A DNA stretch of 64,000 nucleotides from an uncultured Gammaproteobacteria bacterium (GTDB lineage Bacteria > Pseudomonadota > Gammaproteobacteria > CAYGNG01): assembly GCA_964351225.1 (NCBI GenBank), contig CAYGNG010000003.1, positions 20,478 to 84,477 of the forward strand, in the 5' to 3' direction. Both the position numbers and the translations under genes were made by a program. Numbering within the stretch: position 1 is the stretch's first letter; every line of letters starts with the position of its first letter. Shown here piece by piece: positions 1-64,000 of the stretch. The notes beneath the pieces were generated by a model, which saw only the letters and a list, made by a program, of their open reading frames with translations, made no database searches and had not been told where the DNA came from.

Positions 1-380
1 CCGTTATCCAATGCGACTATCAGCTTCTGTGTCATATGAGTATCTAATTCTAAGATGTTTTTCCCTTCTGCGAGAGAAACCTCGGTAAGATTTCGTTGTT
101 TTAGATCGTGGCGCCAGCTAGGAGGAATAAGCATTATCGCCGCTTTCAAATTAGGCTTGGCATCGTGCCAGGTACGAATAACATAATGTATTTCTTTGCC
201 CGCTCGTTGCTTAAAACCGAGGATCCCATAATCAGGGACTTCTTGAAATAAACGACACGCTTCCCGACTGCCCTCAACTTGCCACTTTGATGATGACACA
301 TCGGTTTTGAAAGTAATAGTGTCGCTATGGGCAAGCATCCCAAGTGTCAATAAACACACAATTACAAAAATTTTCGCCAT
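1..380 (-). CDS. MotY-like/OmpA-family protein, N-terminal part (runs off window start)
   Basis: Not in the ORF track. My translation from ATG at 380: MAKIFVIVCLLTLGMLAHSDTITFKTDVSSSKWQVEGSREACRLFQEVPDYGILGFKQRAG...PPSWR. Signal peptide plus W-x-V...C-x-L...P-x-YG-x-x-x-F pattern of the MotY N-domain; motY lies near rnt in Vibrio/Pseudomonas. Confidence 0.65.
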   Translation of the reverse strand, partial: MAKIFVIVCLLTLGMLAHSDTITFKTDVSSSKWQVEGSREACRLFQEVPDYGILGFKQRAGKEIHYVIRTWHDAKPNLKAAIMLIPPSWRHDLKQRNLTEVSLAEGKNILELDTHMTQKLIVALDN

Positions 381-470
381 GCATCACCCACCGTCTCAAT
401 TCCATTTTTAAAAACAAATAAACTGGCTTTTATTTATTCATCGGGATTGCTTTAACGTCTCATTCTACTA

Positions 471-631
471 GGGTCTGTTGACAATTGCTTTTTTGGAGCG
501 AAAATGTCGATAATTTGTCTCAATCATCGTTTGAGCGAAGAGAATAGTGACTCCTCTTTGACGAGATCAAACGATGATTGAGGTAAAGAGAGCGGCATTT
601 CCAGCCCCAAAAAGTAATTGTCAACAGATCC
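471..631. mobile_element. 161-bp MITE-like element, family A, full length
   Basis: TIRs gggtctgttgacaattgcttttt / aaaaagtaattgtcaacagatcc, TA on both flanks, internal inverted repeat ctcaatcatcgtttga / tcaaacgatgattgag. Confidence 0.8.
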
Positions 632-696
632 TATTATAACCCGAGCCCGGGTTATTATAGCAAAAAAGCCCTTACGCAGCTGTGGATTAAAATAAA

Positions 697-1323
697 ATGA
701 GCAACCAAGTCAATGACCTCCCCAATATCGCGCAACGATTTCGAGGATTTTTACCCATTATTGTTGATGTGGAAACCGGTGGATTCAATCCTGAAAAAGA
801 CGCCCTTCTCGAGCTGGCAGCGCATCAAATTTTTTTCCATCCGAAACAACAGCAATGGCATTATCATTCTCTTTATCATGCCCATATTGAGCCATTCCCC
901 AATGCCAATATTGATAGCCAAGCCCTGCTTTTTAATAAAATTATTCCCGACCATCCTTTCCGCTTTGCGGTATCTGAGCGCGTGGCTTTAACCGAGCTCT
1001 ATCAAATTGTTCGCAAATCGCTCAAGGAAACCCATTGCAATCGCGCCGTTCTGGTGGGGCACAACCCCATGTTCGACTTAAGCTTTTTATTAGCGGCAAC
1101 CAAACGAAGCGCGCTAAAACGCAACCCCTTCCACTCGTTTACCACGTTTGACACCGCCACGCTGGGTGTTCTTGCCGTCGGGCAAACGGTGTTAGCAAAA
1201 TGCTGTAAGGCCGCCGGTATTGGTTTCGATGAAAATGAAGCGCACTCAGCCATTTACGACAGTGAAAAAACAGCCGCGCTTTTTTGCTGGATATTGAATA
1301 CGTTACAGCGAGTCAAGTTCTAA
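697..1323 (+). CDS. rnt: Ribonuclease T
   Basis: DEDDh motifs VDVETGG, LVGHN-x-x-FD, DTATL, HSAIYD; RFRGFLP N-terminus. Confidence 0.96.
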   Translation: MSNQVNDLPNIAQRFRGFLPIIVDVETGGFNPEKDALLELAAHQIFFHPKQQQWHYHSLYHAHIEPFPNANIDSQALLFNKIIPDHPFRFAVSERVALTELYQIVRKSLKETHCNRAVLVGHNPMFDLSFLLAATKRSALKRNPFHSFTTFDTATLGVLAVGQTVLAKCCKAAGIGFDENEAHSAIYDSEKTAALFCWILNTLQRVKF

Positions 1324-1329
1324 GGTAAC

Positions 1330-1357
1330 AAAAAGCCCGCTATAAAGCGGGCTTTTT
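1330..1357. terminator. Bidirectional intrinsic terminator
   Basis: aaaaagcccgc-tataaa-gcgggcttttt between convergent rnt and porin. Confidence 0.85.
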
Positions 1358-1386
1358 GCCGATCTTTCAACTAGTCTTAAGATTTC

Positions 1387-2643
1387 TTATGCAAATCTAA
1401 CGCCTAGTCTTACGATTCCACTGGTAGAGCTACGTCCAGTACCCGCTACAGCAGCACCTGCTGCAACTGAGCCGGTGTCGGTTGTGTTGTAGTCTTTGTC
1501 GTTAACCATTTGGAATGTCAAATCTGTGTTACGACCAAGTTCAACACCGTACTGTACCAAATATCTGGTTTTAGGAAGCGCTGCAAAAGTTGCACTGCTA
1601 ATCCCTACACCTTCCCAAGAACGTTGGTAACCAAATCCAACTCTTGACGGCATACCAGCCGATGCAAATGTGTAGCCTAAATCAAGACCTAATGCTCTTG
1701 GTTTAGCACCAGTTGCACCGTAGGTGAAATCAGCCACGTTAGAACGTGTGGTTGCGGTTACATAGTCTAACGCACCATCGAATTGATGGTAAGCCATATC
1801 GCCATGTAAGCTCATACCACCCACTCTCGAGTTATAGGTAGCTAATGCTGTACTTGCATAGAAGTTAGCGTCAAAAAGCTTAGCCATATAATCCAAATCA
1901 AGATTATATTGGAAGCCACTCATGCCACCACGGTAACCTAAGTGTAAACCACCGTTGTTTAAGTGAACACGACCAGCCGTCGATGTTGCACTGTTCATGC
2001 CTTGCAATACAAATAATGAACCGTTAAAACCGTTAGTTGAGTTAAAACCAACCGTCAACGCGTCATTACGAGTTGTTGCCATGAGTTGGTGCAAAGGTGT
2101 CGTGATGTTGTAACGGTTGTATACACCGAAATCAACATACTGTTCACCAGCTCGAACATAAACGGGTGTTTCCGCAAAATTAGCAATATTGACGTATGCT
2201 TCATCAATACCTACAGCCACACCGTTCCACCATGGCATATCATTTCGACGGTTTGCGTTACCATGATAATTCATGCTGATGTGAGCTGTTGTATAGCAGT
2301 TCACTTCTGCGTCAAAGTATAAGTTCGCATTAGCCACATCAACATCTAAATAGGTTGTGTCCGCTGCTGGGAAACGACCACCTGTACCCACAGTTGGTGT
2401 TTTGTTCATGTATCCCATGTCAATATTGGCCAAACCGCTCACTGTCACTCTTTTTTGCCAATGACTGAGGGGCAATTGAGCGAAGGAATACGCTTGCCCT
2501 TGGTTTTGGTCGAGGACAGCTTCCATTTTAGCGATTTTGGTTTTCATTGCTTCGAGATCATGTCCAGCATACGCAGTTCCAGCTAACGTAAAGCTGGCAA
2601 CTCCTAATGCACACATAGAAGCTATTAATGGTTTCAATTTCAT
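1387..2643 (-). CDS. LbtU-family outer-membrane porin
   Basis: Signal peptide, short coiled coil, beta-strand body with VSGLANID, IDEAYVNI and Y-x-x-AG-x-x-Y-x-x-FG patterns, C-terminal RLGVRFA. Confidence 0.72.
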   Translation of the reverse strand: MKLKPLIASMCALGVASFTLAGTAYAGHDLEAMKTKIAKMEAVLDQNQGQAYSFAQLPLSHWQKRVTVSGLANIDMGYMNKTPTVGTGGRFPAADTTYLDVDVANANLYFDAEVNCYTTAHISMNYHGNANRRNDMPWWNGVAVGIDEAYVNIANFAETPVYVRAGEQYVDFGVYNRYNITTPLHQLMATTRNDALTVGFNSTNGFNGSLFVLQGMNSATSTAGRVHLNNGGLHLGYRGGMSGFQYNLDLDYMAKLFDANFYASTALATYNSRVGGMSLHGDMAYHQFDGALDYVTATTRSNVADFTYGATGAKPRALGLDLGYTFASAGMPSRVGFGYQRSWEGVGISSATFAALPKTRYLVQYGVELGRNTDLTFQMVNDKDYNTTDTGSVAAGAAVAGTGRSSTSGIVRLGVRFA

Positions 2644-3153
2644 GCTCTTGAATCTCCCTAAAAAATTATACCCCCCAAGTGGGAAATGTTACTTAGAACT
2701 TGACTATCACACAAGGGTGCCTATGGGCAAAAAAATCATTTATACACTCAAGGAATTGCCCGTTCCCTCACCTGCGCAATCCCTTGTTAAACGAAACTAT
2801 TTAAAACACAACATTTTAAATCTGATGCGCTTTAAACAGCGCCCAAGAGTATTTCACCCTTGTATCAATCAATTTCAAGCTGAATTATATATTATTGTTT
2901 TATACAGTTTGAAGCAAAAAACGAATTTTTTTTAAAAAATACAAAAAAATTCCTTTCAAACTAAAAACAATAACTCAACAGAGTGATTGCGTGATTTTTA
3001 TTTTAAAGTTGTGTTTAACTATGTGCAAGATTAATCGAAAAAAAATTATATCAAAATCCTGTTTTTCAACGTTTTTTCGCAAATTGACTATTTGCAAAGC
3101 GAATTTTGAAAAATTAATTATCAAATTAACCGCGCTCCGGATCACTTTCTACG

Positions 3154-3759
3154 TTAAAGTTCTGAAGAATGACCACTTAAGTACTGTTTAACACCATCCG
3201 TTGTTGGTTTCATGCCCGCATCGCCTTTTTGCCAACCAGCAGGACAGACGTCACCGTGCTCTTCGTGAAATTGCAATGCATCAATTAATCGCAAAAGTTC
3301 ATCCATATTTCTACCAATGGGCAGATCATTTACAATCTGCGAGCGAACAGTCCCTGTTTGATCAATCAAAAAGGTTGCTCTGAATGCAATACCGGCCTGT
3401 GGATGCTCAATACCATAGGATTGACAAATTGCGTGGTTTACATCCGCAACCAAAGGATATTTAACCTGGCCAATACCGCCATTATCTATTGGTGTATTCC
3501 GCCAAGCGTTATGGGTAAATTGCGAATCAATTGAAATACCGATCACTTTGACATTGCGTTTTTCAAACTCTGCCATTCTATTGTGCAAAGCGATCAATTC
3601 GGAAGGACACACAAACGTAAAATCCAATGGATAGAAAAAAATTAAGCCATATTGGCCTTTCAATTCGTCCGATAATTTAAAATTGCTAACAATTTCACCA
3701 TTCGCTTTGACTGCCGCAGCAATAAAATCGGGTGCTTTTCTTCCAACTAATACTGACAT
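3154..3759 (-). CDS. Typical 2-Cys peroxiredoxin (AhpC/TsaA)
   Basis: FYPLDFTFVCPSE and DVCPAGW motifs. Confidence 0.96.
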   Translation of the reverse strand: MSVLVGRKAPDFIAAAVKANGEIVSNFKLSDELKGQYGLIFFYPLDFTFVCPSELIALHNRMAEFEKRNVKVIGISIDSQFTHNAWRNTPIDNGGIGQVKYPLVADVNHAICQSYGIEHPQAGIAFRATFLIDQTGTVRSQIVNDLPIGRNMDELLRLIDALQFHEEHGDVCPAGWQKGDAGMKPTTDGVKQYLSGHSSEL

Positions 3760-3789
3760 GACTACTCGCTCCTCAGATTAACCTAAATA

Positions 3790-3853
3790 GGACTGTCGCA
3801 AAACGCGCTGTGCTTTGTTAAAAACTAAGCCTAGCATCGTTTATCGTAAGTCC
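3790..3853. repeat. 64-bp palindromic repeat, family B, copy 1
   Basis: TA-ggactgtcgcaaaacgcgc...agcatcgtttatcgtaagtcc-TA; closely matches 6438-6500. Confidence 0.75.
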
Positions 3854-3946
3854 TACTAAAAATATACGATAAATTCGAACGGTCTTAAACCGTCATCGAA
3901 GGGTACGATAATACCGCGATATTTCGGGAAAGCAATGGGGTTGCGG

Positions 3947-5914
3947 TCACATCTTTCCCATAGGAATAGCTGAATTTTGTTGCGAAGACCAGGCATTCGC
4001 TAATTGTGGCAACGGTTCACACGCTGGGACACTGAAATCTTCAACTTCAGCCAATTCTTTACGCTCAATTTCCAATTGTCGATTGATCCCGCGGATCGCT
4101 GAAAAATATTGTTGATAAAAAAAGTGGGTCGCGTTACTACGAAATCTGGGTTTATCTTGATGACCCCCCACTTTTTTTTGTATTAAGTTCCCAATCTGAT
4201 TGAATTTATCGATATAGTTGCTGTCTGTTAAATTACTCAATATCGCACGAATTTTCTTCACGCCATCAGGCACCTTATGCCCAAACCACAAAAACACTCG
4301 CCCCTCTCGTTGCCATTGCGCGTCAAACGCTATCACGCGCATACATTGCAATAATTCCAAACGCCTATCAATTTGGGGTTTAACGGGTCGCTGCGCCAAT
4401 TCTTGTTGCTGTAAGACATAAGCCTTTTGTGCGGCTGCCACGCGCTCTTTATGGATTGCAAAAATCTGATCCAGCTCTAATAATCGATTGCGCATGGCCG
4501 CTTCTTTCTGCGTAACAAGGTCAAGTGCTACCGAATGATTAGACCAACCCAAATAATGCTCTGAGCTTTCCATTGTCTGGGAAACCCAATTGAATAAGCG
4601 TACCAGCCTTTTTTGCGATGGCTCCGATCTGTCGTTGAGTGACGTCTCTATTTCTGTTAAATAATTTTTCTGTTCTTCTGCGGGTAAGCCAATAAGTTCA
4701 ATATTATCTTTAATAAATTGTAAATTGGATTGTGGAATTTGATTTAATGGCGTTTGCTTATATTTTTGCAACGCTTGCAATAACAAAACATGTTTGTGAT
4801 GTTGTGCATGATAGGCCAGCAATTTGGCTTGCCACTTATGCATCCGTGCTTCACGCTTTTCTAGTCGGGATTTCCAGAAAGGAATCGGCTCTGGCAGCTC
4901 GACCTTCGCAGCCGTTGCAATTTGCCCATAAGCATCAAGGCAAGGGATCAAATGATTCATCAACACGCCCTCTCGCAGATAAGCGCTCTCTTCGAGGCGG
5001 TCGACGTATTCAACCATTGATTGCAGCAAAGGATGTAATTCTTTCAGGGTTTTTCTGAGTAGTAAATTGAGCTCATGCGCAGAATCTTCCATCATTGCGC
5101 CATAATCAATCTCTTTAAATGCTTTCTGTAAGTCCTGACTGCCCACGGCTAATCTCGAATAGCAGAGAACAACATTACTCTCACCATAATAATTATCAAC
5201 CAGTTCTTTAGCAATGGTTAACGCATTGAGCGTCGCCTTCGTGTTTCGGACTGTTTCATTATCTTGTTTGAAAATAACATAGCGGCCCTGAACTTTAACA
5301 AAATAATTTTTAATTTGTTCTGAGAAATTCGTTGCGACATTCGCTTCGGTTTTTTTGATCAAGAAATCCATCTGTCGAACTAACCACGGCTTTACCGTGC
5401 TGGGATCGGTGAGTGGATGTGTTCTATCCCCTCCCTCAAAGCGCTGTAAGGTTTGCACCATCTCAACCAGAGCCATAGCCCACGTGCTATTAGATTGCTT
5501 AGACATACCCGCCAGCACTTCTTGTGCCACATTTTTAATCCGACCCTCGGCAATCCCAAAACTTTTCTCGGCAACTTGCAATGCACTATCAAATCGCATG
5601 GCATAATTTAAGGTATCGTGATAAATAAAATTCAAGGTGTGTTGAATATCACCCACATCCATTTTGGATAGCGCACGCACTTGCTCAATTAATTCTTTCA
5701 AATTAGCGAGTGAAAAAACTTCGGATAACTGCTGCAGGTAGTACAAGACATTCAGTAGGGCTTTGATGTTTCGAGTCAATGGGGTGTCGTTTTCGGTGAG
5801 CTCATAAACGACCAACTCATCTCGTCTGAATGTGTTTAACACGATAGGGTCAAGATATGAAACCAATTTGTCATAAATTTCTCGCCGCAACGCTGCAATT
5901 TTTTGATCTAACAT
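3947..5914 (-). CDS. Hypothetical helical/coiled-coil protein, effector-like
   Basis: 655-aa ORF, no enzyme motif; C-terminal VPDGVKKIRAIL...RFRSNATHFFY block. Confidence 0.75.
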   Translation of the reverse strand: MLDQKIAALRREIYDKLVSYLDPIVLNTFRRDELVVYELTENDTPLTRNIKALLNVLYYLQQLSEVFSLANLKELIEQVRALSKMDVGDIQHTLNFIYHDTLNYAMRFDSALQVAEKSFGIAEGRIKNVAQEVLAGMSKQSNSTWAMALVEMVQTLQRFEGGDRTHPLTDPSTVKPWLVRQMDFLIKKTEANVATNFSEQIKNYFVKVQGRYVIFKQDNETVRNTKATLNALTIAKELVDNYYGESNVVLCYSRLAVGSQDLQKAFKEIDYGAMMEDSAHELNLLLRKTLKELHPLLQSMVEYVDRLEESAYLREGVLMNHLIPCLDAYGQIATAAKVELPEPIPFWKSRLEKREARMHKWQAKLLAYHAQHHKHVLLLQALQKYKQTPLNQIPQSNLQFIKDNIELIGLPAEEQKNYLTEIETSLNDRSEPSQKRLVRLFNWVSQTMESSEHYLGWSNHSVALDLVTQKEAAMRNRLLELDQIFAIHKERVAAAQKAYVLQQQELAQRPVKPQIDRRLELLQCMRVIAFDAQWQREGRVFLWFGHKVPDGVKKIRAILSNLTDSNYIDKFNQIGNLIQKKVGGHQDKPRFRSNATHFFYQQYFSAIRGINRQLEIERKELAEVEDFSVPACEPLPQLANAWSSQQNSAIPMGKM

Positions 5915-6041
5915 TTATCGTACACCCTAATTATTCTAGACATACAATAGCCCACGACTCTGTCTGGCGTATTGCTTAGATGCAAAATTTTGTAACCAAA
6001 TGTAACGTTGTATTTCAATTCGACCAGAATGATCCGTATTA

Positions 6042-6374
6042 TTACAAAGCAGAAACGGAATCTAAGATAGCTTGCAGCTCACCGCTTTGGTGAAGCTCGG
6101 TCACAATATCGCACCCACCAATCAATTCCCCTTTAACGTACAGCTGTGGAAAAGTAGGCCAATTTGCATAAATTGGCAACGCTTGGCGAATATCGGGATT
6201 TTCTAATACATTGACATAATCAAATGGCACACCATATTGCTTCAACACCTGCACCACTTGGCTTGAAAAGCCACACTGGGGAAACGGTGGCGTTCCTTTC
6301 ATGTAAAGCAAAATCGATGCCTTTGCAATTTGTTGTTTGATTCGTTCAATGGTTTCTTGGACTAACTCACTCAT
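6042..6374 (-). CDS. grxD: Monothiol glutaredoxin Grx4
   Basis: KGT...PQCGFS, WPTFPQLY, GGCD. Confidence 0.97.
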   Translation of the reverse strand: MSELVQETIERIKQQIAKASILLYMKGTPPFPQCGFSSQVVQVLKQYGVPFDYVNVLENPDIRQALPIYANWPTFPQLYVKGELIGGCDIVTELHQSGELQAILDSVSAL

Positions 6375-6437
6375 GTTTTTATACCTTTGCCTGCTATCCT
6401 GTTCCCAGGTACAATGTGGCGGTTGTTATTAGTATTA

Positions 6438-6500
6438 GGGCTTACGCAAAACGCGCTATGCTTTGTTGAAAAATCGCCGAGCATCGTTTATCGTAAGTCC
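6438..6500. repeat. 63-bp palindromic repeat, family B, copy 2
   Basis: TA-gggcttacgcaaaacgcgc...agcatcgtttatcgtaagtcc-TA; ends gg(g/a)cttacg are inverted. Confidence 0.75.
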
Positions 6501-6569
6501 TAATTATGTCTGAAAATAGTAGAAAACCCAAGAATTAACAGGCCCTAGATGCTCAAAGGAGTATAAATA

Positions 6570-7157
6570 ATGTCCATTGAATTACCAGCCCTCCCTTATG
6601 AAATGGATGCCTTAGAACCGCATCTCTCTCGAGAAACCTTAGAATATCACTACGGTAAACACCACCAAGCTTACGTGACCAACCTGAATAATTTACTGGC
6701 TAACTCTGAATTTGCTGGCAAATCCTTAGAAGAAATGATTAAAAAAGCAACAGGTGGGATCTTTAATAATGCGGCTCAAATTTGGAATCACACTTTTTAT
6801 TGGCATTGCTTAAGCCCAAACGGTGGCGGCAAACCCAGTGGCAACTTACTTGCCGCCCTAGAAAAGCAATTTGACAGTTTTGATAAATTCAAAGAAATCT
6901 TCACTCAAACCACCGCAACAACTTTTGGCTCTGGTTGGGGATGGTTGGTGAAAAAAACCGATGGCTCACTTGCCATTACCAGCACCAGCAATGCCGACAC
7001 CCCCCTTAAGCACGGCGAAACCCCGCTATTAACTTGTGATGTTTGGGAACATGCTTATTACATTGACTATCGTAATGCTCGCCCCAAATACATCGAAGCA
7101 TTTTGGAATTTAGTTAACTGGGAATTTGTTACCAGTAATTGGCAAAAAGCCCAATAG
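6570..7157 (+). CDS. sodB: Fe superoxide dismutase
   Basis: [23 protein letters not shown]; AAQ pattern of the Fe type. Confidence 0.95.
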
Positions 7158-7209
7158 TTACGAAATAATCTGTGCCGCTCTCTGGTGGATTACGATGAGT
7201 ACCTATCTA

Positions 7210-7254
7210 GGGCCTTTGACAATTGCTTTTTCGGCTGCAAATGGCAATAGGTCC
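7210..7254. repeat. Mini family-A repeat (45 bp)
   Basis: TA-gggcctttgacaattgctttttcggctgcaaatggcaataggtcc-TA; its end overlaps the aroA stop codon. Confidence 0.8.
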
Positions 7255-8570
7255 TAATCCACCCATTCTATCTTGGCGCCAAGTCGACACATCGCTTGGT
7301 AAAAATCAGGGTAACTCTTTTGAATGCAGTCAATATCGCTTACCTGTGTCACCCCCTCACAGCCAAGGGCCGCGACGGTAAGCGCCATCGCAATCCGATG
7401 ATCCTGATGCGAGTTAACTTTCGCCCCATGCAATTTTGAATGGCGGATAACTAAAGCATCGGAATATTCATCGATATCTGCACCCATTTTCTTCAGCTCG
7501 GTGGTAATAGCACGTAAACGGTCACTCTCTTTTTTTCTCGCAATACCCGCATTTTTCAAAATCATTTCACCGTCCGCATAACATCCAACCACTGCTAAAA
7601 TGGGTAAGGCATCAATCATATCATTCACATCAATCTCCCGATTGTGCAAACGCCCACTGATTGCCACCGACAACCGCCCTGAATCTTCAGAAATTTTCGC
7701 CCCCATCGTCTGCAAAATGCCAATAACCGCCTTATCGCCTTGGCAATCATTTATATCGACGCCTGCAATTACAATTGTCGACTGCGTGAGCAATGCGGCT
7801 ACTAGTGGAAAAATCAACGAACTGAAGTCCCCTGGGACCGGGTATTTAAATCCTTTGATTGCGGCATTCCCTTGCACCACATAGTGCTCATCACGCATTT
7901 TTTTATAAGCTATCCCGAGTTTATCAAACCAATTCAGTGTTAAGTGGATCCAAGGTAATTCCCCGGGATTATGGACATGAATTTCCGTTCTCCCCGGCAA
8001 CCACGCCGCCGCAATGAGCAATCCTGAAACGGGTTGAGAATCCGCCCCATCCAAATCCGTATACCCTGGCAACATGGGGCCTTTGATGATCACCGGGGCA
8101 TAAGCATCGCCTTTGAGTGTCACACAAGTGGCTCCCAGTTTAGATAGCGCCGTTAACAATGGTTGGATTGGTCGATTATACCGCAAAGAATGATCGCCGG
8201 TCAGGACGACATAACCATCAATCAATGCGGCTATCGCGGCAATAAATCGTAAAACTTGCCCTGAATTACCGGCATCAATGACATCATCGGGCAATATCGG
8301 CTTCCCTGAAACACCCACCACTTTAAATCCACGCTCTTCTTGCGTGATCGCTGCACCCAACTGTCGACAAGCCGTCACCATTGCCTTCACATCTGGTGAA
8401 ATCAATGGGCCATCAATCTGACTTTGCCCCTCAGCCATCGTTGCAAACAATACACTTCGCAAAGTCTGTGACTTTGAAGGTGGTGCTTGAATAACACCAT
8501 TGAGCTTGGAGTAAGAAACCCGATACGCTCGAGAAACACCGGTCTGGAAAAGAGGATCTGTTGCTTTCAT
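7254..8570 (-). CDS. aroA: EPSP synthase
   Basis: PPSKS, GNSG, RPIQPL, SQPVS, KESDR, DHRIAM, KSYP motifs. Confidence 0.95.
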   Translation of the reverse strand: MKATDPLFQTGVSRAYRVSYSKLNGVIQAPPSKSQTLRSVLFATMAEGQSQIDGPLISPDVKAMVTACRQLGAAITQEERGFKVVGVSGKPILPDDVIDAGNSGQVLRFIAAIAALIDGYVVLTGDHSLRYNRPIQPLLTALSKLGATCVTLKGDAYAPVIIKGPMLPGYTDLDGADSQPVSGLLIAAAWLPGRTEIHVHNPGELPWIHLTLNWFDKLGIAYKKMRDEHYVVQGNAAIKGFKYPVPGDFSSLIFPLVAALLTQSTIVIAGVDINDCQGDKAVIGILQTMGAKISEDSGRLSVAISGRLHNREIDVNDMIDALPILAVVGCYADGEMILKNAGIARKKESDRLRAITTELKKMGADIDEYSDALVIRHSKLHGAKVNSHQDHRIAMALTVAALGCEGVTQVSDIDCIQKSYPDFYQAMCRLGAKIEWVD

Positions 8571-10756
8571 TCAGAAGAAACTTTTTTTTGCAGAATTTTA
8601 GACACCTCCGAAAGCAAGTTTTCGCGAGTAAAAGGCTTTGCAATAAAATACACATTGGCATCCTTAGTGTATTCTTGTTTCTCATGTATATCTGGATAGC
8701 CACTGGAAAAAAGCACTTTGGCTTGCGGCCTGATCTCTCTTATTCTATCAAATACTTTCAACCCACTCATGGTAGGTAATCGAATATCTAAAATTGTTAA
8801 ATCGATATCATCACCGTGCGACTCAAAATGTTTCCATCCTTCGTAGCCATCGGTCGCAGTCGAGATCCGTGCCCCTTTTTCTTCGAGAATGGTTCGCGCT
8901 ATTTCTCTGACCGCGCGCTCATCATCGATCACCAAGATATTGGCATCTATTTGCAGATTTTCAAAGGCTCTGACGGTATTCATCGCGGTTTTTGCCTTAA
9001 TTTCGGCATCCGCATAGGCTGGGAAATAGAGATGAAAAACTGTGCCACGGCCCTGGTGAGAATAGACCCGAATAGCGGCATTATGTGATTCCATGATGCC
9101 ATAAACTTGCGATAATCCAAGGCCGGTACCCTCTCTACCTTCTTTAGTAGTAAAGTAAGGATCAAAAATATTATCAATAATATCTTCTGGGATACCATCA
9201 CCGGTATCAATCACGCTAATTTGTACATAGTTACCAGGCTCCAACTTGCTATAATATTTTGCAAGCACTTCATCGAGAATGAAGTTTTGTGAAATGATGA
9301 CTATCTCACCACCATTTGGCATGGCATCTCTCGAATTAAAACCCAAATCGGCAAATACCTGCAAAATTTGCGAGCCATCACCACGGATCATCCAAAGATC
9401 ATCCGCAAGTTGCGCATGGACTTGGATGTTGTCATTTACATTTGCTACTAAAAAATTCCTTGCCTCACAAATGATTTCATTGATATTTAATAAATTTTTA
9501 TCCCGTGGCGAATTTGAAGAAAAATCGAGTAACAAATGCGTCAACTCACTTGCTCGATGGGCCGCTTCACTCATTTGTTCCAACGTTAATAGGGCTTTCT
9601 TTGGCAAACCACCCTGTTCTAAAAGTACACGCGATCCATGTAAAATCATATTTATCAATTCATTAAAATCATGCGATATCCCGCTGGCAAACACCCCGAT
9701 AGCGCCCAATTTTTTACTTCTGTCTAACTCTCGTTGTAATTTCACTTTTTCAGACTCAGCCACCTCTCGCTCTTCTATCTCTTGAACGAGAGATACATTC
9801 GCATAGGAAAGCTCTGCGGTTCGTTGATGGACAATTTTCTCAAGGTTGTCTCGGTGCATGCGCAAAGCCGCCTCTGCTATTTTCTTATCTTGTACTTCTT
9901 GACGAAGCTGCTCCGATTGAGAATGAATTGTCATAAAAAAACGCACAATTGTCAGAAAGAATAAAACCGTGGTTAAAAATAATAATATTCTAAAATTATT
10001 GGCTTGCTGGTTTTTAGCAAGATAATAACTGTCAAACGCCTGTTGAAATAAATACATTTCATTCATCAAATTTAATCGCAAAATTTCTTCACTTAACTTT
10101 TTTAGACTTGCATCATTTTCTTTCAGTAATAAAATTTGCTTTTCAAGCTCAACGAATGAAAATTTTTCCGCTTTGGTGAATTTTGCATATTTTTTCTGAA
10201 TATCCGTGAAAATAGTCGTTATCGGCTGCAGAGAAGCGGTGGGATGTTGTATATAGATTAAAGTGATATCAACCAGCTGATCCACCGCTTGCTTTAATTC
10301 CTTAGGCCACTGCCGACTGATTTCATCCTGATGAAGGTAATTCTCGAGGACGCTATCAATATGCGCCTTGGCCTGCACACTCTTGGTATTGAGCGCTAAA
10401 AAATCATGGACCATGATTTCTTTGTTGTTGAGGGTTGTTTCAATTTTTTTCAATGCGACTTTAACAGGCCCTGGGGAATCTTGCTTATTGTAAACAAGGT
10501 GGCGAATGGTTTTAAAAGAGTCACGCATCGCTTTGACGGCGTGATAAATGGACTCATGGGAATGTTGGGTATTATTATAAATTTTCAAAACGTGGGTATC
10601 TAAAACCGCCGCATTATAACCAAAACCAAACACTTCTTTGGTTATCCCTTGTTTAATATTGAATTGCGATTGCGATTTTACCAACAATATCACCAAAACG
10701 ACTGATATCAGCAGTGCAATAAGGATATCTTTTCGTTTTCGAGCTTTCATGTTCAA
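8567..10756 (-). CDS. Hybrid sensor histidine kinase/receiver with periplasmic DAHL-like domain
   Basis: Two TM helices, H-box SHDFN, N-box, DTGDGI, FTTK, GTGLGL, receiver with ILD; stop overlaps aroA ATG (ATGA). Confidence 0.9.
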   Translation of the reverse strand: MNMKARKRKDILIALLISVVLVILLVKSQSQFNIKQGITKEVFGFGYNAAVLDTHVLKIYNNTQHSHESIYHAVKAMRDSFKTIRHLVYNKQDSPGPVKVALKKIETTLNNKEIMVHDFLALNTKSVQAKAHIDSVLENYLHQDEISRQWPKELKQAVDQLVDITLIYIQHPTASLQPITTIFTDIQKKYAKFTKAEKFSFVELEKQILLLKENDASLKKLSEEILRLNLMNEMYLFQQAFDSYYLAKNQQANNFRILLFLTTVLFFLTIVRFFMTIHSQSEQLRQEVQDKKIAEAALRMHRDNLEKIVHQRTAELSYANVSLVQEIEEREVAESEKVKLQRELDRSKKLGAIGVFASGISHDFNELINMILHGSRVLLEQGGLPKKALLTLEQMSEAAHRASELTHLLLDFSSNSPRDKNLLNINEIICEARNFLVANVNDNIQVHAQLADDLWMIRGDGSQILQVFADLGFNSRDAMPNGGEIVIISQNFILDEVLAKYYSKLEPGNYVQISVIDTGDGIPEDIIDNIFDPYFTTKEGREGTGLGLSQVYGIMESHNAAIRVYSHQGRGTVFHLYFPAYADAEIKAKTAMNTVRAFENLQIDANILVIDDERAVREIARTILEEKGARISTATDGYEGWKHFESHGDDIDLTILDIRLPTMSGLKVFDRIREIRPQAKVLFSSGYPDIHEKQEYTKDANVYFIAKPFTRENLLSEVSKILQKKVSSE

Positions 10757-10855
10757 TTCCTATTGTATCGAAAAATTATATGTCGGATAGCCACGAAAAG
10801 GAAACCGCTAATAGATATAATCTGCAGATCGCGTTATCAATAGGCCCTAATCACC

Positions 10856-11488
10856 ATGAACTATTTTGATATCTCTCCTTTAATCGATTCAACGCTGGCC
10901 GTATTCCCTGGAGACACGCCTTTCCACCAACAATTCAGCAAACATTATAGTAAGGCAGATAATTACGCATTATCGTCTATTACCACAACTGTGCATATCG
11001 GAGCCCACACGGATGCGCCCCATCATTATCACCCCAATGGAACCACTATCGATAAAAGATCATTAGATTTTTATTACGGAAAAGCCCAAGTGATCCGGGT
11101 CAAAGCGAAACCGGCGCCTTATCGACTAACCCCTAGCGATATTGAAAATATTGCCATCACAGCGCCGCGCATTTTATTTCACACCGGCTCTTTCCCCGAT
11201 CCTTATCAGTGGCGAGACGATTTCACTGCCCTCTCCCCGGAATTAATTGATTTTCTGGCAACCCAACAGGTGAAACTCATTGGAATCGATACCCCATCAG
11301 TCGATCCAGCCAGTGATCCGGCATTATTATCTCACCATGCCATATTCAAACATGATATGGCGATTTTAGAAGGGATTGTATTAGAAACCGTGCCTGCAGG
11401 CTGTTATCATTTAGTGGCTTTGCCACTTCGGATCAAAGACGCAGACGCCTCACCGGTTCGAGCAATATTAATCGCGGAGAAATCATGA
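10856..11488 (+). CDS. kynB: Kynurenine formamidase (cyclase family)
   Basis: HIGAHTDAPHH metal motif, GIDTPSVD, DASPVRA; context. Confidence 0.88.
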   Translation: MNYFDISPLIDSTLAVFPGDTPFHQQFSKHYSKADNYALSSITTTVHIGAHTDAPHHYHPNGTTIDKRSLDFYYGKAQVIRVKAKPAPYRLTPSDIENIAITAPRILFHTGSFPDPYQWRDDFTALSPELIDFLATQQVKLIGIDTPSVDPASDPALLSHHAIFKHDMAILEGIVLETVPAGCYHLVALPLRIKDADASPVRAILIAEKS

Positions 11489-12270
11489 CAGAACGCACAC
11501 TTTCCCATAAAACAGCACTCGTTTGTGGTGCCACCAAAGGTATCGGTCATGCCACTGCTCAGGCACTCGCGACTCTAGGGGCCAGAGTCATCGTATTAGC
11601 ACGAGATCCCAGCGCTTGTGAAGCAATCGCGGCCCAGCTTCCAGGGGATCAAACACACTTGGCTATCCCTCTTGATTTAACACAACATAGCCACTTAGAA
11701 GAATCCATCCGTAGCGTGATCCAGCAACATGGACCGATTGAAATTTTAATTAACAATGCGGGTGGCCCCGCACCCGGCGCCATTCGTGATGCGAAAATCA
11801 GCGAGTTAATAACCGCATTTGAGCAACATTTGTTTGCTTGTATGCTGCTCGCACAATTACTGCTGCCTGGTATGGAGCAAAAAAAATATGGCCGCATCAT
11901 TAACATTATCTCGACTTCCGTCAAAGCGCCTATTCCAGGACTTGGCGTTTCTAACACCGTACGCTGGTCCGTCGCCGCCTGGGCAAAAACCTTATCCTGT
12001 GAAGTTGCCAATCTCGGTGTAACGGTCAATTCCGTGTTACCTGGAGCCACTGACACCGAACGGCTGTCACAATTAATTGCCAACCGTGCTCAAAAAACCG
12101 GAAAATCAATACCCGATATTGCAAACGCCATGCAAGCCGATATTCCAGCTGGACGCTTCGGTAAACCGGAAGAAATTGCTAACGTCATCGCATTTCTAGC
12201 AAGTCCTGCCGCCAGTTATGTTAATGGCTGTGCTATTCCTGTGGATGGCGGTAGAACACCATGCTATTAA
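11485..12270 (+). CDS. Atypical SDR oxidoreductase
   Basis: GATKGIG, NNAGG; SNTVR in place of YxxxK; overlaps kynB stop. Confidence 0.9.
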   Translation: MTERTLSHKTALVCGATKGIGHATAQALATLGARVIVLARDPSACEAIAAQLPGDQTHLAIPLDLTQHSHLEESIRSVIQQHGPIEILINNAGGPAPGAIRDAKISELITAFEQHLFACMLLAQLLLPGMEQKKYGRIINIISTSVKAPIPGLGVSNTVRWSVAAWAKTLSCEVANLGVTVNSVLPGATDTERLSQLIANRAQKTGKSIPDIANAMQADIPAGRFGKPEEIANVIAFLASPAASYVNGCAIPVDGGRTPCY

Positions 12271-12316
12271 AACCTGTTGCCGATTGCTTTTTCGGCTGCA
12301 AATTATCCGCAGGCCC
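12270..12316. repeat. Degenerate mini family-A repeat
   Basis: aaacctgttgccgattgctttttcggctgcaaattatccgcaggccc-TA, beginning in the SDR stop codon. Confidence 0.7.
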
Positions 12317-12336
12317 TAAGACTTGTGCTAAATACG

Positions 12337-14097
12337 CTATAATAGGTGAGCAAACTCATATTGCGCTAAGGCGATTTCTTGCGGCCTGATCACTCCGATA
12401 ATTTGCTCTAAGGGTGCGGTAAATTGAGTGTCTACCACAATCGCCAGCTCAGCCGCATGATGCTTCATGGCTCGCATAATCGCTGGCAAAAAATCTTCCT
12501 TGTCGACAAAAATAAATTGCGTTGAGAGTTTCCCCTCATTTGGATCCGCTCCGTGATGATTTACCAGATGGATGCCCACAATTTTTTGTTGATCCGCAAC
12601 TAAAGTCACGGGGTAGCATAAACGTTTCATGTTGGTTTTTTGATCGTGTTGCCATGCCGAGATGGTTTTAATTTCAAACTGCGTCGTCAATAAAAAACTG
12701 GCTTTTTCGGCAGATAACAATGCGGAAGTAAGCCCTTCTGGTAAAATCTTGCCGCGCCGCAAAATTTTTAAGGTATAAATGCTGTAATGGGATAAACTTT
12801 TCCTAACGGCGTAGGCAATAACCGCAACGAAAAATACCGGTAACATCGCCTCGGTCGCGCGAGTCATTTCAATCGTCATGATGATAGAAGTCAGTACCGC
12901 ACCGGTTGCCCCACTTATCATGCCCGCCATACCGGTGATAGCGAAGAATATCGGGCTAACGGGAAAATCTGGCATAATAGAATGACAAATCCAACCTACC
13001 GCACCCCCTAACGTGGCACCAATATACAATCCCGGCGAAAAAACACCACCAGAAGCACCAGAGCCAATGGTAAGGCCCGTTGCAATTAATTTCGCAAAGC
13101 ACAGCAATAATAAAAATTCAGGATGCCACAGCGTGCCACGCAAAATATCATCAACGGTGGCATAGCCAACACCCTCGATATAGTAATCGCCTGTGAAATG
13201 ATAGAAGGTATAAATAAGGACCCCTACCAGAAACATTCCAAAGCAATGACGAGTATAATAATTACCGGGTAATCTATCGAAAAAATCTTCAAACCAATAA
13301 ATCACATGAACATAAATAGTACTTACCAAGCCAAAAATAATTCCCGTTGGGATAAAAACCAATAAAGCCATAACTGGGATCAAATGGGTTTCCGAAATTT
13401 GTAACGTGGGCACATCAAATGCCGGCGCTAATCCCATGCAAGCACGACCAATATAGGTGGCTACCGTCGTGGCAATGCCCACCACTAACATGGACTCAGC
13501 TGAAATGGCAACCAACATTAATTCCACCGCGAATGCTAATGCCCCAATGGGGGTATTAAAAGTAGCGGCGATACCACCGGCGGCACCTGCGGCAATTAAG
13601 ATCACGCGCTGCCGCGCGGGAAGTGTCACCAATTTTCCTAATAATGAACCAAAAGCCGAGCCAATTTGCACAATGGGTCCCTCACGCCCAACAGAACCAC
13701 CAGAGCCAATTGAAATAGCCGAGGTGAGCGATTTCACCACCGCAACCCAACCTCGAATTTTGCCCTCATTGTGATAAATTGCATTCATCACTTCCGGAAC
13801 CCCATGACCCTTGGCTTCTGGAGCAAAATTTTTCACAAGATAGGTCACCAAGACCGCCCCCAGAACAGGGATGAAAATCAACCCAAGGCCCCATGGGGTC
13901 GGGCCACTGTGAATATTGGCATCGTATTCATAATCCCAGCGTCCAAGTAATAATAGGTTATGAAGAAACCCTATCATATAACGAAAAACCACCGCACCAA
14001 CACCCGATACAACACCAATTAAAAAAGCAAGTGCAGCCATCCGATATTGGCTGACATTGGTTTCGCCAGTGGTACCGAAGTGATAATAATTTTCCAT
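12337..14097 (-). CDS. ClC-family chloride channel/H+ antiporter
   Basis: GHGVPE, GREGP, GGVFSP signatures, many TM helices, degenerate C-terminal CBS-like tail. Confidence 0.92.
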   Translation of the reverse strand: MENYYHFGTTGETNVSQYRMAALAFLIGVVSGVGAVVFRYMIGFLHNLLLLGRWDYEYDANIHSGPTPWGLGLIFIPVLGAVLVTYLVKNFAPEAKGHGVPEVMNAIYHNEGKIRGWVAVVKSLTSAISIGSGGSVGREGPIVQIGSAFGSLLGKLVTLPARQRVILIAAGAAGGIAATFNTPIGALAFAVELMLVAISAESMLVVGIATTVATYIGRACMGLAPAFDVPTLQISETHLIPVMALLVFIPTGIIFGLVSTIYVHVIYWFEDFFDRLPGNYYTRHCFGMFLVGVLIYTFYHFTGDYYIEGVGYATVDDILRGTLWHPEFLLLLCFAKLIATGLTIGSGASGGVFSPGLYIGATLGGAVGWICHSIMPDFPVSPIFFAITGMAGMISGATGAVLTSIIMTIEMTRATEAMLPVFFVAVIAYAVRKSLSHYSIYTLKILRRGKILPEGLTSALLSAEKASFLLTTQFEIKTISAWQHDQKTNMKRLCYPVTLVADQQKIVGIHLVNHHGADPNEGKLSTQFIFVDKEDFLPAIMRAMKHHAAELAIVVDTQFTAPLEQIIGVIRPQEIALAQYEFAHLL

Positions 14098-14252
14098 ATT
14101 TTATCGCTACTTTCCTTAGTCTCTTAATACGATTATACCGATAAGCCGGTATAGAGCAATAATGGTAACCGCGCTGCCACGGTCTGTTTAGGATCAAGCG
14201 GTGGGGAGATGCCTTACTTGTATTATACCTCGCTGCACCGCAATAAAAATTA

Positions 14253-15623
14253 CTATGCTCTGCTGCGATATTCAGCCACCCGCTTGAAATATTGCTCGAT
14301 GCATGCTTCATGCCGCGCCCAATTGAGTTGTGACACCGTGGTTATCCCGTCAGCTAATGCCGCTAACAACGGTTGTTGTAATTCATTGGCAAACTGCGCA
14401 AAAGCATAATCCTCATGACGAAAAGCAATAATATGGTATTTGCCAAAGTATTGATCCGGGTAACGCTGCATCAACGCTTGCTCTATTTGTTTTTTTAATA
14501 GGAATTTTTCATTCGCCACCTGATCCCGCATTTCATAATAATTCTCTATCGCCATTGCAGCAATTGCATTGGTGTTACCTTGTCGCAAGGTATAATATTC
14601 TTCGAATATCGCTTGCCACGATAACTTGCTGGATTGACAATTTGCAATGAGGTCATTGAGTACTACGCAATCTTCAAATGCACAATTCATCCCTTGCCCA
14701 AGAAACGGAACAATGGCATGAGCCGAATCCCCGATAAGCAGTGCCTTATCTTCATAATACCAAGGCCCACCTTTGATGGTTACCATGGCCCCTGTCGGAT
14801 TATTAAAATAATCTTCAACACACTTTGGCATTAAATTTACGGCATCGGGAAACTGCTTCTGAAAAAAATCCGTGACTGATGCAGGATGATTAATATTTTC
14901 AAAACTAAGCTCGCCCTGCCTTGCCATAAACAAAGTGCAGGTAAAGCTCTTATCCGCGTTTGGCAGTGCTATCATCATGAAGTCATTGCGCGGCCAAATA
15001 TGTAAATAATTCTGCTGCAAGCGACATCCCAACTCCGGCGGAATGGCTAACTCTTTATAAGCATGTGGCAATTGCTCAACCGCAAACTGCATCAACCCCT
15101 GATTTTCTAAGGCGTAGCGCATTGCTGAAAATGCACCGTCAGCAGCAAAAACCAATTTTGCTTCAACATCAACGAATTGCTTATGGATTTCATCGCTAAA
15201 AGTTAAAACCGATCCATCAGGACGGTAATCTTTTAGCTTATGGCAAAACATAATCTTTACATTGGGATAACGCTGTGCTGCCGTCATTAATATTTTGTTT
15301 AACTCTGCTCGGGAAATTGAATTTTGGTGTTCGGAATCATTGCGGCCATAAGCTTGATACTCACAACGCCCATGCAAACCATGGATCATTCGTCCAAGCA
15401 TTGGGACTGCATGCGCCATCACTTCATCGGCAATCCCCCCCTGCTCCAACGCTTTAATGCCACGGCATGAAATCGCGAGATTAATTGAACGGCCTGCTAA
15501 AAACGGCACTTGTCGCATATCCGCATTACGCTCATAGATAGTAACATCAAGCCCACGCTTAGCTAAATATATCGCCAACAAAGATCCGGTCAACCCCGCT
15601 CCGATAATCACACACTCTGTCAT
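14253..15623 (-). CDS. kmo: Kynurenine 3-monooxygenase
   Basis: GAGLTG, GRSINLAIS, ADGAFS, HIWPR, GDSAHAIVPFLGQGMNCAFED. Confidence 0.95.
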   Translation of the reverse strand: MTECVIIGAGLTGSLLAIYLAKRGLDVTIYERNADMRQVPFLAGRSINLAISCRGIKALEQGGIADEVMAHAVPMLGRMIHGLHGRCEYQAYGRNDSEHQNSISRAELNKILMTAAQRYPNVKIMFCHKLKDYRPDGSVLTFSDEIHKQFVDVEAKLVFAADGAFSAMRYALENQGLMQFAVEQLPHAYKELAIPPELGCRLQQNYLHIWPRNDFMMIALPNADKSFTCTLFMARQGELSFENINHPASVTDFFQKQFPDAVNLMPKCVEDYFNNPTGAMVTIKGGPWYYEDKALLIGDSAHAIVPFLGQGMNCAFEDCVVLNDLIANCQSSKLSWQAIFEEYYTLRQGNTNAIAAMAIENYYEMRDQVANEKFLLKKQIEQALMQRYPDQYFGKYHIIAFRHEDYAFAQFANELQQPLLAALADGITTVSQLNWARHEACIEQYFKRVAEYRSRA

Positions 15624-16861
15624 AGTAATTCCTTGAGGATCTCAACAAAGCTAACTATATCTTGATAACGATTATATAAAGGCGTCGGTGCCACGCGGAT
15701 CACACCAGGCTTGCGATAGTCACAAACAACGCCATACCCTTCTAAAGCGGCAAGCGGATCGGGATGCTCGTTTGGCCATGTCAAAGATAGTTGACAACCC
15801 CGCTCATTCGCCTCTCGTGGCGTTAGGACTCTGACTTTACTTTCTGGCAACTGTCGAACACAATCATACAAAAATCCCGTTAACTTGATACTCTTCTCTC
15901 GTAATTTAGCCATAGCCGCTTGTTGGAATAATTCAATCGCAGCACGCAAAGCGGCCAATTGTAAAATAGGTGGATTACTCAACTGCCAACTCTCGGCGGT
16001 ACCAATAGCACGAAAATCTTTAGGCATAGTAAATCGTGATTGTTTATCGTGGCCCCACCAACCATTCAATCTCGGAATTGACTCATCTTGGCAATGCTTT
16101 TCATACACATAAGCGCCACCAATAGTTCCAGGACCACCATTAATATATTTGTAATGACACCACACAGCAAAATCAACTTGCCATTTATGCAACTGCAATA
16201 ATACATTACCCACCGCATGCGCCAAATCGAAACCCACCACACAACCCTGATCATGACCGGCTCGAGTAATGGCGGCCATATCAAACACTTGACCCGTGTA
16301 ATAATTAACCCCACCGAAAAGAATCAAAGCAATGTGTTCGCCTTCGGCCGCAATCCGATCAATGATATCTTCATGGCGAATATTATCCTCGCCAGGGCGA
16401 GCTTGTATTTCTATCAAACTATCTGCCACAGAATATCCATGCATCATAATTTGTGAGCACACGGCATAACGATCGGAAGGAAAGCTACCGTGTTCAATCA
16501 GAATTTTATGGCGTTTTTGAGTAGGGCGGTAAAATGAGATCATCAGTAAATGTAAATTCACTGTTAAGGCATTCATCGCAACCACTTCATGCGATTTTGC
16601 CCCAACAATTTCAGCAAGGCCATTGGCCACAAATTCATGATATGGCAACCACGGATACTTAGCATCCATATGCCCTTTTACCCCTAATTGTGCCCAGTCT
16701 TGTAAAGCTTGATTAACATATTCCGCTGTGCGCTTCGGCTGTAAACCCAGAGAATTCCCTGCAAAGTAAAGTGCCTCTTTTGAATTCAATATCGGAATAT
16801 GAAACTGACTGCGAAAATGCGCTAACGGATCTTCTCGATCTAATTGTTGTGCTTGCATCAT
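15620..16861 (-). CDS. kynU: Kynureninase
   Basis: GNSLGLQP, MNALTVNLHL, FDLAHAVGN, WCHYKYINGGPG, GWWGH. Confidence 0.96.
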   Translation of the reverse strand: MMQAQQLDREDPLAHFRSQFHIPILNSKEALYFAGNSLGLQPKRTAEYVNQALQDWAQLGVKGHMDAKYPWLPYHEFVANGLAEIVGAKSHEVVAMNALTVNLHLLMISFYRPTQKRHKILIEHGSFPSDRYAVCSQIMMHGYSVADSLIEIQARPGEDNIRHEDIIDRIAAEGEHIALILFGGVNYYTGQVFDMAAITRAGHDQGCVVGFDLAHAVGNVLLQLHKWQVDFAVWCHYKYINGGPGTIGGAYVYEKHCQDESIPRLNGWWGHDKQSRFTMPKDFRAIGTAESWQLSNPPILQLAALRAAIELFQQAAMAKLREKSIKLTGFLYDCVRQLPESKVRVLTPREANERGCQLSLTWPNEHPDPLAALEGYGVVCDYRKPGVIRVAPTPLYNRYQDIVSFVEILKELL

Positions 16862-17874
16862 ATGAAAGCTTCTCTATTTAATCCTAACCACTCTAAAGCG
16901 GTACCCGACAACAACCGGTTGCGATCACCAATGCTCAGTGACCCCATGCTATTAATCAAACCACCAGGCTCTAACTCGCCCAGGGGAAAAGGGTAATCAC
17001 TGCCTAATGCAATCCGCTGAACCCCGACTAAATCAATTAGGAACTGTAATGTCTGTTTATCATGCACCAAAGAATCAAATACCATTTGCGGCAAAAACTC
17101 TCTCGGATTGATATCATTATCAACCGCGCACAGATCGGGCCGCATCAAGAACCCATGTTCAATTCGCCCTAACGTCGCTGGAAACGCCCCACCGCCATGG
17201 GCAAACGCCAATCGCAAATTGGGTAACCGCTGCATGACACCGCCGAAAATAAGTGAACAGATTGCGCGCGCCGTCTCAGCCGGCATACCCACCAACCAAG
17301 GCAACCAATATGATTTCATATGCTCTCTACCCATCATCTCCCATGGATGAATAAAAATGCAGGCATTCAAATCTTGCGCGGCTTGAAAGAAATCAAATAG
17401 TCTTGGATCGCTCAAGTTAAGATTATTAACATTCGAACCGATTTGAACCCCTGGAAAACCAAGCACTCCGACACAGCGTTCTAACTCTCGAATAGCCAAG
17501 GCGGTATCTTGCAATGGCACGGTACCAAGCCCAACAAATTGTTTCGGGTGTTGTTGCACCACTTGCGCAATATGATCATTTAAGAATTCCGCTATGGCAA
17601 GACCATCTTGTGGCTTAACCCAATAACAAAACATAACCGGCACTGTCGATAACACCTGAACATCGACATCAAAATCTTCGCACTCTTGCAATCGCACCCT
17701 GGGATCCCAGCAGTTTGACTTTATCTGCCTGAAAAACTCACCACTGTCGCTTACCATATTTGCCCGTTTCGCACCACAGTGATCTAACTGAATAAACCCA
17801 CCATAGCCAAACTTTTCTTTAAAGTTAGGAATATGCTCTGGAAGAATGTGGGTGTGAATATCGATAGTAAGCAT
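16858..17874 (-). CDS. nbaD: 2-amino-3-carboxymuconate-6-semialdehyde decarboxylase (ACMSD)
   Basis: IDIHTHILP, FIHPW, WLPWLVGMP, HGGG, LGSDYPFPLGE; start placed at MLTID (track ORF starts 17922). Confidence 0.92.
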   Translation of the reverse strand: MLTIDIHTHILPEHIPNFKEKFGYGGFIQLDHCGAKRANMVSDSGEFFRQIKSNCWDPRVRLQECEDFDVDVQVLSTVPVMFCYWVKPQDGLAIAEFLNDHIAQVVQQHPKQFVGLGTVPLQDTALAIRELERCVGVLGFPGVQIGSNVNNLNLSDPRLFDFFQAAQDLNACIFIHPWEMMGREHMKSYWLPWLVGMPAETARAICSLIFGGVMQRLPNLRLAFAHGGGAFPATLGRIEHGFLMRPDLCAVDNDINPREFLPQMVFDSLVHDKQTLQFLIDLVGVQRIALGSDYPFPLGELEPGGLINSMGSLSIGDRNRLLSGTALEWLGLNREAFI

Positions 17875-17888
17875 ACGCCCTCGCTTTA

Positions 17889-18392
17889 TTATTTGCTCGC
17901 AACCAAACCACACACTCGGCAAGTAGAGCGCTCTGCATTAGAGTAAAAGCCATCCAATACCGGTGGCAAATCTTTCACAATATCACTGACATGCACATAC
18001 ACCTCATGTAATAATGTCTCGCAGTTTTGGCAATACCACTGGAAACCATCTCGCTCACAAGGTTGACGCTTTTTCTCAATCACCATACCCACGGTATTTT
18101 CCAATCGTTGGGGTGAATGCGGCACGGAGCCTGGCAATAAAAATATTTCACCTTGGCGGATCGACACATTTTTAAATTGCCCTTGCTCAACAATTTTGAG
18201 CTCCATATCACCCTCAATTTGGTAAAAAAATTCCTCTCCCACATTAACATGGTAATCCATCCGTTGATTGCGACCACCGACCAGCATCACGATAAATTCA
18301 CTGTCTTCCCACACGACTTTATTGTTGACTGGCGGTTGTAATAAATGGCGATTCAAAGCAAGCCATTGACGAAGATTAATCGGTGGCAACAT
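17889..18392 (-). CDS. nbaC: 3-hydroxyanthranilate 3,4-dioxygenase
   Basis: VGG-x-N-x-R-x-DYH, EEFFYQ, PHSPQR, two CxxC rubredoxin-like pairs. Confidence 0.96.
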   Translation of the reverse strand: MLPPINLRQWLALNRHLLQPPVNNKVVWEDSEFIVMLVGGRNQRMDYHVNVGEEFFYQIEGDMELKIVEQGQFKNVSIRQGEIFLLPGSVPHSPQRLENTVGMVIEKKRQPCERDGFQWYCQNCETLLHEVYVHVSDIVKDLPPVLDGFYSNAERSTCRVCGLVASK

Positions 18393-18401
18393 ATCCGTTC
18401 C

Positions 18402-18818
18402 TTAAATAACCGCAATGCATTTCAGCTCTATTGCGATAGGTGTTGGCAAACCGTTAATTCCTATGGTGGTACGCGTCGGTTGATTATCTTTAAAATATTC
18501 TGCATATATTTTATTGTAAACGGCAAAGTCGGCTTGCATATTCGTCAGAAAAACCGTCACATCCACCAATTGCAGCCAACTCGAACCGGCTTCTTGTAAA
18601 ATGGTTTTGACATTATCAAACACACTTCGGCATTGTGTGGCGATGTCATAACGAATGATTTTACCCTCAGCATCGAGCTCTACCCCGGGGATGGTGCTAT
18701 AGCCTTTTTGCCGCGGCCCAACCCCAGATAAAAACAATAAATTTCCCACACGCTTGGCATGAGGATACAAGCCAACCGGCTCTGGTGCTTGGCTTGAAAT
18801 AATAGATTGTGCAGACAT
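18402..18818 (-). CDS. RidA-family protein, probable 2-aminomuconate deaminase
   Basis: PVGLYPHAKRVGNLLFLSG, PTRTT, LPTPIAIELK; start at ATG 18818, as the longer track start lies inside a repeat. Confidence 0.85.
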   Translation of the reverse strand: MSAQSIISSQAPEPVGLYPHAKRVGNLLFLSGVGPRQKGYSTIPGVELDAEGKIIRYDIATQCRSVFDNVKTILQEAGSSWLQLVDVTVFLTNMQADFAVYNKIYAEYFKDNQPTRTTIGINGLPTPIAIELKCIAVI

Positions 18819-18840
18819 TTTTCGCTTCTCGTATTTTATA

Positions 18841-18886
18841 GGCCCTGTTGACAATTGCTTTTTCGGCTGCAAATGTCAACAAGCAC
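18841..18886. repeat. Mini family-A repeat (46 bp)
   Basis: TA-ggccctgttgacaattgctttttcggctgcaaatgtcaacaagcac, inside the catabolic operon. Confidence 0.85.
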
Positions 18887-18887
18887 T

Positions 18888-20336
18888 TTAATTGATGTTG
18901 ACACAAATGTTTTTAGGTTCTGTAAAGAAACGTAATCCTTCTATGCCGCCTTCCCGGCCAAGACCCGATTGCTTCATTCCGCCAAACGGTGTCCGCAGAT
19001 CACGCACCATCCAGCAATTAACCCAGATAAGCCCAGCATGAATTTGTGCTGCGATTCGATGCGCGCGCGACAGAGATTGTGTGAATATAGTGGCAGCTAA
19101 CCCATAGTCGCTATCATTTGCCCAATTCAAAACTTGATATTCGTTGTTAAACGGCATAATGCTAGTAACTGGCCCAAAAATTTCTTCCTGGTTCGTGCGG
19201 CAATTGGGATCCAATCCGGTGATCACCGTGGGCAGAATGAAATGCCCTTTGGCACAGCGTCCTTCTAACTGCACTCTCTCGCCACCCAAGATAATTTCGC
19301 CACCTTCGTTTGTTGCCAAATCAACATAAGACATTATCTTGTTGAAATGCTCTTGACTAATGATGGCGCCCTGCTGTGTGTTTTGATCCATGGGATCGCC
19401 CAATTTTAATTTAGCCGTAGCCGCCACAAATAAATCGACAAACTGATCATATATCGACTCCTCAACGAAAATTCGCGAAGTGCATAAGCATATTTGACCT
19501 TGATTCGAAAAGCTTGCCCGCACACACTCAGACACGGCAAGCTCTATGTTACAATCTGCGAAAATCAAAGCAGGATTCTTACCCCCGAGTTCCAAGGCGT
19601 GTTTTTTAAATTGTGGCGCCAATTCAGTCGCTATTCTTTTCCCTGTCACCGTACCACCGGTAAACGTAATTGCTTTGACTTCGGCATTACTGCAAAGTGC
19701 TTGGCCCGTCGTTTCACCTGCGCCATAAACAATATTCAATACCCCTTTGGGAAAGCCAATCTCTTGGCAAATTTTAGCAAGCTCATGGGCGGTTAACGAA
19801 GTGAGCTCAGATGGCTTTGCCACCACACAATTGCCAGTCGCCAACGCTGGTGCAATTTTCCAGGTTAATAAATATAGCGGCAAATTCCAAGGGGTTATGG
19901 CACCCACAACGCCCAACGGCTGACGCAGGGTATAATTTAATGCTCGCTCACCCATACTATAACATTCAGAATGAAATTGCGTGACGGCATGAGCAAAATA
20001 GCGCAAGTTTGCGCTCGCTCTTGCCATATCGACACTCTTCGCTAAAGTGATGGGCTTGCCGGTATCTCGAGTTTCGCATTCAGCAAGTTCATCTTGCTTA
20101 TACTCAATCGCATCGGCTAAACGCATCAACCAATTCGCTCTTTCTTCAATAGAGAGCTTAGACCAACGCGGAAAAGCATCTTTCGCAGCAAACACCGCTT
20201 GAATAACCGCTTCGGAATCGCCTCTTGGCACTTGGTAAATAACTTCTCCTGTCGCGGGATTAATCCCTTCTAAATATTCGTCATCTGTCGCTGGAAACCA
20301 TTCGGCATTTATATAATGGTGTATTTTTTCGGACAT
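18888..20336 (-). CDS. 2-aminomuconate semialdehyde dehydrogenase (ALDH8-like)
   Basis: PWNLPL, FTGGT, LELGGKNP, NQGQICLC, EEIFGPV, RDLRTPFGG; context. Confidence 0.9.
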   Translation of the reverse strand: MSEKIHHYINAEWFPATDDEYLEGINPATGEVIYQVPRGDSEAVIQAVFAAKDAFPRWSKLSIEERANWLMRLADAIEYKQDELAECETRDTGKPITLAKSVDMARASANLRYFAHAVTQFHSECYSMGERALNYTLRQPLGVVGAITPWNLPLYLLTWKIAPALATGNCVVAKPSELTSLTAHELAKICQEIGFPKGVLNIVYGAGETTGQALCSNAEVKAITFTGGTVTGKRIATELAPQFKKHALELGGKNPALIFADCNIELAVSECVRASFSNQGQICLCTSRIFVEESIYDQFVDLFVAATAKLKLGDPMDQNTQQGAIISQEHFNKIMSYVDLATNEGGEIILGGERVQLEGRCAKGHFILPTVITGLDPNCRTNQEEIFGPVTSIMPFNNEYQVLNWANDSDYGLAATIFTQSLSRAHRIAAQIHAGLIWVNCWMVRDLRTPFGGMKQSGLGREGGIEGLRFFTEPKNICVNIN

Positions 20337-20339
20337 TTA

Positions 20340-21392
20340 TTACTCCCTATTGTAGACAAACCCCAATTTCGCAACATAACTATCCACTAGTTTTGGCAAC
20401 GCATTCCTTGGAATAATATAAGTGGTTAAATTGGCAATATCATTAAATATTTTATGGTTTTCTACCGTGGATTTTAAATACTCATGCCCAGCGGAGCCGC
20501 CAGTGCCAACTTTAGTGCCAATCATTCGCATGACCAGTAACGCATGACCATAGCGCCATTGTGTAAATAATTCATCGATTGACACTAACGTCGACAATAA
20601 TTGAAAAGGCAATTGAAATACCGGTTGCTCTCGATATAAATAAATAAACAAGGCCGCACCCAACGCCTCATAAGACAGGATCTTCTTGCCATTTTGGTGG
20701 GTAGAATAATACTTTTCTTTATCAAAGAGTGTCGCAAAATGCGCTGCTTCAACCTTGATTTGTTTTTGCCGAATCGACTGGTTAGGCGTCAAAGCGTGTT
20801 CGGCTTGCTGTTGCTTCTCACCAAGCCAACACTGTACGGCCTTTTGATATTCGAGCCAAAAATTAAATTCCCCGGTTTGTAGAAACGGCATTCTCGTTAA
20901 CCACGTCTCAACTAAATCGAATAATGACAGCGGCTGTTGTTGATGCGCTGACGCCAATTTATCAAAATAAGGCGCTTGTTTATTATTGTGATCAGAGGAC
21001 AAACCGAACAGCATTTCAATTTGTCGAAATTGCACACTCTGAAAGCCAGAGGCTGGGATCAAATAATCACGAAATTCAAGAAACTCCATCGGCGTTAGAG
21101 TTTTTAAAATGGCGAGTTGATCGACTAATAATTTTTGTATGGCGGTGATCCGCCCTAAACGATGAACCACTAAAGAAATGGTATGATCGCTTAAAACCGG
21201 CGCATTCATGCAATGGCATACCGATTGCAATTCATGCAAAATTTGCTTAAACCATAATTCATACGCTTGATGAATGACGATGAATAACATTTCATCGTGG
21301 GCACCTTCACCGTAGTTAGCACTTTCTGGCGCTTGGGCAGATAAAATTTTGTCTAATTGTAAATATTCCCCATAACAAATCGTTTTGCTCAT
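20340..21392 (-). CDS. kynA: Tryptophan 2,3-dioxygenase, long form
   Basis: YGEYLQL, HDEMLFIVIHQAYELWFKQ, SGFQSVQFR, GTGGS; start at MSKTI (track ORF starts 21431). Confidence 0.95.
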   Translation of the reverse strand: MSKTICYGEYLQLDKILSAQAPESANYGEGAHDEMLFIVIHQAYELWFKQILHELQSVCHCMNAPVLSDHTISLVVHRLGRITAIQKLLVDQLAILKTLTPMEFLEFRDYLIPASGFQSVQFRQIEMLFGLSSDHNNKQAPYFDKLASAHQQQPLSLFDLVETWLTRMPFLQTGEFNFWLEYQKAVQCWLGEKQQQAEHALTPNQSIRQKQIKVEAAHFATLFDKEKYYSTHQNGKKILSYEALGAALFIYLYREQPVFQLPFQLLSTLVSIDELFTQWRYGHALLVMRMIGTKVGTGGSAGHEYLKSTVENHKIFNDIANLTTYIIPRNALPKLVDSYVAKLGFVYNRE

Positions 21393-21540
21393 ATTGTTCT
21401 CAAATTTTAAATTTCTCCACAACAAATGCATCGTATCATCATCCGCGTTTCATGCCTACAGCTTGATTAGATCCAATAAGGACCTTAGACTTACCTTCAA
21501 AAAAACATTGTTAATGTACCGTAGCAATTAAGGACTCATC

Positions 21541-22908
21541 ATGGCTGTGTATCACTCCACCCTCGAAATGATAGGCAATACCCCGCTCTTGCAAGTCACC
21601 CGAATGGATACTGGGCCTTGTCAACTCTTTTTGAAACTCGAATGCCAAAACCCTGGTGGATCAATTAAAGACCGTATCGCTCTTAATATGGTTGAACGCG
21701 CAGAACAGTCTGGGAAGTTAAAACCAGGCGGTACCATCGTGGAAGCAACGGCCGGTAACACGGGATTAGGCTTAGCCATTGTGGCAAGTCTCAAAGGTTA
21801 TAAAGCGGTGATTGTGATGCCCGATAAAATGAGCCGTGAAAAAGTCTTTCATTTACGCGCGCTTGGTGCTGAAGTTATCATGACGCGATCGGACGTCACC
21901 AAAGGTCACCCCGAATATTATCAAGATTTAGCGCAAACCGTCGTGAATAATTTAGATAATGCTTATTACATTAACCAGTTTGCCAATGAATATAATGTTG
22001 CAAGCCATTACCAATCAACAGCCCCAGAGATTTGGGAGCAAATGGATCATCAAGTTGATGCGTTGGTTGCTGGTATCGGCACGGGCGGCACCATCACAGG
22101 TGTCGGCAAATTTTTTAAAGAGCACAACCCAAATATTGAAATCGTATTAGCCGATCCTAAAGGCTCCGTGTTAACCGACTTTGTCAATCACGGCACACTC
22201 GGACAAGCCGCTTCCTGGCTGGTTGAAGGTATTGGTGAAGATTTCATTCCTCGTATTTGCGACATGACATTAATCGATGCGGCGATATCCGTCTCTGATA
22301 AAGAATCCTTTCTAGCGGCAAGAGAATTGTTGCGTCAAGAAGGGATCATGGGTGGCTCTTCAACTGGCACACTGCTGCATGCGGCCTTAACTTACTGCCG
22401 CCAACAAACTCAAGCTAAGCGTGTCGTGACTTTTGTGTGTGATACGGGAAATAAATATTTATCTAAACTCTATAACGACTATTGGATGCTGGATCAGGGC
22501 TTTTTTGAAAAACCCAGCCATGGTGATTTACGCGATATTATTAGACATCACCATGCTGAACACGCCACCGTCACGGTTGCCCCGCATGAACCGCTCAGCA
22601 CCGTGCATAATCGCATGCGCTTACACGATGTCTCACAATTGCCCGTGTTAGTTAATGGTGCTGTTGTTGGTATTGTCGATGAATCTGATTTATTATTGGC
22701 AATTTATAATGATGCTACGGGCTTTAGTAAACCGGTTCAAGATATCATGACTAAAAACTTAGTGCTCGTCAAAAAAGAAGCGAGCTTAGACGCGTTGCTC
22801 AAAACACTCAAAGACGATTACGTTGCTATTATCATGGATAATGAAAAATTTTATGGGATCATTACCAAAATTGATGTCATTAATTATTTAAGAAGAAAAG
22901 CCACCTAA
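21541..22908 (+). CDS. cbs: Cystathionine beta-synthase with C-terminal CBS pair, no heme domain
   Basis: NPGGSIKDR PLP lysine, GTGGT, EGIG, DTGNKYLSK. Confidence 0.9.
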   Translation: MAVYHSTLEMIGNTPLLQVTRMDTGPCQLFLKLECQNPGGSIKDRIALNMVERAEQSGKLKPGGTIVEATAGNTGLGLAIVASLKGYKAVIVMPDKMSREKVFHLRALGAEVIMTRSDVTKGHPEYYQDLAQTVVNNLDNAYYINQFANEYNVASHYQSTAPEIWEQMDHQVDALVAGIGTGGTITGVGKFFKEHNPNIEIVLADPKGSVLTDFVNHGTLGQAASWLVEGIGEDFIPRICDMTLIDAAISVSDKESFLAARELLRQEGIMGGSSTGTLLHAALTYCRQQTQAKRVVTFVCDTGNKYLSKLYNDYWMLDQGFFEKPSHGDLRDIIRHHHAEHATVTVAPHEPLSTVHNRMRLHDVSQLPVLVNGAVVGIVDESDLLLAIYNDATGFSKPVQDIMTKNLVLVKKEASLDALLKTLKDDYVAIIMDNEKFYGIITKIDVINYLRRKAT

Positions 22909-22922
22909 CCACCGAGGAAATC

Positions 22923-24074
22923 ATGCCATATAAATTTAATACCCAAGTAATCCACGCTGGGCAATCCCCTGACCCCACAACCGGTGCTATTAATGTCCCC
23001 ATCTATGCCACTTCCACTTATGCCCAATCGGCACCCGGGGAACACTTAGGCTTCGAATATTCTCGATCACAAAACCCCACCCGCTTTGCTTACGAGCGCT
23101 GTGTTGCCGAATTAGAAGGTGGTGCAGCCGGATTTGCGTTTGCTTCCGGCATGGCAGCAACCAGCACCATTTTAGAATTGATTAATAGTGGTGACCATGT
23201 GATTGCGATGGATGATTTATACGGTGGCACTTATCGCTTATTTGAAAATGTTCGCAAACGCAGCAGCGGTTTACACTTTACTTTTGCAAATTTAAGTGAT
23301 TTATCGAGCCTTGAAAAAGCGCTGCAGCCTAATAGCAAGATGATCTGGGTCGAAACCCCAACCAACCCCTTGCTCAAATGCGTTGATTTACAAGCCATTG
23401 CTGCTTTTGGTAAACAACATGGCCTCATCACCGTCTGCGATAACACCTTTGCTTCCCCTTGGATCCAGCAACCGATCCAACTCGGGTTTGATATCTCAAC
23501 ACATTCGGCTACCAAATATTTAAATGGCCACTGCGATGTGGTTGGTGGTGTTTCTGTGGTGGGTAACAATCCTGAGTTAATCGAACGTTTGCGTTATTTG
23601 CAAAATGCCATCGGCGCTGTTGCGGGACCGTTCGATAGTTTTCTCGTGTTACGTGGCATCAAGACTTTGGCATTACGCATCGAACGACAATGTCAAAATG
23701 CCATGCAGTTAGCCGAGTGGCTTAACACCCATCCTTTGATTGAAAAAGTTTATTACCCTGGCCTAGCGTCTCATCCGCAGCATGCGCTTGCGAAAAAGCA
23801 AATGCGGGCATTTGGCGCTATGATCAGTATTGTGGTAAAAGGTGAGCTCCCTGCCGCAAAAACAGTGCTATCGCGTTGCCAGTTGTTCACGCTGGCGGAA
23901 AGTTTAGGCGGCGTTGAAAGTCTCATTGAACATCCCGCCATCATGACCCACGCCTCGATTCCGAAAGCCAACCGCGAGAAACTGGGGATAAGCGATGGTT
24001 TATTGCGCTTATCGATTGGCATTGAAGACATTGATGACTTACAAAATGACTTAGCGCAAGCACTGATTCTGTAG
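22923..24074 (+). CDS. Cystathionine gamma-lyase/synthase
   Basis: YSRSQNPTR, ETPTNP, DNTF, HSATKYLNGH, AESLGGVESL. Confidence 0.92.
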   Translation: MPYKFNTQVIHAGQSPDPTTGAINVPIYATSTYAQSAPGEHLGFEYSRSQNPTRFAYERCVAELEGGAAGFAFASGMAATSTILELINSGDHVIAMDDLYGGTYRLFENVRKRSSGLHFTFANLSDLSSLEKALQPNSKMIWVETPTNPLLKCVDLQAIAAFGKQHGLITVCDNTFASPWIQQPIQLGFDISTHSATKYLNGHCDVVGGVSVVGNNPELIERLRYLQNAIGAVAGPFDSFLVLRGIKTLALRIERQCQNAMQLAEWLNTHPLIEKVYYPGLASHPQHALAKKQMRAFGAMISIVVKGELPAAKTVLSRCQLFTLAESLGGVESLIEHPAIMTHASIPKANREKLGISDGLLRLSIGIEDIDDLQNDLAQALIL

Positions 24075-24154
24075 ACAACGTCATTGTGAAACGACGAAGC
24101 AGTCCGATAAATAGATTGCCACGTCGCGCAATGACCGGTCTGATGTACTTATAC

Positions 24155-24601
24155 CTACTTAAGGTAGATGGTCACAATACCGGGAGTATTCTTGTAACTA
24201 CCATGTTGCAAAACGATATTATCAACTCGATCATTGCCGGCAATTATGTTTGTGTGAATATCTCCGGAAGCAAGAAAAGAATCATTTTGCTGCACGTTTA
24301 TTCTTACGATCGCGTCAGGATTTTTTTCATCCATAAAAGAAATAATTGCATCAGGACCATGGAAGGACCACGCTGAAAATACAGCTGTCGCAAACCCGAG
24401 TGACGCTATGTTAGGCGATCCAAAGTCACGGCTAACCTTTCCGTATTTTATTTTTTCTATTTTGATTAAGTATGGATGCGATGAACGATTAACAACGAAT
24501 ACATTTAAGTCATTACAAGAAACTTTATGATTATCGGCAAACGCTAATGCTCCCAATAATAACGAAATAATTGATGTTAAGAATACGCTGGTTATTTTCA
24601 T
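24155..24601 (-). CDS. Small secreted hypothetical protein
   Basis: Signal peptide ending ALAFA, beta-rich body. Confidence 0.7.
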   Translation of the reverse strand: MKITSVFLTSIISLLLGALAFADNHKVSCNDLNVFVVNRSSHPYLIKIEKIKYGKVSRDFGSPNIASLGFATAVFSAWSFHGPDAIISFMDEKNPDAIVRINVQQNDSFLASGDIHTNIIAGNDRVDNIVLQHGSYKNTPGIVTIYLK

Positions 24602-24678
24602 AGATTGCTCCTGTTATGTTTAAAGGGAAGCTCCCATCGCTTATTGTACAAAATCGCTTCTCGTGCCGATAATAATAG

Positions 24679-26499
24679 ATGATTTGCACCAAATCAAACA
24701 ATCCGCTAGACTGGGCTCGTTTTATTACACAACGCTCAAAAATCATGCTTATCCGATTAAAAAACGTTAATTTGCGCTTTGGCACCACCGCGCTACTCGA
24801 TGACGCCGCAATCACTTTACCTGAAAAAAATCGATTAGGCTTAGTGGGTCGTAACGGGGTCGGCAAGACCACCTTTTTAAAACTGCTCAATGGCGATATC
24901 CATCCGGACTCTGGCGAAATTGAATATAACCGCAATATTAAAATCAGCTATTTACCGCAATCTATCCCTGAAATTCACCGCTCTGTCCGTGAGTTAATCG
25001 CCAAGCCCATACAAAACAGCCATGAGTCTTGGCAAGTAACCGCTATGGTCGACAAGCTGCTCGCCCAAATGGATCTGGATGGCCAAGCCGATTTCATGAC
25101 CTTATCCGGGGGATTCAAACGCCGAGTTTTACTCGCCCAAGCGTTAATATCAGAGCCCTCCCTACTCATTTTAGATGAACCGACCAACCATTTGGATTTA
25201 CCGGCTATTACTTGGTTAGAGAATTACTTATTGAAATTGAATGCCGCCGTGCTATTCGTCAGCCACGACCGGCAATTCATCCGCAGCCTGGCTGAGCAAA
25301 TCCTTGATCTTGACCGCGGCAAATTAACCCTATGGGATTGTGGCTATGATGCTTTTCTGCAACGAAAAGCCGACTGGTTACACGCCCAAGAATTAGAATG
25401 GCAACGCTTCGATAAAAAATTAGCTGAAGAAGAAATCTGGATCCGCCAAGGGATCAAAGCGAGACGTACGCGCAACGAAGGCCGAGTTCGCGCTTTGAAA
25501 CAATTACGTCTGGATCGTGCCAAACGGCGTACGCAACAAGGCACAGCCAAATTGCAAATTGAACGCAGTAAACAGTCTGGGAAAATCGTGCTTGAGGCGA
25601 GTCACCTCAATTATCGCACCCTCATCAACGATTTCTCTATAACCATCCAGCGCGGTGATAAAATCGGGATCCTCGGCGCCAATGGTTGTGGCAAATCGAC
25701 ACTCATCAATCTCTTGCTTAAAAACCTGGCACCAGACAGCGGCCAAATAGAGCATGGCACCCAGTTAGAAATCGCTTATTTCGATCAACTCCGTGCTCAA
25801 ATCCATGACGAACAAACCGTCGTCGATAATGTTTCTGAAGGACGCAGCCACATTACGCTGCCCGATAAGTCGGTCCATATCATGCGCTACCTCCAAGATT
25901 TTCTGTTCTCACCAGAAGTGGCGCGCATGAAAGCCAGTGCCTTGTCTGGCGGTGAACGCAATCGTTTGCTATTAGCTAAATTGTTTTCTAAACCCGCCAA
26001 TTTATTAATCCTCGATGAACCCTCCAACGATCTCGATATCGAAACCTTGGAATTACTCGAAGAATTGCTGGATGCGTTTACCGGTACGGTTTTGCTGGTA
26101 AGTCACGATCGGGAATTTTTAAATAATGTGGTAACCAGCACGCTGGCCTTCACCGGCCCCGGCAAAGTAGAAGAATTCGTTGGGGGATATGATGATTATG
26201 TCCGACAAATGGCTCTGGCACCCCAAACTCGGTTACCAACAAATCAAACCAAAGCAGTTAGTAACAAACCCTTCGAACAAAAGCTAAACAACCGGGAAAG
26301 CAATGAATTAAAAAAATTGCCGGACAAAATCATGGCACTTGAAACAGAAATAGCCGCCGTACAACAACAACTGGCCGATCCCAAATTGTTTACCGATCAT
26401 CAAGCGCAAGTCATTGCCCTCACCGAGCAGTTACGCACACTCGAAGCCACGCTTAGCCAAGTTTTCACGCGCTGGGAAGAATTAGAAGCCAAGAAATAA
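24679..26499 (+). CDS. uup: ABC-F ATPase Uup
   Basis: Two ABC domains, WIRQGIKARRTRNEGRVRAL linker, C-terminal coiled coil; true start may be MLIRL near 24745. Confidence 0.95.
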   Translation: MICTKSNNPLDWARFITQRSKIMLIRLKNVNLRFGTTALLDDAAITLPEKNRLGLVGRNGVGKTTFLKLLNGDIHPDSGEIEYNRNIKISYLPQSIPEIHRSVRELIAKPIQNSHESWQVTAMVDKLLAQMDLDGQADFMTLSGGFKRRVLLAQALISEPSLLILDEPTNHLDLPAITWLENYLLKLNAAVLFVSHDRQFIRSLAEQILDLDRGKLTLWDCGYDAFLQRKADWLHAQELEWQRFDKKLAEEEIWIRQGIKARRTRNEGRVRALKQLRLDRAKRRTQQGTAKLQIERSKQSGKIVLEASHLNYRTLINDFSITIQRGDKIGILGANGCGKSTLINLLLKNLAPDSGQIEHGTQLEIAYFDQLRAQIHDEQTVVDNVSEGRSHITLPDKSVHIMRYLQDFLFSPEVARMKASALSGGERNRLLLAKLFSKPANLLILDEPSNDLDIETLELLEELLDAFTGTVLLVSHDREFLNNVVTSTLAFTGPGKVEEFVGGYDDYVRQMALAPQTRLPTNQTKAVSNKPFEQKLNNRESNELKKLPDKIMALETEIAAVQQQLADPKLFTDHQAQVIALTEQLRTLEATLSQVFTRWEELEAKK

Positions 26500-26520
26500 C
26501 GGATTGGTAAACAGGCCCTA

Positions 26521-26567
26521 GGGTCTGTTGACAATTACTTTTTGGGGCTGCAAATGGCAACAGGCTA
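26521..26567. repeat. Mini family-A repeat, preceded by an extra right end
   Basis: aacaggccc-TA-gggtctgttgacaattactttttggggctgcaaatggcaacaggcta. Confidence 0.8.
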
Positions 26568-26791
26568 TGGTCAATTAATACTCGCAACCCGCGACAAGGC
26601 TAAAAAGCAAACAAAATAGCATTGCCTTGACCCTCGCTTCCTTGGATGGTAGTTTGTCGGCCCTTTGCGACGAAGATCGCACAGTGGGTGCGGCAATTCT
26701 ATTACCAATTTTTTTCGGACATGGATTAGCAAGCGATTGTTAATATAGGAGATATATTTTGCTGGTGGCAGCCGGTGGTTAACCACACAAC

Positions 26792-26800
26792 TTATCCACA
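26792..26800 (+). promoter_or_regulatory. DnaA box upstream of nrdA
   Basis: Perfect TTATCCACA. Confidence 0.55.
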
Positions 26801-26838
26801 CTTTATCATCAAGTTGTTGTCTTGATTTTTACACTGCG

Positions 26839-26886
26839 CCGCATTATCTTGTATTTTATGACTGTGAGGGTGTCCATATATGGGCA
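26839..26886. promoter_or_regulatory. Tandem NrdR-box candidates
   Basis: ccgcattatcttgtat (26839) and near-palindrome tgtccatatatgggca (26871), 32 bp apart. Confidence 0.45.
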
Positions 26887-27081
26887 TTTTCGCGAACGGC
26901 TATATAGCAACTTCTGTCATTGACAGCCCATCGCGAATCGCACGAAAAACCGGATCACATAAATGCTGTAAAAGTCGCAATATAAAAGTTGAAAATTCAC
27001 GTAGTACCGTTTTTTTGTTAACATTTTTGCTGAAAAATTACACCGAAATTAGTATCTCATCACAGACAACTCGGAGGGAAT

Positions 27082-29931
27082 ATGTCTGAAACATCTATCG
27101 CGAAAACAACGCCTGCCACGGAAACGGCATCCGTTGTCACCAACGATCGGACTGTACAAGTCAAAATAACCACGCCCGGTCAACTCAAAGTCATTCGGCG
27201 TAATGGCAAAGTCACCGCTTACGATGAAAGCAAAATCACCGTTGCTATCACCAAAGCCTTTCTTGCCGTTGAAGGCGGGCAAGCTGCGGCTTCCAATCGC
27301 ATTCACGAAACCATTACCACCATTGCCAAACACATCAGTGGGGTATTTGAACGGCGCTTACCCAATTACGACACCATCCACATTGAAGATATCCAAGATC
27401 ATGTCGAGCTTGAATTGATGCGCAATGGTCATCAAAAAGTTGCCCGAGCCTATGTCCTCTATCGGGAAGAACGCCGCCGCTTACGTGAACAAAATCAGCA
27501 TTCCCAACCCCTAAACCATGATCAACCCTTGCTGCATGTGTCGCTAAACAATGGCAGCAAAGTACCATTGGATATGGAGCGCTTAGCAACCATCCTGAAT
27601 GAAGCCTGTGACGAATTAAATGCGGTGAATCCCCAGTTAATCCTCAAAGAAACCCTACGCAACCTCTACGATGGTGTGCCGTATCAAGATGTTGGCAAAG
27701 CTTTGATTATGTCCGCGCGCACCCTCATTGAGAAAGAACCCAACTATTCTCACGTTGCCGCTCGTTTGTTATTGGACCAATTACGCAGTGAAGCATTGAA
27801 TTTCTTAGGCATCAGCCACCAAGCCACCGCCTGCGACATGAAATCTTTATACGCCCAAGCCTTTCCCTTATATATTCAACGCGGCATTGAGTTGGGTCGA
27901 CTCGATCCGCGGATGGCTGAATTTGATTTAAGTCGCTTAGCTGCTTCGTTAGATGCCAGCCGCGATGCCCAATTTACTTATCTAGGGTTGCAAACTTTAT
28001 ACGATCGTTATTTCATCCATGAACAACACATTCGTTACGAGTTGCCGCAGGTTTTTTTCATGCGGGTTGCCATGGGCTTAAGCCTACTTGAAACTAACCG
28101 CGAACAGCGCGCTATCGAATTTTATATGTTGCTCTCCTCTTTCGATTTCATGAGTTCAACACCGACCCTTTTTAACTCAGGCACCACGCGCCCTCAATTA
28201 TCCAGTTGCTACTTAACCACGGTGCCCGACGATTTGGATGGGATCTTCTCCGCGATAAAAGATAATGCCCTCCTATCCAAATTCGCCGGAGGCCTTGGTA
28301 ATGATTGGACGCCAGTTCGCGCCATCGGTACCCATATCGCCGGAACCAACGGTAAATCCTTAGGCGTCGTTCCTTTCCTAAATGTCGCCGATGCGACTGC
28401 GGTTGCGGTCAATCAGGGCGGTAAACGCAAAGGTGCCGTGTGCGCTTATCTTGAAACTTGGCATTTAGACATCGAAGAATTTTTAGAATTACGCAAAAAT
28501 ACCGGTGATGAACGACGCCGTACCCATGATATGAATACCGCGAACTGGGTGCCTGATTTATTCATCAAACGCGTCATCGCTAAAGAAGAGTGGACGCTAT
28601 TTTCGCCAGATGAAACGCCTGATCTGCATGATAAATTTGGCTTAGACTTTGAAACCACTTACACCCATTATGAAAACCAAGCTGCCAACGGCTTAATCAA
28701 ATGCTACAAGCGCATTCCCGCCATCAATCTTTGGCGAAAAATGTTGACGATGCTTTATGAAACCGGACATCCCTGGATCACTTTTAAAGATCCTTGTAAT
28801 CTGCGATCACCACAACAGCACGTCGGGGTGGTCCACAGCTCCAATTTATGCACTGAAATCACATTGAATACCGCTACCGACGAAATTGCGGTGTGTAATC
28901 TGGGTAGCGTCAATCTCGCTCAACACATCACGGGTGATGGCATTAATAAAGAAAAACTACAAAAAACCATCCATACCGCTATCCGTATGCTGGATAACGT
29001 GATTGATATTAACTATTATTCGGTACCACAAGCCCAAAATTCTAATTTAAAACATCGCCCGATCGGTCTGGGATTGATGGGATTTCAAGATACTTTGTAC
29101 CAACTTAATATCGACTATTGCTCAACGGCGGCCGTTGAGTTTGCTGATCGCTCTATGGAATTAATCAGTTACTATGCCATTGAAGCCTCCAATCTCTTGG
29201 CCAGAGAGCGTGGCAGTTACGCCACTTATTCGGGTTCACTGTGGAGCCGCGGCATTTTACCTATCGATTCGATTGATATTCTGGCTCATGCCCGAGGCAA
29301 GCTACTCGAACAAGATCGGTCTAAAACATTAGACTGGGGCAGTTTGCGTTCCAAAGTACAAAAAGAGGGTATGCGCAATTCTAATGTCCTCGCGATAGCC
29401 CCCACGGCAACCATTGCAAATATTTGTGGTGTCACCGCGTCCATCGAACCGACCTACCAAAATCTATTTGTCAAATCAAACCTGTCTGGTGAATTCACTA
29501 TCGTCAATCCTTACTTAGTTCAAGCGCTGAAGCAGCAAAACCTGTGGGATGAGGTAATGGTCAACGACTTGAAATATTATGACGGCAGTGTCGCTAAAAT
29601 TGACCGGATCCCAGAAAACATTAAATCTCGTTTCGCAACGGTTTTTGAAATTGAGCCGGCGTGGTTGATTGAAGCCGCTTCCCGCCGACAAAAATGGATA
29701 GACCAAGCCCAGTCACTTAACTTATACGTTAAAGATCCCTCCGGGAAAAAACTGGATGAAATCTACAAACTCGCGTGGATCCGAGGATTAAAAACCACTT
29801 ATTATTTACGCTCAACCGCTGCCAGCAGCGCTGAAAAATCAACAATCACCGATGGTGCCCTAAATTCAGTAGCCGCAAGCTCTGCCGCTGTCTGTAGCAT
29901 CGAGGATCCCGATTGTGAAGCCTGTCAATAA
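27082..29931 (+). CDS. nrdA: Class Ia ribonucleotide reductase alpha, two N-terminal ATP-cone-like domains
   Basis: STPTLFNSG, LSSCYL, SNLCTEI, AVCNLGS, KTTYYLR, C-terminal CxxC. Confidence 0.97.
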   Translation: MSETSIAKTTPATETASVVTNDRTVQVKITTPGQLKVIRRNGKVTAYDESKITVAITKAFLAVEGGQAAASNRIHETITTIAKHISGVFERRLPNYDTIHIEDIQDHVELELMRNGHQKVARAYVLYREERRRLREQNQHSQPLNHDQPLLHVSLNNGSKVPLDMERLATILNEACDELNAVNPQLILKETLRNLYDGVPYQDVGKALIMSARTLIEKEPNYSHVAARLLLDQLRSEALNFLGISHQATACDMKSLYAQAFPLYIQRGIELGRLDPRMAEFDLSRLAASLDASRDAQFTYLGLQTLYDRYFIHEQHIRYELPQVFFMRVAMGLSLLETNREQRAIEFYMLLSSFDFMSSTPTLFNSGTTRPQLSSCYLTTVPDDLDGIFSAIKDNALLSKFAGGLGNDWTPVRAIGTHIAGTNGKSLGVVPFLNVADATAVAVNQGGKRKGAVCAYLETWHLDIEEFLELRKNTGDERRRTHDMNTANWVPDLFIKRVIAKEEWTLFSPDETPDLHDKFGLDFETTYTHYENQAANGLIKCYKRIPAINLWRKMLTMLYETGHPWITFKDPCNLRSPQQHVGVVHSSNLCTEITLNTATDEIAVCNLGSVNLAQHITGDGINKEKLQKTIHTAIRMLDNVIDINYYSVPQAQNSNLKHRPIGLGLMGFQDTLYQLNIDYCSTAAVEFADRSMELISYYAIEASNLLARERGSYATYSGSLWSRGILPIDSIDILAHARGKLLEQDRSKTLDWGSLRSKVQKEGMRNSNVLAIAPTATIANICGVTASIEPTYQNLFVKSNLSGEFTIVNPYLVQALKQQNLWDEVMVNDLKYYDGSVAKIDRIPENIKSRFATVFEIEPAWLIEAASRRQKWIDQAQSLNLYVKDPSGKKLDEIYKLAWIRGLKTTYYLRSTAASSAEKSTITDGALNSVAASSAAVCSIEDPDCEACQ

Positions 29932-29961
29932 CGCAACAATATAGCCAACGGAGACTCACTG

Positions 29962-31080
29962 ATGGAAGAAATCGTATTTGAAGCAGTAAAAACAGTAAGA
30001 CGTGCCGATCAACACAATATCGGCGTCACCGGCCTAGAAGAATTGGAAATGGGTGCAGCTCGGATCAGACGAGAAGATAAACGAATTATTAATTGTCCGC
30101 TTGATGTCAATCAGTTGGTACCCTTCAAATACACCTGGGCCTGGGAAAAATATCTGGCAGCCTGCTCCAACCATTGGATGCCCAATGAAATTAATATGTC
30201 CGCCGACATTGCTTTGTGGAAAAATCCCACGGGATTAACCGATGATGAACGAATGATCATTGAGCGCAATCTCGGTTTTTTTGCGACAGCGGACTCTCTG
30301 GTTGCCAATAATTTGGTTTTAGCTATTTATCGACATATCACCAACCCGGAATGTCGGCAATATTTATTGCGCCAAGCGTTCGAAGAAGCGTTACATACCC
30401 ACTCCTATCAACACATCATCGAATCGCTGGGCTTAGAAGAAGGCCGTGTATTTAATATGTATCGGGAGCTGCCTGCAGTCGCCAGAAAAGCGCAGTGGGC
30501 AGTAAAATATTCTCGCAGCTTAAGCGATCCCACTTTTCAAACCGGCACGCCAGAGGCGGATCAACGATTACTTCGCGATTTAATTGCATTCTATGTCGTC
30601 TTTGAGGGTATATTCTTTTATGTTGGTTTTACTCAAGTGCTCTCTATGGGACGACGCAACAAAATGACAGGGACTTCTGAGCAATTCCAATATATTTTGC
30701 GTGATGAATCGATGCATTTGAATTTTGGAATTGATGTGATCAATCAAATTAAATTGGAAAATCCCCATCTGTGGACCGAGTCCTTCCAGAAAGAGGTCCT
30801 TGAAATTATTCGTTCTGGGGTCGATCTTGAATATCAATACGCGGTGGATACCATGCCACGTGGGGTTTTAGGCATGAACGCTGGCATGTTTAAAGATTAT
30901 TTACAATATATCGCCAACCGTCGTTGCGCTCAGATTGGCCTTGCTGAGCAGTATCCTGGCGCAACCAACCCATTCCCGTGGATGAGCGAAATGATGGATC
31001 TGAAAAAAGAAAAGAATTTCTTTGAAACACGCGTTATTGAATATCAAAGCGGTGGTAGCTTAGATTGGGACGAAGATTAA
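29962..31080 (+). CDS. nrdB: Class Ia ribonucleotide reductase beta
   Basis: [15 protein letters not shown] (radical Tyr present), EGIFFY, RDESMH, NFFETRV. Confidence 0.97.
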
Positions 31081-31083
31081 TTG

Positions 31084-31200
31084 GTAACTATTCAGCAATT
31101 TGTGACGCCAGGCCAGGCAAAACCTTGCCCGGCGTGCTTACGGAATCGGTTGCTTTTGTTATACTTTCGATGTTTCTGCCAGTTTTGGGTGAATAGTTAC
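31084..31200. repeat. Palindromic element, family C
   Basis: 11-bp inverted ends gtaactattca / tgaatagttac; internal hairpin related to the reverse complement of 33183-33210. Confidence 0.6.
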
Positions 31201-31422
31201 ATTAGTTGTAACCAACTGAATAAGGATTTTCACTATGCACGTATCGAGCAAAAAATTAATAACCCCATTTTTCTTTATAACCATTTTATTAGTTTGTGTG
31301 TTGGTAACCATTGGATGGCTTACGCCCCATAAAACTTACGCGGCACCAGAAAATTCAGCACGGCTCAAACAGTTATTTTTTGAAAATAACGGTCTTCTGC
31401 CTTAAATGATAGGAAGCATCGG

Positions 31423-31908
31423 GTGACTGATCCAGAAATTAACGACCCTGACAACAAACGCACACTGATCATGTCTGAAGTCATGGTACCGGCTATGGCA
31501 AATTTCCGTGGTAATGTTCATGGTGGTAATATTTTAAGTCTGCTCGATAAAGTCGCCTATGCTTGTGCGGCTCGCTACTCCGGATTAACCATTGTTACCC
31601 TATCGGTTGATCAGGTCTTTTTTACCGAGCCCATTCATGTCGGGGAGCTTGTTACTTGCTTGGCTTGCGTAAATTATGTCGGCAAAACTTCTCTCGAAGT
31701 GGGCATAAAAGTCGTCGCTGAAAACTTGCAGTCCGGGAACAAACGACATACCAACTCCTGTTATTTTACCATGGTGGCTATCGACGACAAGATCGGCCGG
31801 CCCGTGGCATTACCACCATTTACCCCAATCACCGAAAAAGAGAAACAGCGCGCGCGGCGCGCCCAGGAACGCAAGGCCTGGCGTATCAATAACTTCAAGA
31901 ACAGTTAG
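31423..31908 (+). CDS. Hotdog-fold acyl-CoA thioesterase
   Basis: ANFRGNVHGG, LDKVAYACA, GKTSLEVGI, FTMVAID. Confidence 0.92.
   Translation: MTDPEINDPDNKRTLIMSEVMVPAMANFRGNVHGGNILSLLDKVAYACAARYSGLTIVTLSVDQVFFTEPIHVGELVTCLACVNYVGKTSLEVGIKVVAENLQSGNKRHTNSCYFTMVAIDDKIGRPVALPPFTPITEKEKQRARRAQERKAWRINNFKNS
31788..31891 (+). repeat. 104-bp direct repeat, copy 1 (thioesterase 3' end)
   Basis: Matches 32875-32978 with 3 mismatches by my alignment. Confidence 0.92.
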
Positions 31909-32046
31909 AACCGGTTTACCATTGGGCGGCATCAATTAGTAAAATTAACCACACAAGATCCTAAACAGATAGCTAACAGCGGCGGATTCAAATTTGTATG
32001 GATATTAGGGCCTGTGCACATTTATAAACTTGACAACCTTATAGGG

Positions 32047-32445
32047 TCATTCATCACGAAAATGTTTGATATCATTAGGATGTCGTTCAAACATTTTGAG
32101 TAAATTAATAATTGCTAACATGGGCTTGGCTTCGCCACGCTCGTAACGACCAAATGCATTGGGACCACCACCAAATATTTTACCTGCTTCTTTTTGTGAA
32201 AGGCCTAAAACATTTTTCCTGATATATCGAATATCTTCTGGGCTAAGCACTTTATCAATCTTATCTTTAAATTCCTCAAATGCTTTTTCAGTTTTTTCAA
32301 TATCAGCGCCTGACAGAATGCCTTCGTCGCATTGGTCACACCACATACCGGGCTGATCCAATTCAATGGATTTATCTTTATAGGTGTATGTTTGTTTCCT
32401 CGATGTCTTATTCAAGTTGCCTTTACCACACGCTACACATTTCAT
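32047..32445 (-). CDS. mqsA: MqsA antitoxin (Zn finger plus HTH)
   Basis: CVACG...CDQC; LSQKEAGKIFGGGPNAFGRYERGE. Confidence 0.92.
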   Translation of the reverse strand: MKCVACGKGNLNKTSRKQTYTYKDKSIELDQPGMWCDQCDEGILSGADIEKTEKAFEEFKDKIDKVLSPEDIRYIRKNVLGLSQKEAGKIFGGGPNAFGRYERGEAKPMLAIINLLKMFERHPNDIKHFRDE

Positions 32446-32447
32446 GG

Positions 32448-32750
32448 CTATTTCTCCTTAAATGAAATAACAAAATGACCCTCTTCGTCCATTTGAAATT
32501 TTATATAAATCAAAAACCCATTAAATTCCGTGTTATAAACATCCTGCCAAACGCGGTGGTCTGTATAGGTTGTCATCGATTTAACAAAATCGTTTTTATT
32601 AATTTGGGCAATCGCATCAACGATATCTTGCCTACCAAACCCTAACTCTCGGGCACCTTTTAAGGCGCTAGCAGTAACTCTTAGGTGCTTTGGATCAGAA
32701 AAGCATGACTTGATCTCATCCAGATCGTAAGTCCTTGTGCTTTTTTCCAT
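32448..32750 (-). CDS. mqsR: MqsR mRNA interferase toxin
   Basis: MEKSTRTYDL, KSMTTYTDHRVWQDVY, ISFKEK. Confidence 0.93.
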   Translation of the reverse strand: MEKSTRTYDLDEIKSCFSDPKHLRVTASALKGARELGFGRQDIVDAIAQINKNDFVKSMTTYTDHRVWQDVYNTEFNGFLIYIKFQMDEEGHFVISFKEK

Positions 32751-32761
32751 TCCGTTTACTG

Positions 32762-32805
32762 CCTTTAAAGGTGCTTTTTATTCTTAAATTATATACCTTA
32801 AAGGT
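32762..32805. promoter_or_regulatory. MqsA operator palindromes
   Basis: ACCT-taa-AGGT at 32795-32805 (E. coli consensus ACCT-N3-AGGT) and CCTTTAAAGG at 32762-32771. Confidence 0.65.
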
Positions 32806-32874
32806 GTATTTTAGCAAGTTGGGATTATTCTTTATTATAACCGACTGATTTATCAAAAACTATTTTTGATGTGC

Positions 32875-32978
32875 CAAGATCGGTTGGCCCGTGGCATTAC
32901 CACCATTTACCCCAATCACCGAAAAAGAGAAACAGCGCGCGCGGCGCGCCCGGGAACGCAAGGCCTGGCGTATCAATA
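32875..32978 (+). repeat. 104-bp direct repeat, copy 2 (orphan thioesterase 3' fragment)
   Basis: Duplicate of 31788-31891. Confidence 0.92.
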
Positions 32979-33064
32979 GCTGCAAAAATAATTAATTAGT
33001 AACAATCAAGGTAACCATTCACCCAAACCGTGCAGAGACATCGAAAGTAGAAAGTAAAAGTATA

Positions 33065-33110
33065 GGGTCTGTTGACAATTGCTTTTTCGGCTGCAAATGT
33101 CAACAGGCCC
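33065..33110. mobile_element. Mini family-A element with TA target duplication
   Basis: aaagta-TA-[46 bp]-TA-ataaaacc versus empty site aaagta-TA-ataaaacc near 39207-39222. Confidence 0.85.
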
Positions 33111-33301
33111 TAATAAAACCAATTCCTTCCGCGATGGGGAATTCTTAAGGGGGAGAAGGCAATTCTCCCCCTTAAGCGCCGTGGGAAGGCTTTTCCTTGC
33201 CCGGCGTCAAAACCAAAGTAACTATTGCGATTTTTCGCTGAATAGTTACAAAATCAACTTGATGGCAACAAACGACCACTGTTAATTTTTTGCTAATTAT
33301 T
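33111..33301 (+). repeat. 191-bp structured leader R1, copy 1
   Basis: 3 mismatches versus 39213-39403; perfect 13-bp stem 33144-33176. Confidence 0.92.
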
Positions 33302-33336
33302 CTTCGATATAATGACCAACACGGGGCTAAGTTTAT

Positions 33337-34341
33337 ATGCCGCGATGGTTCATGTTAACTAATAATCAAGGAAATGCCCTCATGCCCGAAACTATTGCTA
33401 AAAAATCCGGTTATATATTACTCCATGACCCTCAGACAAAGACTGTTTCACTGGCACAAGAAGCCAAGCCAGATGTTGCATTGGTAACTGCAAAATTCGT
33501 TTATGATAATTCAGACGGTGCAGCAGTATTAAGTGATTTCAATTATCTATCAGATATGAAAGGCCTCGTCAAAATAACCGCCGATATGATCAGCGATTTT
33601 CTCTCTGGCAACCGAGATAGATGCAAATTATTTTGTTATGCTGGAAACCACCAAGCTGAATTTAAAGAAAGCGATGATTATCGTTCGAGAAATATCGAGA
33701 GACTGATGCTGCGTGAAACCCCCATTCATGCTAATGAATCCGATATCAAACTCCGAAACCAAGTAAAAATTCTCAAGCTCGATGCAAAAACGGTCACAGC
33801 GAATACCATCAGCCAAATGACGGTACTTCTAAAAAATAATGCATACTGGGCTAGTGATGTGGATGAAAAATACACCGAATACGCCGTGCGCAACTCAGAA
33901 TGCATGCTAGCGATAGATAGGCAAGAGAATATTGTAGGTTTTGTTCGATTTATATCAAATAATGATGTTGCTTATCTTTCAGATATGGTGGTTGACTCAC
34001 GGTGGCGCAAACAACAAATAGGAACTGCGCTAATGCAGCAAACCTGCCGAATCATTGATAGTCGAAATCACCGTTTTTCAGCCTTAATTAGCGCAAAAGA
34101 AGGAGATGGCCAAGCTGCAGCACCCAAATTATATGGATCTAAATTTGGATTCAAAGATTATAATCACAGCCATGAACAGAATGTTTATTTTAGGTATATT
34201 CGGATAACTCCTGAAAAGGAAATGCAATATGCAGAAAACTCTAACGCACTTTTTAAAAGTAAACGTAAAGGCCCAGATTTGGAAAAGTCGTCAGAGAGTA
34301 CAAAAAAACCAGACAATAATCCAGAAAGTACTGCGCCCTAA
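33337..34341 (+). CDS. GNAT acetyltransferase with N-terminal extension and charged tail
   Basis: YLSDMVVDSRWRKQQIGTALM acetyl-CoA motif, LYGSKFGF. Confidence 0.85.
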   Translation: MPRWFMLTNNQGNALMPETIAKKSGYILLHDPQTKTVSLAQEAKPDVALVTAKFVYDNSDGAAVLSDFNYLSDMKGLVKITADMISDFLSGNRDRCKLFCYAGNHQAEFKESDDYRSRNIERLMLRETPIHANESDIKLRNQVKILKLDAKTVTANTISQMTVLLKNNAYWASDVDEKYTEYAVRNSECMLAIDRQENIVGFVRFISNNDVAYLSDMVVDSRWRKQQIGTALMQQTCRIIDSRNHRFSALISAKEGDGQAAAPKLYGSKFGFKDYNHSHEQNVYFRYIRITPEKEMQYAENSNALFKSKRKGPDLEKSSESTKKPDNNPESTAP

Positions 34342-34406
34342 CTAACGCCGCTTACTCGGCCCAATCATTTCTGCATAATCTCCAAGATCCATGACGGTTT
34401 GCTTTT
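34332..34406 (+). repeat. 75-bp direct repeat, copy 1 (orphan 3' end of the 42317-44449 gene)
   Basis: Identical to 42307-42381 by my alignment. Confidence 0.92.
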
Positions 34407-35952
34407 ATTACATTCTTTATGGTACGGCTCAACACTAACTGAAAATGATGTGATTAGAGCAACCCGAAGAATTGTTGAAATCGCTGAAATTTACTCCCGA
34501 GATAATATCGACTATTTAATTTTAGATGGCGTCTTCTGCCTGGAAGTTGAACAAAATATACTATCAAGTTTTGCTTTTCGCTTTGAACAATTATACTTTT
34601 ATTTGCTACAGGCTAAAGAGCTGGAATTAATTAAAAGAAATTCATCTCGAAGCGAATCTGACTATATTTGTGAAGAGCGAATACGATATCTTGCTATGGA
34701 AATTAATAACAATCACTCTGTCCTCTCTAATGAAGCCACAATTAACACCGACACTTTCACTAAGGAATATTGGATATCTCACATTACTTCACAGATATGT
34801 CACGGCAATGAAAAGCCCAGGGGGTAATTTTTCCAGGGGGATTTATGGCGATGCGCAACGTTATTAAGAGATTCCAGTGAAAATTTTATTGACGTCGGCA
34901 AGTTTCTTCTTAGAAAACGCGCCCAAGGACGCTACCGCTTCGATGCTGCTTTTTCTTTAGAATTAGATTTCAATGATCTGATCGAAACACTTAGACCGCA
35001 TTTGAGTGAAGAGAGCACCGCTATCGAATTTCGCCATATCAATCAAGAACAAATTTCCCTGGTCGATAAAACGGATAATTGTGTTAAAATTAAATTACTC
35101 GATGAATGGCAATCGCCTCAGTTAACGATACCTCGATTAGTCACACTTTACGATTATTTCGAACAATTGCCAAAACGCCTAAAAAGAAGCTTAAAAAGCA
35201 GTAAAACTAAAAATCTCCATATCATAAGCAATCTATCTGGCGTGCAATCTTTTAAATTGTGGAACGATATTAGAAAAATCGAGCAAGAAAGTTGGAAATC
35301 CAAAGAACAAGATGAAAAATCATTAATGCATCTGTTAAAGGTAGCACCCCACAATACGATTAAGTTTGTGGTGATCGCTTTTCCTTTTGGCTACATCGAC
35401 AATGCCCGTATGACACTGATCCAAAAACTACATCGCGCTCCAAATACTGTTACCTTTATTGATTTTGCACAATCATATGGCACTTTTCCGATTATTAATT
35501 TTTTATTCTATTGTGATCACGTTTATATATCCTTTAACGGTAATAAACTTATTAATCATGGTGGTGCTTTAGCTGTATCAACTGACAGCAGCACCATGCC
35601 GGTTGTTAGTAACGAATACGTAGTACTAAGTGATAAGATCATTATGGCCTATCAAGCACAAGAGCGTGATTATCTCAACACGTTAAACCATATTGGAAAA
35701 ATAATTTTAGACTCTGGTAGTAGCGTAAAAGCAGTATTAGGGAAATTTATTTTTTGTCACCGATCTAATTTTCATAGAACTGTACTCTGCCACCCAGACC
35801 AAACACTTTTTGATGCCTTATCTAAAGCAGGATTCGGCCAGTCATTACTGTCTTCGCCCCAAGGATCCCAATTAACAGTTAGTAGTAATTATTTAGAATG
35901 GGTGGAAAAAATTTTTTTATTATTCCCTAAAAGAAGAGACGACCATGACTAA
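34399..35952 (+). pseudogene. Interrupted gene with C-terminal DegT/DnrJ-like PLP aminotransferase domain
   Basis: ORFs 34399-34827 and 35002-35952 share a frame with one TAA (34825-34827) between them; IDFAQSYG and SFNGNKLI motifs; no credible start. Confidence 0.65.
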
Positions 35953-36748
35953 AAAAAAACGATTGCTATTTATTGGCTGTGGCTCGTTCGGTGAAAAAGG
36001 ACTATTAGGTTTATTAAATGCTAAATTTGCCAACCCTGTTGAGATTGTTGGTGTGCTTACCCACACTTTTAATGGCCATATCAATCCAGTCAGTCAATTA
36101 GCAAAGACCCTAAAGATAGCCGTTTTAAATTTATCTCCAGGTGAAGCCATCGATGCCGAAGTACTGCACCAAGATCCTTTAGTAATCACTATCCACAAAA
36201 TCGACAATCACTTCGATACGGGTGATGTTATTAAAAAATCACAGCCTATACCAATTGCTGGGATGCCATTTGATCTGGTGTATAACCTGGCAGCGCATAT
36301 TGCTACCCCATTGATGATTGAAGTTATCGACGAAAGTTTACGCGGCACCAGCAGTCAGCACGTGCAGGATGGATAATTGGCAAGTTATTTTTCCTATAAA
36401 GATTTGGAAAAATGGTATCATATCGACTGGAAAAAATCTGTTGTGGATATTAATAATATTTTCTTAGCACGTGGCGAAAAAAAAGGTCTAAAAATTGAAA
36501 TCACAAATGATGGTTATGAAAAATTTTCCATATATGTTTTTAAAACTGCTTTTATAAAAGAAGATATTCGTCATCCTTCTGTCGTTTTAAAAAGAGACAA
36601 CGCAGATGAATATCCATATATCACATGCATAGATGGTAGACTACTTATTCAAAGATACCACGTCTCATCCCAGAGTGAGAAATTCGAAAATTTATTATCT
36701 GCAAGCAAACAGTTTATGATTGAGGGGGACATGACATGTGTTGTTTAG
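35945..36748 (+). pseudogene. Formyltransferase (Fmt/ArnA-like) pseudogene
   Basis: LFIG, VGVLTH, TIHKID..FDTGDVI, QD.*.ASYFS, IDW; in-frame TAA at 36374-36376; N-x-H-P-S-L-L-P segment absent. Confidence 0.75.
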
Positions 36749-36779
36749 CTCGATTTTTTTCATCTTGTAGGGGAAAAAA

Positions 36780-37295
36780 ATGACACACTCCAACTGGCGT
36801 ATAGTTCAAGTAAATCCGGCAGACTCTATACGAATGGGAAAATTCGTATCCATGAGTGTTGACTATATACGACAACACTGGCCTCGTGCTTTTGGAAATA
36901 AAAATACCGCCCAAGCCAGACATGACTATCACTTGGAGTTGCTCGATAGAATTAAAGAAGGCCCTCGTGGCTTATTTCTGATTGACTCGACTACACAACG
37001 GAATTTTGCGGAACCGGTTGCATTAGCCCATGCTTATGTTTCCGATGATACATTGTATATCGCCGAATTTTATGTCTCAGAGCGATATCGTCGCCAAGGT
37101 CTAGCAAGAATGATGCTAAATCATATTAAAAATTGGAGTTTGCAATATGATGTTCAAACCATCCAGATAGAAGTAGATAAAGAGTTACCACTTGCCAACC
37201 ACTTCTGGGGTTCATTTAATTTTCAGTTAGACTCTACGGGCGAACGTAATATTTATTCCAAAAATCTCAGATCTGAGATACAAAAAAAATTATGA
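36780..37295 (+). CDS. GNAT acetyltransferase
   Basis: IAEFYVSERYRRQGLARMML, ANHFW. Confidence 0.85.
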   Translation: MTHSNWRIVQVNPADSIRMGKFVSMSVDYIRQHWPRAFGNKNTAQARHDYHLELLDRIKEGPRGLFLIDSTTQRNFAEPVALAHAYVSDDTLYIAEFYVSERYRRQGLARMMLNHIKNWSLQYDVQTIQIEVDKELPLANHFWGSFNFQLDSTGERNIYSKNLRSEIQKKL

Positions 37296-56611: not shown

Positions 56612-57566
56612 GACCGATGTCCTGCTCTCTGAAAAGGCTACTCACAATAGGTAAACACTGCATTTGTAATGTTGGCTCAAATTGCGCTTGGCATTGCACC
56701 AGTTTCGTCAGATCTAAAATGTGGACTTCATTGGAAAATAATTCCGATAATTGTGCAGTGATCGCTGAGCGGTGAGGCACAATGGGCGGCAGCAGTAAAC
56801 ACGCCGGAGCTGGTAACGATAATTGGCTGGTAAAATAATCATAGGTTCGGGTTATTTCTAATATCAAAGAATCTATTATTTTTTTCGTGCTGTCATCACG
56901 ATGACCATCACGGGATAATGCTTGTACCAGCACCTCATAATCCAAGTGAAATCGCCGAGAAAAGTATAAATTGCCATCTCGTGTCATGAGCACTTCACTG
57001 TTTTCTTTCGATAATGACAATATCGCCACGCCTTTGTCATTAGGATAAAACGCGCTGACGTTGCGCAATGCTAACTCGCTGACATCAATAACGTTAACAT
57101 TCAAACCGGCCGCATGAATGGCAGCAACCCCTTTTTGCAAGTATTCTAACGGACAAACCACGGCGACAACTCGTTTACGCGTATTGCCTGGACCATGAGG
57201 TGGGATTTTATAGATATCGATTGCCGCTAACTCAATGGGGTAATCAACCAAATCTTTCAATTGCCAGCGCGCTGCCAACGCCATTTCTTCATCCGGAACC
57301 TTGGGCTCCTCAATTTGAATGGCTTTGTACGCATCCGGCGCCAACACCCAAAACGTCGCAGCACCTTCCAGATGATGCTTTTTAACAAATGTCGCCAACG
57401 TCGCTGTCAAGGTGTCTTCGGTTACCTCGGGGAAAAATTCCACACAAACAATTTTGTATTTATTTTCAACAGATGGTAAGCCATACGCAACCGCTAACCC
57501 CTGATCACGAAAACCCACCGAACAGACTCCAGCCGACTGTGTGCTTGATCGCTTAAAAATGCCCAA
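56595..57566 (-). CDS. mshI: PilM-like MSHA biogenesis protein
   Basis: ARWQLKDLVDYP, IDVSELALRN, LEITRTYDYF; TTG start. Confidence 0.82.
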   Translation of the reverse strand: MGIFKRSSTQSAGVCSVGFRDQGLAVAYGLPSVENKYKIVCVEFFPEVTEDTLTATLATFVKKHHLEGAATFWVLAPDAYKAIQIEEPKVPDEEMALAARWQLKDLVDYPIELAAIDIYKIPPHGPGNTRKRVVAVVCPLEYLQKGVAAIHAAGLNVNVIDVSELALRNVSAFYPNDKGVAILSLSKENSEVLMTRDGNLYFSRRFHLDYEVLVQALSRDGHRDDSTKKIIDSLILEITRTYDYFTSQLSLPAPACLLLPPIVPHRSAITAQLSELFSNEVHILDLTKLVQCQAQFEPTLQMQCLPIVSSLFREQDIGHATTN

Positions 57567-57745
57567 AACTTAAATCCTTTCCTGTTCAGACTCGATCTAT
57601 CATACCTTATTTTGGGCCCTGTATAAATGTGGAACCTCCAAGACCGTTCTGTTCAATAACTATTCTTTATGGGTGGTTTATTTGGCGACATTCGTTGCTT
57701 CGTCGTACAATGGTCCAATTTATCGATGGCCATAAGTGATTTTTT

Positions 57746-58909
57746 ATGCCGAACCCTTTTCCAGATATATACGATATCAACACCATCAAAACGGTTTTAC
57801 TTGAAGATTTACCTCAAGAAAAAATTATTATCGAACAACTTAACCGCTACCAAGAAGGTCGTTGGCATCGCTTCGTTGAATCATTTCCCGTGGTTTTATA
57901 CCGATTCTTAGAAGGGATCGGCTGGACGCTAGGGGTTGCCACCATCGCAGCCCAAGTTTTTACGGCTTTGTCGGTAGGCGTTCCCGTCGCCATTGTCGTC
58001 CCTTTGTGTTTTTTCGTCGGTGTTGTTAATTTATTTAAAGCGGTATACAAACAAATTGAACGCATAACCGAAGCCAATCGATTAAAAACCAAAATTAATG
58101 ATTTGATGATGCAAGTCGCCATTCTTGACTACCACAATGGCTTATTCACTACCGCCATAGGCCGAAAAATCACCGCCCTTAATCGCCGACTCCCATCACC
58201 CGATAACTATTCTATACAGGGCTATAGAAAAAAACTATCCCACATCGAGAAAGAGAAGGGATTACAAGAAGCTAAATTGAATAATGAACTTAACTCCCGA
58301 GAGACCTGGTCAATACCCCAAATTTGTGGCCACTACGCCAAAGAGTTTTTTAATCGTTTCTTTGCTTTCTGTTCGGGGTTTGGATTATCCCTGACGGTGT
58401 TAACGTTTTTCTTACCGTTGATTTTAGCAACCCCAACCGGTTTACCCTTTGCCGCGATATATATCATTTGTACCCTGGTTGGCGTGTTATCCATGATGAC
58501 CGAATACATTGTATCGCGTAATCACGACATGCGCATGGAACGCTTACACCGACAAGATCGCTTATTCACAAACAACCGGGAAATTCATGAGACGTGCAAT
58601 GCTAGCCTCTGGATAATTTATGACGACATCAATAACTATGTCGCCGATATCAATGCCTCCTTGCTCAGTCAGCAAGAAGGAACCACACCAGGCGAAGCGC
58701 CCCCACTTCTTACCCCCACCACAACCAGGTCTTCTCACACACGAACCCAAAGCTATGCCCCCGGGCACAAGCGCTCCCCCTCTGAGTTCTTCTTCCAAAC
58801 CTATGCGGATGGTTATCGCAAGCGCAGCGTTCAAACATTTAATAAAGACGTAACCGCTGCTAATGATAACACCCTAAGAAGATCGCAGTCGCTCTGTGAT
58901 CTGGGGTAA
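57746..58909 (+). CDS. Hypothetical membrane protein, two hydrophobic hairpins each followed by coiled coil
   Basis: Two ~45-aa hydrophobic blocks; Ser/Thr/Arg-rich tail. Confidence 0.75.
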   Translation: MPNPFPDIYDINTIKTVLLEDLPQEKIIIEQLNRYQEGRWHRFVESFPVVLYRFLEGIGWTLGVATIAAQVFTALSVGVPVAIVVPLCFFVGVVNLFKAVYKQIERITEANRLKTKINDLMMQVAILDYHNGLFTTAIGRKITALNRRLPSPDNYSIQGYRKKLSHIEKEKGLQEAKLNNELNSRETWSIPQICGHYAKEFFNRFFAFCSGFGLSLTVLTFFLPLILATPTGLPFAAIYIICTLVGVLSMMTEYIVSRNHDMRMERLHRQDRLFTNNREIHETCNASLWIIYDDINNYVADINASLLSQQEGTTPGEAPPLLTPTTTRSSHTRTQSYAPGHKRSPSEFFFQTYADGYRKRSVQTFNKDVTAANDNTLRRSQSLCDLG

Positions 58910-58938
58910 TTGGTTTTTGCTGAATGGTTACGGTAAAT

Positions 58939-61041
58939 CTACATTCCGCCCCGTAGACTGGCTTTGAATTTTTCCTCCAGCCCCGCCACAATTTTTTGAC
59001 GCAAGAGGACCGCCTCTTCCATCGTCAGGGTTTGCGTTTGCCCATTCAATTCCAAGCGCAAAGCCAGCGCCTTTTTGTCCGCTCCTAACTGTTCAGAACG
59101 ATACACATCAAACACTTCGATACCTTGCAACAATTCACCACCTAATTCTCGCGTGGTTGCCAATAGTTTTCCAGCGGGGATATCCTCATTAAGCACCATT
59201 GAGATGTCGAGCTTGATGGAAGGGAAACGCGGCGGTGGCACTACTTTATAATCTCGAGAAAATTGCGCCATCAACTTATCCAGATCTAAATCAAAACCCA
59301 CCACGCCTTGCGCCGGGATCCCGAATGCTTCGACCACCAACTCATGGAGAGTCCCCACCATTCCCCAACTCTCACCATTCACTACGATATTAGCGCATTG
59401 ACCCGGTCGAAAGGGTGGCTGTTCAACCGCGACAAATTCTGGCGTCAAACAATGACAGCGTTTAAAAAGATCCAGCACAATTTGTTTGGCATCATAGAAA
59501 TCGACACGGCGCACCGTGGCTTCGTGTATGGTGCCAGACTGTATTTTACCGGTTAACACGCCTGCCAATCGCTCGGGCTCAGAAGGCAATGCAGCCGAGT
59601 ACTTTGCCGGTATTTCCGGTAAAAATACCCGGCCGATTTCAAAAATTTGGCAGCTGGTCTGGTAGCGGCTATTAAACGCCACATGCTCAAGCAACCCAGG
59701 CAACAAGGTGCGGCGCAGTATCGACTTTTCATCACTCACCGGATTACGCAATTGCACATAGGCGGGCGTTTTTGATTGTTGCGCTTGGCCGGCCACCAAT
59801 TTTGCTTCCGTGGCCGGTGCCGACATACTATATGACATAACTTCTTGCAAGCCCAACTGCACGAGATGATCACGAATGGATTCTCGAGATTCATATAACA
59901 CGTTGCGTGGATGCGCCGGTATCGGTTCAATCGGCATGGTTTCTGGCAACTTGTCATAGCCATGCAGTCTCGCGATTTCCTCTAGTAAATCACAATCTCG
60001 GGTAATGTCTTCACGTTCAGACGTTATCGTTGCACGAATAATTGTGCCCTCCTCGATGAGTTGGCTGGCAATCCCCACGCGTCCTAAAATAGCCATAACT
60101 TCTTGTGCAGAGAATAGCGTGCCTAATGAGCTATTAATCCTCTCCAACTCAATGTCGACTCTCCTGTCTTGAATGGGCACCGTCAGCGTATCACCGAGCG
60201 CGACGACTTTGGCCTGCGGACAAATTGCTTTAAGTAATTCACAAAAACGCGCAATGGCTTTGGTTGTTAACGCCGGATCCACCCCTCGAGAAAAGCGAAT
60301 AGATGCATCCGTGAAAGTCTTACAGGCTGCTTGCGCGCGGCGAATAGCAATGTAATCAAAGCTTGCCGACTCCAAAAGGATTTTATTGGTTTCCAACCCA
60401 ATCGCAGTGGACCTGCCACCAACGACACCGGCAATCGCCACTGGTTTGTCTTGACAAACAATAATGGGCACACCTTTAGGAAGCGTTAAGGGGCTTTGTT
60501 CCTCCGTCTGAGCCAGGGTATGCAATGTTTCATTTTCCTTGCTTAAACGCACAGCAATCTCGGCGTTAGCCAGTCTATCGGCGTCATAAGCATGCGTTGG
60601 CTGACCAATTTCAAACATCACATAATTACTTAAATCAACCAGATTATTAATCGGTGTTACTCCAACGGCAAGCAACTTCTGTTGCAACCATAACGGCGAA
60701 TCCTCAATCACAACCCCATCAATTAATGCGGCACTGAATCGTCGACAACTGGTTGGGGTTTCAATTCGCGGATGAAGGGTTTGGGGAAAGGCTTCGAGAT
60801 TGGCGTACTGGGGCGCCCCAACATAAACACACTCGGTGATGGCTGCAACCTCTTTAGCAACGCCATGCATCGATTGACAACGAGCGATATTCGCCAAAAT
60901 AGAAAGCGTTAAATAGGCTTCCTCGCCGGATCGTTCAATTTCCTCCACCTCAATCCCGGCTACGGTTAGCTTTTCGGCAAGCTCATCCACTGAAAGATCG
61001 GTAGCAACTAAAGTTTTTAACCACGATAATGGAACGCGCAT
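58939..61041 (-). CDS. pheT: Phenylalanyl-tRNA synthetase beta, short and atypical
   Basis: MRVPLSWL, INNLVDLSNYVMFEIGQPTHAYD, RFSRGVDP, DLLEEIARLHGY, FDX-ACB domain; B2 OB-fold absent. Confidence 0.92.
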   Translation of the reverse strand: MRVPLSWLKTLVATDLSVDELAEKLTVAGIEVEEIERSGEEAYLTLSILANIARCQSMHGVAKEVAAITECVYVGAPQYANLEAFPQTLHPRIETPTSCRRFSAALIDGVVIEDSPLWLQQKLLAVGVTPINNLVDLSNYVMFEIGQPTHAYDADRLANAEIAVRLSKENETLHTLAQTEEQSPLTLPKGVPIIVCQDKPVAIAGVVGGRSTAIGLETNKILLESASFDYIAIRRAQAACKTFTDASIRFSRGVDPALTTKAIARFCELLKAICPQAKVVALGDTLTVPIQDRRVDIELERINSSLGTLFSAQEVMAILGRVGIASQLIEEGTIIRATITSEREDITRDCDLLEEIARLHGYDKLPETMPIEPIPAHPRNVLYESRESIRDHLVQLGLQEVMSYSMSAPATEAKLVAGQAQQSKTPAYVQLRNPVSDEKSILRRTLLPGLLEHVAFNSRYQTSCQIFEIGRVFLPEIPAKYSAALPSEPERLAGVLTGKIQSGTIHEATVRRVDFYDAKQIVLDLFKRCHCLTPEFVAVEQPPFRPGQCANIVVNGESWGMVGTLHELVVEAFGIPAQGVVGFDLDLDKLMAQFSRDYKVVPPPRFPSIKLDISMVLNEDIPAGKLLATTRELGGELLQGIEVFDVYRSEQLGADKKALALRLELNGQTQTLTMEEAVLLRQKIVAGLEEKFKASLRGGM

Positions 61042-61054
61042 GTCAAGCCTACCC

Positions 61055-62077
61055 CTAACTGAATTGATTTAAAAAACGCAGATCATTTTGAAAAATATAC
61101 CGAATGTCTTCAATCTGATGGCGCATTAAGACTAACCGCTCGATACCCAAACCAAAAGCAAGACCTCGCACTTTTCTGGGATCATACCCACCATGCTCTA
61201 AAACCACCGGATGCACCAACCCGGCCCCCAGCATTTCCAGCCATCCCGTGTGCTTACACACTCGGCACCCCGCACCCAAACATAAAGTACACTTGATATC
61301 CACTTCCACGCTGGGCTCCGTAAATGGGAAATAACTGCCACGCACACGAATTTGCTGATGTTCACCAAATAGATGCCGGGAGAACCGCAATAATATTCCT
61401 TTCAAATCACTAAACTTGATCTCAGGACCCACTATCAACATTTCGATTTGATGAAATTGGATTTCTGAACGTGGCGTCACATCTTCATAGCGATAGCACA
61501 AGCCTGGTAATACCACCTGCACAGGCTCAGGGGCAAATTGGCGCATCGCGTGAATTTGTCCCGGCGAGGTATGGGGTCTTAGCACCACCTCATCCGACAC
61601 AAAAAAAGTATCTTGCATGTCGCGCGCCGGATGATCTTTGGGAATATTTAAAAACTGGAAACTCATTTCATCGAGCTCAACATGAGAGCTCTCAAACACC
61701 GTAAAACCCATATTAGCAAAAATGCCGATGATCTCTCTTAGCATCCGGGTAACCGGATGATAGCCACCCGATTGCTTAGCGCGAGCAGGCAAGGTCACAT
61801 CAATCGCTTCGGCTTTAATTCGCTTAGCTAACTCAGCTAATTTAATAGACTCTTGTTGGTGTAAAAACATGGTCTGCAATTGTGCCGCGATTTGATTGAC
61901 TGTCTGACCATATGCCTTACGAGCGACCTCCGGTAACTTACCCACGTTTTTTTTGAATTGGTTTAATTGCCCCGTACGCGCCAGATGACGCTGGTGCCAA
62001 TGACCCAGGCTTGTTAATTCATCCAGTTGCTTCAGCTCAGCGCTTGCTGCTTCGAGGTATTGCGTTAAATCATCCAC
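61055..62077 (-). CDS. pheS: Phenylalanyl-tRNA synthetase alpha
   Basis: HPARDMQDTF, LRPHTSP, FHQIE, YFPFTEPS, AFGLGIERL; probable GTG start at 62077 (track 62134). Confidence 0.95.
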   Translation of the reverse strand: MDDLTQYLEAASAELKQLDELTSLGHWHQRHLARTGQLNQFKKNVGKLPEVARKAYGQTVNQIAAQLQTMFLHQQESIKLAELAKRIKAEAIDVTLPARAKQSGGYHPVTRMLREIIGIFANMGFTVFESSHVELDEMSFQFLNIPKDHPARDMQDTFFVSDEVVLRPHTSPGQIHAMRQFAPEPVQVVLPGLCYRYEDVTPRSEIQFHQIEMLIVGPEIKFSDLKGILLRFSRHLFGEHQQIRVRGSYFPFTEPSVEVDIKCTLCLGAGCRVCKHTGWLEMLGAGLVHPVVLEHGGYDPRKVRGLAFGLGIERLVLMRHQIEDIRYIFQNDLRFLNQFS

Positions 62078-62207
62078 GCTCTTATTTTCCCAGTCTGACA
62101 CAAGAGAGCAAACTATACAGAAATTCCCTAGCACAGAAAACCCAAGCCTTGCGATTTTGGCATCAGTAGTTGAAAATGGTGAAGATTAGCAGGAGAACAT
62201 CACGAAA

Positions 62208-63839
62208 ATGGAACACGAATCCATGGCTGTCGACGTCTTAATTGTGGGTGCCGGACCTTCTGGTCTGGCAAGCGCCATTCGGCTGAAACAATTATGTCAA
62301 GAGCGCGGCCAAGACTTAACCGTTTGCATTCTTGAAAAAGGCTCTACCGTAGGTGCTCATATTTTGTCAGGAGCAGTCTTACAGCCTTGTGCACTCAACG
62401 AATTACTACCCAACTGGCAAGAACAAGATCCTCCGCCCCATACCGCAGTCACCCACGATGAATTCTATTGGTTAACAAAGCATAAGGCGGTGCGCTTACC
62501 AACCCCTTCGCCCATGCATAACACGGGTAACTACCTCGTGAGTTTAAGCCAAGTCTGTCGCTGGCTTGGCACTATCGCCGAGCAAATGGGGGTAGACATT
62601 TTTCCTGGCTTCGCCGGACAAACCGTGTTATTTGACGATAACCACCGCGTGATTGGCATACAGACCGGCGACATGGGTGTGAATAAACACCATAAACCCA
62701 AAAACACTTTTCAGCCAGGAATGAATATTTACGCTAAGCAAGTGATTTTTGCCGAAGGGGCACGCGGCCATTTGAGTGAGCAACTCATCAAGCAATTTCA
62801 ATTGCGTCACCCGCAACAAGTGCAAACTTACGGTCTTGGCATTAAAGAAATCTGGCGGATATCGGCTAGCCACCATCAATTAGGCAAAGTGATCCATACG
62901 GTGGGCTGGCCTTTGGCGAATGATACTTATGGCGGCTCATTTCTCTATCACATGGCTAACCAACAAATAGCGGTGGGATTCGTCGTCGGATTGGATTATC
63001 GCAATCCCTACTTAAGTCCATTCCATGAAATGCAACGCTTTAAGCTGCACCCAAAATTCAAACCCCTATTTGAGAATGGTGAAAGACTTTATTATGGCGC
63101 CAGAGCATTGACTGAGGGTGGGTTTCAAGCCATTCCCAAACTCACTTTCCCAGGCGGTGTTATTGTTGGTTGCAGCGCTGGCTTCATGAATGTGCCTAAA
63201 ATCAAAGGCAGCCACACCGCCATGAAGTCTGGCATGCTGGCAGCGGAAGCCATATTCACCGCATTACAAACGGAACCCAAACCGGCGGCCATCCGCCACT
63301 ACCAAACCGCCGTCGAAAACAGCTCTATCTGGCAAGAGCTCTATCGAGCTCGCAACATTCGCCCCAGCTTCAAATGGGGGTTAATACCCGGCTTAGTTTA
63401 TGCGGCTATTGATACTTATCTTTTCCGTGGGCAAGCACCATGGACTTTCAGCCACCACGCGGATCATACCCAATTACTCAAAGCCAGCGCCGCCAAACCA
63501 ATTGAGTATCCCAAACCCGATGGTAAAATCACTTTCGATAGATTATCGTCATTGTATTTAACTGGCGTGCAACACGAAGAAGATCAACCAAGCCATCTGA
63601 AAATATTAAACGCCAGCGCCCCTATCGATATCAATTATCGACTGTATGACGCCCCCGAGCAGCGCTACTGCCCTGCGGGTGTCTATGAAATTTTAACCCA
63701 TGCTGACGATAAACCGTATCTACACATCAATGCCCAAAATTGCATTCACTGTAAAACCTGTGACATTAAAGATCCAACCCAAAACATTCGCTGGATCGCG
63801 CCCGAAGGAGGCGGTGGACCAAACTATACGGAGATGTAA
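62208..63839 (+). CDS. Electron transfer flavoprotein-ubiquinone oxidoreductase
   Basis: VGAGPSG, GAHILSGA, KGSHTAMKSG, YCPAGVYE, CIHCKTCDIKDP. Confidence 0.96.
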   Translation: MEHESMAVDVLIVGAGPSGLASAIRLKQLCQERGQDLTVCILEKGSTVGAHILSGAVLQPCALNELLPNWQEQDPPPHTAVTHDEFYWLTKHKAVRLPTPSPMHNTGNYLVSLSQVCRWLGTIAEQMGVDIFPGFAGQTVLFDDNHRVIGIQTGDMGVNKHHKPKNTFQPGMNIYAKQVIFAEGARGHLSEQLIKQFQLRHPQQVQTYGLGIKEIWRISASHHQLGKVIHTVGWPLANDTYGGSFLYHMANQQIAVGFVVGLDYRNPYLSPFHEMQRFKLHPKFKPLFENGERLYYGARALTEGGFQAIPKLTFPGGVIVGCSAGFMNVPKIKGSHTAMKSGMLAAEAIFTALQTEPKPAAIRHYQTAVENSSIWQELYRARNIRPSFKWGLIPGLVYAAIDTYLFRGQAPWTFSHHADHTQLLKASAAKPIEYPKPDGKITFDRLSSLYLTGVQHEEDQPSHLKILNASAPIDINYRLYDAPEQRYCPAGVYEILTHADDKPYLHINAQNCIHCKTCDIKDPTQNIRWIAPEGGGGPNYTEM

Positions 63840-63864
63840 TTACCAAGAGAGGGATGCTATAAAA

Positions 63865-64000
63865 ATGGAACGAGACTATCAAGACTCTGTTATTAATCTG
63901 GCAGAGAAAATTCGCAGCAAAGCCATGAGCGCGTTCGAGTTGGTTTCCGCTTATTCAGAGCAAATTGCTCGGATCAACCCTAAAATCAATGCCATCGTCG
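63865..64000 (+). CDS. Amidase-signature family protein, partial N-terminus
   Basis: My translation MERDYQDSVINLAEKIRSKAMSAFELVSAYSEQIARINPKINAIV matches the typical amidase/GatA N-terminus. Confidence 0.7.
   Translation, partial: MERDYQDSVINLAEKIRSKAMSAFELVSAYSEQIARINPKINAIV

Follow-up and report, generated by a model that had tools for sequence, protein, structure and literature searches.

The window, that is, the whole 64-kb stretch of DNA that was analysed, encodes all eight known genes leading from tryptophan to the deamination of 2-aminomuconate, as identified from Pfam and NCBIfam matches. kynB (arylformamidase; 10856-11488, forward strand) matches PF04199 (4.3e-20) and scores 204.5 bits against TIGR03035, for a cut-off of 223. 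It is directly followed by the gene of an atypical short-chain reductase of 261 residues (11485-12270, forward strand; Pfam adh_short_C2, 1.1e-44; adh_short, 1.2e-40). The two genes are translationally coupled. The end of kynB and the start of the reductase gene share 4 bases (ATGA, 11485-11488), which include the kynB stop codon, and the ATG start codon of the reductase is preceded, at a distance of 6 bases, by a GGAG sequence. The single clade that holds the 11485-12270 gene is hereafter named SDR1.

The other genes of the pathway are all on the reverse strand. Kynurenine 3-monooxygenase (KMO, 14253-15623; PF01494, 7e-24) has an orthologous position in operons L037, L045, L121 and L130, where L-numbers are our labels for loci and lineages. 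It is followed in coordinate order by kynureninase (KYNU, 15620-16861; TIGR01814, 467.6 bits for a cut-off of 246) and by ACMSD (16858-17922; PF04909, 6.7e-38), some homologues of which, 64-68% identical, are named ACMSD in their sources. The true start of ACMSD is probably the ATG that gives 16858-17874 and 338 residues, the length also recorded for the called product. Then come 3-hydroxyanthranilate 3,4-dioxygenase (HAO, 17889-18392; TIGR03037, 233 bits for a cut-off of 146) and a RidA-family protein, the probable 2-aminomuconate deaminase (AMD, 18402-18872; PF01042, 1.8e-26), which probably starts at an internal ATG giving 18402-18818. This RidA is 54-72% identical to the RidA proteins of other kynurenine operons and 41-42% identical to those of classical Dmp-type clusters. 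2-aminomuconate-semialdehyde dehydrogenase (AMSDH, 18888-20336; PF00171, 1.5e-173) scores 563 bits against TIGR03216, below the cut-off of 693, and tryptophan 2,3-dioxygenase (TDO, 20340-21431; PF03301, 3.2e-96) ends the series.

Between SDR1 and KMO lies a ClC-type chloride channel/exchanger gene (12337-14097, reverse strand; PF00654, 1.1e-89). It is not conserved in the other operons and is probably foreign to the pathway. The kynB-SDR1 pair converges on the main operon and is therefore a separate transcription unit. In the window, the only direct link of SDR1 is with kynB, the main operon being on the opposite strand. Promoter and terminator scans around SDR1 gave matches no more frequent than in shuffled sequence. 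A search for RNA-seq runs in which co-expression could be followed returned none, the window sequence being present only in four metagenomic DNA runs. The DNA comes from a biofilm metagenome. A Legionellales origin, considered because of the GC content and of effector-like ORFs, was rejected, the best named relatives of PheS being Myxococcota or "Deltaproteobacteria" MAGs (55-61% identity). Homologues of DmpE/H (hydratase/decarboxylase), DmpF and DmpG were not found in the 64-kb window, either with tblastn or when the remaining large ORFs were scanned with Pfam. Thus, the original prediction of an SDR coupled to kynB, within a cluster that has every step down to 2-aminomuconate deamination and neither decarboxylase nor hydratase, holds as far as gene content is concerned. 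Its layout has to be corrected for the ClC gene that intervenes before KMO and for the separate kynB-SDR1 transcription unit.

An SDR devoid of the Tyr-Lys dyad

SDR1 clearly belongs to the SDR superfamily, with 153.2 bits for adh_short_C2 (cut-off 27) and 139.5 bits for adh_short (cut-off 26.6). The AlphaFold2 model (pLDDT 95.8) superimposes on SDR structures with TM-scores of at least 0.9. Among PDB entries it is nearest to 5vps/5va8/5idy, which contain NADP(H), then to AerF and YwfH. The aspartate dehydrogenase family is absent from the Pfam matches of SDR1 and of the other scanned ORFs of the window. The best NCBIfam model, PRK08339 (NF006212), gives 196.5 bits for a cut-off of 339. Models of FabG remain far under their cut-offs (TIGR01830, 139.6 bits vs 297.75; PRK05653.1-3, 148.3 vs 296).

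The classical Asn-Ser-Tyr-Lys tetrad is not found. The corresponding positions carry His115, Ser143, Ser156 and Arg160. As had been proposed, direct translation and alignment show the sequence S156-N-T-V-R160 (11950-11964) in place of the catalytic YxxxK dyad, and an arginine after strand β2 (Arg40 in VLARD/VLARDP, 11602-11604), a sequence feature that marks a preference for NADP(H) and agrees with the NADP(H) seen in the nearest structures. His115 (FEQHLFAC, 11827-11829) stands at the position of the tetrad asparagine, where AerF has a lysine. The position of the catalytic serine is kept in S143-T-S-V-K147-A-P149 (IISTSVKAP, 11911-11931), with a TSxKxP stretch specific to the family after it. 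When 52 relatives are aligned, the glycine-rich dinucleotide motif G15-x3-G19-x-G21 is invariant, as are R40, H115, S143, S156, N157, T158 and R160. The motif is therefore characteristic of the clade and does not stem from a sequencing error. Arginine takes the place of His115 in a few SDR1s that are linked to operons but are more divergent (L060, L102 and L121). We know of no characterised SDR, and found none here, with a His-Ser-Ser-Arg active site.

The best PDB matches are three Burkholderia SDRs (PDB 5VA8, 5VPS and 5IDX/5IDY; E 3e-42, TM-score 0.92-0.93), which were solved with NADP(H) and share the S-N-x-x-R motif. They differ from SDR1 by an asparagine at the His115 position and a glycine or alanine at the Thr158 position, and they fall outside the SDR1 clade. 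In the tree, L025, which has no kynurenine neighbours, groups with them. Because no function is assigned to these proteins, they are no guide to the substrate of SDR1.

The next match is AerF (PDB 6JH7; phmmer E 3.7e-39, 34% identity, TM-score 0.92). The Bacillus subtilis protein BacG/YwfH (PDB 3U49/3U4C; 30% identity, E 1.1e-27, TM-score 0.90) is matched as well. Both are NADPH-dependent, Tyr-less SDRs that deliver a hydride onto a C=C bond in conjugation with a 2-oxo acid. The earlier remark that some Tyr-less SDRs are C=C reductases thus applies to the nearest characterised homologues of SDR1, and the proposed conversion of 2-oxohex-3-enedioate to 2-oxoadipate needs the same chemistry. AerF belongs to the same SDR sub-group, with a serine at the canonical tyrosine position, a TSxKxP stretch and a basic residue after β2, and its crystal structure contains NADPH and 4-hydroxyphenylpyruvate. 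In contrast, on the helix that bears the tetrad asparagine in classical SDRs, it has a K-L-I-G-Y (K-x3-Y) sequence; the SDR1 of the window has H115-L-F-A-C119 there, and the consensus of the SDR1 clade reads H-L-L-C-N. AerF also has an asparagine at the Arg160 position and falls outside the SDR1 clade. AerF acts on a cyclic dienyl-pyruvate in secondary metabolism, not in amino-acid catabolism. In the more distant BacG, which also serves another pathway with another substrate, the Lys-x3-Tyr pair is reportedly catalytic, the hydride is said to add at C4, and the atypical catalytic residues reported differ from the SDR1 set His/Ser/Ser/Arg. Because SDR1 has no Lys-x3-Tyr dyad, the AerF/BacG mechanism is not simply transferable to it. 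In bacilysin biosynthesis, BacG converts the 2-oxo acid H2HPP into H4HPP by reducing an exocyclic C3=C4 bond beside the 2-keto acid (PMC9147277). SDR1 is a candidate NADPH-dependent 2-oxohex-3-enedioate (4-oxalocrotonate) reductase that would yield 2-oxoadipate.

Genomic linkage of SDR1 with kynurenine genes

The neighbourhood of SDR1 was examined in loci of at most 21 kb. Among the 18 lineages found through the SDR alone, 14 have kynurenine genes within 6 kb of SDR1 and four (L002, L004, L005 and L022) have none within 10 kb. No kynurenine neighbour is seen for any of the seven tested family members that lack the SDR1 signature and do not belong to the sister clade SDR2 (L021, L023, L025, L027, L028, L125 and L126). 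The linkage extends over at least six phylum- or class-level groups, in varied gene orders, and membership of SDR1 in the kynurenine pathway is well supported.

In the arrangement seen most often, SDR1, AMSDH and RidA form a conserved triad within a compact operon, as in L037 (TDO-SDR-AMSDH-RidA-HAO-ACMSD-kynB-KYNU-KMO). The triad recurs in the compact operons of L038/39, L045, L060, L066, L075, L102, L103, L116, L121, L123, L124 and L130, the last being the cultured Aliiglaciecola litoralis, which has a complete nine-gene operon with SDR1 at positions 6507-7295 of the locus. AMSDH is the most frequent neighbour of SDR1 (18 of 28 lineages) and also the most frequent directly adjacent one (10). 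In loci of at least 8 kb found through ACMSD, SDR1 is present in 9 of 14 with AMSDH vs 3 of 34 without (Fisher p = 2e-4, for loci that are not phylogenetically independent). The kynB-SDR1 pair of the window recurs in L034-L036. L128 shares the CBS-CGL-TDO synteny of the window. It has an operon of seven genes from which kynB and the SDR, and no others, are missing; these two make up the bicistron seen in the window and in L034. In Chitinophagaceae, SDR1 adjoins KYNU only, not AMSDH. Four operons of the same ACMSD clade (L091, L095, L099 and L105) have no SDR1 within at most 10 kb on each side of ACMSD; in L091 and L095 a Zn-ADH adjoins RidA, and L099 and L105 show no obvious substitute. On plasmids, only relatives outside the clade (at most 44% identity) were found, in unrelated operons. 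P0002, a protein of 430 residues, was considered as a possible fusion and rejected; it proved to be an SDR1 that carries an internal duplication, probably an assembly artefact.

Genes of the lower meta-cleavage route were searched for in the window and in the same loci, using DmpE/F/G/H from Vibrio and Cupriavidus plasmids and a Corallococcus FAH protein as queries. No homologue was found in the window or in any SDR1 locus; the search does pick up a divergent FAH-family member, in L127. Conversely, the classical clusters L041 and L042 combine RidA, HAO, ACMSD and AMSDH with DmpEFGH and have no SDR1. The association of the SDR clade with ACMSD, AMSDH and RidA where nbaG/H is absent, which had been suggested as a check of the prediction, is thus observed at the level of gene neighbourhoods.

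The step after 2-aminomuconate

Textbook maps lead from 2-aminomuconate to 2-oxoadipate via a reductase, and from there to glutaryl-CoA. In the literature searched we found neither a gene assigned to this 2-oxoadipate-forming reductase nor a paper assigning SDR1. In Burkholderia and Aspergillus, 2-aminomuconate is deaminated directly by a RidA-family AMD. The step that follows this deamination is treated as unassigned (bioRxiv 10.64898/2026.06.05.730449; PMC7842363). Fungi use a deaminase of bacterial type, and the fate of its product is left open (bioRxiv 10.64898/2026.06.05.730449); fungal 3-hydroxyanthranilate clusters also carry an SDR (PMC7842363). In animals, according to a 2026 preprint, 2-aminomuconate is reduced by ASPDH in an NAD(P)H-dependent manner (bioRxiv 10.64898/2026.06.05.730449).

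On the basis of its neighbours and relatives, we consider it fairly likely that SDR1 is a dedicated ninth enzyme of bacterial kynurenine catabolism, an NADPH-dependent SDR "ene"-reductase forming 2-oxoadipate. TDO, KynB, KMO, KYNU, HAO, ACMSD and AMSDH would convert tryptophan into 2-aminomuconate, which the RidA-family deaminase would split into ammonia and 2-oxohex-3-enedioate (4-oxalocrotonate). With NADPH as donor, SDR1 would then add a hydride at C4, the position β to the 2-keto group; protonation of the enolate at C3 would complete the formation of 2-oxoadipate. His115, Ser143 and Ser156 are candidates for enolate stabilisation and protonation, and Lys147, Arg160 and Arg193 for carboxylate binding. 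Housekeeping enzymes would carry 2-oxoadipate on to glutaryl-CoA. The original proposal that this SDR fills the reductase step is supported and has survived the available tests as a prediction.

In such a scheme, SDR1 and the 2-oxo-3-hexenedioate decarboxylase (NbaG/DmpH) would be alternative consumers of a single deaminase product. The decarboxylase has an equivalent place in the classical bacterial 3-hydroxyanthranilate clusters, represented here by L041 and L042. However, it has a FAH fold, and the DmpE/G/F route that it feeds ends in pyruvate and acetyl-CoA, not in 2-oxoadipate and glutaryl-CoA. Metazoan ASPDH also catalyses an NAD(P)H-dependent reduction right after AMSDH; it fills the same gap and, like SDR1, was found by comparative genomics. 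In contrast to SDR1, it has the unrelated fold of the aspartate dehydrogenase family and acts on the amine, giving 2-aminohex-3-enedioate. ASPDH and the RidA-type deaminase are reported to exclude each other, whereas SDR1 accompanies RidA in the triad operons.

SDR1 could also act in the kynurenine pathway on another compound: 2-oxopent-4-enoate/2-hydroxypentadienoate after decarboxylation, 2-oxoadipate with 2-hydroxyadipate as product, or reactive side products such as semialdehydes and 3-hydroxyanthranilate quinone-imines. Some neighbourhoods point that way. The partner of SDR1 in the window and in L034 is kynB, whose product acts upstream in the pathway, and in Chitinophagaceae SDR1 is next to KYNU. 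In Corallococcus coralloides, a DmpH-like decarboxylase coexists with SDR2, a combination that leaves room for a different substrate. Nevertheless, the SDR1 loci are devoid of decarboxylase homologues, the loss of the Tyr/Lys dyad speaks against an ordinary reduction of ketones or aldehydes, and the tightest and most frequent linkage is with AMSDH and RidA. We regard such a role as rather unlikely.

The order of the two last steps could also be inverted. SDR1 would then reduce 2-aminomuconate itself, as an analogue of ASPDH/AMR, and RidA would hydrolyse the resulting enamine or imine (2-iminoadipate or an isomer) into 2-oxoadipate and ammonia. RidA proteins are by family enamine/imine deaminases (TIGR00004), the animal enzyme does reduce 2-aminomuconate with NAD(P)H, and the SDR1-AMSDH-RidA triad is compatible with either order. 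This scheme nevertheless seems unlikely to us in view of the direct deamination by the Burkholderia and Aspergillus enzymes, of the related RidA genes (41-42% identical) that serve Dmp-type clusters without any reductase, and of the action of AerF and BacG on 2-oxo acids, not on enamines. Finally, a housekeeping or unrelated FabG-like SDR placed beside kynB by chance, as the name "3-oxoacyl-[acyl-carrier protein] reductase" given to relatives and the presence of FabG models among the NCBIfam matches might suggest, is highly improbable given the scores far under the FabG cut-offs, the absence of the catalytic Tyr and Lys, and a kynurenine linkage that recurs in many phyla and gene orders.

Returning to the reduction of the deaminase product by SDR1, we slightly favour the broader view that bacteria possess a third route after 2-aminomuconate, in which a RidA-type deaminase would be followed by a dedicated NADPH ene-reductase giving 2-oxoadipate. 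Such a route, an alternative to the Dmp/Nba decarboxylase and metazoan ASPDH routes, would be spread over Bacteroidota, Myxococcota-like lineages, Bdellovibrionota, Acidobacteriota and Alpha-, Gamma- and Zetaproteobacteria. SDR1 would represent the first gene for the textbook "oxalocrotonate reductase" step and would use a His-Ser-Ser-Arg SDR active site. If so, SDR1 would close the bacterial pathway, a specific name could be given to the several thousand proteins that now go under "FabG" or "SDR family oxidoreductase", and a candidate type of enzyme could be sought in fungi. In addition, a simple enzymatic path would become available for turning aromatic amines into 2-oxoadipate, an adipate precursor. 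The hypothesis lends itself to direct testing, since enzymes can be used to prepare the substrate and the complete nine-gene operon is present in a cultured organism, A. litoralis.

As for the fate of 2-oxoadipate, no gene for 2-oxoadipate dehydrogenase or glutaryl-CoA dehydrogenase is present among the annotated genes of the window or of the SDR1 operons. The genes flanking SDR1 operons mostly encode peptidases and transporters. sucA/sucB-like genes are seen near L099 only, which may be a coincidence.

Kynurenine genes of the window

Every one of the eight known steps leading from tryptophan to the deamination of 2-aminomuconate is encoded in the window, as the original prediction had it. On the minus strand are TDO (20340-21431), AMSDH (18888-20336), a RidA-family protein (18402-18872), HAO (17889-18392), ACMSD (16858-17922), KYNU (15620-16861), KMO (14253-15623) and a ClC transporter (12337-14097). 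They converge on a plus-strand pair, kynB (arylformamidase, 10856-11488) and, directly 3' of it, the SDR gene (11485-12270, 261 residues; Pfam adh_short_C2, 1.1e-44). The predicted coupling of this pair is borne out by an ATGA overlap of the kynB stop and the SDR start, and GGAG lies 6 bases 5' of the SDR ATG. The mechanical ORFs of ACMSD and RidA, both starting with TTG, probably begin too far upstream. For ACMSD, the called product has 338 residues and an ATG start (16858-17874); RidA homologues have about 140 residues, which indicates an internal ATG start (18402-18818).

By tblastn, DmpE, DmpF, DmpG and DmpH queries from two classical plasmid clusters gave no match within the 64-kb window, in agreement with the predicted lack of a lower-pathway decarboxylase or hydratase in the cluster. 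This negative result carries weight because the same queries detect a divergent FAH-family member elsewhere. The classical clusters of Cupriavidus pauculus (L041) and Vibrio nigripulchritudo (L042) combine RidA, HAO, ACMSD and AMSDH with hydratase, decarboxylase, aldolase and acetaldehyde dehydrogenase; neither contains a member of SDR1, the clade of the window's SDR.

Both flanks are unrelated to the pathway. One carries histidine kinase, EPSP synthase, SodB and glutaredoxin genes, the other CBS/CGL, ABC-F, ribonucleotide reductase, pilus/secretion genes, PheST and ETF-QO. The window's PheS has its nearest matches in Myxococcota-type MAGs, and a biofilm metagenome is the source of the DNA. 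The cystathionine beta-synthase/cystathionine gamma-lyase pair adjoins TDO both here (21541-24074) and in a related metagenomic genome (L128, 2231-4794), a conserved synteny. Region 32000-40000, with a GC content of 37-39% against 42-49% elsewhere and many short same-strand ORFs, may be a horizontally acquired island; Pfam scans of two of its ORFs gave a GNAT acetyltransferase for one and no match for the other. Two large ORFs belong to no Pfam family (3947-5914, 655 residues; 39411-42320, 969 residues). Compared with locus L034 and its RNase T-AhpC-Grx-SodB synteny, the window has the first of them as an insertion.

Active site of the SDR and its structural relatives

Direct translation gives SNTVR (11950-11964) in place of YxxxK, with S156 and R160 at the classical Tyr and Lys positions, and R40 after beta2 (VLARD), both as predicted. 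His115 occupies the usual position of the tetrad Asn. S143 keeps the catalytic Ser position and is followed by T-S-V-K147-A-P. The unusual active site is a selected character of the clade, because R40, H115, S143, S156, N157, T158 and R160 are invariant in an alignment of 52 relatives (52-59% identical). The signature GRIINxISTSV[KR]xP..LGVSNT[IV]R..W[AS]KT plus His115 is confined to SDR1, within a wider family of more than 8000 proteins at E <1e-30. Database names of SDR1 members are generic, and no NCBIfam model reaches its own cut-off on the window SDR.

Two SDR1 sequences are irregular. A 430-residue homologue (P0002) has an internal duplication of about 170 residues and is most likely an assembly artefact rather than a fusion protein. 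On a Bacteroidetes MAG contig (L026, 9992-10809), the gene is split into ORFs of 109 and 145 residues between HAO and AMSDH, the cause being a frameshift or else a fault in long-read assembly.

The best PDB sequence matches are three Burkholderia SDRs of unassigned function, which share the S-N-x-x-R motif, then AerF (6JH7, E 3.7e-39). With a confident AlphaFold2 model (pLDDT 95.8), Foldseek recovered the same proteins, ranking the Burkholderia structures, solved with NADP(H), before AerF (6JHB, TM-score 0.92) and YwfH/BacG (rank 11, TM-score 0.90). 6JHB contains AerF with NADPH and 4-hydroxyphenylpyruvate. BacG converts the 2-oxo acid H2HPP into H4HPP (PMC9147277). The proposed step from 2-oxohex-3-enedioate to 2-oxoadipate acts on the same arrangement of reactive groups, a carboxylate, a 2-ketone and a 3-ene. 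The BacG reaction reportedly adds hydride to C4, the C3=C4 double bond being conjugated with the 2-ketone. The prediction that this SDR fills the step gains a mechanistic precedent from the AerF/BacG homology. AerF resembles SDR1 in its TSxKxP stretch and in the Ser that takes the canonical Tyr position, but differs in its K-x3-Y (H115-x3-C/N in SDR1) and in an Asn at the R160 position. SDR1 is therefore predicted to act like an AerF/BacG-type ene-reductase while forming a separate clade with its own proton-donor arrangement.

Gene neighbourhoods of SDR1

The co-occurrence proposed with ACMSD, AMSDH and RidA was examined on gene neighbourhoods, in loci collected by SDR sequence only, from one scan of 185,579 species-representative genomes and six context queries with the best protein matches. 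Kynurenine genes lie within 6 kb of SDR1 in 14 of 18 lineages, and in none of seven tested relatives that lack the signature and are not of the sister clade SDR2 (L021, L023, L025, L027, L028, L125, L126). Gene order varies between lineages, an argument against plain descent from a single ancestral cluster. A MAG labelled Rickettsiales has TDO-SDR-AMSDH-RidA-HAO-ACMSD-kynB-KYNU-KMO (L037), one labelled Zetaproteobacteria SDR-AMSDH-RidA-HAO-ACMSD-KYNU (L038/39), a 2.9-Mb contig TDO-SDR-AMSDH-RidA (L123), a Micavibrio MAG SDR-AMSDH-RidA-HAO-x-ACMSD (L124) and a Holophagae MAG TDO-SDR-x-AMSDH-RidA (L020). HAO is divergent from SDR-(DUF4258)-AMSDH in Bacteroidota (L008, L009, L026, L040), and Chitinophagaceae have SDR-KYNU (L006/7, L011-19). 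In Aliiglaciecola litoralis (L130), a cultured gammaproteobacterium, the order is SDR-AMSDH-RidA-HAO-ACMSD-kynB-KYNU-KMO-TDO. With all loci pooled, AMSDH is the commonest neighbour (18 of 28 lineages) and also the commonest directly adjacent gene (10 lineages). The closest relative of the window SDR (L034, 60% identity) has the order Grx-SodB-kynB-SDR. L128, which has the window's CBS-CGL-TDO synteny, carries a seven-gene operon lacking exactly kynB and SDR, the pair that in the window and L034 stands apart as a bicistron.

The association also holds when loci are collected through ACMSD. Metagenome contigs scanned with an ACMSD alignment yielded 80 loci (ACMSD 57-65% identical to the window's). 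Among the 48 of at least 8 kb, none holds a Dmp gene. Of the 14 with AMSDH, 9 carry SDR1 and a tenth SDR2, whereas only 3 of the 34 without AMSDH carry SDR1 (Fisher's exact test, p = 2e-4, the loci being phylogenetically non-independent).

Several loci show further variants. In a Bdellovibrionales MAG (L010, 10001-17472), SDR1 is followed by luciferase-like, asparaginase II, AMSDH, two LigB-type dioxygenase subunits, RidA and kynB; the LigB pair, which resembles aminophenol dioxygenase, apparently takes the place of the cupin HAO. In L060, a gene that by eye looks like NadC (quinolinate phosphoribosyltransferase; 5901-6776) lies between SDR1 and AMSDH, and a single operon may therefore serve both the NAD and the catabolic branch. 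Some kynurenine clusters without SDR1 (L091, 6035-7087; also L078, L083, L095, L113, L118) have a Zn-dependent alcohol dehydrogenase (MDR) directly 3' of RidA, then a 175-residue protein. Among NCBIfam models the dehydrogenase scores best with the Ahr NADPH aldehyde reductase (277 bits, under the cut-off of 470), and it may stand in for SDR1 as a non-orthologous reductase. 2-Oxoglutarate-dehydrogenase-like E1 and E2 genes found 3 kb downstream of HAO-ACMSD (L099, 5471-9411) could provide a link to 2-oxoadipate dehydrogenase or be there by coincidence.

Predicted reaction and alternatives

The original prediction stands up to the comparative check on gene neighbourhoods. From these data, SDR1 is very probably a dedicated kynurenine-pathway enzyme. 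That it is specifically the 2-oxohex-3-enedioate (oxalocrotonate) reductase forming 2-oxoadipate is the reading we favour, with moderate confidence. AMSDH would make 2-aminomuconate, as its family assignment suggests, and the RidA-family deaminase would convert it into 2-oxohex-3-enedioate, a deamination demonstrated for homologues in Burkholderia and Aspergillus (bioRxiv 10.64898/2026.06.05.730449). SDR1 would bind NADPH, as R40 and the NADP(H) in its structural neighbours suggest, and place hydride on C4. The His115/Ser143/Ser156 constellation may stabilise and protonate the enolate, with Lys147, Arg160 and Arg193 holding the substrate carboxylates. The 2-oxoadipate would then pass into general metabolism; the operons showed no genes dedicated to later steps.

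Alternatively, SDR1 could reduce 2-aminomuconate first and RidA act on the reduced imine, since the gene context fits either order. SDR1 could also act on another pathway intermediate, as the SDR-KYNU adjacency in Chitinophagaceae and a cluster pairing a DmpH-like decarboxylase with SDR2 would allow. In that cluster (Corallococcus coralloides DSM 2259, L127), the DmpH-like FAH-family gene (6617-7561) is divergent from AMSDH-RidA-HAO-ACMSD-KYNU-KMO; SDR2 (13647-14384, 245 residues, motif S-N-G-L-R, 37% identical to the window SDR) ends the operon, as it does in L079 (3204-3941). A FabG-like enzyme placed by chance is excluded by the context data and by scores far under FabG cut-offs.

Full-text searches found no paper assigning a bacterial gene to the 2-oxoadipate-forming step or naming SDR1 in kynurenine clusters. 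The animal 2-aminomuconate reductase is ASPDH, and fungi use the bacterial-type deaminase, the following step being left open (bioRxiv 10.64898/2026.06.05.730449). ASPDH differs from SDR1 in fold and product. If it is the 2-oxoadipate-forming reductase, SDR1 would be a new functional variant in a known superfamily and close a long-standing pathway gap; the proposal is directly testable in vitro and in a cultured host.

Outside the clade, relatives with 42-44% identity on alphaproteobacterial plasmids (L125, 3037-6780; L126, 2958-6759) lie in a conserved operon of amidohydrolase, Asp/Glu racemase, DHDPS-family enzyme and SDR, a hint that the Tyr-less family at large works on 2-oxo-acid intermediates in the breakdown of amino acids.

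Follow-up and report, generated by a model that had tools for sequence, protein, structure and literature searches.

The window analysed here, a stretch of 64,000 nucleotides from the draft genome of an uncultured gammaproteobacterium, encodes both subunits of phenylalanyl-tRNA synthetase (PheRS) in two adjacent genes on the minus strand. The pheS gene (61055–62077, GTG start) encodes an alpha subunit of 340 amino acids that consists of an N-terminal coiled-coil domain and the class II catalytic core, and pheT (58939–61041, ATG start) encodes a beta subunit of 700 amino acids with the domains B1, B3/4 (editing), B5, B6/7 (catalytic-like) and B8 (FDX-ACB, anticodon binding), without B2. The longest reading frame of pheS starts at an alternative GTG at position 62134 and corresponds to 359 amino acids; the 340-amino-acid form is identical to a 340-amino-acid database protein. 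Divergent from pheS, on the plus strand, lies the gene for the ETF-ubiquinone oxidoreductase (ETF-QO; 62208–63839), which is native to the class, and on the other side a 387-amino-acid ORF with no family match (57746–58909, plus strand) separates pheT from the downstream pilQ-pilP-pilO-pilN-pilM genes (53327–57566, minus strand; the names come from matches among loci and not from a family scan). Unlike the canonical PheRS genes, the pair is thus located outside the infC-rpmI-rplT-pheST-ihfA operon, with ETF-QO, the 387-amino-acid ORF and pilMNOPQ in place of the rplT and ihfA neighbours, in agreement with the initial annotation of this DNA. The rplT gene of the same genome is found on a different contig.

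Both subunits are bacterial in type. PheS passes the cut-off of the bacterial-type alpha model TIGR00468 (287.5 bits compared with 237.45) and matches PF01409 (E 4e-84) and PF02912 (36.4 bits, cut-off 22.3). PheT passes that of the bacterial-type beta model TIGR00472 (518.4 bits compared with 402.65), with a B3/4 editing domain (PF03483, E 4.5e-55) and with PF03484 (B5), PF17759 (B6/7) and PF03147 (B8) each above its cut-off. An archaeal/eukaryotic-type beta subunit was considered and rejected, given a TIGR00471 score of 138.2 bits, below the cut-off of 282.65, and the presence of B8/FDX-ACB. The AlphaFold model of PheT built from a 55-row alignment has a pLDDT of 93.2 (a single-sequence model, with a pLDDT of 32, was discarded), and the structures that match it best are PheRS beta chains of bacteria. 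Accordingly, the layout resembles that of the canonical enzymes (Thermus thermophilus 1PYS/2IY5, Escherichia coli 3PCO, Pseudomonas aeruginosa 4P71, Staphylococcus haemolyticus 2RHQ) in the coiled coil and class II core of the alpha subunit and in the B1, B3/4, B5, B6/7 and B8 domains of the beta subunit, including the aligned editing and specificity residues.

The conservation of these residues can be followed position by position. In alignments with 4P71_C, 2RHQ_A and 3PCO_A, PheS retains the class II motif-2 arginine, the FHQ..E element and the FPFTEPS loop, and its T253 and A307 align to T251 and A294 of the E. coli alpha subunit (we take all of these positions to have functional roles). 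In PheT, residues H150, G208, E224, T244 and A246 align to, and are conserved with, H265, G318, E334, T354 and A356 of the E. coli beta subunit, and the first three are invariant among 55 relatives. With the catalytic, specificity and editing residues all conserved, the altered specificity or inhibitor resistance suggested in the initial annotation finds no support. In the genome, with an estimated completeness of 100% and contamination of 0%, TIGR00468 and TIGR00472 each match a single locus, and a canonical tRNA-Phe(GAA) is present. The enzyme is the only PheRS of the cell and plausibly a working (alpha-beta)2 one, as far as activity can be predicted from sequence. Phenylalanine would be activated on the alpha subunit, the anticodon of tRNA-Phe would be bound by B8 together with the alpha coiled coil, and Tyr-tRNA-Phe would be edited in B3/4.

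The most conspicuous feature of PheT is the absence of B2, the EMAP II-like OB fold of about 115–128 residues that is present in canonical bacterial PheRS. No tRNA_bind domain (PF01588) is detected in PheT by Pfam at E ≤ 0.01, whereas the B3_4, B5, beta-chain CLM and FDX-ACB domains are found. The TIGR00472 profile matches only at positions 1–41 and 160–798, with positions 42–159 unmatched; PheT residue 35 aligns to residue 35 of the S. haemolyticus beta subunit and residue 47 to residue 163; and in the 196-row alignment, PheT contributes 0 residues to the 202 B2 columns, the gap falling between residues 39 and 40. The Pfam and TIGR00472 searches and the alignments therefore bear out the initial description of a 700-residue PheT without the OB fold of approximately 100 residues. 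The junction (residues 36–46, ERSGEEAYLTL; 60904–60936, minus strand) marks the site within B1 where B2 is inserted in other bacterial PheT. It had been described as AGIEVEEIE running straight on into YLTLSILANIARCQS, which is nearly exact, six residues (RSGEEA) separating the two. In the AlphaFold model, strands 32–38 and 41–46 form a hairpin at the junction, with a pLDDT of 90–96 over residues 1–70. B2 is typical of the TIGR00472 family, yet the cut-off of the model is passed without it. To our knowledge, the role of B2 in PheRS has never been settled. A stand-alone Trbp/CsaA-like protein that might compensate for B2 was sought and rejected: the sole other PF01588 match in the genome sits inside a 673-amino-acid frame, probably that of a methionyl-tRNA synthetase.

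Two further departures from canonical PheRS are signatures of the lineage to which the enzyme belongs. Motif 2 of PheS (residues 192–213, GLCYRYEDVTPRSEIQFHQIEM; 61439–61504, minus strand) has a loop one residue longer than that of the class kin, with E-D-V-T-P-R-S-E-I-Q in place of D-S-D-x-T-H-x-P-M. All 18 typical class kin read VYR[CR]-DS-...[TR]H[TS]P-MFHQ, in the P. aeruginosa style; the alignment thus agrees with the earlier reading of this motif as non-proteobacterial. The same motif-2 style is common to 27 of the 27 rows of the window clade and to all five Chloroflexota rows, so that the Chloroflexi part of the resemblance suggested in the initial annotation is borne out. In PheT, the canonical TPNRxDCLS is replaced by ILANIARCQS, a motif common to the window lineage and not to typical class kin. 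The whole lineage thus shows a remodelled segment just after the B2 insertion point together with a longer motif-2 loop. The initial annotation was right that TPNRxDxLS is altered, but the alteration is not a by-product of the absence of B2, because B2-bearing relatives, among them those of genomes G003 and G082 and row P0003, have the same ILANIARCQS motif.

The sequence identities of the two subunits are distributed unusually across the class. When 399 class genomes were scored, PheS was 67% identical to the proteins of G003 and G082, 56% to that of G092 and no more than 47% to those in the other matches listed, and it is 56–61% identical to proteins labelled Myxococcota. PheT is 47% identical to its counterpart in G003 and 25–34% to those of the 37 other relatives with a match. 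As a control, ThrS of the same genome shows 61–68% identity over about 150 class matches listed, with no gap.

The phylogenetic analysis, proposed earlier as a check, separates both subunits from the clade that the typical class kin form, with support of 99–100. In the FastTree phylogeny of PheS (237 rows), the split between the window side and the class kin has a support of 99. In the IQ-TREE phylogeny (LG+C20 PMSF, 70 rows), where supports are SH-aLRT values from a quick search, as in all IQ-TREE results given here, the 18 typical class kin form one clade (support 99), and the window protein lies inside a 26-row clade (support 99) with proteins labelled Myxococcales, Polyangiaceae and Myxococcaceae, to which Chloroflexota is sister. 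A topology uniting the kin and the window-type rows in one clade was rejected by the AU test (delta lnL 296.4, p 2.68e-05), for which the groups were set after the first tree had been seen, although they follow taxonomy. The PheT trees built without the B2 columns agree (FastTree, 196 rows, support 100; IQ-TREE, 66 rows, support 99). These trees assign the two subunits to a separate bacterial PheRS lineage, sister to that of Chloroflexota, with proteins from Myxococcota-labelled MAGs, a label that rests on about 10 source names, as the majority of the 123 PheS rows on the window side carry no taxon label. Furthermore, some genomes labelled Myxococcota (L061, L073) have the classical PheRS type. 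A grouping of both subunits with close gammaproteobacterial relatives of the same architecture had been named in advance as grounds against acquisition; G003, G082 and G092 do branch with the window, but in a clade without typical class kin, and two of the three keep B2, so that this grouping does not count against acquisition.

The place where pheST once stood can still be recognized. The thrS and pheT genes are located within 5 kb of each other on one strand in 28 of the 38 relatives in which both were found. In the window genome, contig C22 carries thrS-infC-rplT followed by a 433-amino-acid ORF without a family, a 2OG-Fe(II) oxygenase gene, ihfA (NF001401, 157 bits) and merR. No remnant of pheS or pheT was detected in the rplT-ihfA interval, the best match having an E value of 0.057 over 25 amino acids. 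In both of the carriers where rplT was found, G003 and G092, it adjoins ihfA directly. The retention of the thrS-infC-rplT-()-ihfA frame by the carriers indicates that pheST once stood in it. Of the two possibilities raised in the initial annotation, a horizontally acquired replacement and a second copy, the former is supported by the trees, the AU test and the empty slot, and the latter fails because the genome holds only one pheS and one pheT.

The new location is shared as well. The order ETF-QO, pheS-pheT recurs in G003, G082 and G092, so that the ETF-QO gene is a synteny anchor common to all of them, and pilM follows in G003 and G082, providing a second anchor; the interval between pilM and pheT contains no ORFs in G003 and three in G082. 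In all six ordinary kin, ETF-QO is accompanied by neither pheST nor pil genes within the 13–17 kb examined. In the ThrS tree, the window genome pairs with G003 as its sister (support 99). The swap is probably old, having taken place in a common ancestor of at least the window genome, G003 and G082. The codon usage of pheST, which falls inside the genome range (15th and 81st percentiles), and the mildly raised GC content of pheT (49.0% compared with 43.7% for the genome) are consistent with an old transfer. G092 may represent a separate acquisition despite the common synteny and signatures: its ThrS groups elsewhere (support 94, on a poorly resolved backbone) and its PheT has a very long branch (about 2.0). 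The ThrS tree also groups G019 with the window genome and G003, yet the PheRS of G019 is a different one, encoded at a third locus, with a long branch and no B2; its PheS has a branch length of 1.92 and is contained in no supported set. The history of this group therefore comprises more than one event.

Within the lineage, the loss of B2 appears to be secondary and later than the swap. In the IQ-TREE phylogeny of PheT, the window protein and row P0002 (support 97), both without B2, are nested in an eight-row clade (support 100) whose other six rows have B2, which places the loss, by this order of branching, on the branch leading to the window genome and P0002. The B2-bearing G003, G082 and P0003 show a full-length but weak tRNA_bind match (20.8–23.4 bits, below the cut-off of 27), that is, the OB fold of these members is already under the Pfam threshold. 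Across the 196-row sample, at least 19 rows lack B2 and at least seven independent changes are required; these are lower bounds, since the B2-less call was defined as fewer than 40 residues in the B2 columns, and row P0052 was scored as B2-bearing although its Pfam layout shows no B2. Besides the window lineage, the domain is absent in Nitrospirota, in enzymes of the Binatia/Syntrophobacter type and in others; the Binatia PheRS in the trees lack B2 but have TPNRxDCL and a classical motif 2. Among the 76 sampled rows of the window lineage itself, B2 was shed at least five times (window and P0002, P0005–8, P0040, G092, P0052).

The history that very probably accounts for these observations is an old horizontal import of both subunits, with xenologous displacement of the native pheST and later excision of B2, in an enzyme that still works. 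Under this scenario, pheS and pheT would have arrived together from a bacterium with the distinct PheRS lineage that is now found mostly in Myxococcota-labelled bins, and would have been inserted between the ETF-QO gene and the pilMNOPQ operon. The native pheST between rplT and ihfA would then have become redundant and been deleted, and the B2 OB fold, an insert within B1, would later have been excised on the branch to the window and P0002, leaving a tight hairpin.

Because the PheS and PheT trees are unrooted, the direction of transfer has to be inferred, and import is suggested by the rarity of this PheRS in the class and phylum, by its nested position in a wider clade and by the native slot being empty. 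The reverse, in which the type would be native to a small group within the class and Myxococcota-like and other bacteria would have received it from there, draws on the lack of a root and on the many close rows without a taxon label, among which the donor cannot be named, but it is improbable: on the window side of the PheS tree, class carriers account for only 11 of the 123 rows outside Chloroflexota, the type occurs in 3 of the 399 class genomes and in none of the 400 phylum genomes sampled, and the carriers keep the frame that holds pheST in most relatives. Even less probable is vertical inheritance combined with fast evolution, by which a native pheST would have been relocated within the genome and misplaced in the trees by a long-branch artefact. 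In favour of this reading, the genomes of the carriers are small (1.5–2.3 Mb), and G092 PheT and G019 PheS do have very long branches. The window branches, however, are not long (0.22–0.28 for PheS and 0.52–0.58 for PheT), the identity of PheS to Myxococcota-labelled proteins exceeds that to the class kin among the matches listed, the motif signatures and the one-residue indel are common to Chloroflexota and the window clade, the AU test rejects the alternative under a mixture model (p = 2.7e-05), and two further proteins of the genome, ThrS and ETF-QO, show normal affinities.

An auxiliary enzyme, resistant to an inhibitor or altered in specificity and serving for self-protection or the charging of phenylalanine analogues, is a highly improbable reading. 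Extra aminoacyl-tRNA synthetase (aaRS) copies can confer resistance, a general precedent for such a role, and the motif-2 loop is unusual. Against this, there is no housekeeping PheRS for the enzyme to supplement, its neighbours are ETF-QO and pil genes with no biosynthetic genes adjacent, the residues at E. coli alpha T251/A294 and in the editing site are conserved, and the motif-2 style is the property of a whole large lineage. That the pheST contig derives from another organism in the sample, through misassembly or misbinning, is barely credible: the draft genome comprises 63 contigs, and ARAGORN finds only 26 tRNA genes in it, but the contig with pheST is about 106 kb long (105,981) and carries the two genes in its middle, the flanking ETF-QO is normal for the class (57–61% identical to G003, G001, G005 and G019), the bin has a contamination estimate of 0% and no other pheST, and the same gene order is found in three other genomes.

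Replacement of an aaRS by a foreign version is a textbook event, and the old import favoured here is a clean new example that leaves the concept unchanged. The closest parallel is found in Spirochaeta, Borrelia and Treponema, where, in the account of Andam and Gogarten (2011; PMC3191353), both subunits of an archaeal-type PheRS were acquired together and replaced the native enzyme in an ancestor. As in that account, both subunits were apparently imported, the native ones displaced, and the foreign enzyme inherited as a shared derived character of the group. Unlike the spirochaete enzyme as described there, the donor type here is bacterial, with a beta subunit that keeps B8 and scores above the TIGR00472 cut-off, and the lineage still shows the emptied native operon slot along with the new insertion site. 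A search of the literature for aaRS transfer in Legionellales returned nothing. For PheT without B2, only a remark on the beta subunits of CPR bacteria was found (Mukai et al. 2017; PMC5370408). The window protein resembles the CPR proteins of that remark in being a naturally occurring bacterial PheT that has no B2 OB fold; it differs in belonging to another lineage and phylum and in a loss that can be dated against B2-bearing sisters, the CPR sequences being outside the present trees.

A more speculative possibility, and a rather unlikely one, is that the window lineage is a natural B2 deletion series in which the changes are linked, such that the tRNA acceptor or elbow would be handled differently and B2 would become dispensable. 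If so, the function of B2 could be deduced by comparing B2-plus enzymes of the G003 type with B2-minus enzymes of the window type. Because the emptied slot, the new insertion site and the B2-bearing sisters are all preserved, the swap can mark out, as a shared derived character, a group of what appear to be Gammaproteobacteria that have small genomes and are poorly sampled, and the later loss of B2 can be compared against closely related B2-plus enzymes. For the carrier genomes, a position of pheST behind rplT should not be presupposed by annotation pipelines or by marker sets that rely on operons. More generally, to judge from this sample, bacterial PheRS can do without the B2 OB fold much more frequently than the single published remark on CPR bacteria suggests.

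The window carries pheT (58939-61041, minus strand, 700 aa) and pheS (61055-62077, minus strand), the latter encoding a 340-aa protein from a GTG start; the longest pheS frame reaches 62134 (359 aa), and the 340-aa form is identical to one 340-aa database protein. Pfam assigns PheS the N-terminal coiled-coil domain and the class II core; PheT carries B3_4, B5, a catalytic-like module and an FDX-ACB domain for anticodon binding. Both subunits exceed the cut-offs of the bacterial NCBIfam equivalogs (PheT, 518 bits vs 403; PheS, 287.5 vs 237.5 bits), and PheT falls under the cut-off of the NCBIfam archaeal PheRS beta model. PheS residues 263-274 (61256-61291, minus strand) form a CxxC...CxxC knuckle in the core (C263/C266/C271/C274) that, in the alignments, is also found in the Pseudomonas aeruginosa and Staphylococcus haemolyticus enzymes and not in Escherichia coli PheS.

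The B2 domain, characterized as EMAP II-like in a Safro-lab review (PMC3275996), is genuinely and cleanly excised from the window PheT. The Pfam scan yields no tRNA_bind (B2) match in this protein, the bacterial PheT profile is matched at positions 1-41 and 160-798 only, residues 35 and 47 align with residues 35 and 163 of the S. haemolyticus beta chain, and a 196-row alignment has no window residues in its 202 B2 columns, with the gap between window residues 39 and 40; these four lines bear out the initial annotation of a PheT without B2. In an AlphaFold model built from 55 relatives (pLDDT 93.2, and 90-96 across residues 1-70; a single-sequence model with pLDDT 32 was discarded), strands 32-38 and 41-46 pair as a hairpin at the junction, and the best structural matches of the model are all bacterial PheRS beta chains.

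Among the 399 other class genomes scored, the window PheS is 67%, 67% and 56% identical to the proteins of G003, G082 and G092, respectively, and at most 47% identical to every other class match listed. For PheT, identity is 47% with G003 and 25-34% with the remaining 37 relatives that have a match. As controls, ThrS of the same genome (G000) is 61-68% identical over the approximately 150 class matches listed, with no gap, and ETF-QO, which adjoins pheS, displays graded identity (61% to G003, 59% to G001 and 57% to G005). For neither subunit does a gammaproteobacterial source name occur among the 120 database matches listed, most of which carry no source name; the named PheS sources are Myxococcales, Polyangiaceae, Myxococcaceae, Myxococcota, 'Deltaproteobacteria' and Bacteroidia, and those of PheT are the same groups along with Chitinophagaceae and several Chloroflexota classes.

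In the PheS FastTree (237 rows, leaving out ORFs that run off the locus, ORFs outside 300-460 aa and exact duplicates), a starred branch (support 99) separates the window from the class kin with a typical PheRS. One side holds all 35 of these kin in a single clade (99, starred), alongside rows from Thermodesulfobacteriota, Bacteroidota, Bacillota, Nitrospirota and Binatota; the other holds 6 Chloroflexota and 123 further rows, among them the window, G003, G082 and G092. A quick IQ-TREE search (LG+C20+F+G4, PMSF) on 70 hand-picked balanced rows places 18 kin in one clade and the window in a clade of 26 (both 99, starred), with Chloroflexota as sister. Forcing the 18 kin and five window-type rows (4 genomes) into one group costs 296.4 log-likelihood units (p-AU 2.68e-05), the groups being taxonomy-based yet set after the first tree had been seen. 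For PheT without the B2 columns, the window lies in a 76-row clade (100, starred) in the 196-row FastTree, and the 66-row IQ-TREE (LG+G4) gives an agreeing split (99, starred). The phylogeny that the proposal of a xenologous enzyme called for thus puts both subunits outside the typical class-kin clade, and on these trees the window PheRS is to be regarded as a foreign type. The PheS of L062, a MAG labelled Ectothiorhodospiraceae, groups with Bacteroidota and Ignavibacteriota and carries their motif-2 style, reflecting either a further transfer or a mis-binned contig.

Motif 2 of the window-clade PheS, C[YF]Rx-E[DNQ]-[IV]T[PAT]RSE[IM]QF[HN]Q, is one residue longer than the P. aeruginosa-style VYR[CR]-DS-...[TR]H[TS]P-MFHQ found in 18/18 class kin; it is present in 27/27 window-clade rows and in 5/5 Chloroflexota, in agreement with the resemblance to Chloroflexi suspected initially. 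The match between the kin motif and P. aeruginosa, together with the operon, suggests that the class in question is Gammaproteobacteria. Past the B2 insertion point, classical beta chains have TPNRxDCL and the window's clade an ILANIARCQS-like segment. The alteration of the TPNR motif is therefore real; its reading as a by-product of B2 loss fails, since B2-bearing members of the clade have it too, and by this comparison it represents a lineage signature.

The G000 assembly spans 2.34 Mb in 63 contigs and is scored 100% complete with 0% contamination. It contains one pheS and one pheT, which disposes of the suggested second copy. ARAGORN detects only 26 tRNA genes in it, and the Asp, Cys, Gly, Ile and Tyr tRNAs are unrepresented despite the completeness score; the missing loci are probably unassembled. 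As had been noted, pheST lies outside the usual operon: rplT is on a separate contig, C22, where the minus-strand order is thrS, infC, rplT and a 433-aa ORF without a Pfam or NCBIfam family, followed by a 276-aa 2OG-Fe(II) oxygenase on the opposite strand, IHF-alpha (NF001401, 157 bits vs cut-off 111) and a MerR regulator. The ORF and the oxygenase (C22, locus L128, 1266-3402) fill the rplT-ihfA slot, and tblastn with four protein queries from kin (two PheS, two PheT) detects no pheST remnant there (best E 0.057, 25 aa). When thrS and pheT coordinates were compared in the 38 relatives with both genes, pheT was less than 5 kb from thrS on the same strand in 28, so the usual operon is the ancestral state of the class, and in the window's genome the ancestral pheST slot stands empty. 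The two genes are on separate contigs in nine relatives, including G003 and G019. In the remaining one, the closed, single-contig G012, 114 kb separate a classical-type pheST from thrS (C1 2237580-2240991 and 2355055-2356950), so relocation without replacement also happens in the class. The slot is closed up in G003 and G092, with IHF-alpha directly after rplT; rplT was not found in G082 (85% complete). The unpublished G038, G140, G295 and G307 are included in the class tallies, the 28/38 count and one ThrS-tree row, and no conclusion depends on them alone.

The three other carriers share the locus: G003 has ETF-QO divergent from pheS-pheT (PheT 827 aa), then pilMNOPQ; G082 has pilM, three ORFs, pheT (837 aa) and pheS, divergent from ETF-QO; and G092 has pheT (680-aa frame) and pheS, again divergent from ETF-QO. 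Around ETF-QO of ordinary kin, 0/6 regions (13-17 kb fetched) contain pheS, pheT or a pil gene. In the ThrS tree (32 rows), G000 and G003 fall within one clade (99, starred); for codon usage, pheS is at the 81st percentile of the genome's genes and pheT at the 15th, their GC is only mildly raised, and a phylum-wide sample yielded 0/400 further carriers at E ≤ 1e-110. Synteny, ThrS tree, codon usage, GC and rarity are compatible with a single ancient acquisition of pheST beside ETF-QO, after which the native pair would have been lost and the foreign one inherited vertically ever since. This scenario is complicated by G092, whose ThrS groups elsewhere (support 94, weak backbone) and whose PheT branch length is about 2.0, and by G019. 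The ThrS tree places G019 with G000 and G003, yet its PheRS is of another, long-branch kind that lacks B2 and is encoded at a third locus (L184, G019:C11, 7656-10760, between recO/pdxJ-like and transketolase-like ORFs). G019 and its family-mate G235 (L186) have B2-less PheT frames of 695 and 689 aa and very long-branch PheS on the classical side. Between pilM and pheT, the window has a 387-aa ORF (57746-58909, plus strand, opposite to pheT) without a Pfam or NCBIfam match, apart from a sub-threshold DUF7176; the gap contains no ORF in G003 and three in G082 and is therefore a variable insertion site.

The window pairs with P0002, its nearest relative (97, starred), inside an eight-row clade (100, starred) whose other six rows have B2, which indicates that B2 was lost after the acquisition of the window-type PheRS; in G003, G082 and P0003, tRNA_bind is full-length, at 20.8-23.4 bits against a cut-off of 27. 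Altogether, 19 of the 196 rows are B2-less (at most 8 residues in the B2 columns) and need 7 changes on the tree; starred branches force 7 in FastTree and at least 6 in IQ-TREE. Four changes map to the window's lineage (window and P0002; P0005-8; P0040; G092) and three to classical enzymes (L033; two Nitrospirota; eight Binatia/Syntrophobacter-type rows). P0052 also lacks B2 by its Pfam layout, so both counts are floors, and on this tree B2 loss is common. B2-less PheT of 682-762 aa with classical TPNRxDCL and motif 2 occur in L029, L045, L064, L070, L072, L079, L080, L085, L092, L094 and L033, from genomes named Nitrospirota, Binatia, Syntrophobacter-type and others. PheRS beta without B2 is described for CPR bacteria by Mukai et al. 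(PMC5370408), and the literature search found no paper on B2-less PheT outside CPR.

PheS T253 and A307 align to E. coli alpha T251 and A294, and PheT H150, G208, E224, T244 and A246 to beta H265, G318, E334, T354 and A356, residues that we take to have roles in specificity and editing; H150, G208 and E224 are invariant in the 55 relatives. The only other tRNA_bind match in G000 is within a 673-aa frame, presumably MetRS. Given these conserved residues and a canonical tRNA-Phe(GAA) gene in G000, an ordinary, editing-competent PheRS is expected, and nothing favors the altered specificity or inhibitor resistance once considered. Secondary B2 loss is already in print for other bacteria, and displacement of PheRS is a known kind of event, of which the window provides a new and unusually legible example.
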